A stretch of 64,000 bases of DNA from Psilocybe cubensis (Eukaryota), in the NCBI GenBank assembly GCA_017499595.2, contig CM038998.1, positions 3,782,001-3,846,000 on the forward strand, written 5' to 3'. This document shows positions 1 to 64,000 of the stretch, one piece after another (within the stretch, counting starts at the first letter, position 1; every line of letters starts with the position of its first letter). The translations under genes were made by a program, and so were the position numbers. Under the pieces are notes generated by a model. That model did no database searches and was not told where the DNA came from. It saw nothing but the letters and a program-made list of their open reading frames with translations.

Positions 1-2425
1 GGACAAGCCGCACAGGTGCCATGAGCCCTTGATATGCTGCAAGCGCGTCTGGCTGACCAACTCCATCTCTCAAGTATACTCTTGATCCCAAGGATCCAGT
101 CACAGGTTCTGCTTTGCACGTTGTTCTTCCCGGAGGTTTGCAAGAAGAAGCCAAGGTCACCATCAAGGTTTACTACAGAACCACCCAAGACTGCACTGCG
201 TTACAATGGTTGGACAAGGAGTGAGCTTATTCTTTCGTCGTTCCTGTGCTCTTTCTGATGTTGTAACGAAGTCAAACGCAAGGAAAAAAGTTCCCTTATC
301 TATTCAGCCAGTGTCAGCCTATCTACGCGCGCTCCCTTGCGCCTCTTCAAGGTACATGCCGGTCCATTCGCAGTGCTATGTACTAATTTTACTGATAACC
401 TGACTTATAGACACTCCTGGAAACAAAATTGTGAGCAATAACATCCATACCGTGGCAAAGAAGAGGTCTGAAACACTCATAACAACAGAAATACTCCGCA
501 AAAGTCACTGCTGTACTTCCAGTACTGCTCTCTGCTATACGTATATCGCCACCATCCGACGGGCCCCCTCACGATGGCAAAGAAATAGGAACGGACCTTG
601 TGACCTATACATACGATCAGGTTTGTCTGGTCGCGTCGTCATGTTTGCTATCATTGCCTTGACACATTTACGTATCAGCCCATACCAATCCCGTCGTACC
701 TGATTGCTATCGCAGTGGGCAACGTCCTCTATGAAGAGTTTAAAACGCCTGAAGGCAAACAATGGACCAGTGGTATCTGGGCTGAACCCGAGACGATCGA
801 AGCCGCGTACTACGAGTTTAGCGAAGACACAACGAAGTATGGATGCTCTTGTATGAAACATCGATGTCAAGTCTAAAGATTGGTCTCCCAAGGTTTTTGG
901 CAGCGGAGGAGGAGCTCGTCACGTCCTATCGATTCGGGGTGTACGACCTGCTCGTGTTGCCACCTTCTTTCCCATATGGAGGCATGGTACGCACATCTAT
1001 GTTTGGTGTAGATTAATACTGAGATTACACTCAGGAAAACGCGTGCCTGAGTTTTTTGACTCCAAGTAAGCGTCCTCTATCCAAATACATCACAATCGAT
1101 TGACCACTGCATAGCTCTCTTGACCGGGGACAGAACCCTCGTCGACGTTGTCGTGCACGAGCTCACCCACTCATGGTTCGGAAACGGCGTCACGCAAGTC
1201 CTTTCTCCATTCTCCTCCCGTCCAGCATCCCCAACTGACCCACTCTGACCCCAAAGCCACGCAAACCCCTCCCACTTCTGGCTCAACGAGGGCTGGACGA
1301 CGTACATCGAGCGCGTGCTGCAGGAGAAACTGCACTCCCCCGCCGCCCGCGGCTTCGCATATGTGATCGGGTCCAAGGCGCTGTACGACTCGCTGAAGGA
1401 CTACGAGGACCGGCCTAAGTTCCAGAGGCTCGTCATCGCCTTTGAGGAGGGCGAGGATCCCGACGACGCATACAGCAGCATTCCATACGAAAAGGGTGCG
1501 AATTTCATCCTGCACCTCGGTGAGTCCTCTTCATCTCTGCATGTATTCGCATTCTAATATAAAAGCGTGAGTGCAGAAGAAACCCTCGGCGGACTCGACG
1601 TGTTCTTGCCCTACGTCAAAAGCTACGTCGAGAAGTTCATGGGGCAAAGCATAACAACCGCCGAATGGAAGGAGCACCTCTACGAGTACTGGCGCGACGC
1701 CGACGAGTCCAAGATCGCCGCCCTCGACGACGTTGACTGGGACGGCTGGCTGTACGGCGAAGGCACCGAGCTGCCAGTGAAAATGGTGTACGATCTGACA
1801 TTAGCAGAGGCGGCGTGGTCGCTCGCAGAGAGGTGGGACCAAGCGCGGGACAAGTCCGTCAAAGATCTCGACTTTACCGAAGACGATCTGAAAGGATTCA
1901 ACTCGAACCAGATCGGTGCGTAGAACACCCACAGCTGAATAATAAGAAGCTCAAAAAAAGCAAACAAACGAACTGACGAACGACCTTTTCACAGTCGCCT
2001 TCCTCGAGAAACTCCAGTCCTACGATGCACTGCCCTCTCCCCTCATCGAACACCTCGGCTCGCTCTACCAAGTATCCAGCACACCCAACGCCGAAATCCG
2101 GCTGCGCTTCTACGGCGTCGCGCTCTTAGACCCTACCTCGGACGCAGCCAAAACGTTCGCGGTCGAAGCTGCCAACTGGGTCGTGGGCAAGGACGGCACC
2201 GGGGTGATCAAGGGCAGGATGAAGTTCTGCAGGCCCGTCTTGCGCGATGTGGGAAAGGTTGATATTGAGTTTGCGAGGAAGGAGTGGATCGCTGCTCGGG
2301 ATCAGTTCCACCCTATTGCGCGCAAGTTGATTGACAAGGTCGGTATTTTTTGTTGTGCTTTGGCGATTTGAAAGGTTGCTGATGGTTGGTCTTCTTCATA
2401 GGATTTGGGCATCACGAAAGCTTGA
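1..2425 (+). CDS. LAP2: Leukotriene A4 hydrolase / M1 family zinc aminopeptidase; multi-exon, 5' end upstream of the window
   Basis: Spliced reading gives [42 protein letters not shown] (GXMEN), [34 protein letters not shown] (HEXXH..E), PYEKG and GRMKFCRP; last exon DLGITKA ends in TGA at 2423-2425. Confidence 0.96.
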
Positions 2426-2769
2426 AGGGAGATGAATGACCCTACACAGGTCGAGACGGAAATCTTCTTCTAAGTAGCCGTCCAAAACGTGCATGAACGT
2501 ATACACCACACAAAAAACCACAAATCGAGAAAAAATGAAATTACCAACTTGAATCCACACAATGCTAACACATTAAACACAAACACGAAAAAAAGTCAGA
2601 GACGCAAAAAAGCCAAGAGTATAACATTCGGATATATATAAAGAGGAAGAAAGAAAAAACAACCCATTACGAACAAACAAAACAAGAAAAGGAAAAAAAA
2701 GAAAAACAAACAATTAAGAGAATGTGTGTGCACACATGAAACACGGACAAAATGCGAAAATGCCAGGCA

Positions 2770-3182
2770 TTACTTGAATCCACCCCATATATCACCAAAC
2801 ACATCGTCCGTCTTCTGCTGCTGCTGTGCAGGCTGCGCGGTACTCCCAAACGCCGACGACGATCCAAACAGATCAGGAATACCACTACCAGCCGCCGGCG
2901 TCGCAGCAGCAGCAGGCGCGCCCCACACAGCGTTTGTATTAAACAAACTATTCTGCTGCTGCAGTGCCTGTTGTTGCGCGTACTGTTGATGCTGCATTTG
3001 GAACTGCTGCTGGAACTGCTGCTGTTGCTGTTGTGGCGACAACGACGAGGCAGGTGTGCCCCAGACATTAGGCTGCGCAGGTAAAATAGGCGCTGTTGCA
3101 CCCACACCGTTCCATCCACCAGCACCAGCACCAGCACCACTTGCACCACCTCCGCCCCACTGCTGTGTCTGGTTAAACAACA

Positions 3183-3266
<84 letters not shown>

Positions 3267-4614
3267 GAGGGAGCATCTGAGCATGCGGCACCTGCACACC
3301 ACCCCAAAGCGCCGCCTGGTTCCCAAACGCGCCTCCAAATCCAGCACCTCCAACAGCGGCAGCAGCAGCCGGAGGGGGCGCAGAAAAAAGCGACAAAATA
3401 TCCTGCTTCACGTCTTTCTTCGGCTGCTCCGCCACAGCCGTCTTCTGCACCGGAGACGGCGCGTGGAAGTCGAGCGAGAAGAGCTCGTTTTCGAGGGATT
3501 TAGGCTGTGCCGCCTGCGCCTGCGCTGGCGCGGGGGTGGCGTGTGCCTGCTGGACGGGCTGTGCGGGGACTGCGCCTGTCGGCCGATTGGAGGTGTAGTT
3601 GGACGAAAGGAGCTGGTGCGTTTGAGGCTGCCTTGTGATGACGGGCGCGGCGCGGGAGGAGAAGCTGGCTGTCGGAGCATGGCGGGTCTGCTGCGTCGTG
3701 GGCGTCGTCGCTGGTGCTGGTGCTGGTGCTGGCACTGATGGTGGAGGTGCGGGAGGCGCGGATGACCCGGCTGCGCCGCCGGTGGTATCCAGCACGGAGG
3801 GATCGGCTGGTGGAGGACCGTCCATCGCCCATCTTCGCGATTCGTATTTGGATCGGATGAAAGATTCCATTTTGCTAGATCAGACATGGATCAGTCGGTG
3901 TTTATCGATTAGACATGAAGGAAAAATCGGAAGTGAAGTGAAGTAGGATGCGGAATAATGAGGACTAGACATGTTGAAAGAACACAGAAGAGAAAGAGAG
4001 AACCCGACGCACTGTTCAGGAGGCACATGCCCAGCTTTCAAATGCGCTTCCCAGTACAAATTCGCCAGATGATTGCCCCATTTCTGAATCGACTGCAGAA
4101 CATTATCAATTCAAAAAAACAAAAAAACAAAAACACAGTCATTTTTAGCGTAAAAACACCCTCCGCGGGAGGAAGCTACAACAACCAAACGCACCTCCAT
4201 CTGCTCGGGCGTCCATACGTCCAGATCGACGGACTTGACTTTGCTGATGTGTGTGCCCATCCCTCGATGGATCCCCGAGCATCGAATGCACAGAAAAACG
4301 CCCCTATAAATACAAGAATATCGCCATCGAGTATCATATCAGACACAACGCCACACGAAAGAACAAGGCACGACTCGGACGCACAGATTCCAGGACGCCC
4401 ATCGTGGATCTACGTGGTGCGGGAGAGGGGGGGGGGTCATAAGAGTCAGCGCATAAGTCGAGAATCTAGGGTGCTAGACCATCGCTGAAATAGGGATTGT
4501 TCACTGACCATTGCGTTTACAGTCCGCGCAGACTTTGTTTTCGGGGCGCTTGACGAGCTCGCGGAGCGTACGCGCGAAGCGGTCAGTCGTCGCTTTGTCC
4601 TGTCGCACGGACAT
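2770..4614 (-). CDS. ArfGAP-domain protein (SMAP/Age2/Gts1-like) with low-complexity polyQ C-terminus; multi-exon
   Basis: ATG at 4614 gives [36 protein letters not shown]; later exons give [55 protein letters not shown] and [13 protein letters not shown] (C4 zinc finger ArfGAP). Confidence 0.93.
3184..3267 (-). repeat. Compound (CAA)n(CAG)n trinucleotide repeat encoding about 28 Gln in the ArfGAP
   Basis: Plus strand shows a (CTG)n run followed by a (TTG)n run; the ORF track shows the polyQ. Confidence 0.95.
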
Positions 4615-5529
4615 TTGTTGTCGTTATCGTGATCGGTATCGGTATCGGTATCGGTGATGAGAGGAGGAGGAAGGGCGAGTGTGCAGTGACAGAGAGGTGT
4701 ATGTGTATTTGATCCTGCGGATTTTCGAAACCAGGGGCCATCTCTGAGCGAATTCTGGAGGCTGCTGCATAACACACCACGACAAAAAGATGTCGGTTTC
4801 TTGGGCACAATTTCCATTTTTGGATATCCGTTTTATTCTGGGTCTGTAATTTGCCAAGGCTTCTGGCTTCTCTGGATCTGTCATCTCTGGAATCTATCAC
4901 ATCGTGCAAAAATTAGCGCCCGTCTGCACTGCAGGCGAGTTTCAACCTCGAGGCTAGATTTTTTTGTCTTTAGTTTCATACATTTTAAATTCTGTGCTGT
5001 AGGATTTGACACACACTAGTCACGGCTCTTTGATATATCAATTTGAATGACAGGCGACTCAAGCTGGTACATACATCAAAGGAATTCAGAGATATGTGAG
5101 TCCATCCAGGCTGAGTGTGACTACTACCATCATATTCCGCAGATTTACTATCTCTATGACTCACCCCTGCGACTCCGTTCCCGTGCGCAGTATACTTGAA
5201 TGTGCACCAGCAAAGTCGTTCCATCAACTTAAAAAGGTAGCCTTTATCACATACGCGCTCGCCCATGAATATCGTCTCTGAATTAATGACAGCCCAAGAC
5301 TCACTAAGGACTCAGAGCTTGATCACTCGAATAAGGCTCACAAATATTTTGACAGGATGATAAATTGAAGTTAAGGATTGTGTATACGTGTTATACAACG
5401 TGTCCAAGTTGGCCTTTTCTCTGAAGTCTTATCCTCCATCTTAAAAAAATTTGCTGTATATTTCTCCCAGTTCCGCGTTTCTTAGTTGTTGTTCATCAAA
5501 AGAGGGTTCAATCACAAATCAGTATCCGA

Positions 5530-5828
5530 TCAGTCGCAGCTTGGAGCTTTACGGGGACTGCATGGACCACAGGCACCTAGGACATCATTTTCAGCTCATG
5601 AATAACTAATAGCATATGGATATGAATGAATGTGCGTACATCCTGGTCCTGGAGGACCTGTGAAAAAAAAAAACTATCAGAAAAACAATTCATCCACATA
5701 CATGTATTTGACTCTGAGTAAAGCTTACGTGTAGCTTCAGGGGCAAAGACTGGGTTCGCAATCACAGCAGTCATCATCATTGCAGCAATTAATGCGTGAA
5801 GAGCAACTGAAATTTTTGGGAGCTGCAT
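5530..5828 (-). CDS. Small secreted cysteine-rich peptide, 54 aa, 3 exons (5828-5729, 5657-5640, 5576-5530)
   Basis: Introns GTAAGC...CACAG and GTACGC...CCTAG join in frame (100+18+47 nt) to give MQLPKISVALHALIAAMMMTAVIANPVFAPEATRPPGPGCACGPCSPRKAPSCD*. Hydrophobic signal-like N-terminus ending VIA-NP; TATAAA about 60 nt upstream on the minus strand. Confidence 0.75.
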
Positions 5829-7002
5829 TGTTGAGGTTTAATGGTTTGAGCAAGAGGACTGTGTGTTAGGTCAGGTCACAGAAGGCTCCTTTATATCTTA
5901 GACGATGAACAGTAAATTTAACTGGGCAAGGAGAACCGCGATACCCGCTGTTTTTTTAGGAGGAACCATAGTGTCGTACATATTTATGTCGTATATTATT
6001 AAATGATTGATTTCAACATATTTAGTTTGAGAATGATCACACTGCTAATGAATGAGGTACACGTCTTGTGTGTCTAGATCTAGTTTGGAATGTTTTTGAC
6101 GGTTTATCAAAGAAATATAGTCCAGAAATTGCTTTCCAAACTGTATTCCTCTGCATCGTTAATAACCACGCACATATAACCAGAAAATCCAGAGTCAAAA
6201 ATGATAATTTGTTTGCGGATATAAATAAGCGCCAGCAATAGCCAGTCCCATCTTTACTGCTTTACTTCTATCTTTGGTTCAATTAATCCGAGTCCCAATG
6301 TAAACACAAGATGATTTCCGTGCTCTTTTGTTCTGGATCTCTCTATAGTGCTGGAATCTTGGATATATCCAAGCCAATTCGCACATTGAGATGAAGTTTC
6401 CGCGTCCTATATATCTTCCACTAGGCTACAACACATCCAAAAAACAAGGTTCCTTCTAAAACTGTTATCTATGCAAAATCCGGCAACCAAACAATACGGC
6501 GGAGAATTTCCTTGCCCAATTATTTAAATTTCCTATCACATCAAGCCCGATCTGCTCATGCTATAAGCATCCCTTCACCTGTCAATTGAATGATTTCTGA
6601 TTGAAGACCAATTATGAATTTCATGATTATAATCCCCAGGTAACATCCCAGATTACTCAAGTTTTGCAGAGGTTACAGCAGCAGTTTCATGTTGCATAAA
6701 ATTCCCAAAATCAATGCTATGCGCTTACTCTGATATTTCGTTACAACTCTCAAATCAAGGCAGCAGGCTAGTCAGGTTACATGTTGGTCACAGTTGGGCT
6801 CATCCTATATCATTATCATCTACGACATAGGCAAATTTAACTGAGTACTAGGGGAACTGCCATAATCATCTTTTTTTATGGAAAAGCATGGTACGATCTT
6901 GCTCCCCGTAGATTACATATTTATCCCGCATATAATTAAATCTCACAACCATGAGAAAAGGTCACACGCCTCATTCCAATTCATCTGCAAGGTAAGGTAA
7001 AA

Positions 7003-7215
7003 GCTGCAAATCAGTTTTTCATTTTATGCTAGTGGGTAGATATCAGAGCCAGCATATAAACATGGCCACTAGCAGGCCATATCACTTTTTTTTTTTTTTT
7101 TTTTTTTTTTGCTGCAAATCAGTTTTTCATTTTATGCTAGTGGGTAGATATCAGAGCCAGCATATAAACATGGCCACTAGCAGGCCATATCACTTTTTTT
7201 TTTTTTTTTTTTTTT
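7003..7215. repeat. Direct tandem duplication of an 83-bp unit, each copy followed by a 22-25 nt T run
   Basis: GCTGCAAATCAGTTTTTCATTTTATGCTAGTGG...GGCCATATCAC(T)n occurs at 7003 and 7111, identical apart from T-run length. Confidence 0.92.
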
Positions 7216-9424
7216 GACTTTTGGCAGAAAAGACGCAATTGAAAGACAAACCACATGCGCTGCTTTTATTTTATTTTAATTTCTTTTATTGCAGACCATG
7301 TCCAGGTCTAGGTACAGGTCCAGCAGAGCCGATGGAGCGCAATGAGAAAACTACAAGTACAAGCAAAGGTGCCAGGAGCATGTACTTGCAAAGGATTGAG
7401 TTGCTGTGTCAATTGTTATGTCTGCCATTTTCTCTGTGCCCTACCAATAAAACTAAGGGTGAAACTAAAGAAAAAATAGAAAGGAAAGGAAAGGAAAGGA
7501 AAGGATCCCAAGTTAAAGCAGGGTTTTAAGCTCCTGGCACTGCTGGCGCTGATACATATTTGATAGAAAAATATGTATCGGTAATTATGTTTCCTGTTGG
7601 TTTTTGACATATTTTTCTTGTATATAGAGTCCGGGGTTACCCAATTAGGGAAGCCCAAATCCTATATTCCAATAAAATACGTCAAAAAAATGTAGGAAAC
7701 ATAATTACTGGGTCTTATTTTCTTTGAAAATATGAATGAGCGCCAGCGGTGTGGGCCTGGGACGTTCATGATCGTGGTTATTAATGATGGGTAGATAAGA
7801 TAAGATAAGATAAGATTAGTGAAACTTAAATAGGGGGTACGCAGTATCATGATTTGTGATCATCCCAGCCTGGTGGCAGCCATGAAATCAAGAAAGACAC
7901 GAACGTATACTATCCGTACGTACAACCAAGTCAGGTAGCCGTTAGGTGTGATTTATTCGAGGTTTTGCGATTTTAAATGTAATAGATACGCACATGCGTG
8001 GGGATTTTAGTAATTCTGCTGTTTGCTAGATTGAAGCTGAATCCGAGTCCAAGGGGAAAGGAAAGGAAAGCGTCATTTGGAGTCTGGAGGCAAGACCACA
8101 ATCATGATCACTGCTCTAGGATTTGTACACCTTTCTCAACTTGTGCTTGTGCTTAGGCTTCTTTACAGGTTGTCGGCGGAAAGTCGTATAAGGGGAGTAT
8201 GAGCAACATGATTTTAATTGCGAGATAATTTCTTATGATAGTGATAGAGATACTCCCTTGCGAACGGGCAAAGGGTTCTTGGACATGCAAATGGACATGG
8301 ACATGAGCTCGAGATATTCAAGTTCCAGAATGCACAGTCCAGCAGGGACACTGATACTGGTGTTCTTTCGGATTTCTGAATCCGATTTCAAGCATCCAGA
8401 TTCCAGAATCCAAAATGCAAAGGAAAGCAAAAGCGCATTCATCATGATCTTCCAACTTCCAACTTCCATCTATCTTCCATCTATCTTCTATCTTCCATCT
8501 TCTTCAGAATATCTTCCGTAAAAGTGAAGTTAACGGACCCATTCATTATCGTTAACATATACTCGATGGAAAAAACTGACTGACTAGCTAACGGTCTGGT
8601 ACGATGAAATCGATATTCATGTTCAGTCACCAAAGTCAAAGTCAAAGTCAAAGACAAAGTCAAATAGAGACTGCATTTAACGACGTCCGTAGTAGCACTC
8701 ACAACAAAGTCCCAATCAGCGTCAGAGCGATGTCGACTTTGAATGTTAACTTGCATACAAGCCCGAGTCAAGTCCAATTAAGCAAAGAAGGCAGGATCCG
8801 AGCTCTTCCACCATGATACATCACGTACGGGTACGGGACTGAGGCTGGTATACATATCTCTGCTTGAATAAGTTGTCAAGTTTTCAGAGGGCCGGAATCG
8901 TTGATTATACTCATGCTCCTGAGACGAGATGGAATCCCAAACTGTCGCCCCTCAGCTGAGCGGGAACCAAGAGAACACCGTCATCACCAATGATCAAGAT
9001 AACGCAAAGTACGCGGCCGGCTACGCAGTAACGTAGTAAATCTCGGCGAACCATAAGAGCCTGTAACAAAAACAAGGGACGGGACGGACAAGGAGGTTTC
9101 ATGAACAGCGAAGTTTATGTTTTGTCCTCGTAAAGACAGCACGGTACCGCGAAGCTCCAATGCTGTTGAATGCCTGTGAGTAGATTCCCATGGCATGAGA
9201 TGAGATGATACGATATCGCATTGTAATAGCTGATGTGAAGATGGGGGTGTTCCCAGTTATTTGTCAATCGACAGGAAGAAAGAGTATGGATTGAACTTGT
9301 GAGTGATGGTAGAATTAAAAATAAAGGGAGTGGTAACTAGAGGAGACGGAAAAGGAGATCGATGTTGTGCACGTGTGATTATGTACTGATTGCAACAGAT
9401 TTGGCGGTTGGTAGAGTGAGTGTA

Positions 9425-12400
9425 ATGGCCGCTTTGGCTGAACCAGCGATGGACAACACTCGCCAGCGCACCGACCAGCAGCAGCAGCAGCAACAACAAC
9501 ACCAACATCTGCAGCAGCAACAACAACAACTCCACCAGCAGATGCTCCAGCAGCAGTACCCATACACGGTGCAGCAACAACCGCAGGGGACATGGACACC
9601 AAACATCACTGCTACGCCCTTCTACCCCTCCTTCTACCAAAATCAGCAGGCATTTGACCAGCAGCTCGCAGCCCAGTGGGCCTACCAGCAGATGATGTTC
9701 AGTGCCCAGCATGGCTTTCCCCAGCCTGCATTCAACCCATTCCCCAGCGGCACCCCGCCTCCCAGGCAGGACCAGCAGCTGCCTCCTCACCCGTACCGCC
9801 GCCCCAATCGTTCCCAGCAACAACAACAGCAGCCCCTCCCGCCGTACGCCCGCCCCGACGCATCCAGCTCATCATCGTCCCTCAACTCCTCCTCCAGCCA
9901 TCACCACCACCACCCCCGCCAGCGCACCAACAGCACCCAAAGCTCAGCCAGCGCACACCGCCCCGCCTCCCTCCGCTCTGCCTCGGGCGCATCTTCCCGC
10001 TCAACCTCTTCCGCCCCAGCCCAGCCATCGCGCCAGCCCCTCCAGCTGCCCCGCACCGGCTCATCCTCCTCCTCCACTGCCTCCTCTTCCTCCGCGCCCT
10101 CCACCAGCACCACCCAACCCACCTCCCCAACAACCGTCGCCTCCTCCTCCTCCACCGCCACCTCACCCACCGCATCCGGGAGCCTGCCGCGCCTCACACG
10201 CCCCTCGCCCCTCTCCCAGGGCAGCAGCTACAGCGCCGCGGAGAAGCGCAGATCCCGGGACGACAGCGACATCGCCGCGCTCATCCACGAGCAGACGCCC
10301 ACCGCCGCCATCGTGCGCAGCGGCGGGCTCAAAGGCCGCCTCCGCCGCGCGCTCTCCTTCAACGCCGCACAAGCACTCAAAGAGGAAGAAGACGCTGCGC
10401 ATCCGACTGTGTATGAGGAGGACGAGGAGGAGGATGATGTGTCTATTAAAGCTTCTCAGGTCAACGGCAAGCTCAAGGCTAAATCCACCATTGCGCCCCA
10501 GTCTACTACTACTACTGCTGGTACTGCTACTACTACTGCTAAACCACTGGCTCCGCGGGGTAAAACACCAGAGGACGAGGCTGGGCCGTCCACTGCCACC
10601 CCGGTGCCGGTGAAGAAAAAGGGGCGCGCGGCGTCACTCTTCAACTCGCGCTTGAACGCGAGCACAGACAACATCTCGCTCTCGTCCACCGTCAGCTCCG
10701 CGAGCGTCATGATCCGCAAGCTCGGGGCGATGGGCAAGCTCGCCCGACGCAACTCGCTCGCTGGGATCACCTCCCTCTTTAAAGATAAAGATAAGGATAA
10801 AGATAGAGACGGCGAGGGGAAAGACAAAAAGGGGAAAAAGGCAGCAAAGGACGCGAAGAAGACGGCCAAGGGCCAGGCGAGCGAGGCGAGCGTGTCGCAT
10901 GTTACCGCTGAGCTCGATCGGATGGGCGCAGGGGGCGATTGGAGTGTGGGCGCGGAGATGAACGGGCTGTCGCCTGCTGCGAAGCTCGCAAGGCAGCACA
11001 CGCTCAAGTCGAATGCGGAGGCGGCTGCGAAGGCGAAAGAGGCCGCTGCGGCGAAGGAGGCCGCGGAGAAGGAAAAGGAGAAGGAGGCTGCTGCGACGGC
11101 GGCGGCGGCGGGGAGGGGGCAGGTGTTTGCGAATGGCGCGGGGGTGGGGCCCCGGGGGCGGGGGTGCCGGCGTGGGATCGGAATACGGCGACGAGGCACG
11201 GGTCGGTGTCGCCTGTCAAAGGCGGGATGGGCGTGCACAGGATCAACGAGGACGGCACGCGCACGCTCGTAGAGTCCGACGACGAGAGCGACGACGGGCA
11301 TTATCCCCAGCAGCAGCAGCAACAACAGCCATACCACCACCAACAACAACAGCAGCAGCAGCAACAAAATTACAACGCGGACGGATGGGACGACGATGAA
11401 GAATGGGACGTCGATGGCGACGGGGACGGGGACGAGCACGACGGCGATGATGGGGACGAGGACGTCACGATCCGCATGAGCGCCGAGCAGCAACAACACT
11501 CTCAACGCACGAGCGCAGACTCCAACACAAGCGACATGGAGCCGTGGGCCGTCGACATCCGGCGGAGCATCGAAAAGGCGCGGCAGCCCGCCAAAGGCAT
11601 CCTCAAGCGCGCGGAGAGCTACGACCAGCAGGCGTACCTCGTCCAGGACCCACACGCGCATGGATTTGGGCATGGACACGGGCATGGACATGGACATGGG
11701 TTTGGGCAGATGCGCGCGAGATCGAACTCGTACAACGCCCCTGGGACGGGGACGGCGCAGGAGAGTGGGCCGGGCCCGCTTGCGCGCATGCCGAGTCCGG
11801 ATCCTGATCATATTGACGGGCTGCATCGGCACGGGTCGCATTCGTCTGTGCATAAACATCGAGAGCGCGAGCGGGAGAGGGAAAAGGAGCAGGCGCCGTG
11901 GTTGCCGCCGCTTTCGTTTGACGGCGAGTCGTCGTCGCCTCTGTCCAGCACGTTCCTTGGAAGCACGGGCACGTCGAAAGAGCTGCCTGCTACACCCACG
12001 TTCGACTCGCCTTCCTCATCATCATCATCATCACCATCTATAATCGCACCACAGCCCATTCACGCTTCCATACCCAACGCCAACCCCACGCCAACGATAA
12101 CAGCTAACCGCGCATCCGCAATCTACCAACACCCCTCGCTCAACTCCTCCGCACCAGCACTAACAACCCACCCCTCCCCCTCTCCCTCCCCCTCCTCCTC
12201 CCCAACCTCTTCCCACCCCCACCCCCACCCATCCCACCCCCACCCACCAACTCTAACTCTAGCGCACCGCGCCGCCACCGCCCCCGCCCCCACCAAGCGC
12301 CTGACATTCGCCACGAATCTCTCAGTGTACGACACCTTCTCGGCATCGGTGTACGATAGGAGAAGCGAGCCTGCGACGTGGAGCCGGCTTACGCCTGCGC

Positions 12401-12585
12401 TTGCGCAGCGGATTAAGGAGGAGCTGAATTCGTATAAGATGGAGGAGATGGAGGTGCATGCTGCTAGTCGGATTCAGTGCGTTTTTTTGTTTTTTTTTGT
12501 TTCTCTATCTTTTTTTTTTTTTTTTTTTGGTTTGAGATTTGACGTTGAGCTAATCATATCCTCTAGCACACAATTTTTTGTCTGA
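9425..12585 (+). CDS. Bni4-like protein phosphatase 1 targeting protein (Q/S/P-rich, conserved C-terminal domain); apparent 1-nt frameshift near 11150; intron 12477-12566
   Basis: C-terminus KRLTFATNLSVYDTFSASVYDRRSEPATWSRLTPALAQRIKEELNSYKMEEMEVHAASRI|HTQFFV matches the Bni4/Phactr-type PP1-binding tail as I recall it; KGILK motif upstream. The N-half ORF (9362-11272) and C-half ORF (10939-12585) overlap in different frames across a G-rich patch. Confidence 0.8.
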
Positions 12586-12619
12586 AAGCGTTAAAACACT
12601 ACCACGCCTTCTTCATCGT

Positions 12620-15230
12620 TCTATCTCATCTAGGTTGGCTCGCTGCGCGCCTTGTTTTTTTTTTTTTTTTTTTTTGAGGATATTAACGATCTGATCTATC
12701 ACGCTCCGCTCTGGCTCCCGCTGCACTCCACGAAACGTCGTCGTCCTCAGTCTTGGCCTCTGCAGTACCAACACCAACACCAACACCGATACCACATGCA
12801 TTCCCTTTCCCTTTTCTTTACGTTTTTTCTTTTACTTTTTTGGACGAAAATGCACCTTTTTATATGTTTCTTTTCATCTCTTTTCCTGTTTCTTTTTTAT
12901 CTCTTTTCTGTTTCTTTCTTTTTTTCTTTTTTCGAGCTGAGTTGAGGGTTGCGTTGAGGGTTGCGTTAGGGGTTGAGGGTTGAGTTGAGTTGAGAGTTGA
13001 GTTAGGGGTTGGGGGTTTCGAAGGCAGGTTTGAGGTTTAGAGGTCAGGTTGCGTTGAGAGTTAGGGGTTGAGTTGAGGGTTGCATTGCGTTGGGGGTTGA
13101 GGGTTTCGAGGGCAGGTTTGAGGGTTGCGTTGCGTTGAGGGCTGAGTTGAGAGTTAGGGGTTGGGGGTTGGGGGTTGAGATCGGAGAGTTAGGGCTTGAT
13201 GGTTGCGTTGAGAGTTGAGAGTTGCGCTGGAGGTTGACGCGTTGACGTTCGAGTTGACGTTCGAGTTTTCATGATCATCGTCGAGTTTTTATTCACCGAG
13301 TTTCCGAGTTTGCGAGTGTCGAGTTGCGAGTGTCGAGTGTCGAGTGTCGAGGTACCATCGTCGTTGTCGGGCCATACCATCGTCATTGTCGGGCCATACC
13401 ACCACCACTTTACCACCCAGCGCCGACTACCGACCACCCGCCATTACCATATCATACCAAGTACCCACCCCTTTTTTGGATCATTTTACCCGTATGCGAT
13501 GTTGATGTTGATGCGTCACTTTTTCTTTTTATTTTTATTTTCTCTTTTCTTGTCTTTTCTTGACTTTTTTTTTGGTCTCTTTTCTTTTTCTTCTGTCTCT
13601 TTCCTCATTTTCTATCTTCGATATTTCCTATTTTTCCTATTTTCCAAGTGACTCCCTACTTTTCTAACTTTCTACTCTCTATTTTTCTATTCCCTACCCC
13701 CTATTCCCTATTCCCTATTTTCTATTTTTCTATACGTGCTCCTCACCTCCAAAATTCTGACCCCTTCTTTTTTTATTTTATTCCTATGCCCTTTCTTCGA
13801 ACGTGGAACTCCGAACTTGAACTTCGAACTTGGAACTTCGAAGCACGCCCCGCACGCACACGCACACGCACACGCACATCCCATTCGCAATACATACCTA
13901 CAACACCACACACACCACACACACACAACACCGTACAACGCATACATACACACATACACCTCATACACCTCATACACACACATATACACATACATACACC
14001 TCATACACCTCATACACACATACATACAACTCTTACAACTCTTTACATGCATACACACCTATTTGACATTTGACTTACGTCCATGATATCCCTTCTTTAT
14101 ATCCCAATTTTTCTTTTTTTGTTTCGTCTTCGTTTCTTTGGTTCTTCGTTTCTTTGTTGCGTTTTTTCTCGTTTCGTTTCGTTTAGTTTCGTTTAGTTTA
14201 GTTTCTTCGTCTTCGTTTCGTTTCGTTTGGGTTTCGGTTTATGATTGACAATTTATAATTTGGTTGACCAACGATCCACCTTTCACATTCCACATTTCAC
14301 ATTACACGTTTCACGTTTCACGTTTTTATCCTTCCTTCCTTCCTTTTTTTTTCTAAAATTTCGAAACTACCTTCAAAATTCCTAGCCCCCAAAAACTCGA
14401 CTCGACAAACTCGAAAACTCGACTCGAAAAATCGAAACTTCTACCCCAACTCGAAAACTTGCACACCTTGCTCTTGACCATCGCCTTCGAAACTCGCCTT
14501 CGAAACTCGCCCTCACCCTCACCCTCACCCTCGCCCTCACCCTCGCCTTCACCCTTACCCATCTCCTCTCCCTCACCCTCACCCTCACCCCCACCCTCGC
14601 CCCACCCCCCCTCCCCCCCAAAAAAATTGAAATGACTATCACTACCCCTTTTTTATAACAAAAATGCAATCTAATGTAATGGTTTTCTTTTTTCTTCTTC
14701 TCTATCTCACTCTACGTCTCTACGTCTCTCTTGACCTTGACCTTGCCGATTATGTTTATATGTTCGTTGATCGTGTTCGTTGATTGTGTTCGTTGATCGT
14801 TCTTGTTCGATGTTCGTTGTTCGATGTTCGATGTATCAGAATCGGATCGACTGGTTTGTGGTCCGTCTCCGTCTCCGTCACGGTGTCTGGGATTCTAGCG
14901 ACAGAGCAGCATATGTGCGCAAGACCTCAAGGCCTCAACCTCAACCTCAACCTCCCCGTCCCCGTCCCCCCGTTCTTTCTTTCTTTATTTTTGGGTCCGC
15001 CTGCATATATATATATAGATACATACACACAGATACACATACACATACGCATACACACATATACATCCGCATATACAGACATTCATACGTACATAGGGAC
15101 CTTCATCCGTCAACCGTCTGCCTTTCTTCCTTTCCTTGCTTGTTTCCTTCCTTCCCTTCCATCTACCAGCTTGTTTCCTTTTTCCTTCTACTCGACTCTC
15201 AGAACAATCAGTCTAAATATTATTCACTTC
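12620..15230. repeat. Extended low-complexity/microsatellite mosaic (poly-T, TTGAGGG/TTAGGGG, TCGAG, CA/CATA, TTTCG, CCCTCA tracts)
   Basis: Directly visible short tandem motifs; ORFs here are compositionally biased. Confidence 0.9.
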
Positions 15231-15351
15231 TGATCTGACTCTCTCGCTTGTTCATGGACAAAGCTTGTATTAATTTAGCATTTCAGTTTGTGAGCTTTGA
15301 GCAAAACGCTTTCAGCTTTCAATTCGCTGCCCGGAGTTATAAGAGCGGCAT

Positions 15352-15391
15352 GACAGTGAGAACAAACAACAAGGTCAGATGATCGTTTATC
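15352..15391 (+). promoter_or_regulatory. Conserved upstream element shared by kinase-like paralogs A, B and C
   Basis: GAC.GTGAGAACAAA(CAA/TTAAA)CAA(T)AAGGTCAGATGATCGT recurs at about 15352, 17947 and 25126, each roughly 90-125 nt before the ATG. Confidence 0.6.
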
Positions 15392-15474
15392 AATGAAACG
15401 GCTCCGTCATGCGGGGTTGATCCTGTCTGCTAGGACCAACGGTGACCTTCCCTTTTCCCTTTTCTCCACCTCAA

Positions 15475-17637
15475 ATGCCTCCCGAAGCAGAAGCAGAAGT
15501 ACCAGTATCGTTTCAGCGCACTCTCAACAACGTCCTCAACGCCAACTACAACCCTAAAACGACGCAATATCAGCGGGGCAAACGACCCGAGGATCACCCC
15601 ATTCAATCGCCTTTGCGATTCTACGATCGACATATCTCTCCCAGCGAATCTTTGCGCAGCATCGTACCACTGCCTTCTATTCCGCATCTTCTATCCGAAA
15701 TATGTGATACCGCTATCGAGGAATTCAAAGCGAAAGGCTACAATTTCCCTCCCAACGTCCACGCCTTGGATATACCTGCGATTGAATTCACCGACTCTGC
15801 TAGTGTCAGACTGCATTATCTAACGTACATAGGGTCGCTTTGCATTGCGTATCTTTCCAAGCTATGTGTCCATCCTGATACCGAGTCCTGGCAAACCGTC
15901 TTTACCTTTATCCAATTTTTGGAGACTGATACATTCTATGCGTCTAAAGCGTATCTAACGGTGACTCTGGATGCAGAGGCAAGGGCAGTCAGACTGCACG
16001 ACGAAATTAAAGGGAAGCTGTCGCAACCTACTCTCGAGAATCTAACAGCACTTTTATTCAAGATGCCCAAGATGGCTGCTTGGCACACGTTTCCTATGCT
16101 CGAGACTTTTACAACAATTTTTCATAATGTGACCAAGCACGTCAGCTCTCTTAGCTGGCCGATATCACGGACCACTGGATACCGTTTCACGGCTCGAACG
16201 ATTCCACCTCCCGATTCAAAGATATTGGGCAATAGGCTACCTGTTCCCCGTGCGTATCACAAAGCAAGATTAGAACCAGGCGAGTCGGGTTCAAATAGAA
16301 AACGGGTCGAAAAATACAGCAAAACTATCACCGTCCCTTATCCTACGCAGCGCAAGCAATATCGCCCTGACTTGCGGACTTATCTACAACATGTGAGTGT
16401 CTTTAATTAGCTGCGATAAGTTGAGTGCTGCTGACGTCGCGTGAAAGGTCTGGGCTGATGCTGCAATGCACGATATAACATTTATCGTCCTGCACTGTGG
16501 CCGTTATGAACGCATCGGTATTCGACATAGGGCATCCCAGACCCTGTATTTATCAGACGTAATTGATACAGTCAATATTAAAGACCCTCACTATCGGAAG
16601 ATTCACATTGGCCTCTACATTGCCACATTGCAAGACGCGTTGGAGCGTATGAAACTAAAGAATACTGGCGACGACAAGGTGGATACCAAGGGCAAAAAGC
16701 GTTTCTCGGTCAACGTGGATGATTCAGAGTCCTCTCGCCCAAAGAAACGACGCAGAGCATCCTCTTCTACTCCATCGTCTAATGTACGTGATTCCATAAA
16801 TTATTCTTCCAGTAATAACTTTGTCCGCTCACTGATGATTTAGATTGGCAAGTACCTCATCGATCGTAAACTGGCCCTTGTTAGCTTGGATTATGGCCCC
16901 TTCTCATCTTCCGTGCCCTCTTCATTCGTACGCATCGGGGAATCATGCAAGCGTACACATTCCCGGGAGGCTACAGACTGGGTCAAGGACCCAACAAAGC
17001 AGCGAAAGTATGCTGCACACGAATATTTTACCCTGACATTATTGGCGCCTTTGGGTGATGGTTCGGTCGGTGTCTCTCATCCTGCGCAGGCAGAAGTAAT
17101 ACTGGAATCCGGAGAAGTCATCACAGAAACACTTGTTCTCAAGCTGGCTTTCAATGAAAAAACACAGAAGAGGATGAGACATGAATTTGATATTTATTGT
17201 CGAATGTCACGCACGGGCATCGAAGGGATTGTGGATGTGCATGGGCTATTTTTTGATGCGGAATCGAACACGCTAGGTCTTCTCATGGCTCATGGCGGCG
17301 AAACGCTTCGCAACCGAGATTTTGCGCGGACGGGGATATATGGCGAGAAGATCAATGGCACAGCCGCAGAAAAGTATGTGAAGCCTTCATCTTACACGCC
17401 TTTATGAATTGCTGACATTACAGTCGCATGGTTAGGAAGGCATTTGAGGATATTATCAGAAATATTCACGAGGCAGACATCAGCCATCATGACATCAGGC
17501 CTGAGAATATGACCATTCGTTCAGACGGCAAGGCCTTTCTCATAGACTTTGATAGTGCTCTTTATCATTCTCCCTTCCGGTCTTTGGATGAGCAGTTGGA
17601 AAATCTGGATGATATCTTTCATAAACCACTCTTGTGA
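15475..17637 (+). CDS. Paralog A: degenerate REase-like N-domain + NLS + minimal protein-kinase-like domain (about 661 aa; exons 15475-16392, 16448-16783, 16844-17373, 17436-17637)
   Basis: GT-AG introns join four ORFs in frame. Kinase motifs: LGDGSVG (Gly loop), VLKLA (Lys), RHEFDIY (alphaC Glu), HHDIRPEN (catalytic loop), LIDFD. RPKKRRR basic cluster. Confidence 0.85.
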
Positions 17638-17759
17638 GTAATATTTTTGTCGACTTGGTTACCCACTGTGTTTGTAGTATCTACCTCGCATTCATGATAT
17701 TTATGTTAATATTTATTCATACCAATGCACAACGCCCGAATTAACTTGTATAACCATTG

Positions 17760-17879
17760 GTGGCACTGACAAAAGCGGCGAAGAAAGCGGAGAAAAAATC
17801 ATTCAAACGAGCCATAAGTTTTAGAAAAAAGCCAGAACCGGATTCACAGTCTAGTGATATCGTAGAATTAAATGATTAG
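17760..17879 (+). pseudogene. 3' remnant of a second copy of gene E (nuclease/pseudokinase)
   Basis: Reads VALTKAAKKAEKKSFKRAISFRKKPEPDSQSSDIVELND*, versus the E C-terminus DAPTKEEKREEKISFKRAISYSKEPESDSQSSDVVDLVES*; GATTCACAGTCTAGTGAT is shared at DNA level. Confidence 0.85.
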
Positions 17880-18039
17880 TAGAGGATTTACAAAACAACT
17901 ATCGAAACATATCCTTGTCTGCGAAGTAGAGTGAGCACTGCCACCTGACTGTGAGAACAAATTAAACAATAAGGTCAGATGATCGTTTATGCCCCTAGTA
18001 CGCTACTAACTCCTTTGTTTTACTCAACTCTGACTTCAT

Positions 18040-20184
18040 ATGCTGCATGAGACAGAAGTATCATTTCAGCGCACTCTCGACAAAGTTCTCAACGCCAACT
18101 ACAATGTTGAAATGACACAGATTCAAGAGGAACGTCCCGATCATCCCATTCGATTGCCTTTCGAGTTCTATGATCGACATATATGTCCCAACGAATCTTT
18201 GTGCAACATTGTACCACTGCCTTCTATTCCGCATATTCTAGCCAACGTATGTGATACTGCTATCGAAGAGTTTAAGGCGAAAGGTCACAAATTTCCTCCC
18301 AACATCCATGTCTTGGATATACCTGCAATTGAATTCACTGACTCTGCTAGTGTCGGAGTGCATTATCTATGGCACATAGGGTCGCTGTGCATTGCATATC
18401 TTTCAAAACTATATTTCCATCCTCATACCGAATCCTGGAGATCCGTCTTCACTTTTAATCGCCATTTCGACACCGATACATTCTTTGCATCCAAATTATA
18501 TCTAACGGTGACTCTGGATGCAGAGGCAAGGGCAGTCAGACTGCACGACGAAATCAAAGGGAAGCTATCACAATCAACTCTTGATACTCTGAACGCACTC
18601 TTATTCAATATGCCCAAGATGGCTGCTTGGCACATGTTTCCTATGCTCGACACTTTTACGACGATATTTCATAATGTGCCCAAGCGTGTCAGTTCGCTGA
18701 GTTGGCCAATATCACGGACCGCTGGATACCGCTTCATAGCACGAACATTTCCACCGCCCGATTCGAAGATTTTGACTAATATGCTACCTGTTCCCAGTGC
18801 ATATCGCAAAGCGAGAGTGGAATCAGGCGAGCCAACTTCATCCAGAAAACGAGTCGAGAAGTATAGCAAAACTATCACCGTACCTTATACGACACAACGC
18901 AAACAATATCGCCCTGACTTGCGGACTTATCTACAACATGTGAGTGTCTTTAATTAGCTGCGATAAGTTGAGTGCTGCTGACGTCGCGTGAAAGGCCTGG
19001 GCTGATGCTGCAATGCACGATATAACATTTATCGTGCTGCACTGTGGCCGTTACGAACGCATTGGTATCCGACATAGGGCGTCCCAGACCCTGTATTTAT
19101 CAGAGGTAATTGATACAGTCAATATCAAAGACCCTCACTATCGGAAGATTCACATTGGCCTCTACATTGCCACATTGCAAGACGCGTTGGAGCGTATGAA
19201 ACTAAAGAATACTGGCGACGACAAGGTGGATACCAAGGGCAAAAAGCGTTTCTCGGTCAACGTGGATGATTCAGAGTCCTCTCGCCCAAAGAAACGACGC
19301 AGAGCATCCTCTTCTACTCCATCGACCGATGTACGTGACTCCATAAATTATTCTTCCATTAATAACTTTGTTCGCTCACTGATGATTTAGATTGGCAAGT
19401 ACCTCATCGATCGTAAACTTGCCCTTGTTAGCTTGGATTATGGCCCCTTCTCATCTTCCGTGCCCTCTTCATTTGTACGCATTGGGGAATCATGCAGGCG
19501 TAAACATTCCCGGGAGGCTACAGACTGGGTCAAGGACCCAACAAAGCAGCGAAAGTTTTCTGCACACGAATATTTTACCCTAACCTTATTGGAGCCTTTG
19601 GGTGATGGTTCAGTCGGTGTCTCTCATCCTGCGCAGGCAGAGGTAAAACTGGAGTCCGGAGAAGTCATCACAGAAACACTTGTTCTGAAGCTGGCTTTCA
19701 ATGAAAAAACACAGAAGAGGATGAGACATGAATTTGATATCTATTGTCGTATGTCACGCGCGGGCATCGAAGGGATTGTGGATGTGCATGGCCTATTTTT
19801 TGATGCGGAATCCAACACATTAGGTCTTCTCATGGCTGATGGAGGCGAAACGCTTCGCAACCGAGATATTGCGCGGACGGGAATATATGGCGAGAAGATC
19901 AGTGGCACAGCCGCAGAAAAGTATGTGAAGCCTTCATCCTACGCGCCTTTATACATTACTGACATTACATTCGCGTGGTTAGGAAGGCATTCGAGGATAT
20001 TATCAGAAGTATTAATGAGGCAGATATCAGCCATCATGATATCAGGCCTGAGAATATGACCATTCGTTCAGATGGCAAGGCCTTTCTCATAGATTTTGAT
20101 AGTGCCCTTTATTATTCTCCCTTCCGGTCTTTGGAGGAGCAGTTGGAAAATTTAGATGATATCTTTCATAAACCACTCTTGTGA
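18040..20184 (+). CDS. Paralog B of the REase-like/kinase family (exons 18040-18939, 18995-19330, 19391-19920, 19983-20184)
   Basis: Same exon structure and motifs as A (FYDRH, LQH|AWADAAMHDITFIVLHCGRYERIGIRHR, HHDIRPEN, IDFD). Confidence 0.85.
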
Positions 20185-20365
20185 GTAGTATTTCATTGAC
20201 TTATTTGACAGCCAGCGTGTTTGTAGTACCTACCTTGCATCCTTGGTATTTATGATGCACAACACCCAAATTCACTTGTAGTCTGTCAGGTTTGTGTGAT
20301 TACGTGCTTTGATCTTGTGTAGCGCGTCCTTTGATTATTATCTTCTTAGCATCTTTCTTTCCTTA

Positions 20366-21861
20366 GGCCACATTCGGTAACCCTGTTAGACTTGGAGTCG
20401 GTTAGGTTAGGTCAGGGGGCACCCAGCGCAACGACCCGTAAAATCAACCTACCCCCTCGGGTCGTGAGAATCTAGTCATGTGCTCCGTCATATGGTAGCC
20501 TCAGGTAGCCCAAGTGAATTGTTATCAAGTCGTGCAACTACTACATCATAGCTTTACGCTTTTCTCCTCTTTGCACGCCCAGACGAGCTCATTGTATACG
20601 ATCTGGCACGCTTATCTACGGCTTCTGTACCTAGTTCAAACTCATGAATGGCTTCCTCGAGACCACCACTGCTTGGTATATCATATTCCACCCTGTATTC
20701 TGTTGTAGCTTGTTTGACCTTGCTATTCTCTGTAACAATTGCAGTTGAACTGGATACAATTTCAAGATAAAAAAGTCTAGAAACGACAGAACGCGAGAAT
20801 GATGTTCTAAATCTAAGTACTCTTTAGCCGTGGGAACGAGGCCGGGCAGTGACACACGACGGAGCATGACTATATTCTCACGACCCGAGGGGGTAGGTTG
20901 ATTTTACGGGTCGTTGCGGTGGGTGCCCCCTGGGTTAGGTTTTCCCCCGCCAAGCCGAGCCAAGTCGGTTACCTCTGGTTACGTCTGTCACGCTATGTCA
21001 CTTCTTGGCAGGCAAAAACCAGAAAGTCGGATCGACTGGGTCACAGGTCCAACATGGACCGTGGCCCAGACTTGGACTTGGACTTCGGGGCTTGACCGAG
21101 ATAAAATCTCACCGTGGCCCACATATGGCCTTTGTGTAAACCTCCAGTGGACTAGATATGTTCCACATATATTCCTGTTGTTGTACCATGAGTGACAAAC
21201 ATGGAGCTTAAGGGGAACCTGTGGGATGAGTCACCTGATTGGATCAAACTCGAAAACTCAGCCGAAACTCAGCTTGAACTTGGAATATTTGCGGCATATT
21301 GAGACTCATTCAACTGCTTTTAACATCATTTGTGGTGGTGCATTGCTCAAAAAGATTTAAATGGTTCTCTATCACCAGAAGAATTATTGTTTAGATATTT
21401 ATGAATATTGACCAAATCTCTAGTGCTTTAAACAATATTAGGGCTCTTCAGAATGATCAATGTTATATCAAATTTATATAGGGAGTTACTTGGATTACTT
21501 AGAAAATTAATGCCATAGTACCATGCTAGTTTATAATGAGTTAGAGAAGCTACTTAATCCAATTTTTTAAATTCAGTGGTAATTTACTGGTTATTTATCA
21601 GATTCTGTCAGCTGTGGCACAAACACAATGGCAATGACGGGCAAAGGTAACACTAAAATAACACCTACGATGGACCTTGCCTTGGACCTTGGGAAAATCT
21701 GACAAATATTCCCAGATTCATGTGAGGGCCAAGTCCAGGTCCAGGTCCAGGTCCATTTGGCCCTCGCTCCCAGTCGATCCGACGCTCTCGCAAAAACGTG
21801 ACAAATCGTGACCAAACCTAACCTAACCTAACCGACTTTAACAGGGTTACCGAATGGGGCC
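20366..21861. mobile_element. Non-autonomous PIF/Harbinger-like DNA transposon, about 1.5 kb including the nested insert
   Basis: TIRs GGCCACATTCGGTAACCCTGTTA... and ...TAACAGGGTTACCGAATGGGGCC, flanked on both sides by TTA (20363-20365, 21862-21864). Extra subterminal inverted matches (GTCGGATCGACTGGG about 21026 / CCCAGTCGATCCGAC about 21769). No transposase ORF. Confidence 0.85.
20413..20932. mobile_element. hAT-like MITE (520 bp) nested in the left end of the Harbinger-like element
   Basis: About 75-bp TIRs CAGGGGGCACCC...GGGTCGTGAGAAT / ATTCTCACGACCC...GGGTGCCCCCTG, with an 8-bp direct flank GGTTAGGT at 20405-20412 and 20933-20940. Confidence 0.88.
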
Positions 21862-22761
21862 TTATATCTGTTATTTTTTTTGTGTGAAGCTGGAGAACAC
21901 CCCTCCCTCAATACTCCCGCCTTATATTCTCTTTTTGTGTGTGCTTTCTCCGATGATCAGTGCGTCTTCGTTCCTATTGGACGTTGGATTACTATATATG
22001 GCAATGGCGTTCTTTGTCGCTTTTCACTTTTTTTAGAAAGGCCTGATCGCAGCGTGGAATTGCGGCGCGTTTTTTCTCTACCCCACCAACATCACCTCCG
22101 AACCAAAATACCTGGCGACGCTATGAGGACGTTGTTCCGGATCTTGTACTGTGCCCTCCCATCTTACCTTATACTTCCTTCCAGAGTTCCTTCTGTCCCA
22201 CATTATTCCTTTATCCAGTAGCCTCAAAGCTCAAAGTTGGCATAAAGACATTCACACGGTTTGAACTCTGATGATCCTATTGTGTTACCCTAATTACACG
22301 GCTCATCACAGCTTAATTGTGTTTACAGGTGACTTTGACATGTTCCTCATGACTCGGTAGTAGGGTGTAGAACAAGAGAAATACAATGAGATGTGATGAC
22401 AGCGTGAGTGTCATCGTACAACGAGTACGTGCTTATTATGATTTTTTTGTTGCTAACACCCACTTGAACAAAAAGTAGCAGGGGTACACCCGTACATTGA
22501 CATTTGCGGCTCATGGTCTTCTATTGGTGGGTAAACGTAAATGTCTTTGTCCTAAGCTTCTGCAATGTCATAAATGCCTTGACAACATTGGGAGCGTGGT
22601 AACAACTCTGTTGCAATCATCGAACTCACTGTAGCCGTTTTATCATTTATGGCGTTCAGACGAGCTTTGCTCTACTTGTTCAAAGACTATAAGATGGCAC
22701 TGCGAAATAGAACCAGCTCCCCAGATTCAAATTGTTCAACACTCACTCACTTCTGTCTCCA

Positions 22762-25069
22762 ATGCATACAAAACAATCCCAAGGGGGCTCGATGCTAGAC
22801 GATAAAGGACGTACTCTAAAAAGGTCTTATAGTGATGCAAACTCTTCCTTCTCAGAAACAAGCTCTACTGGGACCAAACCCCAGCAAACCTCCGTCGTTG
22901 GTTCAGAATCTCGGCTCACAGATATCTCTCCTATGGCTTCGCTTGAATCGTTTTTGCAAAAGCCTTCACCTTTTTATAAAACGGCTCCTAACCACACACC
23001 TAGTGTCAAGACCAAACAGCCCCAACCATTTGATCTGCACCTGCACCCCCGTCTTCGCCTTAAGAAACTCGAAGTTCTTGAGCGCCTGCCAGACGTCTTG
23101 TCTCAGTACTGCGACAAAATCATTCAAGAGAGCTCTGATTATCTCTCATCGGCACCTCCTCTCCCGGGACCGAAGACTCTTCCCGATACTTTAGTTGACC
23201 CGATCGCAAACGAAGATAAGCTGGTTACCCAATACATTATAGACCATGAGGCACATTTGCGGGTCGCATCTGGACTCCTCTTCAAAAAGGGGTGGAAGAA
23301 AGTACTCAATATGGTCAAACCAGACCAGGATCGACACGAAGCCATTGCGGACGTTCTAACAACAATCAATAAACAGGTCAAAACCTCTTTGACTAGAGAG
23401 CAGATTTCGGATATCGAATTGATCCGCAAATACCTACTTGACGTTTTTGTTACCTTTGAATTCAAAAGTTTGGTGTGTGGCCCCCCGATTTTCCAAAGTT
23501 TGCGCCGCCTGGAGGGTGATTTTCCTTGGATGGCATGCGAAGAGAGGACAAATTCCAAAGATAGCTCTACCTCATGCGGACGACCTGGTCATCGTGTCGG
23601 CGGCTCGTTGATTACTACTGGCAGACTAACCACTCCTGATTCGGTTATCATCAAGAATCTCATTAATGAAGCCCAAAAACGCAACACAGGGTCTGCTAAG
23701 CGTCTTAAAGAAGACCTGGAACCACTTGCCCTGACCAACAAGAACAGTGTACTCTATCTCCTACAACAGGCGAGTAGATCTTTTTTTGTTAAGCTCACAT
23801 AAATTTTGGCTAAACTTTTTGTTAGTTTTGGGCGCAGCTAGTAGCGGAGGACTGTTCTGTGGGCATTCTATCTATTGGAAACGAAGAATTTGTTGCCTTT
23901 CGGGATAGGGATACACAAACGCTATTTATCTCTCCACTGATTGAATGCACAAAGAGCTGTAATCCAAGCCACTCAAAGATATTGGTGGCATGCTTCCTGC
24001 TTGGCTTCAATGACGCTTTGGATCGTGCCGGCCAGATGGAATTTCAACTTTCGACAGTAAACTTTTCTCATTGGGGATACAGGTTACCTTTGGACAAGCT
24101 ATCATTCTACGTGAAGTCGAAGCTTGGCGAGCGTATGTTGAAGATGTTACCACAACCCCAGTTGACGGATCATAACGCAGTAAGCAATGTTTGGAACCTT
24201 ATAGTGACTTTTTCTGAGGCGATGTTCACCTTTTCTTTTACAAAGGACATTATCCCAAAACTTGATAAAACTTCACAAATATCCTTGCGCTTCCACGACC
24301 AGACAATTTCCCGAAAACTTGGAGGTTCTCCACACCTCACAGCATGGAATTTGCAAAGACATGAATCGAAAGGCAATGCTAACAGTCAGCCAAAAAACGA
24401 CTATGAGGTCTTTCTTGACTTCAAACATGAGCCTTGCCTCTCAAAAAAAGGTTTTGTGGTTTATTTGGGTATCCTCGATAAAGGATCAAATATTCCATCG
24501 ACAAAGTACTACTCGCGGCCCTTGTACGTAAAGATGGCTCGAAACGCAGCGCAGGCCAAAACTCTAGAAAAAGAGTATAGCAATTACAGGGCCTTAGAAT
24601 CCAAAGGGCTCAAATCAGCTATAGTACAAACACATGGGCTTTTTGGAGCTGAAGGCCTTCCAGGCCATAAGTTTTTACTATTGGAGAATGGGGGGAAGAC
24701 AGCAACACAAATGACGAAGGCAAACCTCAAGCGACACAGGTAAGTAGTTACAGCATGGCTTTATCCAAACAATTCATTTTTTCATGTTTTACTATTATCC
24801 GGTATCTCTGCATCAGAAAAGCATATATGAGCGTTCTAAAACGTTTCCATAATGCAGAAGTCCTGATTGGGAATGTCGAAGATGGTCATATACTCATGGA
24901 TGATTGTAATCGAGTGACTGTGATCAGTCTCTCCAACATTTCTACTGATGCACCTACAAAAGAGGAAAAGAGAGAAGAAAAAATCTCATTTAAGAGAGCC
25001 ATAAGCTATAGCAAAGAACCAGAATCTGATTCACAGTCTAGTGATGTCGTAGATTTAGTAGAATCATAA
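22762..25069 (+). CDS. Gene E: PD-(D/E)xK restriction-endonuclease-like domain + pseudokinase (exons 22762-23769, 23826-24179, 24246-24739, 24817-25069)
   Basis: EAIADV...VTFEFKSL...LYLLQQ|FWAQLVAEDCSVGILSIGNEEFVAFRDRDTQTLFISP. Kinase N-lobe LYVKMA..EKEYSNY..THGLF..LLLENGG, but the catalytic loop reads LIGNVEDGHI and the DFG position reads SLS. Intron 1 has a GC donor; all three introns match A-D in position and phase. Confidence 0.78.
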
Positions 25070-25249
25070 ACTATCCCAATAATGCTACGAGCGTTCAACG
25101 TAATGTACTGTAGTAAGCACCACTTGACGGTGAGAACAAACAACAAGGTCAGATGATCGTGTATCTGTAGAACGGCGGTGTCACTAAACGTATGCCCCTA
25201 GTACTCCGCATACTACTACCACCTTTCTCTTACACAAATCTCACCGCGT

Positions 25250-27404
25250 ATGCCATCTGAAAAAGAAGACGAATTTCAGCCCATTCTCGACAAAGTCCTC
25301 AAAGCCAACTACAATGCTAAAATGAGACAATATTGGGAGGAACGTCCCGATGATCCTGTTCGATCCCCTTTCCGGTTCTATGATCGACACATAAGTTCCA
25401 GCGATTCGTTGCGCAACATTGTACCATTACCTTCCATTCCACATCTTCTATCCAAGACCTGTGACTCCGCTATCGAGGATTTCAAGGCGAAAGGTCACAA
25501 ATTTCCTCCCAATGAGCATGACCTGAATATACCTTCAGTTAAATTCACTGATTCTGCTAGTGTCGGAAAGCATTATCTATGGTACATCGGGTCGCTATGC
25601 ATTGCATATCTCTCGAAGCTACAAATTCATCCTCATACCGAATCCTGGCGATCTGTCTTTACCTTTAATTGGCATTTGGACACCGATACATTCTATGCAT
25701 CCAAAATATATTTAACGGTGACACTGGATGCAGAGGCAAGGGCAGTCAACCTAAACGACGAAATCAAAGGGAAACTATCGCAACCTACTCTCGACAATCT
25801 GACAGCACTTTTATTCAAGATGCCCAAGATGACTGCGTGGCACATGTTCCCCATGCTCGACACTTTTACAACAATATTTCATAATGTGACGAAGTATGTC
25901 GGTTCGCTGAGTTGGCCGATATCGCGGACCACTGGATACCGCTTCACAGCTCGAACGACTCCACCTCCCGATTCGAAGATTTTGACTAATATGCTGCCTG
26001 TTCCTGGTACGTATCGCAGAGCGAAATCGCAACTGGCCGGCGAACCTGCTTCGTATAGACAACGAGTTGAGAAATATAGCAAAACTATCAGCGTACCTTA
26101 TTCTACGCAACGCACACAATATCGCCCTGACTTTCGACATTATTTGCAGCATGTGAGTGTATTTAATTAGCTGCGATAGGTTGAGTACTGCTGACGTCGC
26201 GTGAAAGGCCTGGGCTGATGCTGTAATGCACGATATAACATTTATTGTCCTGCACTGTGGCCGTTATGAACGCATTGGTATTCGACATAGGGCATCCCAG
26301 ACCCTGTACTTATCTGGAGTAATTGATACAGTTAACATCAAAGACCCTCACTATCGGAAGATTCACATTGGCCTCTACATTGCCACCTTGCAAGACGCAT
26401 TGGAACGTATGAAACTCAGGAATTCTGCCGACGATAAGGTGGATATAAAGGGCAAAAAGCGTTCCTCGGTCAACGTGGATGATGCAGAGTCCTCTCGCCC
26501 AAAGAAAAGACGCAGAACATCCTCTTCTCCTGCATCGACCGATGTACGTGACTTCGTACTTTGCGGCTTACATTTCTATCTATGAATTTTCCCGCTCACT
26601 AATCATTTAGATTGGCAAATATCTCATCGATCGTAAACTCGCCCTCGTCAGCTTGGATTATGGCCCCTTCTCATCTTCCGTGCCCTCTTCATTCGTACGC
26701 ATTGGGGAATCATGCAAGCGTAAACATTCCCGGGAGGCTACAGACTGGGTCAAGGACCCAACAAAGCAGCGAAAGTATGCTGCACACGAATATTTTACCC
26801 TGACATTATTGGCGCCTTTGGGTGATGGTTCGGTCGGTGTCTCTCATCCTGCGCAGGCAGAAGTAATACTGGAGTCAGGAGAAGTCATCACAGAAACACT
26901 TGTTCTCAAGTTGGCTTTCAATGAAAAAACACAGAAGAGGATGAGACATGAGTTTGCTATTTATTGTCGAATGTCACGCGCGGGTGTCGAAGGGATTGTG
27001 GATGTTCATGGCCTATTTTTTGATGCGGAATCCAATACATTAGGTCTTCTCATGGCTCATGGCGGCGAAACGCTTCGAAACCGAGATATTGCGCGGACGG
27101 GGATATATGGCGATAAGATCAGTGGCACAGTTGCAGAAAAGTATGTGAAGCCTTCATCTTACGCGCCTTTATGAATTGCTAACATTACATTTGCATGGTT
27201 AGGAAGGCATTCGAGGATATTATCAGAAATATTAACGAGGCAGATATCAGCCATCATGACATCAGGCCTGAGAATATGACCATTCGTTCAGACGGCAAGG
27301 CCTTTCTCATAGACTTTGATAGTGCTCTTTATCATTCTCCCTTTTGGTCTGTGGAGGACCAATTGGAAAATTTGGACAATATCTTTCATAAACCTCTCTT
27401 GTGA
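25250..27404 (+). CDS. Paralog C of the REase-like/kinase family (exons 25250-26152, 26208-26543, 26611-27140, 27203-27404)
   Basis: Same structure and kinase motifs as A and B; starts 180 nt after the stop of E. Confidence 0.85.
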
Positions 27405-27735
27405 GTAATACCTTCATCGACTTGTTTGCCAACTGTGCTTGTAGCACCTACTTCGCATTCATGATGTTTATGCTATTATTTATCTACCTTGTTTTTTGAT
27501 GCATGCCCGAATCAATTTGCACAATTCAATCTCTTTTCACTTACATACTGTGATATTGTGCAGCAATCCGTTTGATCGCTGGCATGTAGCAGGGAAGTGA
27601 GGTTCATCACAATGACATCGGATCCAATACTGGTGGACTCATCATCAGGCCGTGGGAATCAACTTCCACCATACCTCCGGTTTTAGCACTCGTGAGCTTC
27701 ACTCTCCACCTCGTTAACAAACACGCGCCATACAT

Positions 27736-29872
27736 ATGCCACTCGGAAAGAAGGATACGTTCTGGAATGTTATTGACAACATTTTGGACGTTAACTACAA
27801 TCCTGGTATAACTCAACGCACGGGGGATCACTCTGTTGGATCTATTACATCTCCGTTGAAGTTCTACGATCGGCATATTGGACCCAACCATACTTTGCAA
27901 AATGTTGCACACCTCCCGTCTCTTCCACAACTTCTAGCCAAAACGTGTGATACTGCCTTAACGCGACTTCGACAAAAAGATCGCAAACTCCAGGCTGACC
28001 CATACCATTTTCAGCCGATCCCTCGTGCCAAATTTGGCGATGCTGAGAGTGTCAGATGGTATTATAGCGAAAATATTAGCGACATAGGACATTCGATGGT
28101 TTCAAAATTATGCTTCCACCAGCATGTTAAAGATTGGCCGTCCGTCTTTGAGCTTGTGAAGGAACCCTGGGATACCTTCTACATGTCGGAGGGATTCCTG
28201 AAAGTAGCCGAAGATTGGATGACAGGGACAATATATCTGGACGACGCATTGAAAGGAAAGCTATCGCAGTCAGACCAAGCTACTCTTCACTCTCTTTTAA
28301 AGAAGTTTCCCAAATTGGCCATCTGGCATGTGTACCCGATGCTTGATATATTTATGACAACGCTCAGCAAAACAACGGGGACTTTCAGCCTGCGTTGGGA
28401 AATCCCTCGCACCACAGGATATCGGCTCACAACACAAACATTTCCATCCCCTGATGGTGGTTCAGTGTCTCATAAACTCGGTATTCGCAACTTTGCTCGC
28501 AAAGGTAGCACGGGAGGTCACCCTCTAGAGAGGAGGCGCACGGTTAAAGGAGGGAAATCCGTCACTCGACCCCTTGCGGCCGATCGTGCACGTTATCGCC
28601 CTGAATTTCGTCACTATATACAACATGTAGGTACCCTCTATATCCTGCAGAGCTACAGAAGAAGTTCATTAATGTGTTTCAAGGCTTGGGCACAATCCGT
28701 TATGCACGACACAACATTTATAATACTTCATTGTGGACGTTACGAGCGTATCGGAATTCGGCATCGAGCGTCGCAGACTCTCTATCTCTCGGGTGTAATC
28801 GACACAGTAAACATAAAAGATCCTCGGTACCGGAAAATGCACATTGGCCTTCATTTTGCTATTCTTGAAGATGCCCTGGAACGTGTTGAAGCAGGCAAGG
28901 TCCAAGATAAAAAAACGGAGTTAAAATCGAAAAAACGCGCCTCGGAGGTTGAAAATGCCGAGTCTCTTCCTCAGCCAAAAAGGCAGCGGATAATGGATCC
29001 TTCGTCTGTGCCAAATGATTCATACGGTAATGTAAATCGGCTTTTCTGTAAAGTTCGGTGGTCAGAGTCTTATGTCTGTGTAGATTGGGGAACACCTGTT
29101 TAACCGGAAACTAGCCCTTGTAAGCTTGGATTATGAGGCCATGTCGTCATCTGTACCTTCATCATTCATACGCATCGGAGAATCGTGCAAGAGGAACGAC
29201 TCTTCTGAGGAAACAGACTGGACCAGGGATTTATCCAACAAGCGACAGTTTACAACAGACGAGTATTTTACTCTCAAGTTGCTCGCACCATTGGGTGACG
29301 GCGCAGTTGGCGTTGCCCACCCCGCCGTGGCTGAAGTTACGTTGTTGTCTGGAGAAGTCGTGAGACAAAATCTTGTCTTCAAGATGTCATTTACAGAACA
29401 GGGTCAGAAGAAGCTAAGAGACGAGTTCAACATTTATTGCCGTATGTCCCGCTCAAACGTCAAAGGAGTTCCGGATGTACATGGCCTCTTCCATGACGCA
29501 GAGTCTGACACATTGGGTCTCTTGATGTCAGATGCCGGTAAATCCCTCCGCCAAAGGGACCTCGAACGTACAGGAGTTTACGGCGAGAAAGTGCAGGGCA
29601 CATTAGAAGAAAAGTATGTACATCTTTTCCTATAATTTTATCAACCGCATTTTGACTAAGTTCCTATGTATCTCAGAGAGGCATTTGCAGAAGTAATTAG
29701 AGGCCTAGATAAGGCCTGGATCGCACATCAAGATATAAGAGCCGAAAACCTGACCATTGACTTGCATGGGAATGCCTTCATCATCGATTTTGACTGTGCA
29801 GAATACAATTCTATCTACGTTACTTTGGCCCACCAACTGCGACAATTGGACAATGTTTTCAAAGAGATGTGA
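27736..29872 (+). CDS. Paralog D (more diverged) of the REase-like/kinase family (exons about 27736-28626, 28684-29031, 29084-29613, 29677-29872)
   Basis: FYDRH, YIQH|AWAQSVMHDTTFIILHCGRYERIGIRHR, LGDGAVG, VFKMS, AHQDIRAENL, IIDFD. Confidence 0.85.
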
Positions 29873-30128
29873 AGCATGTGCTAAAATGCATGTCAATACA
29901 ATTCTCCCAATTTATTTACTTCAGTAGCATTTTACCTCATTAAATCGTTCACGGTGCTTTGTAATACTAGCACTATTGAATTACTTTTTATCCTTCTACT
30001 GTTGAAGCCTTCAGCACTCAGCTTCCAGACCCGGCATAAATACCTAATGAAGCGTCAAGTCCCTACATTCGTCCACAAGTCCATTCGTAACTCCTTGGTC
30101 TAATACACGGGTCATAGTACTTACTACT

Positions 30129-32049
30129 TTATTGGAAATCGTTATACGGATTATATGGAGGTGGTTCGTCGTTACGGTGACTGAGCATTGGGTGGGTCTC
30201 CTGGGGAATACAAGATCGCGTTCCAGAAGTCGACTGAAAAGTAAGGTTTACAAGCGTAGAACCTCTTTCCACCGATCTGGATATTCGCTCAGAGCCATGT
30301 ATATGTGACTGTCGCGATTCCGGGCCTTCGACGTCGGAAGTAATGCTCATTGGCGACGAAAGCTTTATCGACCTACGAGGATCATCGGAGTACAGCGTTG
30401 CATTCCCATCGGACCCGTCTTGCTGTTCTGCAGAAACTTCCTTCTCTTTTGGGGATTTATCAAGCTCATACCATCCCTTACTCTGACGCGCAGCTGGTGG
30501 ATATGCGGGGAGCGAAGAAGGACCAGCCACAGGCATGGGTTCTTTTTCTGGAGGAGGTGGGGTGAATTGATATTGATGAGTTTGAGACCCAATCGAGGCA
30601 AGCGCCTGAGAAGGCGGTATAGGCGTAAAGTTATTTTCCCAATCTCGTATTTCATCCGGCGGTTCTTGCATCGGTAGGGAGTCCTGGCCATGTTCTTCTG
30701 CAAATTAATGGTCAGTACAGAATCAAGAACGGATTGAAAGGTCGTCATAAGACTTACTGTAAAATGGCAAGAATGGCCGTTTTCGAGATCTCCTGTATAA
30801 GGCCAGGAGAGCTACGCACAGCGCAACTAGTCCAACCACAATTCCAGCAATCATTCCCCCAGATGAATTTGATTTAGAGAGATTACGATTGACTCCAATA
30901 CCTCCGCCGTTGTCCCCGCTGCTGGTGCCTCCACCATTACCGCCACCATCACCATTCCCTCCATTGCCGCTGTTGTTAGGTTGTGTAACCACTACGTTGC
31001 TGGGGCTGGATCCAAAAACCATAGAGTCGATCCAAAGGGCCTAATGCAATTAAATACGAGCTGGTCACGACCATTTATGAGCATCATACCTGTGAACCAC
31101 TAGTTTGTGTAACCGTAACAAGCAAAGTATGTGTCCCCGGTGACAGATTTTGCTGATAAAGTTGTTGAGAAAACAGCCATGGATTGTCGTCATCGTCATC
31201 GTCATTCCCGTCTTGACCAAAGGGCGCATACGTGCTTGTCTGCCCACCGTCCACAGAAAATGTAGCAGAAAGTTTGCCGGATACCTGCTGTAGTAGTCCA
31301 TAAACTGTCACAGAGGACCCTACCCAATAGATTAGAATATTTTGAGTATATTTAATCCCAATGACCGAAGTTTGACATACCGACGAACTGAACTTTCATT
31401 GTGTCTCCCACCGTGGAGCTCCCCGTTACTGTCCCTTGATAGGGGACGCCATTTTGCATTGAGGGAGCCGATTTGGTCCAATTACCCGAGAATTGCACGG
31501 ATTTGTCTGCATCATCAAGAATTAAATTGCTTGACAAAGTGGAGGTGGATGAACCGGGGATGTATGTGAGGTAATCTAGGCTAAATTGGCCGGCTGTTGG
31601 TGTAACTTGCAACGTATGTTGTCCTGAGGTCAAGCCTTGTACACTCCAGAAATTGGCACCAGCCTTGAAATAGTGGATGAGATCGCAGCTCTCCCAAGCA
31701 GAGCTTCAGAAATGTACCTTGCCAATGGCGTTGGAATTTATGATGGCTTGTAAAGCCGTTCCATTATCAACACTGTAGGTAAACGCGGCACTGTTCGATA
31801 TCGGGCCTCCGTACAAAGCAACACCAGTCCCTGTCATAGAAAGAGTTGAATCGTCGCTAGCGAGAACAAAACTGTGAAGTCGCGCTCACCGTCGAAGGTA
31901 AAGGCCAAAGACGGCGGGGACGATGTACGCCCCTGGCATGTGGTGATAGTGCGGTTATAGTTTGAGTTGTGGTTTTGGTACGACCATTGATTTCCTGAGT
32001 AAATGATAGCGCCTGTTTGCGCATCATCAACTATAGCAGGGAGGGACAT
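30129..32049 (-). CDS. Single-pass membrane protein with repeated 'DD...YSG.W' beta-rich extracellular modules, Gly/Asn linker, TM helix and cytoplasmic PPPY tail; multi-exon
   Basis: MSLPAIVDDAQTGAIIYSGNQW and LILDDADKSVQFSGNW repeats; GQHTLQV/GTHTLLVTV strands; TM MIAGIVVGLVALCVALLALY followed by RRSRKR; C-terminus EPPPYNPY. Confidence 0.75.
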
Positions 32050-33107
32050 CGATGAAAGGAAAAGAAGAAAGGCGAGAGAGGGTGTGGGGAATGAAAACTT
32101 GGAACCTGAGACCAGGCGTCACTTAAAAAGAAGTATAATTTGACCAAGACGTAAATGTCTTCTAGCTTGAGAGTCCCGGGTGCTATTGATAGCTTCCCGT
32201 ATCAATTCTATTCCCAAAACAACAATGTCGTTGAAGTTCGCATTCGAAGTGATTTTAAGATTCATGAATGTTGCACCGTCCGAAACCACCCTGAGCCTGT
32301 CACGTCGTTTTGCAGTAGTTAAATGAACTCTTGAGGAATAATATCGCTCCAGTCAAAGTCATAGGAGAGATATGCATGCTGGAAAAGTGTCTTCAAAGCA
32401 AGAGGTGACTCTGCGCCAAGCTGCGTATATCCCCGACGATGGAAATGCTTCTCTACGGTCCAAGTATGACCGGTGCGGAAAACCGCTCAAGCAAACGGCA
32501 CGGACAATTGGGTTCTAAGCACAGCCAACGGCGGTCTACCCACCTTAAATTGTGCTAATGGGTCCTAAGGGCTCTCACAGTGGGGCCCTGGTTTCCACTG
32601 TATAAGATAAGGTGTGTCAAAAGTGGTCCAGGTACGCACCTATTTAGCGCCAATAGAAAATATTGCTGTGTTGGACAGGAGATATTGGAAAACGAAGTAT
32701 TTCTTGTTCTGTGGTATACTGTAAGCACCTCGATAGCACACAGTTTTATGGAAATTTGTACGCGTTGCATGAGAAATATCCACTCGGCGAACCTATGCAA
32801 TCGTTTTGAACAAACTTTTATTGCATGATGGGATGGTAAACACAACACGATATAACCAAAACGACTGGTGTCTCCTGTGGAGCACACTACCTGTAAAGGG
32901 AAATTTGTCGATGACTATTGGTTCGGCCTTCATACCATAACGACCGGTGAACGATTGGAATGCACTTCTAATCTTTGGCAGATCGACAACATATCCTCAC
33001 GAGTTGAACAGGTACTGGCGTATATATGAGCGCTCAGATGAGTCGTTGTCGTTATCTCTCCGAAACGCATCAGATTAGTCAAAAGCCTTGCGCAAAAAGC
33101 CAACTTA

Positions 33108-33437
33108 CTAAATGTATAATCCCTCACTGTGTGACACATTTCTTGAAGGTAATTCCGAGATATGGGCTTCAACCTTAACTACAACTTTCCATGGGAGCAT
33201 TACTTGGCCAACATAACGGCCGTCTGGGTCATGACCTGGGCCGACACGGTATTCCTCCGCGTTGATTAAAATGATGTTGAGTGGCTTATCGGTGCCAGCG
33301 AATGTGCCTATGAAGACCCGACCGTCCGTAGTAGTAATTCGTAGAAGCTCCGTGAGTAGAGAGTGCAAGCGGGTCAGAGCAGAAGCAGGCGAAGATGGAG
33401 GCGAGGACGCGGATGATGGTGGTACAGAAGAAAACAT
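33108..33437 (-). CDS. MAK31: LSM-domain NatC auxiliary subunit (Mak31/Naa38-like)
   Basis: LRITTTDGRVFIGTFAGTDKPLNIILINAEEYR...RYVGQVMLPWKVVVKVE fits Sm1/Sm2 motifs of the LSMD1 type. Confidence 0.75.
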   Translation of the reverse strand: MFSSVPPSSASSPPSSPASALTRLHSLLTELLRITTTDGRVFIGTFAGTDKPLNIILINAEEYRVGPGHDPDGRYVGQVMLPWKVVVKVEAHISELPSRNVSHSEGLYI

Positions 33438-33578
33438 GGTCAGATCTAATCTGGGCAAGGTCGCGTGACTAATTACAGACACGTCACATCGCGTCCGGTG
33501 AAAAGGAACCCTCTTGATATTCTACCGCTATAATACTGTGACGGCCAACACACTCCTTTTTCGATGCCAGCCATCTAA

Positions 33579-34727
<1,149 letters not shown>

Positions 34728-35015
34728 CCTATGACAATGTAGAAAAAGTGAACACAGTTCTATCAAAGCCTATTTGCATTGTGACATGAATCCAACTCCC
34801 AAGTTAATAAAAGAGCGCATCTTTCGTACTTTTTCGTTTACATTGGGCGGAAGTGTTGCCCAAGCATCATTCGTTGTGTGAAAATTCATTTTACGTAATT
34901 TCATAGCGGGCTGCGACAGTCCCATCCAAATTTGTTCCTCACCTCCGACTTGCTTTCGTCTCCAGCTGGTTGATTCTGTTTGCGGGTTTAACGTTTAACG
35001 TTTCACATTTACACC

Positions 35016-37513
35016 ATGCCTGTCAATAAACTTGATGGTCAGGCGCGCGACAAAGCACCTGCTGAGGCCGAGGTAAGGCCAACCATTTCTATTTTGCTAC
35101 TCTAAAGAGGTCAAACGCACAGCCTGAATTAATCGGCCTTTTTGTACACTAGGCAGGCTCCGTTGGGGATGCAGTCCCGAATGTTCATAAACCCTGGAAT
35201 TTCGATGACGCCTTCAAATACGCACCTCCGAGACCAGAAGGAGACTCATGGGACATACTGCTGGACCCCTTGATGAAACAGGATAAAATTCGATGTGATG
35301 CGTGGAAAGACGAAGTTCAGAACCTGTTGATTTTCGTCAGTTACTTTCGTTCGAATTTCGAAGTCGAGGTCTATCTGATCCTTTACAACGTTCAAAGGCT
35401 GGACTTTTTTCCGCGGTGGTTACCACTTTCATTATCGAATCATACAAGTCTCTACAACCCGACCCAAACGATTTTGTCATTGACTTACTTTCTCATATCT
35501 CAACTCGTCTCAATGCTTCCCTGGAGCCAAGTGCTACAATCACATCTATGGCCCAAACCTTCTCACCCACTTCGTCGTCTGTCCGAGTCAATTCTTTTTG
35601 GTTTACTAGCTTGGTTCTCAGTCTGACAACTGTTCTGGTCGGTATCATTGCTCTTCAATGGCTTCGAGAGCACCAGTTCTACTCAACAGACCTATCCCCT
35701 CGTGAAAAATACTCCTTGTACTGTATGCGAGAAGACGCTCTGAAGACTTGGCAAGTCGATAAGATATTTAACTCCCTACCACTCCTCCTTCAGTGTGCGT
35801 TAATTCTGTTCCTCGGAGGGGTCGTCGACTTTCTGCAAGCGATAGGCAACATCGGAGTTTTTGTCCCAGTTGCTATTATCGTTGGACTGACTTTGCTGTT
35901 CCTTGTCATGACAACAGTCCTCCCAAGCCTCCAGGTTTCTTTGCTCTACTATGATATTTTTCTTAACTGGGATATAACTAGAAATGATCCTGGTAAGATA
36001 CCTCCCAGCCAATGTCCATATAAATCTCCTCAATCACACACTATACGGAACCTCTGGCTTAACATTCAAAAAATATACTTCAATGTGCGATATAAATTAC
36101 GCTTCCAATACAGATCGGGGGGAAGGCTATTTTCGACCTCGAACCTGACCCGTACAAATGACGAAAGTAAACCCCACTTTACCAGATACTTATACGCGGC
36201 TTGTTTCGAATCTGATTGGACCCACTTCGATTTAGCTTGGCTTGCCATCCGCGACGGCTACATGCGGTTCGTCTATAAACGTTCCTCCAGTGCAGAATAT
36301 ATTTCACGCACAGACGTGGTCCCCATCTTCGACATCGTACGGGGTCTGCTTGACCAGGCATATCATACCTCGCTTTTCCCTTCGACATACCATTGCCTTG
36401 CGGAGATATCTGATCTAGTTACGCAACCCCCACACTCGTCTGGATTTACCAGCGCTGACGATGCTTTTCGACAAAGTCTATACTTGCATGACCTTGTCGC
36501 ATCCAAGGACGATACACCGCTACTGGAATATTTTGGTAACGACTCTGGAGCCAAGCCTGATTCACTGTCTGAATCGAGTATAGTATTGTCGACTGCATCT
36601 AATTTAACTCTGCTGTTACACCAACAAATTGTCGAATCATTTATCCCCTACCACTTTTCCAGACAAATTTTCGCGCTGCCATCAAAGCATAGAATAGAGC
36701 TCAGACTTCGTCTGTTGAGATCATTTTTCAACGCAAAGCATCTTAACTTCTCATCGGATCTGCGTATCATGATACCAGAGTGTCTTATATTGCGCTATTA
36801 CCACGCTTCAGCGATTATAGACAACGAAGAAGATGATATGGAGGCATTCACAGGTAAATTCTTCCTTCCTTACTGGACAGGAACTGACACCACCATCAGA
36901 TTTTGCATGGCAAATTGCCCATCTTACTCAAGTCATACTTGAACAAATAAGTCATCGTCCTGACTCTATCGCCCACCACCCATCCGTGCAACACGATATC
37001 ATCTTGCCTTTCATGGAGACGTCAGGCTGCTACGCTAATTGCCTGCTTCGTCAAAAAAACCCTTCGAGCTCAATAATCAGCAGTTACTCTTCCGTTTTTC
37101 GCTTCATCGAAGAAATTTTACTGAAAGACATGGCCGAATGGACGGAGACAAATATTCAACCAAGTCTATTCTTCTACACATCATCTCTACTTGCATATAA
37201 CATTTTGCTGGATTGGGGTTCCAAGGACTTAAATCAGCCCATCTCAGACCCTTCTTTTCGCTCGATGTGCGCTGCAATATGCGCTTACCGAGAAGGGACC
37301 ATCGATGCAGAAATTTTTGACCCGGATATTGAGGAGCAGTTTACTAGAGACCCGGATGTTTATTACTTTGGAAGGATCTACGACACAGATTCTCCTCGGA
37401 CATTTTCGTCGCAGTGGTGGGCAAGATTGGCCATCTACAAGGCCACATGGGAGTCGACTTCTGTTCATCAGTCGTACCCATCTTCCGTTGATTCAGTCGC
37501 CGAAATACAGTAA
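35016..37513 (+). CDS. DUF6535-type N-terminal multi-TM domain protein (agaricomycete expanded family); multi-exon
   Basis: CDAWKDEVQNLLIF|AGLFSAVVTTFIIESYKSLQPD, VRVNSFWFTSLVLSL..LVGIIALQWLREH, LPLLLQCALILFLGG, CPYKSPQS. Confidence 0.8.
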
Positions 37514-37554
37514 CAATTTTGATTTATGCAAGAGTCTTTTTGAACATAAAACCT

Positions 37555-38353
37555 TTATGTGTATGATGGCATATCCTTGGTTCCACTCCCAAGATTGTAA
37601 ATGTTGCTTATATCCTGTGCTCTTCTTTCTGCAACAAATTCGAGTGTTTTCTGGTAGATGTCCCAGGCGTATTGCAACACATCTATTTCCGAGCCGTTGA
37701 CTTTCTGCATGGCTTCTTCGTATGATAGCAAGTGCGTCTGAAAGTTCTCCTCGCTGGGCATACGCTCCCTGCTTGTATCGACTGCCTAGAATATGTGTAG
37801 GTAATGAATTTGAATTATTGATTGCATTTTTAACACCCACAGCATCCTCGGGTATCTGACCGACGAACCATGAAGTAAGGTAGACTCCGTTATACAAGGT
37901 GGTCGTCAAAAATATAGGCTCCACATTCAAGGCACTTTCGATATTGCCCATACTAGCCGGTGGAAAAGGTTGAGTAGTTGGATTAAGCAGTGGTAAAAGT
38001 TGAGCGCGGTATCCAGACTACGCAGGCCGGTAAAAAATATCGGTCTCCATGACTTGAATAAGTAAGCCTACCTCCTCAAAGGCCTCTCTTAGAGCTGCCT
38101 GCTCTATAGTCTCCCCAACGTCCTTCCTACCGCGGGGAAAGAACCATTTGCGCTCCCAATCGGGTGCATGAATCATGACTATTTTATGCGTGTTTTGCTG
38201 AATGATCACCATACCAGCCCCAACCAGGAAGTCGGTAGAGCACCAAGCGCTTGGCAGAATCGCAGGAGTCGACCACTTTGACAGAGTTGGAAGCAACACC
38301 TCCGAGCCGTTCTCGACCTTTTGCGAACCCTCCGTCTCCATATTCTCTGACAT
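37555..38353 (-). CDS. NUDIX hydrolase; multi-exon, exact start uncertain
   Basis: Nudix box FFPRGRKDVGETIEQAALREAFEE|SG; downstream YLTSWFVGQIPEDAV and EENFQTHLLSYEEA. Confidence 0.85.
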
Positions 38354-39204
38354 TTCAACTTCCGGCTTCAACAAAGTCTTTAGGAGAAGGGCCTAAGAAA
38401 AAAGACAGGAGAGTAGTCTAGAGCGCTCCTAGTGCTTGTACACTAAGAACAAGTAGTGGCACCTTCGAGAATGAACCGGAATATGTCCCCGGCGAATCTA
38501 TAGTTGGGTTTGATTTTTATCAAATCAAATCAAGTCGAAATGTACACTACCACTACTTTTTCAAATCTGCTGGAGGCCAGATCTCCGCTAGAATGGTGTA
38601 AAACGTGGGTGTCAAAAAAATCACATTTGTAACTTCCGAGAGACCTGTAGTGCCATACAAATAGCTCATGTTGAAGTCATTTTAGGAGGCCTAGATTTAG
38701 GCGATTGATGAAAGGTACTTTGTCCCAAACATACAGCTGATCGTCGCTGACTGTAACGCCTCGGGAACCGATTTACGACTCGACGAAGGCATAGAACAAG
38801 AAAAAGGGAGTACATCTGCATTGTAACTCGAATATAGAGGACGTGGCGGGATAGTAACTGATATCGAGGTGATGGCACAAAATCACTGGCAAATATTTCA
38901 CTGATTGTAGCTCACTGGCAGATTCAGTAACCTGAATATATCTATTTGATGTATACTCTTTGTGAAAGTTACAGTGCCGACGCTCCAAGGCATCTCCTGG
39001 TGAGCCAGAATGTAGGCGATGGGTTTGCGATGAGTATGAGGAAGCCTGGGCCCTGGCCACTATTTTTCTGCGTTGATATTTGTATATGTTATTATCGCAG
39101 GACGTAGTGATGTCATTATATTTGTCATAAATTGGTATTGATAACTGACCCTAATTGAGCTGTTGAAAACACATCATAACCTTGTGCCCCCATCATCACT
39201 CACC

Positions 39205-40148
39205 ATGAGTTTGCTGCAGGGTGTTCTCAAATCAAACACCGAGGACCTCGAAAACGGCCTCAAGAACATCCGCCAAAACAACAAGAGGCGCACATCCTAT
39301 GAGGAGAAAGAAAGAGAAAAGGATGATTCAGATGACAGTGAGCTCGTCAACGTTGTATGTGCCCCCAATGTTGCCATGATCAACCTATTAATCTCTTATC
39401 GATGAAACACCAGGTTTCTCTTCCTGGAACACCTGCCAGAACTAGGCCATCGTCGCCTGTCCGCGGCGCAAATACGCGCCTTTCCACCAAGTCCCCGCTG
39501 ACATCCACAGCGAACCGCCTTGATCCACTCAAGGCCTTCCCTACCGAGCTTTCTCAGAAAATCTTCACTAAGCTTTCCGTAAAAGATCTAGCCAAATGCT
39601 CTCTTGTTTCTAAGAAATGGGCACGAAGTCAGACGCTCAATTACGGTAGGAATATAACTCCCATTAGATCGTGGGTGCTATCATGCTAATCAATGAGTCT
39701 CACTAGTTTGGTTTCAGCATTATCGAAAGGAGAACTTTCATGACGACAGTCTTCCTCCTGGAAAATGGACAAAGCGCGAGTCTAAACAGAATTGGGTATA
39801 TTATCTCTTTCTTGTATACCCTCTCCTGGGCTGACTCCCTGCCGATGAACACAGAGACAGGTGTACCTGAAATCAGCTAAAGATCGTTCACCCACTTCGA
39901 CCTCCTTCTCTCGCACAGGGTCTGGGTATAACTCTCCCTCTCGTAACATGTCAGGCTACCAAACACCTCGTGAACTCAAAGAAGAACAATGGAAGGCTGA
40001 GCTCGAAGCCGCGTCAAAACCTGGCAAGCTAGAAATGCGGGAAATGTACAAAGAGCTCGGGGGACGCAAGTCCCGGACGAAGACAAAGCTCGGCAGCTCT
40101 GGAATCCGCGACAAGGGTGGTTGGGATGACGGCGGCGAAAATTGGTAG
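39205..40148 (+). CDS. Small F-box protein; multi-exon
   Basis: LDPLKAFPTELSQKIFTKLSVKDLAKCSLVSKKWARSQTLNY|VWFQHY is an F-box consensus; spliced exons end GGWDDGGENW*. Confidence 0.85.
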
Positions 40149-41090
40149 ATAACGGTGCCCCGCTGTGCCCTGAGTCCCCCACGGGGTATAGCTGCCCAAT
40201 GGGGATGTGCCAATCCATGGCACCTTCTGGCACCCTTCGTCCCTCAATTCACTGGAATTATGAACACATTCACTCTTTACCCCTCTGACGCATTTATCCA
40301 CGCATCCCAGGTATTTTTATACAACTGTGAATACGATACGAACGAATACACACTCCCGAACGCTATCACACTCACAAAGCACAGTGCCCTCCATCGACTA
40401 CTTACGACTTTTCAACAACATTTTCTATCCTTAACACCACGTTCTATTCTTTGTCAAACTTTTTCTTACTATTCGCCTGGTGTCACATGGTATTTTATGA
40501 CTGCGACGGCTTTTCCAATCTTCTATTCTTTTCTTCTTGTTTGTACATCATTTCGTCGATCATCATGAACACATCCAACCACATCTATCTATCAGCAGTA
40601 GCAGATGCTCCCTTTACTACCCAGTAGATTACGATGACTTGCGTGCTTTTCTTATTTTCACATAGAATGTTTGTTGTAACATTTTCACCTCTATCGAATC
40701 CAATGAATTGAATACTTTTAAGTGTATCACGCTGACGTGTCCTGAACTTGTACATTCTGCCAACGTGTTTGGTTCTAATGCAACACGAATGTGTCAATGT
40801 TGGCAGGTTGCAACAGATTTGGAAGGAACTAGTTATAGGTTAGACTCAGCCAGTCAATGCCCTGTCATGATCGATAAATGTAAGCGATCAACGTTCAACG
40901 TTTCAACAACTGAACATCGCGTTCAGGGCAAGTCCAGGGTCACAAGAGGCGCCGAAATTTCTGTTCAACTTTGGTGATTTAATGAGTTGAAGCCACCTCT
41001 TTCTCAGTATTTGATTTGCATTTGGCTTAAGTACTTATACACTAGTGATAATATACAGATTGTACACGACTTACATTACACATTTTTACA

Positions 41091-42777
41091 TCAAACCTCC
41101 TCGATGTCACTTGGAATGTTTTTCCTCTCAATCTTAGCCTGACGGACGAGACACCGCCCAAATTCGTCGATCACACCTCTGGAACCGCCATCGCTATATA
41201 GACTGGTTCTACTACTCCTGGGTACCTCCGCTATGTCGTCCTCCCTTTCTTCGTCCAGAGATGAGCTTTCGCTTGTACGCTCCGAGCACACAGAGGCATG
41301 TGCTACTGTGGAGAGCCTAGGGATTTGAAACTCAATACTGTCGATGGCGGTACCCATCGATGCCATTGTACGACTGTGTTCCCATTCGCGTAGATGGAGG
41401 ATGAAACGGGCTGTCATCATTCCCGATACCCTGCCGGACATGTTAGCATACCTATGATAACCCCGAGGTATTTTGAAAGCGACTTACGGAAGAGTGAGGG
41501 CATTGAAAAGACGCTGGAGGAAGGATCCACTCTGTAAATTGTATGAATTAAATGAAGTTAGATTAAAGAAGTATGTAGATCCATCCTCACAGGCGCGACC
41601 TATAACCACACGGTGACATCAGCATCAGATATATATCTAGAAGTTGCTAACGACTTACGTGGAGCATAATCAGAGTTGACATCGTGAACAGCGAAACAAA
41701 ACTACACCAAGTAAGTTCCAATCTATGAGAGTCATCAGAATCCTCGTACCAAAAGTAAAGAATCCCTGTTTATCAAAATATGATATCAAAGGTTTACTCC
41801 GTACGACCAGTATGTACACTTACCCTGCTGCACGACGAGGTATTCTAGCCTATCCTTCCCAGATGTGATATCAACGCGGATACGTAACGCTTGCCAACCT
41901 CGGAAGACGGTAAAGATCGCGGCGAGTACCTCATACACGACAACGGAAATTGCCATAAACTCTTCAGGTCTGCAAGTCGTAGCAAAAATATCTCGTTCAG
42001 TCGACCGACCAGACTGTTCACACCAAAGAGGTACATACGAGCCATTTTTTGGACTTCCGACACAGACAACATATTTAATGTGCATCTATTGTTGAAATTA
42101 AAGATATTTTCTTTGGGAAAAATGATTCAGAACAATCTTACAGCGTCTATTACCACAATGGACGTTCCAAGTGGCACAAAAATGACCAGAATCCACTTTT
42201 TGCGGTCAAATATTGCATACGTCCTGGCTCCCAGGACAACTAAATCAAATTTTAGCCCGTCTTCTTAATTGTCAAGGACAAATGTGAAATGACGCACTTA
42301 GGACCGCCGCCCTACCCAGGACACTAAATGAGCAGCAGATTTGATAACCAGCATCGCAACTGATGGCTGGTGCCAGCTTTCCAGCTCGTGCAAAGACGAA
42401 AAGAACGTTTGAAATCATGGAGTAGCGACACGCAATGTATAGGGCAGTGGAAAGTGTAAATTTTTTGCGCCAGATGTATTTGACCTCCCTTGTCCAAGTT
42501 AATAGATAATCATAGAACACTAGCGCTATGGTTAATAGGCGTCAGGTGCGAAGACGAAATGAAGTTGATCAAAAAACCTACTTATACTGGCGTATTGGAT
42601 ACAGAACTGGACAAACCTGAAGAGTGGAAAGGGTAAATAAGAACTTTTCGTTTTTGGCCTGGAATTCAGGGTTCGTGCTGCTTACTGAACTCGATCGATG
42701 GCGTTCACAGAGGAGGGTTCGTGGCTCAGGCTGATTCTCTGTCCGGCAGAGACATTGGTATCGTAATTTGACGGCAT
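41091..42777 (-). CDS. DUF6533-type multi-pass membrane protein (GPCR-like agaricomycete family); many small exons
   Basis: Spliced N-terminus MPSNYDTN...FCIQYASITLVFYDYLLTWTREVKYIWRKKFTLSTALYIACRY; late TM ...LP|VSGMMTARFILHLREW. Confidence 0.8.
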
Positions 42778-44284
42778 ACAACAGGCAGTAGCTTTAGCGT
42801 TCGTCCAGACGAGCTAAATGGCTTGAAAAGCAGTGGGAGGCGCGGCCTGAGGGAAATCAAGAATAACACGTCTCCAGTTATAAGAAGAGCACATCTCCCA
42901 TCTTTTCCGTGATAATCACAATGTTGCTTGGAGTTCGACAGTGCCGGCTTGGAAGCTGATGCCCAAGGTTTACACGGTATTGAGCCCTTTAACACTGCCA
43001 TAGCGGAGAAGATTTCCACGGATATGGTTCTGCAAATGGTGTGAAAGTCAGCCATGCCGCCTCCATGAAAAATGGCATATCTTTAGAACTGGATACATTA
43101 TTAGGAAGTGTTCCATGCTGTGGTTATTTCAGTCAGATGCACCAAAATATTATCAAACCTCGATATGCCTAGGAAGTAAGCACAAGGGATTTTTTACGGT
43201 GAGAGTTGTGAATGGGGAACTAGTTGTCCAACGTCGGCTCGATCCAGGAAATAAAAAAGGAGGCAATGACTTAAAAGTTGATAGTTACTTACTTCGCCTG
43301 ACCTTGGGCGCTGTGCAATGTGATTTGCATTCCATAATTAGATTCACCTGGATCCCGGCGAAGATGATCACAGCATTGGGGAGTGATATGATCCCAGAAT
43401 GTTGATCAAGGCTGGTGTTTCGTCAGTGAGTTTAAAGGTTTAAAGGGACCGACCAGCTTCGCGATACCGCTAGAAATATGTCATGGAAATATTTTGTGAG
43501 TATACATCCCTGTGGAATAACTTTAGGAGATCATAAATATAGGGTCAGTGCATCTTCCATACAAAAAGCAAACTTCTTGAAATCAGAGTGACATGCCAAC
43601 GTCTTTTAGGCATGGCAGCCAATTATCTGACGATTCGGAAAGGAGTGGGGCACGGCCAGGTCTACATCAGCTACCATCCTTACTACTGAGATCTTTGGTG
43701 GTGTGTAACGCTTCTTTGGTTTGATGCAATTCCGGTACGCAGATCATATACAATGTCGAAGCCTGTTCGAAGTTGCAAAAGATACATAGTCAGTCTGTCT
43801 CGCCATCCGTGCCAAGTTCTGAAGAGATGATTATGAAGTGGGCCAAGCATCGGTAGTTTGTGTGATTATTGCATTAGAGGGCCGTACTGAGAAAGATTTG
43901 CTATCATTGTGACGCTGACGCCATGCCGGCCTTGGATTCAAGTGTGCCTTCAACGTCTAGTAAAGTCTCAGTGTGACCAAGTTCTGATGAGAACTGACTG
44001 TCCTAGGAAACACCGTAAGAAATGAAAGCAGGATAAAGAGAAATGCCTAGAGACGGTCATGGAAGTATAAATATGCGAATTGAGGTCCCATGTGTTTGTT
44101 GAACTCACAGAAGCCAAGTTGAAGCCACTACTTGAAGCAAACAAGAAGCAACTCGTTTTTATTGGGAACGGGGCTTTGTTTGGATCAGAGGAAAACACCA
44201 AATAACGTCTAGGCTTCAACCCAATGCTGGAATATAAACTACACAAAGTTCCAATACTAGAACTTCTGCGAGTGGATTTCGCAA

Positions 44285-47200
44285 ATGGCTGCAGATCTAT
44301 CCTCGTTGTTGACCTCTTCCAAAAACTTGACTTCTCATCTGTCAAGGCCTGATTTGCCTTCGGTGAATCTTTCTCTGGACCAAATTGAGGCACTCTCTCG
44401 CCGCCTTGTGTCTCGACAACCAGGAACTTCAACGGATGCCGACCGAGCGTAGGTCTTCTGGTTAATACGATGAAATAAACTAAAACATGCTATAGAAATT
44501 ATTTACTAGCTCAAGCACACGTCGATGCATCAGCTCTTTCAAGTTCTATTGCTCATCTCAATACATCAACCACATTCTCTCCACTACAACCATTACAAGA
44601 CACCGATGTTGCAGGCTACCTACGAATCGCTCATGAACAGAACTTGATCTCTACCATTGAGGAGGGTCGTAAGGAGACTCAAGAAGAATTCTATCGTGCC
44701 CTGGAGGACCGAAGCCATCGTGATTGGGAAGCCAAGAAGAAACGCGTCTTCGAGGAACTGGGCGACCGTGTTTCCAGCGCTGACCGTGGCGGCATGTCAG
44801 ACCTGCGTGCAAGTACTCTCGGAAAAAGTGTATTGGGTGTATGTCCTACCGCGTTTCTTTGGCGTATCGCTTACAGGTCAACAGGCTTCAACTACAACTC
44901 CCAGTTTGTCTCTGCAAATGCAAAGCAAAATGCTGGCCTATGACCGTGTCATTGCCGATCTTAACGCAGCACGATTACAAGGCACCTCCTACCCCGTTGT
45001 GCATTCCCTCGTCGAGGCATCTTTGGCTGTCGCTTCAGACGTATTGTCTTTGAGTTTTTTCCGTGCACTTCTCTTTGACTAACATGTTCACAGCCTCGCT
45101 CGATTCAAATGACGCAAAATTTCCACATCCTCGCAAAAATTACTGGCGAACCACCAGCACTACCACCCATTGAGCACGCCGGCGCACATATCCTCAACGC
45201 GCCACTCTTCTCGCGCAAGTATGCGCGAACATATCTTGGAGACCCAGAGAGTCGCGAGGCTATCGCCTTGCGTCGACAGATCGCTGCCGGCTCTCGGCAG
45301 GCTCTCGAAGAGCAGTACTGGGATATCTTGGAGAGGACGGTGCAGGCGCGTCCAACGGAGGCGAGGTTGGGTGGCGATCCCAGCATTGCGAATCGTGTTC
45401 GCGCGTTCTTGTTGGTCAGATATTATAGGAATGGAGAGTGGGAAGACAGAATCGAACTTGTTGCTGGTCAGCCTATTTGGGCCAAACTGTTTTACTTGAT
45501 TCGAACAGGCCATACCAACGAAGCTCTCGCCGAGGCATTACAGTTCCAAAATGCTATTGAGAGTCGAGAGGCAAGCTTTGTGAACCACTTCCGCACATGG
45601 ATCGAATCCCCGGAAAGAAAGTGTGTAATCTTCTCGTCTTTGAAAATGTACACGTATATTGATCCAAATTAGACTACCTAAGGCACACCGAGATCACTTG
45701 CAATCGGTGTACAACGCACATATGCTGCACTCCAACACCGCGGACCCATTCAAGCTTGCACTATATAAGCTAATGGGCAAGCTCGAGCCAACAAGGAGGA
45801 GCGTGCCTCTGGTGACCACAACAACGGAGGACTGGCTCTGGTTCCAGCTGGCAATGGTTGACGAAGAGGAAGATGGTGGTTTGCGAGCTTTTGCCGAGGT
45901 TCTCCTCGGTTATGGCGAACGCCACTTCGACGGTCCCCCGAACCAGCCAAACTCTCGAAAGGGTGTGTGGGCAGGTGTTCTGCTCATGTGCGGTCAATTC
46001 GAGCGCGTACGTTTAACTATGCTCTTTTTTGCGGTCTTGCTTGACATTGGTTCGATGTAGGCGGTTGCGGCGCTATGGGAATACCAGGAGACAGAAGTCG
46101 AAGCCGTACATCTTGCAATTGCGCTCGCCTACCATGGCTTGTTGAGAGTCCCTTCACGATCCGAGACATCCGATATGACACCCCGTAAGTCTCCAACTAA
46201 ACCATTGACATTCATATAAGGCTGATCATTCTACCCCGCACAACAATCAGTTTCTTTATCACCCACTGGTCCTCCCGCATTGAGCCTGTCGACGCTAATA
46301 TGGAGATACGTTAGACAGTTTGTGAAGATGGATGCGAAAGAGGCGCTGCAATATGTGTATTGTATCACCCTCAGCTCAGACCAAGGTGGCGGTGTTGGAA
46401 AAGAGCAGGTTGAGCTCTCATGGGAGTTCGTGCGACGGATCATTGTTTTGGCCAATAGTGGTCCTGCTTGGGAAGAGCTCGTCGGGGGTGTCAGACCGGA
46501 AGGAGGCAGATATGTGCGTTTCTTTCCCTTTCATTGATACTCAATCTTGTCCCTCATATTAACGCACTATACTAATTTGCAGGGTGGCGCAATTGAACAC
46601 AGCGCCAAGCTCCTTGAACTCTCAGAAACGCAAAGCTACAATAATGAGATCCTCCTTCGCGCTGCACGCGATTCAGCGGACAATGACCGCGTTACCGAGG
46701 CGATCAAGCTGTACAACCTCGCCGGAGACTACGCGACCGTCGTCGAGTGTCTTGCGCATGCTCTTGGAAATACCCTCTCTCAACCGAGCATCGATGAGCG
46801 GGGTAAGGCGCTGGAGAGGACGGCCGCGGAGATCTTGAGGCACTACGAGCGTGCAAATCGCGCGGCGGGCAGGGAGCGCGAGGCCGTTGTGAGGTTACTA
46901 AGAATTAGGGAGGCGACGGAGGCAAAGAACAAGGGAAGACCTGAAGTGGGACTTGACGTACGTCCTAAGTTGTTTTATCCTGTTTTTATGAGGACATTTG
47001 CTGAATATAGGTCCTCGCAGATTATGGAGTCGACGGATCTCATTCCTTTGACTGGGGATATTGCGAAAATTACGCGCCGGGCAGAAGAGTTCAGCCACCT
47101 CCACGAGGCGTTGCAGAAAAACCTGCAGATATATCTCAAGCTTACTATGGACTGCCTCTCAGGCGTGCATCAGCGCGTCAAGAGCTCGATGGCCGCCGAT

Positions 47201-47400
47201 GCGACGAAGCAGATTGTACGTTCTTTGCTATTTCCTTTATTTACATCAGTTTTATTTCTGACACCATCGTCGTGTAGACTTTAGCCAATATCAGGAAAAA
47301 GTCGCGTTCACTGATGGTGTTCGCTGGTATATTGAAATATCGGATGTCACCGGACGTGTATTCGTATTTGGCCAGAATCGATGTGGAAATCGCGCTCTAG
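44285..47400 (+). CDS. NIC96: Nucleoporin Nic96/Nup93; multi-exon
   Basis: DLPSVNLSLDQIEALSRRL, DTDVAGYL..HEQNLISTIE, SRQALEEQY, PIWAKLFYLIRTG, DPFKLALYKLMG, TTEDWLWFQL, LLMCGQFERAV, EAVHLAIALAYHGLL, KYRMSPDVYSYL. Confidence 0.95.
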
Positions 47401-47786
47401 ATTCCCTCTTTTCCGCGTCGTTTTTTTCATGAAAAAGATCGTATATTGTTTGTTACCTAATGTCAGATCTTGTGTATTCTACTTTTTTGTTACTCTGCAA
47501 TGCTCTTTCCAGACATATCACCGAGACAATACGACCAGGACGCCTGGCTTACTGTAAAAGTATTTATCGCAAAGTCACGCACCGTGATCAAGTATTACAG
47601 GAAGAGCCAAATACCACTTAGAATGGACGATAATCAGATAACGTTTTATTTCCCTAGGTGTATTTGAAGAGACGTACAACGTTCGTTCGTGAGGACGAGT
47701 AGTTATCGACAAAGAGGATCCAATCGCAACAATGTGCTATCTGCTGTTCAAAGGCGTAGCGTATTTTTTGTAACAATTTTACGGCG

Positions 47787-48897
47787 TCACCTTTGGGTGG
47801 GGATGAATTCGTCGACTTCAATTTCAGCGCTGCCGTCATCAACGTCTTCTTGATCCCCGTCTTCGTCTTCGTCCTCGTCGTTATCTTCTTTGTGCATAGG
47901 AATGGCTACTTTCTGTGATGTTGTTGATGATTTCTGACTCTGTGCTAATTGTCGTTGACTCTGAAGACCGCGTAAAATGAGTAACAGATATATCATGAAA
48001 AAATATACAAGAGCTTACATGATACATTGCTGTCCAGTATCCGCCCCAATACATCGCAGTCAACGCGCGCTGAAATGCTTCATCTTGACTAACAATCGAG
48101 CCAGCAACGCTGTCGGGAATGTAACTGGCTTCAGACGGCATGGTAGGTAGCTCCCCTGCCGTCGGAGTTGGCACAGAAGGTATATCGAGGGATGGATCAT
48201 GAGTCGGCACGAAGGTGTCAAAGTCGATGGGCTTTGAGTCAGTTTCGGCCCCGTCAGACGGCGCAGTGGGAGGTGTGGCCGTCGTCGTTCCCACAGCAGC
48301 ATTCAACAACGCTTTTGCGGCAGGCTTTTTAGATGGGTCGAAAGGGATGTTGTACCACCTATTGACGGCGCGCAATTAGCAGATATCAAGTCATTTAAGA
48401 CGTGGATTATGCACTTACAAAGGTGACTTTTTGACTGGTTCTTTTTTCCAGTCCTGCTCGGTCCCATGATACGCTTCGTACTCTTCCATAGCAGCGTCCC
48501 AAGCGTCCACCAGTGCAGAGTCATCCCAAATCTCCTCATGTGTCAACTCTCTGCTTTCTTCCTCCTCATATCCACATTCATATTCACCCTCTTCACCCTC
48601 CATTCCCCCCTCTTCGTGAATGGCCGCTGGAGGCGGTTGAGTTTTGACAGAATTTGTTGTGGTGTTCATAAATTTTTGAGAGGCGGGCGTCTGAGAACCC
48701 GGTCCATTATTCCTTGACGCGTTTGCATCTTGTCTTCGTTTTGCCTTTTGATTGTTGTGGTTGTTTTTCTTTCTTTTTTTGGACGGGGGTTGCGTTCCTG
48801 CGTGCGAGGATGAGGAAGGGTGATTAACCAAGGGAGTCTCAGGTTGGTCGTAAGGAAGCGTTATATCGTCGTATGATATTATAGGCCGAGTCGACAT
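47787..48897 (-). CDS. SMN1: Survival motor neuron (SMN)-like protein; multi-exon
   Basis: Gemin2-binding motif EIWDDSALVDAWDAAMEEY and YG-box-like ALTAMYWGGYWTAMYH. Confidence 0.82.
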
Positions 48898-49232
48898 TGT
48901 GTTTTGTTGAGAGTAACTTCAAGTGGAAGAAGATATTCTGTCACTTGTGGGATGATGATCATTTTATTTGGCAGTGCGCTTCCGAACTAACAACTAACTT
49001 GTAACTTCGACACAAAGACTTGTTTCAACAATCACATTTCCTTGTCCCTGATCTTTCGCCGGGCTCTCGTATATAAGCTTGCTTGATCCTGGCTAGGACA
49101 ACTAAAATCAATGCTATGTCTCATCAAAGGTGTCTTCAACTTCACGTCATCGACTTTGCAGTCCGACTGAGTGATTCTCAATATCTTGATCTCGGGCGCA
49201 GGTAAGTTCTCCTTTATATTTGACCTGGTCCC

Positions 49233-50621
49233 ATGCCACGAGATCAAGGGTCCTGCCAGCTGCTTCCAAACGAAATCCTCGAGCTCTTTGTAGACCAAGT
49301 CGGAAATTTAAGGAGTCCAGTCGAGCGCCGGATCACCCTGCAGGCTTGCTCTCTGGTTTCCATCGCATTTCGAAATCGCGCGCATCATCACTTATTCTCC
49401 AATGTCGAGTTTACTCAGCCTTCATATTCGGTCCCGTCGAAGTTGTTCTACAGGCTCAGGAAGTTTAGAGAGGTTGTTACCTCTGGACTTGGCTTTCAAA
49501 TGACCAGTCTTTTGCACCACGTCCAGTCATTCACTCTTGTCATGGATGGGTCGGTGTTCGACGCTTACACGACAATGAATAACGAAGACCTCACAACAAT
49601 CATCAGGATGCTATGCAAGCATAGCACTGCAATCCACACAACGACGTTGCTAGGTTCTTCCATGCGCATTTTCTGGCCGTATCTGACTAGAGACTTTCGT
49701 GAGGCGTTCAAGGAATTATGTCGGGTGCCGTCCATGCGCACGCTCCATTTGGAGAACTTGTGTAGTGTTCCAGCGACATTTTTACTGGGAACAAAAATCA
49801 AAAACATCCGCCTCCACCTTGTAACAATATTCAGTCCCATTCCCGGTTTGCCTGCGTTCAACTGTCTCTGGGATTCTGTCGGCCAGCTGCAAGCTGTAGA
49901 TATTGACCATACATTCCCATTTTTCATAGAAGAGATCATTGGATCGGACACCATGCGCACCCGCACAGTCTCTCTGGAAAAATCGGCAGAGAAAGTGAAC
50001 TTGTCGAGCATCAAGCTGCTGAGGTACACTTTCCATCTGCCCGACGACTTACAGAGGTTTACGCAAATCGCCTTGGCCATTCACTCCCTCGAAGCCGTGT
50101 CTGTTGTGTTCGATGACACGGACTCGAGTGGGTTCCGCCGGGCGATTGGAGACCAAATACCATTGCATGAACTTCCCGCTCTGAGGACAGTGGCGATCGG
50201 TCATAAATCTTCAATCAACACGGGAATTCGGGGTCCATTGTTGAAGATGTTGGATGTACTGAAGTCTCTGTCTGTTCCTCGAACACTGGAGTGCATCGAG
50301 TTGTCTTTTGAGATTCACTCGCATCCACCGTGGTTCAAGTTGACGGAATTCTTTCCAGAGACAAAGACGTGGGCATTGTTTGATAAGTTATTGACTCATG
50401 AAACATTCGACTCAGTGAAAAGGGTCAGGTTGAACCTGCGTTATACGACGTTACAGGCGCAGCCGTGGACTTTCGATGAGCAATTCTTTGTACAGAGATG
50501 CCATGGGTACCTGTCTGAGGTTTTCCCGTTGTTGATGGGGTCGGCGTCGAAGGAGCTCATGGCCGATGTTTCGGTTCTTCCGCTGGGCGAAGAATTGGAC
50601 ATGCTGGTGTTTACTACTTAA
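49233..50621 (+). CDS. F-box-like / LRR-like protein, 462 aa, single exon
   Basis: N-terminal LPNEILELFVDQV...TLQACSLVSIAFRNRAHHHLFSNV (fungal F-box-like), followed by LxxLxL repeats. Confidence 0.75.
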   Translation: MPRDQGSCQLLPNEILELFVDQVGNLRSPVERRITLQACSLVSIAFRNRAHHHLFSNVEFTQPSYSVPSKLFYRLRKFREVVTSGLGFQMTSLLHHVQSFTLVMDGSVFDAYTTMNNEDLTTIIRMLCKHSTAIHTTTLLGSSMRIFWPYLTRDFREAFKELCRVPSMRTLHLENLCSVPATFLLGTKIKNIRLHLVTIFSPIPGLPAFNCLWDSVGQLQAVDIDHTFPFFIEEIIGSDTMRTRTVSLEKSAEKVNLSSIKLLRYTFHLPDDLQRFTQIALAIHSLEAVSVVFDDTDSSGFRRAIGDQIPLHELPALRTVAIGHKSSINTGIRGPLLKMLDVLKSLSVPRTLECIELSFEIHSHPPWFKLTEFFPETKTWALFDKLLTHETFDSVKRVRLNLRYTTLQAQPWTFDEQFFVQRCHGYLSEVFPLLMGSASKELMADVSVLPLGEELDMLVFTT

Positions 50622-50723
50622 TAGAAGTTCAGCATGGAGGAGTAATGTAACATTATTGGATAATCTGACCTAATGAGAGTTTCGTATTACGTGGGTTTGA
50701 GGGGACAAGTTTAGAGAATAGTT

Positions 50724-51496
50724 TCATTGCATAACATTTTTCATGGCCACAAAACTGATGACAATATTATCGACAATTGTCTTCTCTCTGGTAGGATCCC
50801 CTGCAGCTCCTTTCACGGCTACATCGCTGTTGAGCTTGAAATACTGCAAAAGGATTAGCAAATCCCTTTAATACTCCCCGAGTACTCACCTTTTTTACAG
50901 AGGCCCAGTCTGTAACCTTTTCTAGCTCAGAAAAAGCAACCAGATCCCCGGAAACAACCTCCCTCATCTTCTTCTCCACATCTGATGAGTTGAGGTCTGG
51001 CGAATCTACCCGAACGAGTATCAAATCACTATCCTCGTTTGAAACCCCAAAGCGTCGGATTGCCTCAGTAATCTGTCATATTCAAGATCGATAAAAGATA
51101 GGATCACGTAGAAAATAAGAGATTCTTACATTATGCGTAGGATTCATAATGTACAAAATCTCTGAATGGACTGTCTTTGTACGCAGCCCATTCTGCGAGT
51201 CAGCTAGTATTGCCTGGTGAATGGCAGTCTCCAAATGCAACCTGCTCGTGATCTGTGGTGAAAAGGGCGTCTCAGAGATCGGCTGCAACACCACGAGAGA
51301 GCTTGCGACAGACGAGACGAGCGCTGATAAACGCAAAATTGACCGCCTCCCGTGCTATTTCGCCTGGATCTCCTTCGATTGTCGAGGCTTCGATGATGCG
51401 CGATTTTATGGCGGAAGAATTGGATACATTTCTGAACAGTGCAAAGTGTACTCTAGAAGATCGTGACTGGAAGTGAGGAAATTGAAGAGTTTCCAT
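50724..51496 (-). CDS. CGI121: KEOPS complex subunit Cgi121/TPRKB; multi-exon
   Basis: ALFRNVSN, FAFISARL|ITSRLHLETAIHQA, LRTKTVHSEILYIMNPTHN|ITEAIRRFGVS, VKK|YFKL. Confidence 0.92.
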
Positions 51497-51864
51497 TGCG
51501 AATGATTGTGGATAAGTTTGGCGTTATGGCCACCGCGCTTGTTGTGACTTTGGCGGAGCGCCGGAGTTCGTTCGGCCTCAATTGTATCGACCTGCCTCCG
51601 ACCTTCATAGTAAAGCTATAAAGGATTCAAACACGTCGCCGGCAATCACATTACTCTTTACATCAATGGCGCATTTATAACTGCTGTAGAGGTCGCGTCA
51701 CAACCTCCACTTATGTGTACAGCCAACTAACTGACTTTAAACCAGAACATCCAATTCAAAGAAGCTCATCTGTCAAAGTTTACACATCCACCCAATTCTT
51801 AATTCACGTTAACAGTAATCCTTGAACTCCACTTTGATTTCGAACCGTAAACCTCTTCCACGTT

Positions 51865-54800
51865 ATGGAGATCGATAACACCATCGAACCCATTGTCAAC
51901 TCTCCGAGTATCCAACTTCCAGGGCTCCCAGCGCCAAATCTAGACTCATACGACAACCATCGCGACGCGCACACACCCATCGTCATAGACAATGGGTCTA
52001 CAAATCTTCGGTGGGGATTTGGCACGTCCTCGAAGCCGTTTGCTGGCCCCAACGCGGTTGCCAAATACAAAGAACGAAAGACGAACAAACCTCTGCTCTT
52101 GTTTGGCAATGGCATCGACGCAGAGAGTGGGGCGCGAGGACAGACGAGGACGCCATGGGAAGGCGATGTGTTGTTGAACTTTGATGCATTGGTGAGTGCC
52201 TTGCATTTGCACTAGATAGCGCATGGGTGGTCGTTTGGATGTCAGACCTGATGGATTACTCTCGAGACGTAGGAAAATGCATTGGACTACGCCTTTATTC
52301 GACTGGGAATCGACACACCGACTGTCGACCATCCCATCCTGATGACTGAGCGACTATGCAGCCCACTTCATTCCCGAGCGCGTAAGTCGCGCAATATGCA
52401 TGTTTGTCTGGTGCTCGAAGCTCACTGCCATCCAGTCACCTCTGAGCTCATGTTTGAGCTCTATTCCGTTCCATCGGTAGCATACTGCGTTGACGGAATT
52501 ATGTCGTTCTATCAAAACCACCTTCCTCCTCCTAGCCAACCCTTTTCAGCTAACGGGCTCGTTGTTTCATTCAACACAGCGTCTACGTCAGTTATACCAA
52601 TCCTCAGAGGGAAAGGTCTCTTGAGCCAAGCCAAACGGTAACCGTATGTTTATATTTTCATCCAATATTTATTAAATCTGCATAGAATACCATGGGGTGC
52701 TTCTCAATCCTCCGAATATCTCCTGAAACTAATTCAACTCAAGTACCCCACCTTCCCAACAAGGGTGACAAATACTCAAACCAACGTTAGTGCCCTCACG
52801 TTTTCTCAGTCGAAGACTTGCTGATAGTCCCTCATACAGTGGATGCTGCATAATTTTTGCGAAGTAGCGACAGACTTTCCAGCGTTGCTGCAGAAGCTAC
52901 GCGATCCGCTGAACATGACACAATCAGGAGTAATCGTGCAGTTCCCATTTTTCTTGCCTATTTTCGACGAAAAGACTGAAGAAGAGATGCACCTTGCTGC
53001 GAAGAAACGCAGGGAACAGGGCTGGAGGCTGCAGGAGATAGCTGCCAAGGCAAGGGCAGAAAAGGTCTTCATTGGCATTTCATTGCTGCTGTAACGAATA
53101 CTCATTTTATCGTAGCTTCTAAGGAAGGAGAACGACTTGCAATTTCTTACCAACTTGAAAGAAAGCAAAGCCACGGAGACGAAGAAAGAGTGGATGGTAA
53201 CGCTTTTTTTTGGTGCGAGGTTTATACATGCTGATGCGCCATTTCTCCAGAGCAAACTACAAGCAGAAGGCCTTGATGACGAAGCTGACCTGGACGAAGC
53301 TATCAAGAAGCTGGACAACGATGTCAAAAAAGCGCGAAGAAGAGACGAAGGGGAGCCCGATTGGAAACCCGTATGTATTTAATCACACTCTTCTTGCTTA
53401 TGAATAATAATCTTGGTTTACAGCAAGAGGAACCATCCTTTCCCCTTCTCGATGTTCCCGACTCAGAGGTGAACATGCGAAGTTCTCCTCCTTACGACTA
53501 AAAATTGACCATTATGCTATATCCTAGCTCAATGAAGAAAGTTTGAAAGAGAAAAAAAAACAGCGACTTCTTAAAGCCGGTTTTGAGGCCCGAGCGCGTG
53601 CCAGGAAAGAAAAAGAACGCCAACGCGAAGAGCAGGAACGCGAAGAGAAGAAGGAAGAGGATGAGCGAAAGGCGGATCTGGGCGGTTGGTCGAGAAGGAT
53701 GCGACAGGAGCAAGAAGCACGTAACCAATGCTCCCCTTATGTACTTGACCGTCTAACCTTTTAGACAGGAACTAATGGCCAAAATCAAAGATCGTGCTCG
53801 TCGGAAGGCAGCTCTGACGGACCGGAAGAGTGCAGCTGCTCAGGCGAGGATGAAAAATATTGCATCGCTGGCTTCAGATGATCGTGTTCCTAATGCCAAA
53901 AAGCGGAAAGGAAACGGTGGTGCGTATGTTTGATTTCCAGCTTTGCTCCAGCTGAGTATAGTTCTTGTACAGAGGACATGTTCGGTGCAGATGACGCAGA
54001 CTGGGCGATCTATCGCAAAATCGTAAGTTCTGTTTGTTGCAAAGAATTTCAAAAAGTCTGTCTTAAAGCTATGCAACTATTTAGAATACTGCAGCACCAT
54101 CTTCTGACGAAGATGATGACCTAGCGCAACTAGCATTTGTTGAGAAAAAATTGTTAAAACATGATCCAACATTCACGAAGAAGCAAACACACGCCTTCTT
54201 GTCTACCCAACGATCTGCCCTCATATCTGCCTTCCGACCTTCATACGAGGAGACTAGTATAGAGGGTGCGTCTGATGATTTATTTATTTGTGCAAACCAA
54301 AAGCAACTTATCGGCACAGGCAACTCACGAATACACCTTAATACTGAGCGATGGAGAGTCTGTGAAGCCTACTTCCATCCAGGGATGGCAGGCGTAGACT
54401 CAGCAGGTCTCACTGAAGTCATCCAAAATCTGATCCCTTCATTCATCCCGTCGAGATCGAGTAACAAGCCTTTGGACTACGAAGCTGATCGAGCACAGGT
54501 CGTTCAGGTACGTATTAGTTCCCTTCACTCTTGCGCGATAGGCATTCTAAATGATCTTTTTTGCTGTGATTATCATTCTAGAACGTCTTTCTGACAGGCT
54601 CGGCGTGCAAATTCCCCGGGATGGTGGAGCGTTTAGAGTCGGCTTTGAGGTCTTTATTGCCACCCGGTTCGCCTGTCAATGTTGTTCGCGCCGGCGACCC
54701 TGAATTAGACGCCTGGAAAGGGATGGCTGCGTTCAGTCAGACAGCGGAGTTCGCCAAAGTGGGCATGACGAAGAAGGAATACGAAGAATATGGCGGAGAG

Positions 54801-54887
54801 CGTATCAGAAAGTGGTGGGGTGGTAACTGGAACAGTGCTATTTCTGACCCAGTTGCTGCTGAAGATGATAAGATGCAAGTGGATTGA
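51865..54887 (+). CDS. ARP5: Actin-related protein 5 (INO80 complex); multi-exon
   Basis: PIVIDNGS, HPILMTERLCSPLHSR, SELMFELYSVPSVAY, LIQLKYPTFP, KEKKKQRLLKAG, FGADDADWAIYRKI, IHLNTERWRVCE, DAWKGMA, KKEYEEYGGERI. Confidence 0.95.
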
Positions 54888-55361
54888 ATTGCTTTCTGTT
54901 AACCATTCTTTCTTCATTTACCTGTAGTTGGAGTGATATATATATATTACTTGAAATCGTTTGCTTGGTTTCCCTTTTTTACTTTGTCTTGATCCCAATG
55001 TATTACAATTTCATAGGAGCCTATGTATGTTGGTAGAAAGATGGCTGGATGAAGGTCCTTAATACAAGTAAATGAACAAGCTGTGCGGTTCGAATACCAA
55101 GGAAGTGTATATATGCCACAGAGAGAGGAAAATGGAGGACGCGTGTTTGTACATGGAAGAATGGGTGTGTGAGTACTATAGAAGAATGGCGGAACGTTAC
55201 AAGCGTAGGCATTTCTGATATACATATCCATCCACGAACGCTCACATAGCGGCTGGTAGCATATTCCAAGAAACAAAGACAAAGAATGGTACAACGACGG
55301 CGACAGCGACAGCATCAAGGTGGGTGATAGTGAAGGTGTCCAGACCTAGACCACCAACTGA

Positions 55362-56299
<938 letters not shown>

Positions 56300-57742
56300 G
56301 ATAAACCAAGATGAAGGGTGTGAGTGTGGATGGTAGCGAGGGCCGTAAGAAACGAGGAGAAGGAGGTCTAGATGGCGGATATGAGGGTTTGGAGTAATAA
56401 GCCAGTTTCGCCAGGAGTCCAAGCCCGCCAACACATAGGAGCACGTGGCTGCTCCATATCGACGCAGTCGAGGTCACAATTTTTACCACAACGTATATCC
56501 GACCATCACTATCATTCACATACAGGTGTAATAACTTCGTAAATCCATGATACGCATAGCGATTTAGTTCGACATATCTATGTATCACAATCTATGAATC
56601 TTCTAGGCCACAGCAATTATGGAGTCCGTATAATTAGATTCCAATGGCCCATACAGTCAGCTTCTACCGGCTTCATCATCCATGATCCACGAATCGTAAG
56701 TGTGAGTCTCTCACCTCCCATCTGATATTTCTGAAAGGCATCTAAATCCAGATACAGCATTCGCTTATGAGAACTTTCAAATAAGAAAGATCGGCAGATT
56801 CAATGTTAACGACACCTACACTTCTCAACATCCCAGTTCAATTCGTGTCCTCCATGGCAGTGTTGCATTTGCGTCTCACACGATCTTCTCTGGTGCACAA
56901 GGAGAGGAAAAGGCGATGACTTGCAAAACATCACTGTCCACCAAGGTATTCAAAAATTTTACGGAATTTCTATGGTCCTTATTAATTCAGTCAGTGCTCA
57001 CTCAAACCCTGGCTATATTACCGTTAGAAGCCTGATCAAAACATTCGGTCTCGATGGCCAACGCAACTGAGCTGTTGTTTTATAATCTGAACATCTGCTG
57101 CGGAACACGGATCAAAAGTTGTCATGGTCAGCATATCTTGTCTCATTGCTGGTCGGCCATTCACCGAAAAAGAAGTTGAAATCGGATCGAGCTTGAACTC
57201 TGACCATGGGGAGGGTGAGGTGAACCATAATGTAAAAACAATTTTACGATCTTCCGTCAGTCATCCACTTGTCTACATGCGTTCTAGAATTTCAAATATA
57301 TCTCTAGATGATGCTTCAAGTGACCATGGTGGGTACAAAGCCCCAATGCTTCATGCTACACGTTGTCTCGTACAAAGCGGAACGTAATTGATCATATCTC
57401 AAGCTGTATCCACATCACCCGCGTTATGGTCACAAGGACGCCTCCTTCAATATAATTAAGGTTCTTAATTGCTTCTTATCCGTGTGTTTCACACCGTTGA
57501 TCTCGCCGTCGAAGACTGAGAGCAATGACCTTGGCTCCTCTCGCTACATTTCATGTCAAGCATCCCTTTGAAACCTAGGGATCTTTTCCCAAGTAGAAAT
57601 GGTATTTTTGAAACCCTTTTCGATGGAGGGGAACAGTGCAGTTGCTCTCGAGCTTATCGTAGAGAAAATAAGCGCCCATAAGTCATAAACACGTGATGCC
57701 CTCGTTTAGCCGCAGCTCTTGCTTCTTGCTTCCACGGGCAGC

Positions 57743-57751
57743 CTATAAAAG
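57743..57751 (+). promoter_or_regulatory. Probable TATA box of the helicase gene
   Basis: CTATAAAAG about 60 nt upstream of ATG 57809. Confidence 0.5.
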
Positions 57752-57808
57752 CCTCAGCTCCAAATTTGTTATCCCACTTTACCACATCACCGTATCGCTT
57801 TTGAATCC

Positions 57809-60800
57809 ATGAGCACAATCCGCAAATTCACCTATCGCGCAGGACTTTTTGACCCTGTTAATCTTGTCTGCAAGGACGGCATCAACGAGGCGTTGTACGA
57901 GTTTGCAGGTGTTATCACCAAAGAAAATCATGTTCAAGTGTTGGAAGGACTACTCGATAGGAGCCATGTCGTTGAATTGATCCTATCAGGTATGAGCTCT
58001 TGTGCAATTTCCGAGCTAGGCTATCAACCAACTGATCTCTTTTCCGTTTAGGCCTGGACGAAGAGATACCTCTACAAGATTGGATATTGGACGGGTTTCC
58101 ATCAACAGCACACAGCTTTGAGCGAAGCTTTGCTTACAGACTATTGATGAAACTATCTAATTTCTTTCTCTTCCATTCGTCACCCGGGGAGATTTGTGAC
58201 CGGGAAAATCACCAAATTATAAAACTCACTCCAGAACTCTTACAGTCCCTTTTGGCATGGAAAGACATAGGGTCCGAGGAAACTTCAGGTCACTCTAAGC
58301 CGGGTGCAAAGAAGGGACACTGGGGTAAACTCAGTCAAAAAGAAATGAAGAAATCCAAAAAGGCCGCATATCGTCCTGTGGTAAATGAGTCGCCATTTCT
58401 CATTACGAATATACCGGTGCCTCAAAGCTCTTCTGGTGCCACAGCATGCATGCAACACACTTTGGAAAGGTTAAAAGAAATTTTGAAGGTGTGTAGTTGC
58501 TCCGACATTGTCTATAGTTGTCTTGCCCTATGTTGACCGTGGGGAACCAGGCTTATTTAGCAAAAATACGCACCGAGAAGTTTTGTAATATCATTCAAGA
58601 ATCTTTCATTCTACAGGAACGTCCTATCGATCTGCATATTACGACATCGTCAACAATCATAGTTGACGATCCTCCTCCACCAGCCCCGACGACTGCCACA
58701 GAGACGGCGGTGGCGTTTCCAATGGTTCGGCCGTTGAAATCGTTTGTCGCTTTTCCATCATCGCAAACATAACATAAATTTATGTGTACAGAGCGCTATA
58801 CTTCGACAGCCCGGAAGGGTTTGGGAAATGGAATATTCTAATTTCAACCAGCGCACACCAAGACCTCCGCAGGTACCGTCATAAGGCAAAGGCCTCCTTC
58901 GACATCATCATAAAGAAAATGAAGTATGTTATCCCCTCTTTTTTGTGGATAGGACTTATATTTTCTTATTCATTTTGTAGGGAGCTTTCGAACGGTCATT
59001 TTTCATACGACAACCAGAAGAGGCTGAGCGGTCCCGGAACGGAGGTTCCCATTTACGAGGCTAAATTAAGTGGTGACCTTCGTCTCATCGTATGTAATGT
59101 CCTTTTCCAAAGAAACTGGGTAACTGATGTCGATGGCCATTAAGTATCAAGTTGACTGTACTCCTGGATACGATGTCGAGGTAAGGCGAAAATTTATTGA
59201 TTCTGCGTTTGTTGTTGACTGACGTCGATTACCAGACGGAAACGCAAGGTTACTGATTCCATTTTATAGCACGTATTATACTTACAGCATCATTGAGTTA
59301 GTCCTTCGAGTCTATGGGATATATACCCACGCACAAATGGATAATCGTTTATGGCACTCCGTCTCTTCGCGTCTTGATAAGCGTGGGAACGAGTATAGGA
59401 GCAGGTATCACCAAATTTTCTCGTGTCCTATATATTCATCGTTCTAAATTCTGAGTGACCACACAGGTGTCTGCAGCGCAAGAAACAAGATGGGGACGTA
59501 TTTCTCCCCATATGTTTCTCGTCTTCGGTGGAAGTCGGAGAAGACACTTCGCTCATGATTCCTGACTTACCTCCTGACGACAAGAATCAGGTATGTTCGT
59601 GCTCCTGATTCATTCTTTAGGTGATATTTGAGCTTGACTCCAAATTATTACAAAAATAGTTGCATAAGATTTTGACGTGAGTTTTTGTTCTGTTGGTGTA
59701 CATTCCTTCTCTGAGTCCACTCCATGTCGCTTAGGTTGGAAAAATATGTTGCCTTGTCTAAGGTTTGCCACCAGGTTATTCTCATGGAATCTGCTGACAG
59801 TCTAACATTGTTCTAGGAATTTCTAGACAGTAAAGCACAATTCCTTTAACGTTCTGCGGAATTAACATCTGACCTGTTTTAAGGCGTCGAAGATGACCGG
59901 GATGTGCTACTTCCTTTTGAAGTGTCGAAATATGAAAGGAAGATCATCGAACACTCTTCTTCGTGCTATGTATTGGGCCGGAGTGGGACTGGGTGAGAAA
60001 AACCTCTGTCATCTAAAAAAAGGTGTCGACGATAGATTTACACACCATGTGACAGAAAAACAACGACGATGCTGTACAAAATGCTCCGTATCGAACGCGA
60101 ATACCAGTTATGCAGTGAATATTGTGCGAAGCCGAGGCAGGTTTTCATCACCCAGTCTCGAGTCCTTGCAGCAAAGGTAGAAGATTTGTTTGCCTCGTAT
60201 TTGGAGTCGTTGGCCATTGCGTCAAATCGCAGCACGAAGTACAGAAAATCTGCTAGTGATTCTGAGGCAAAAGACGAATCTTTGGAAGACAACGAAGACA
60301 TGGAATTGGGGGGCAATCTTCCTCGACGTTTTAGCGAACTTGAGGACAAGCATTTCCCTCTGTTCCTGACCATCGACCGCGTATGTCATTTCCTTCAGTT
60401 TTATGCATATGTTATTAATTTTTAAGCGTTGGGTCGTGTAGCTTTATAGCATGATTGAGGCAGACATAGAGGCTTCTGAAAAGGAAGTCAAACCTGAATC
60501 CTTCCAAATTATATCACCCGTGTCTCGTCCACTTCAACCGGCCACTGCGGCGAAAGGAAAACTTGTGACGTACGACAGATTCCTGGGGGAATACTGGCCA
60601 CATTTGAATCAATCGCTGAGGAAAAATATTAGTGAGTTCACTCGCATAACGGTTCAAAAGTTTCCCTGACTTTATTGAACAACATCCAGCTCCGAACTTG
60701 GTCTTTAGCGAATTCATGGGTGTTATTCAAGGTTCGGAGTACACAGTGACAAGCGGATGTCTCGATCGAAAAACGTACGAAGAGCTATCTGTGAAAACAC

Positions 60801-63800
60801 AACCAACCTTCGCCGAGCATCGATCCGTTATCTATGGTCTTTTCGAGGCGTATCGCAAGCTCAAGAACGAAAGATGGGATTACGATGCACCGGACAGGTA
60901 ACCTGGATTTGAATTTTATTGAAGCGGAGTCTGAATTGAATGATGTGAACTCCTTCGTAGAACGCACGCTATCATTCGTGCCATTACTCAGCGTCAAGGT
61001 ATTTTGGGTGAAATATTTGACTACGTGTACGTATACTTTCTGAAATTGCCACTGACTGCCTAATTGTTACTCTTAACCTCTCAGCTACGTCGATGAAACG
61101 CAGGATAATCTACTTGTGGATGCCTTAGGTTAGTGACCTCCCTATGAAATTATAATTTTCTCGGATTTGATACCGGCTTCAATTCAGTGCTTCGACTACT
61201 TTCTCGAAACACTGATGGCTTGTTTTGGGCCGGAGATACTGCCCAGACAATCTCAGCAGGGAGCTCATTTCGTTTCAAAGACTTAACTTCCTTCATGTTC
61301 AAATTTGAAGTGAGTTGTAATGACTATATAACTGAACCTTGGGGGCTGATTTTATAATAGAAGCAAAGGCTTCTTCTTCAGAATACATCACAATTAAGTC
61401 TTATGGATAAGTCTGAAAAGCCTAATACTCCAAAACAATTCCACCTCGCTGTGAACTATCGGTCACATTCCGGAATTGTGGACTGTGCTCACTCGGTCAT
61501 CGAGCTGATAATGAAACATTGGCCATACAGTATTGATTCATTACCACGCGAACGAGGCAATACCACTGGTGTCAAGCCCATTTTCTATCAGGACGTCTAT
61601 CCTGGTTACATTCGAGAGGTATGTCTTTGATGGTAACAACTTAAACCTGTAAATCGCAATCTCACTTTGTACGGTAGGGGCACTTCCTTTCTAAGGGTAG
61701 CAATAGGTATGAATTTTCCTTGAAGCATGTTTTTTTCATTCAACGCACATACAGAAACGAAAAGATTGAGCTAGGGGCTAATCAATGTAAACCTTACGGC
61801 ATAATTTCATGATTAGTAGCGACAGCTAATTTAATATCTTCAGGTATTCTTGTTCGCGACGAAGCTGCCAAGCAACGACTGGAAGAAGAACTCGGAAAGA
61901 TTGGACTCGTCATGTACGTTACATAATCACAGGTCGAGAAAATTATATCTAAATATTGACCTATCTCTATCTTTCGTTAAGCACTATATACGATAGCAAG
62001 GGCTTAGAGTTCAATGATGTAAAGCTCATATTTCACTTCTTTCCCAGACACTGACTTGGTTTTGAAAGGTTTTTCTTTACAATTTCTTTCACGACTCAAC
62101 AGTAGACCTGTCCCAATGGAGGCTAGTCCTCAACAACATCTCAAACGAGGATCGAAAGTTTGAATCAGTTCCCAGATTTGATCCAACACGTCACGCTGCA
62201 ATTTGTTCAGAGGTTTTATACTTTCTTCACAAAATAAAATTTCCATCACTTACCATTCGGAATCAGCTCAAATCCCTATACGTAGCTATTACACGTGCAC
62301 GAAATAACCTGCGAATTGCCGATGAATCGTTAAAGGGTGAGCCAATGAGGGTATGTTCATCTTTCTATACCCTATGCACCTTGCATTAATATTCATTTTA
62401 AATAGGCGCTATGGTCTAACCGCGGGCAAATTCGTAACTGCCACCCAGATGACGACCTTTCTGACTTCGCTGTGCCATCTAGCAAAGAAGAATGGGCGAG
62501 GAGAGCCCTCGAGCTATCCCGTAACCACAAATATTCTCATGCTAGGGATAGCTACGAGAAAGCAGGAAACCCCCGACAGGCGGCTGTGGAAAATGCTCGT
62601 TATCTAGAACAGCTTGCTCTCAGAATTCCATCTAATACACGGAAACGCGAGCGCGAAGCAGCTTTTAAGGTGGCTGCTGGTGCATTTATATCTTGCGCCG
62701 AAAGTGCCTTGAAGTCGCATACCAAGAACAGCCACTACAAGTCAGCAGCGCAATGCTTCGAAGATGCCGGTGACAACCTGTCGGCTGCGAAAACATACGA
62801 GCTGATTCCAGACTTCACGAAAGCGTCACTTTTATACCGGAAACTCGGAAGATTCGACGTCGTCCACTCGATCCTTGTTCACCATGCCGAAGAGGTCGAC
62901 AATATGGAATCTCTTCGAGACATTGTACGACTTTATTATGTCAACAAAAAAGAGTTCGAGTACGTCATGAAACCAGCTTAACTTTAATTGACCACAAACT
63001 TATATTCTTCATCTGCTTGTAGCAAAACTCATCAACTATTCGAGACGGTCGAGGACGAGATCGAGTATCTCGAGGATCGAAACCTCGACATGGCTCAAGT
63101 GGATTTGTATCTGATGCTTGGTAGGAGAATCGACGCAGTAGACATTCACCTCAAAGAAGGCCGGTTTCTTGAAGCTGTGGATTTAATCATTGAAGGCGTA
63201 AACCTTGACAGCAATACATCCCAACGAGCTGCACACTATATCCTTCAGGGACTATGGCAAAATCTATCCGTTGGGACGTCAACAACTCCTGAGAGCAAGC
63301 AAATCAACGAACTGTTGAAACGCTTCGAAGTTCTCGACAAAGGTGCAATCGAGTCCGCAGATCTACTTGAGGTAAGTTTATTGCTTTTATAATAATGGCT
63401 GGAATATCGTACTAACGCCTTTGCCAGTTTCAGATGTTCCAAGCAATATCTGATAGGGAGTTTGACAAACTCGCTTCGCTTGCAAAATCGCTGGCTGCTT
63501 CAGGTAATCCTGATGCAGCCTTCCTATGCCTCGACTATCACTACAACATTTTGCCATCCCTGGATACAATGGACATCTACCAGATATCGGCCTCCCTGCA
63601 ATTATTCTCCGAGTACATCTGCACACTTCACAACCTGGCGTTCTGCCTGGATCCCAGTTCTGACTACCGAGTGATGAAGCTTTTTGGAATCATCAAGGTG
63701 GATAACGACTTCATGGTTTTGTCCAATAATTTTCTTTCTCGATCTTCTTCTCTTATGTCAAAGAGCCGTGGATCAGAATCATCGTCTCGTTACTTTTCCA

Positions 63801-64000
63801 AAAGTGATTTAGTGTCGACTTATCATACATGTACTCAACGGCACCTTCTGGATCGCGTGACCAGAGAAAATGACATCTGTCGCCGGTCTTCTGCGCTAAA
63901 TCCTTGCCTCCGACACCTCGTTTACTTGCACTTTGGAGGATGCAATGAGGTTACATGCCGCCTTCAATCACACATCTCACCAGACGATGCCTGGCGCCAA
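57809..64000 (+). CDS. Large UvrD-like SF1 helicase with TPR-like C-terminal region (TRANK1-like) and N-terminal RelE-like segment; more than 25 exons, continues beyond the window
   Basis: Walker A YVLGRSGTG|KTTTMLYKM, Walker B YVDETQD, FWAGDTAQTISAGSSFRF, NYRSHSGI, SKGLEFND|V, LYVAITRAR; then helical repeats (YKSAAQCFEDAG, AAKTYELIPDFTKASLLYRKLGRFD). Confidence 0.9.

Follow-up and report, generated by a model that had tools for sequence, protein, structure and literature searches.

Reciprocal loss of nuclease and kinase motifs in two neighbouring gene types of a Psilocybe cubensis tandem cluster

A tandem cluster of five paralogous genes in Psilocybe cubensis raises the question of whether nuclease and kinase activities have been divided between neighbouring genes, and whether the two kinds of product act together. 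The window analysed here is a stretch of 64,000 nucleotides of contig CM038998.1 (assembly GCA_017499595.2, positions 3,782,001 to 3,846,000), in which the five intron-bearing genes occupy positions 15475-29872. The genes and all motifs described below are on the + strand, and gene coordinates include the stop codons. Four of the genes are A-type, combining a nuclease-dead N-domain of restriction-endonuclease (REase) fold with an intact small kinase: gene A (15475-17637, 661 aa; exons 15475-16392, 16448-16783, 16844-17373 and 17436-17637), gene B (18040-20184, 655 aa; exons 18040-18939, 18995-19330, 19391-19920 and 19983-20184), gene C (25250-27404, 656 aa; exons 25250-26152, 26208-26543, 26611-27140 and 27203-27404) and gene D (27736-29872, 654 aa; exons 27736-28626, 28684-29031, 29084-29613 and 29677-29872). 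The spliced models of A, B, C and D matched the proteins P0005 (JR316_0001287), P0004 (JR316_0001288), P0002 and P0001 (JR316_0001292), respectively, with 100% identity over the full length. The fifth gene, E (22762-25069), is E-type, with a REase-fold N-domain predicted from sequence and model to be nuclease-competent, followed by a pseudokinase. Its exons (22762-23769, 23826-24739 and 24817-25069) constitute a predicted model collinear with the annotated paralog P0046, and its product of 724 aa is reduced to 702 aa when an in-frame candidate intron (24180-24245) is removed. Gene C starts 180 bp past the stop codon of gene E. Protein identity was 84-87% among A, B and C, 50-51% between D and A-C, and 18-21% between E and the rest. 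Directly upstream of gene B is a remnant of an E-type gene's 3' coding end (17763-17870, + strand); it is 79% identical over 108 bp to the last exon of E (24950-25057) and, by tblastn, 75% identical to E residues 698-721. A repeat insertion of about 1.5 kb, outside the gene family and given without strand, separates B from E (20365-21874). Contigs from DNA runs X2 and X3 connect 20365 to 21874, omitting 1508 bp, and word depth over 20687-22237 was 3-10 times that of the flanks.

A REase fold had been expected for both types of N-domain in the initial annotation, and structural prediction supported this. The N-region models had a pLDDT of 87.9 and a pTM of 0.90 for the E-type (P0046) and of 86.6 and 0.87 for the A-type (gene C). 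In an all-against-all structure search, the nuclease domain of BpuSI was the top match for the E-type region (Z 9.1, rmsd 3.6, 145 residues) and was matched similarly by the A-type region (Z 8.8, rmsd 3.6, 144 residues), Z values of 8-9 being slightly over the level that the tool terms common. The next E-type matches were DrdV (Z 8.1) and V. vulnificus HsdR (Z 6.3), the A-type region also matched EcoR124I HsdR (Z 6.2), and Hjc was likewise among the nearest solved folds. Judged from their titles, nucleases or resolvases accounted for 38 of the best 50 listed structure matches for the E-type and 30 of 50 for the A-type. A Foldseek search with the N-domain model gave no match at E <= 0.001, the N-domain went unrecognised in Pfam and PDB sequence searches, and its profile had 0 matches to PDB sequences at E <= 10. 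The models and structure search support a PD-(D/E)xK fold for both N-domains. For the C-terminal region, precomputed Pfam Pkinase/APH matches were found on many A-type proteins, and the C-terminal part of the E-type profile (positions 471-627) matched solved protein kinases (CK1/YCK2, E about 3e-7). The family kinase is a small Kdo/RIO/Bud32-like kinase with a truncated C-lobe, and the order of parts is REase-fold N-domain, linker and kinase.

The motifs quoted earlier for E and A-D were all located in the spliced models. In gene E the predicted nuclease residues are a Glu in NEDKLVTQY (23209-23235), an Asp in IADV (23344-23355), and the Glu and Lys of FEFKS (23455-23469). These four are the sole invariant columns inside the modelled N-region among 51 E-type sequences, and the P0046 model places them at the beginning of helix 90-100, immediately ahead of strand 138-142 and within strand 169-175. 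At the ExK position, genes A-D read WHTFP (16081-16095 in gene A), WHMFP, WHMFP and WHVYP, in that order, and their kinase motifs are HHDIRPEN or HQDIRAEN followed by IDFD (17485-17508 and 17542-17553 in gene A). Gene A also encodes an NLS-like PKKRRR (16739-16756). The pseudokinase core of E (24522-24934) retains the beta-3 Lys in LYVKM (24522-24536), has a degenerate catalytic loop, LIGNVEDGH (24863-24889), and carries ISLS (24923-24934) in place of DFG. Across the E-type proteins the glycine loop, the catalytic Asp and Asn, and DFG are gone, which marks them as pseudokinases despite a retained ATP-site Lys and alpha-C Glu; across the A-type proteins all four nuclease residues are gone, and K, E, HxD..N and DFD are retained. 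The two types are homologous from end to end (hhalign probability 100, E 7.7e-70, 594 columns), and the profile alignment places E-type nE, ADGFL and WEFKSL opposite A-type da, e~~L and W~ffpm in the nuclease, and E-type H~~l~~~hiLm and Isl opposite A-type H~DiR~~Nlli and IIDFD in the kinase. Of the columns in 21 full-length E-type proteins, gene E retains 20 of the 22 that are invariant and 15 of the 16 that are nearly so, including the four nuclease residues. An alignable block previously noted as common to E and A-C is real and shows the highest conservation of any segment in either subfamily, with D, E, R and R invariant in both. It corresponds to later strands of the REase fold, at 23847-23933 in E and 26229-26315 in gene C, and its strands are modelled at residues 290-294, 298-305 and 310-313 of the E-type and 313-317, 321-328 and 333-336 of the A-type. 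The reciprocal loss of nuclease and kinase residues proposed for this locus was therefore borne out, and it is conserved beyond the locus across two ancient sister subfamilies.

The family is Agaricales-specific, and the window holds one tandem cluster of it. In a tree, 32 A-type and 24 E-type sequences part on a single branch (SH-aLRT 100), which shows that the split into two sister lineages with reciprocal losses predates the divergence of the sampled Agaricales. Comparison of A, B and C gave dN/dS values of 0.23-0.24 for the whole sequence and 0.24-0.31 for the dead nuclease domain, showing purifying selection in each domain. The family is patchily distributed and has expanded in certain lineages; its E side evolves quickly, with long E-type branches in the tree. 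Gene E was carried in all three DNA runs of one study, with about 1.3% differences in the most divergent strain, so presence/absence polymorphism, of the kind that a driver might show, was not seen.

Neighbouring E-type and A-type genes, as anticipated, were found in several Agaricales genera and on environmental contigs. A second P. cubensis locus holds JR316_0001338 (E-type) with JR316_0001341 and 1344 (A-type), both types having been copied there in parallel and duplicated together within Psilocybe. Consecutive identifiers are seen in Galerina (253433, E-type; 253434, A-type), and in Gymnopilus the E-type 1843847 adjoins the A-type 1843848, 51 and 53. Hebeloma, Agrocybe pediades and a second Galerina locus each have both types on one contig, and a 1333-aa gene model from Cyclocybe merges an E-type gene with an A-type gene. 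Among 32 metagenome loci found by an A-type pattern, A-type exon 1 was visible in 22, and E-type exon 1 stood alongside it in 8. When only the 10 loci whose upstream flank reached 3 kb or more were considered, E-type exon 1 lay 2.3-3.1 kb upstream on the same strand in six, and in a seventh it was downstream and convergent. Direct adjacency of the two types is therefore common, and E usually precedes A on the same strand. The description of the genes as a pair held for adjacency but not for a one-to-one relation: this locus has a single E-type gene against four of the A-type, and in lists that are incomplete about half of the named E-type genes lacked an A-type gene on their contig. Within these lists, an A-type gene on the same contig was missing for the named E-type proteins that fall outside a 9-member subclade (JR316_0013328 and those of Armillaria and Flammula, for example). 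In the same incomplete lists, Pleurotus, Pluteus and Volvariella had A-type genes and no named E-type gene.

Three introns had been described as shared by all five genes. For A-D this was confirmed, with phases 0, 0 and 2 seen as spliced joints in contigs of run X4, a transcript source whose RNA nature is presumed. The gene D junctions 28626|28684, 29031|29084 and 29613|29677 were joined with GT..AG ends, and A/B/C-like transcripts showed the same three junction types with mapping across paralogs (16392|18995, 26543|16844 and 17373|27203). The agreement was partial for gene E, which was covered by none of the X4 contigs. Its intron 3 (24740-24816) is canonical, in phase 2 and at the equivalent position. 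Intron 1 (23770-23825) lies at the equivalent QQ|FW position and requires a GC-AG donor (GCGAGT); the NCBI model of E, P0045 (346 aa, the N-terminal product only), reads into this intron and terminates there. GC-AG introns are a known minor class. The linker intron is a candidate only, the GT..AG stretch 24180-24245 being in-frame, stop-free, in phase 0, and matched to the A-D position via alignment with P0046.

The explanation preferred here, to which we give about an even chance of being correct as a whole, is that of a split REase/kinase family whose two types work as one two-component system. The toxin/antidote reading of E and A-D is inferred from mutants of the Podospora Spok proteins. 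The kinase-dead form of Spok3 is toxic and the wild type rescues it in trans, and nuclease-dead Spok3 K240A loses killing and retains protection (PMC6660238); a Spok1 with a dead kinase causes DNA damage in both E. coli and yeast (PMC9972908). By analogy, the E-type protein would be a DNA-damaging executor, unable to restrain itself because its own kinase is dead, as in the toxic Spok3 D667A and Spok1 D680A. The A-type kinase would restrain or license the E-type in trans, as might be expected from the protective K240A, and the dead nuclease domain of the A-type is probably a binding or recognition module. If this reading is true, candidate roles include meiotic drive, non-self recognition and defence.

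Three other explanations were weighed against this one. The ancestor may have been a homo-oligomeric nuclease-kinase from which each duplicate lost one activity, so that the working enzyme would now be an obligate complex of E and A without poison/antidote logic, whose regulated nuclease activity serves some cellular function or defence. Such a complex would account for the clean reciprocal loss with both types under purifying selection, for the conservation of the dead A-type nuclease domain and of a D..E..R.R block that fits a shared interface, and for the tight adjacency and joint duplication of the types within Psilocybe. We consider it unlikely, given the unequal copy numbers (one E to four A-type genes at the locus), the many E-type genes without an A-type neighbour in incomplete lists, and a pattern of patchiness, lineage-specific expansion and fast E-side evolution that suits conflict systems better than a housekeeping enzyme. 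The E/A adjacency could also be a mere leftover of the original tandem duplication, the two families being independent, with E-type nucleases regulated by their own pseudokinase and A-type kinases using the dead fold to bind nucleic acid or protein. Tandem duplicates commonly remain adjacent, and several E-type subclades and some A-type genera without a same-contig partner fit this proposal. It too is judged improbable, to the same degree, insofar as E has continued to precede A on the same strand, at similar spacing, in several genera and in six of 10 informative metagenome contigs despite about 20% identity, an E 3'-end segment has been copied along with an A-type gene, and both types were duplicated in parallel to the second P. 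cubensis locus.

Gene E might instead be a silent or decaying copy, leaving in effect a locus of four A-type kinase genes. The absence of a GT donor in intron 1, within which the NCBI model terminates, is in keeping with this. The exons are nevertheless all open across about 2.2 kb, nearly all of the invariant and near-invariant family residues are retained, including the four of the nuclease, the minor intron class offers a means of splicing, and the gene is present in three sequenced strains; decay of gene E thus appears very unlikely.

The preferred two-component reading can be placed beside several known systems. The type IIG, IIL and I restriction enzymes BpuSI, DrdV and HsdR are the best structural matches (E-type/A-type Z of 9.1/8.8, 8.1/6.5, and 6.3/5.8 to 5.6/6.2), and their nuclease domains have the same E...D...ExK arrangement as the E-type. 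They have no detectable sequence similarity to the N-domain profile; the mushroom family, in turn, lacks methyltransferase, helicase and specificity modules and consists of eukaryotic, intron-bearing genes with large insertions between core strands. XPF-ERCC1 and Mus81-Eme1 are heterodimers of active and inactive nuclease paralogs, universal DNA-repair enzymes without kinase domains. They resemble E and A in retaining a dead paralog of the same nuclease fold beside a live one, and differ from the putative E/A complex in having no reciprocal loss of a second activity. The comparison with Crinklers and Spok made in the initial annotation was apt in architecture, since both have a REase followed by a kinase. 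In REase and kinase Crinkler (CR) toxin modules, the REase is thought to be toxic and the kinase regulatory (PMC5289972). Crinkler effectors such as CRN8 share the modules and their order with the mushroom family; they are single-chain effectors delivered into hosts, whereas the mushroom proteins are split and presumably intracellular, in saprotrophic and ectomycorrhizal species, and no Crinkler/Ubl header domain or Pfam Crinkler match was found in any member scanned. As leads only, a look-alike search returned a Crinkler+Pkinase cluster from Mucoromycota (TM 0.52) and a Spok2 N-terminal-domain cluster (0.93 by features, TM 0.59/0.56 by structure).

Spok1-4 of Podospora likewise have a PD-(D/E)xK nuclease and, behind it, a small eukaryotic-like kinase that ends soon after the DFG region. 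The likeness lies in domain order and structure, and the Pfam scan gave no SPOK2_N match. Immediately ahead of their kinase, Spok proteins carry a cysteine cluster, C-x3-C-x13-C-x5-H-x7-H, which is absent in that form from the mushroom family; the E-type has C-x12-C-x(few)-H inside the nuclease domain and the A-type has none. The Spok report describes 282 homologs from Ascomycota, its main text lacking the word 'Basidiomycota', and gives V. vulnificus HsdR as the best HHpred match of the Spok nuclease (PMC6660238); this HsdR is also a structural neighbour of the E-type (Z 6.3) and A-type (Z 5.8) domains. The Spok proteins are spore killers; for the mushroom family, drive is a candidate role. 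Both activities reside in one Spok polypeptide and are divided between two genes in the mushrooms, and the engineered Spok mutants mirror the natural types: kinase-dead, toxic and rescuable in trans, as proposed for the E-type, or nuclease-dead, non-killing and protective, as proposed for the A-type. In this respect the E/A pair resembles a fungal Spok killer divided between two genes.

Gene models were built by joining open frames via GT..AG introns, which gave five genes on the plus strand: A (15475-17637, here and below including the stop codon), B (18040-20184), E (22762-25069), C (25250-27404) and D (27736-29872). Once spliced, genes A, B, C and D yield proteins identical over their full lengths (100%) to the database proteins P0005 (JR316_0001287), P0004 (JR316_0001288), P0002 and P0001 (JR316_0001292), respectively, and the modelled product of E is collinear with an annotated paralog, P0046 (755 aa). 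The five-gene paralog cluster proposed in the initial annotation stands. Pairwise protein identity is 84-87% among A, B and C, 50-51% between D and these three, and 18-21% between E and the other four. Apart from one short relic, tblastn found no further copies of C or E in the whole window. The linkers of A, B and C carry the motif PKKRRR (16739-16756 in gene A, with equivalents in B and C), and D has a weaker version, PKRQR; PKKRRR resembles a classical nuclear localisation signal.

All five genes had been described as sharing three introns, and this could be maintained for A to D. The three introns of D were joined with GT..AG ends exactly as modelled (28626|28684, 29031|29084 and 29613|29677) in contigs assembled from sequencing run X4. 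The equivalent three junctions were joined in A/B/C-like transcripts (16392|18995, 26543|16844 and 17373|27203), in X4 contigs that come from another strain and map across the paralogs, X4 being RNA by the tool's guess only. In E, intron 3 (24740-24816) is canonical, intron 1 (23770-23825) lies at the equivalent position with a GC donor (GCGAGT), and the linker intron is a candidate, a 66-base in-frame GT..AG segment (24180-24245) placed exactly at the A-D linker-intron site and at a gap in P0046. No X4 contig covers 20687-24822, which bears neither way on expression of E and leaves the splicing of E a model. It is a good model, given the collinearity with P0046 and the retention of 20 of the 22 invariant columns and 15 of the 16 near-invariant ones defined by 21 full-length relatives. 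In the NCBI annotation, E is P0045 (346 aa; 22762-23802), which enters intron 1 and stops inside it, apparently owing to a GC donor in place of GT. Among the matches to queries taken from the N-terminal part of E, there was no database model of its pseudokinase half; homologs of E exon 1 were not found among longer proteins, E's own database model having only 346 aa.

The N-terminal regions of both gene types were modelled with AlphaFold2, residues 121-480 of P0046 standing in for E (50 relatives aligned; pLDDT 87.9, pTM 0.90) and residues 1-371 of gene C representing the A-type, that is, genes A to D and their relatives (37 relatives; pLDDT 86.6, pTM 0.87). In an all-against-representatives structural alignment with the PDB, the closest match of both models was the nuclease domain of BpuSI (Z 9.1, rmsd 3.6, 145 aligned for the E-type; Z 8.8, rmsd 3.6, 144 aligned for the A-type), and both also matched DrdV (Z 8.1 and 6.5), HsdR of V. 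vulnificus (6.3 and 5.8) and HsdR of EcoR124I (5.6 and 6.2). Hjc, SgrAI, NucC and many other nucleases stood lower in both lists, and by title 38 of 50 rows for the E-type model and 30 of 50 for the A-type model, among the matches listed, were nucleases or resolvases. Values of Z near 8 are common according to the tool's own warning, and Foldseek gave no match in the PDB at E <= 0.001. The fold assignment therefore draws jointly on the consistency of the match lists, the agreement of two independent models and the location of the four invariant residues at canonical sites. A PDB sequence search with a profile of the N-domain only returned 0 matches at E <= 10, and Pfam searches of the window's exon pieces returned none for the N-domains and sub-threshold kinase matches for the last exons. 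Both N-domains are predicted to contain the alpha-beta-beta-beta-alpha-beta core of the PD-(D/E)xK fold, in line with the restriction-endonuclease (REase) fold anticipated for both types.

In a 51-sequence E-type alignment only four columns of the modelled N-region are invariant: one Glu, one Asp, and both the Glu and the Lys of WEFKS (FEFKS in E), the ExK motif of the nuclease site. The P0046 model places these four residues where helix 90-100 begins, immediately ahead of strand 138-142, and within strand 169-175. The E-type proteins, gene E included, are therefore catalytically plausible members of the PD-(D/E)xK group as judged from alignment and model. In A-type proteins W-x-F-F-A/P-M replaces WEFKS and the other two positions hold neither Asp nor Glu; in genes A to D all four positions are replaced. 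The A-type proteins are degenerate PD-(D/E)xK members that lack the catalytic residues. After the ExK strand, E-type proteins have a near-invariant F-x-W-x-x-C...C...H segment (residues ~250-275 of E; window ~23510-23590), which may bind metal; it falls in the least confident part of the model, and its cysteines are absent in the A-type.

The alignable block noted initially as shared by all five genes, around CGRYERIGIRHRASQTLYLS (26229-26315 in C and 23847-23933 in E), turned out to be the most conserved segment of the whole family. It forms the later strands and a long helix in the N-domain models, and within it D, E, R and R do not vary in either type. Since these residues are kept in live and dead types alike, the block must have a role different from that of the canonical active site. 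The D..E of this block was considered as the real active site and rejected: it lies on later strands, has no Lys and shows the same invariance in the dead A-type, and the canonical sites hold the other four residues.

The distribution of kinase residues is the opposite. Genes A to D have a complete, catalytically competent set of motifs (GDGSVG, VLKL, RHEF, HHDIRPEN or HQDIRAEN, and IDFD); HxDIRxxN and IDFD are intact across the A-type, and many A-type homologs have precomputed Pkinase or APH matches. A look-alike search placed the kinase of gene C among small Kdo/APH/RIO/Bud32-like kinases, and for A-type proteins PADLOC gave nothing beyond generic Ser/Thr-kinase matches. In E and the E-type proteins examined, the beta-3 Lys is invariant and the alpha-C Glu near-invariant, and the catalytic Asp, the Asn and the DFG motif are gone. 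The C-terminal part of an E-type profile matches solved protein kinases (CK1/YCK2, E ~3e-7), and for the 21 full-length E-type proteins Pfam gave nothing beyond weak kinase matches. With the kinase-like fold kept and these residues lost, the E-type proteins are pseudokinases.

The two types form distinct subfamilies of one family. A search with D recovered 44 A-type relatives, all from Agaricales (Psilocybe, Galerina, Hebeloma, Gymnopilus, Agrocybe, Flammula, Volvariella, Pluteus and Pleurotus). With the first exon of E as query, exhaustive phmmer searching recovered 57 E-type proteins, many of the short ones being open-frame calls that terminate at intron 1. Those with species or genus names come from P. 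cubensis (two further loci) and P. cyanescens, from Hebeloma, Galerina, Gymnopilus, Flammula, Cyclocybe and two Agrocybe species, and from three Armillaria species, Laccaria, Asterophora and Arthromyces. A profile search with the 21 full-length E-type proteins returned P0046 and one 75%-identical P. cubensis protein, this search being swamped with candidates so that distant relatives, any Spok connection among them, were out of its reach. Profile-profile alignment joined the two types over 594 columns (probability 100, E 7.7e-70) with their nuclease and kinase motifs opposite each other. In a tree built from 32 full-length A-type and 24 full-length E-type proteins (excluding A-type rows of <600 aa and E-type rows outside 640-900 aa, which drops the two over-long models), the types are split by a single branch with SH-aLRT 100; the split is older than the divergence of the Agaricales sampled. 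Gene E clusters with P0046 and P0102, both P. cubensis paralogs, and genes A to D cluster with P0003 and P0007, which lie on the same chromosome.

No protein among the members examined retains both nuclease and kinase residues. The Cyclocybe protein P0055 (1333 aa) was considered as an ancestral doubly active form and rejected, being an E-type gene merged with the A-type gene that follows it; P0095 from Laccaria (1641 aa) has one WEFKS and near-kinase motifs and no HxD..N match. The E-type alignment, the A-type motifs and the profile-profile alignment all agree with the reciprocal loss first proposed for the window, and at the level of sequence the family is a clean example of the loss of two activities in opposite copies after duplication.

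In the window the two types are close neighbours, the start codon of C lying 180 bp from the stop codon of E. Just upstream of B is a 108-bp relic (17763-17870) that is 79% identical to the end of the last exon of E, so the duplication that created B copied an E-type tail along with an A-type gene. Short conserved promoter-proximal segments are common to A, B and C upstream of the genes (15351-15402, 17930-17990 and 25112-25176). Co-occurrence of E-type and A-type genes, predicted from this cluster, holds for part of the family. A second set is found on the same 4.68-Mb P. cubensis contig about 50 gene numbers off (JR316_0001338, E-type; JR316_0001341 and 1344, A-type), and a third E-type gene, JR316_0013328, is on another contig. 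Galerina has consecutive genes 253433 (E-type) and 253434 (A-type) and a second pair on one contig, and in Gymnopilus 1843847 (E-type) adjoins 1843848, 51 and 53 (A-type), with a further pair on a common contig. The two types also share a contig in Hebeloma and in Agrocybe pediades, and in Cyclocybe they are fused in the single gene model P0055. All of these contig-linked E-type genes belong to one 9-member subclade (SH-aLRT 100). For named E-type genes of other subclades (for example JR316_0013328, one A. pediades gene and those of P. cyanescens, Flammula and Armillaria), no A-type gene was found on the same contig in lists that are incomplete.

Linkage was also checked independently of annotation in metagenomes, where 32 loci were retrieved with the A-type pattern and their open frames scored by separate A-type and E-type exon-1 profiles. 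An A-type exon 1 was present in 22 of the 32 loci and an E-type exon 1 also in 8. An upstream flank of 3 kb or more is available at ten loci, and in six of them an E-type exon 1 lies on the same strand 2.3-3.1 kb upstream, some metagenome contigs being from one sample series and possibly non-independent; the corresponding distance in the window is 2.5 kb. A seventh locus has an E-type exon 1 downstream and convergent, and the other three have none. At three loci (L013, 5419-9830; L029, 8122-9545; L030, 2636-4058) the A-type genes are split into short, low-scoring frames; these broken genes are probably decayed copies.

Comparison of A, B and C with one another gave an overall dN/dS of 0.23-0.24, with 0.24-0.31 for the dead nuclease domain and 0.15-0.18 for the kinase, and these low values indicate that all parts of the proteins are constrained. 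Constraint on the E side shows in the family-invariant columns that gene E retains. For A, B and C, dS in exon 1 (0.44-0.62) exceeds that in the kinase exons (0.15-0.21) two- to fourfold, as if the 3' parts had undergone gene conversion or the genes were of mosaic origin. Gene E is present in all three DNA runs, which belong to one study; two of them show zero differences over two listed contigs covering most of the gene, and the third differs at ~1.3% of positions. A segment of ~1.5 kb between B and E (20365-21874) is skipped in contigs of the DNA runs X2 and X3 and has a word depth 3-10 times that of its flanks, so it is a multi-copy repeat that is inserted in this strain and not in all strains.

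The flanking genes look ordinary and encode a leukotriene A4 hydrolase C-terminal domain (1946-2368), LSM (33111-33521), DUF6535 (35299-36939), NUDIX (38021-38392), F-box (39342-39686), Nic96/Nup93 (45079-47281), SMN (48418-48918) and Ras (55713-56135) proteins or domains, so the cluster lies in an ordinary chromosomal environment and not in an evident mobile element. The region 10001-12000 has 64% G+C, compared with ~45% elsewhere, and contains overlapping long open frames (9341-11269 and 10912-12582 on the plus strand, 10459-12015 on the minus strand) for which Pfam gave no match at E <= 1e-5. Upstream of A, 13560-15240 is a low-complexity, strongly skewed stretch containing CA/CT-type simple repeats that read as His-Thr and Ser-Pro runs in several frames.

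The Spok spore killers and the REase-kinase Crinklers, which are relatives in architecture, offer a guide to the likely function. According to PMC6660238, kinase-dead Spok3 (D667A) is toxic even in vegetative cells and is rescued in trans by wild-type Spok3, a truncation without the kinase (1-490) is also toxic, and the nuclease mutant K240A loses killing and keeps protection. In E. coli and yeast, Spok1 with a dead kinase damages DNA in a manner that depends on the nuclease lysine (PMC9972908), and in REase-kinase Crinklers toxicity is attributed to the REase and regulation to the kinase (PMC5289972). The E-type proteins are the natural counterpart of the toxic Spok mutants and the A-type proteins that of the protective one, and on this ground the mechanism judged most likely, with moderate confidence, is that the E-type protein would act as a nuclease executor that a neighbouring A-type kinase restrains or licenses in trans, be it in drive, allorecognition or defence.

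Three other accounts were weighed against this executor-and-kinase mechanism. E and A proteins could form an obligate hetero-oligomer with no poison/antidote logic, an unlikely arrangement in our judgement. A complex prediction for P0046 (121-480) with gene C (1-371), run without alignments or controls on a pair that are not direct neighbours, gave no answer (score 0.00) and bears neither way on binding. It is likewise doubtful that the two types have independent functions and that their adjacency, seen in the window, in several genera and at metagenome loci, is merely inherited. That E is silent at this particular locus is considered improbable. A reading more specific than a nuclease executor held in check or licensed by a kinase, and a rather unlikely one, is that the E/A pairs are a naturally split Spok-like killer, in which a stable DNA-damaging E toxin would be joined by a tightly linked A-type kinase antidote, the pair working in mushrooms as a two-gene module for addiction or meiotic drive or as a trigger of allorecognition. 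If so, it would be the first such system in Basidiomycota and a natural separation-of-function Spok in which the mechanism of kinase versus nuclease is directly testable. To our knowledge, the mode by which the kinase restrains the nuclease in Spok/Crinkler-type REase-kinase toxins is still not understood, and it is hard to dissect in Spok because both are on one protein. Here the two halves come as conserved genes side by side, one with only the nuclease alive and one with only the kinase, so that wild-type proteins suffice for testing toxicity, trans-protection, substrate and binding one at a time.

Several features relate the Agaricales family to these toxins and set it apart from them. A look-alike search, which provides a lead only, listed SPOK2_N clusters (feature score 0.93, structural TM 0.59/0.56) and a Crinkler+Pkinase cluster. 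No member matched SPOK2_N in the Pfam copy scanned, which may lack that model, and the SPOK2_N entry in Pfam may already include some family members. No Crinkler/Ubl header was found by Pfam in the window exons or the 21 full-length E-type proteins, and precomputed Pfam entries of A-type proteins are kinase families only. The Cys/His cluster C-x3-C-x13-C-x5-H-x7-H lies upstream of the kinase in Spok (PMC6660238), whereas the E-type has two near-invariant Cys and a His with other spacing inside the nuclease domain and the A-type has none there. Full-text searches of literature outside subscription journals and supplements retrieved no description of this Agaricales family or of a split nuclease/kinase pair. 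The family would bring Spok-like biology from Ascomycota to mushroom-forming fungi. Spok proteins combine a live nuclease and a live kinase on one polypeptide, in contrast to every member examined here; what is new, as far as the sequences indicate, is the REase-kinase toxin-like architecture in the form of two reciprocally degenerate, linked genes, and its occurrence in mushrooms.
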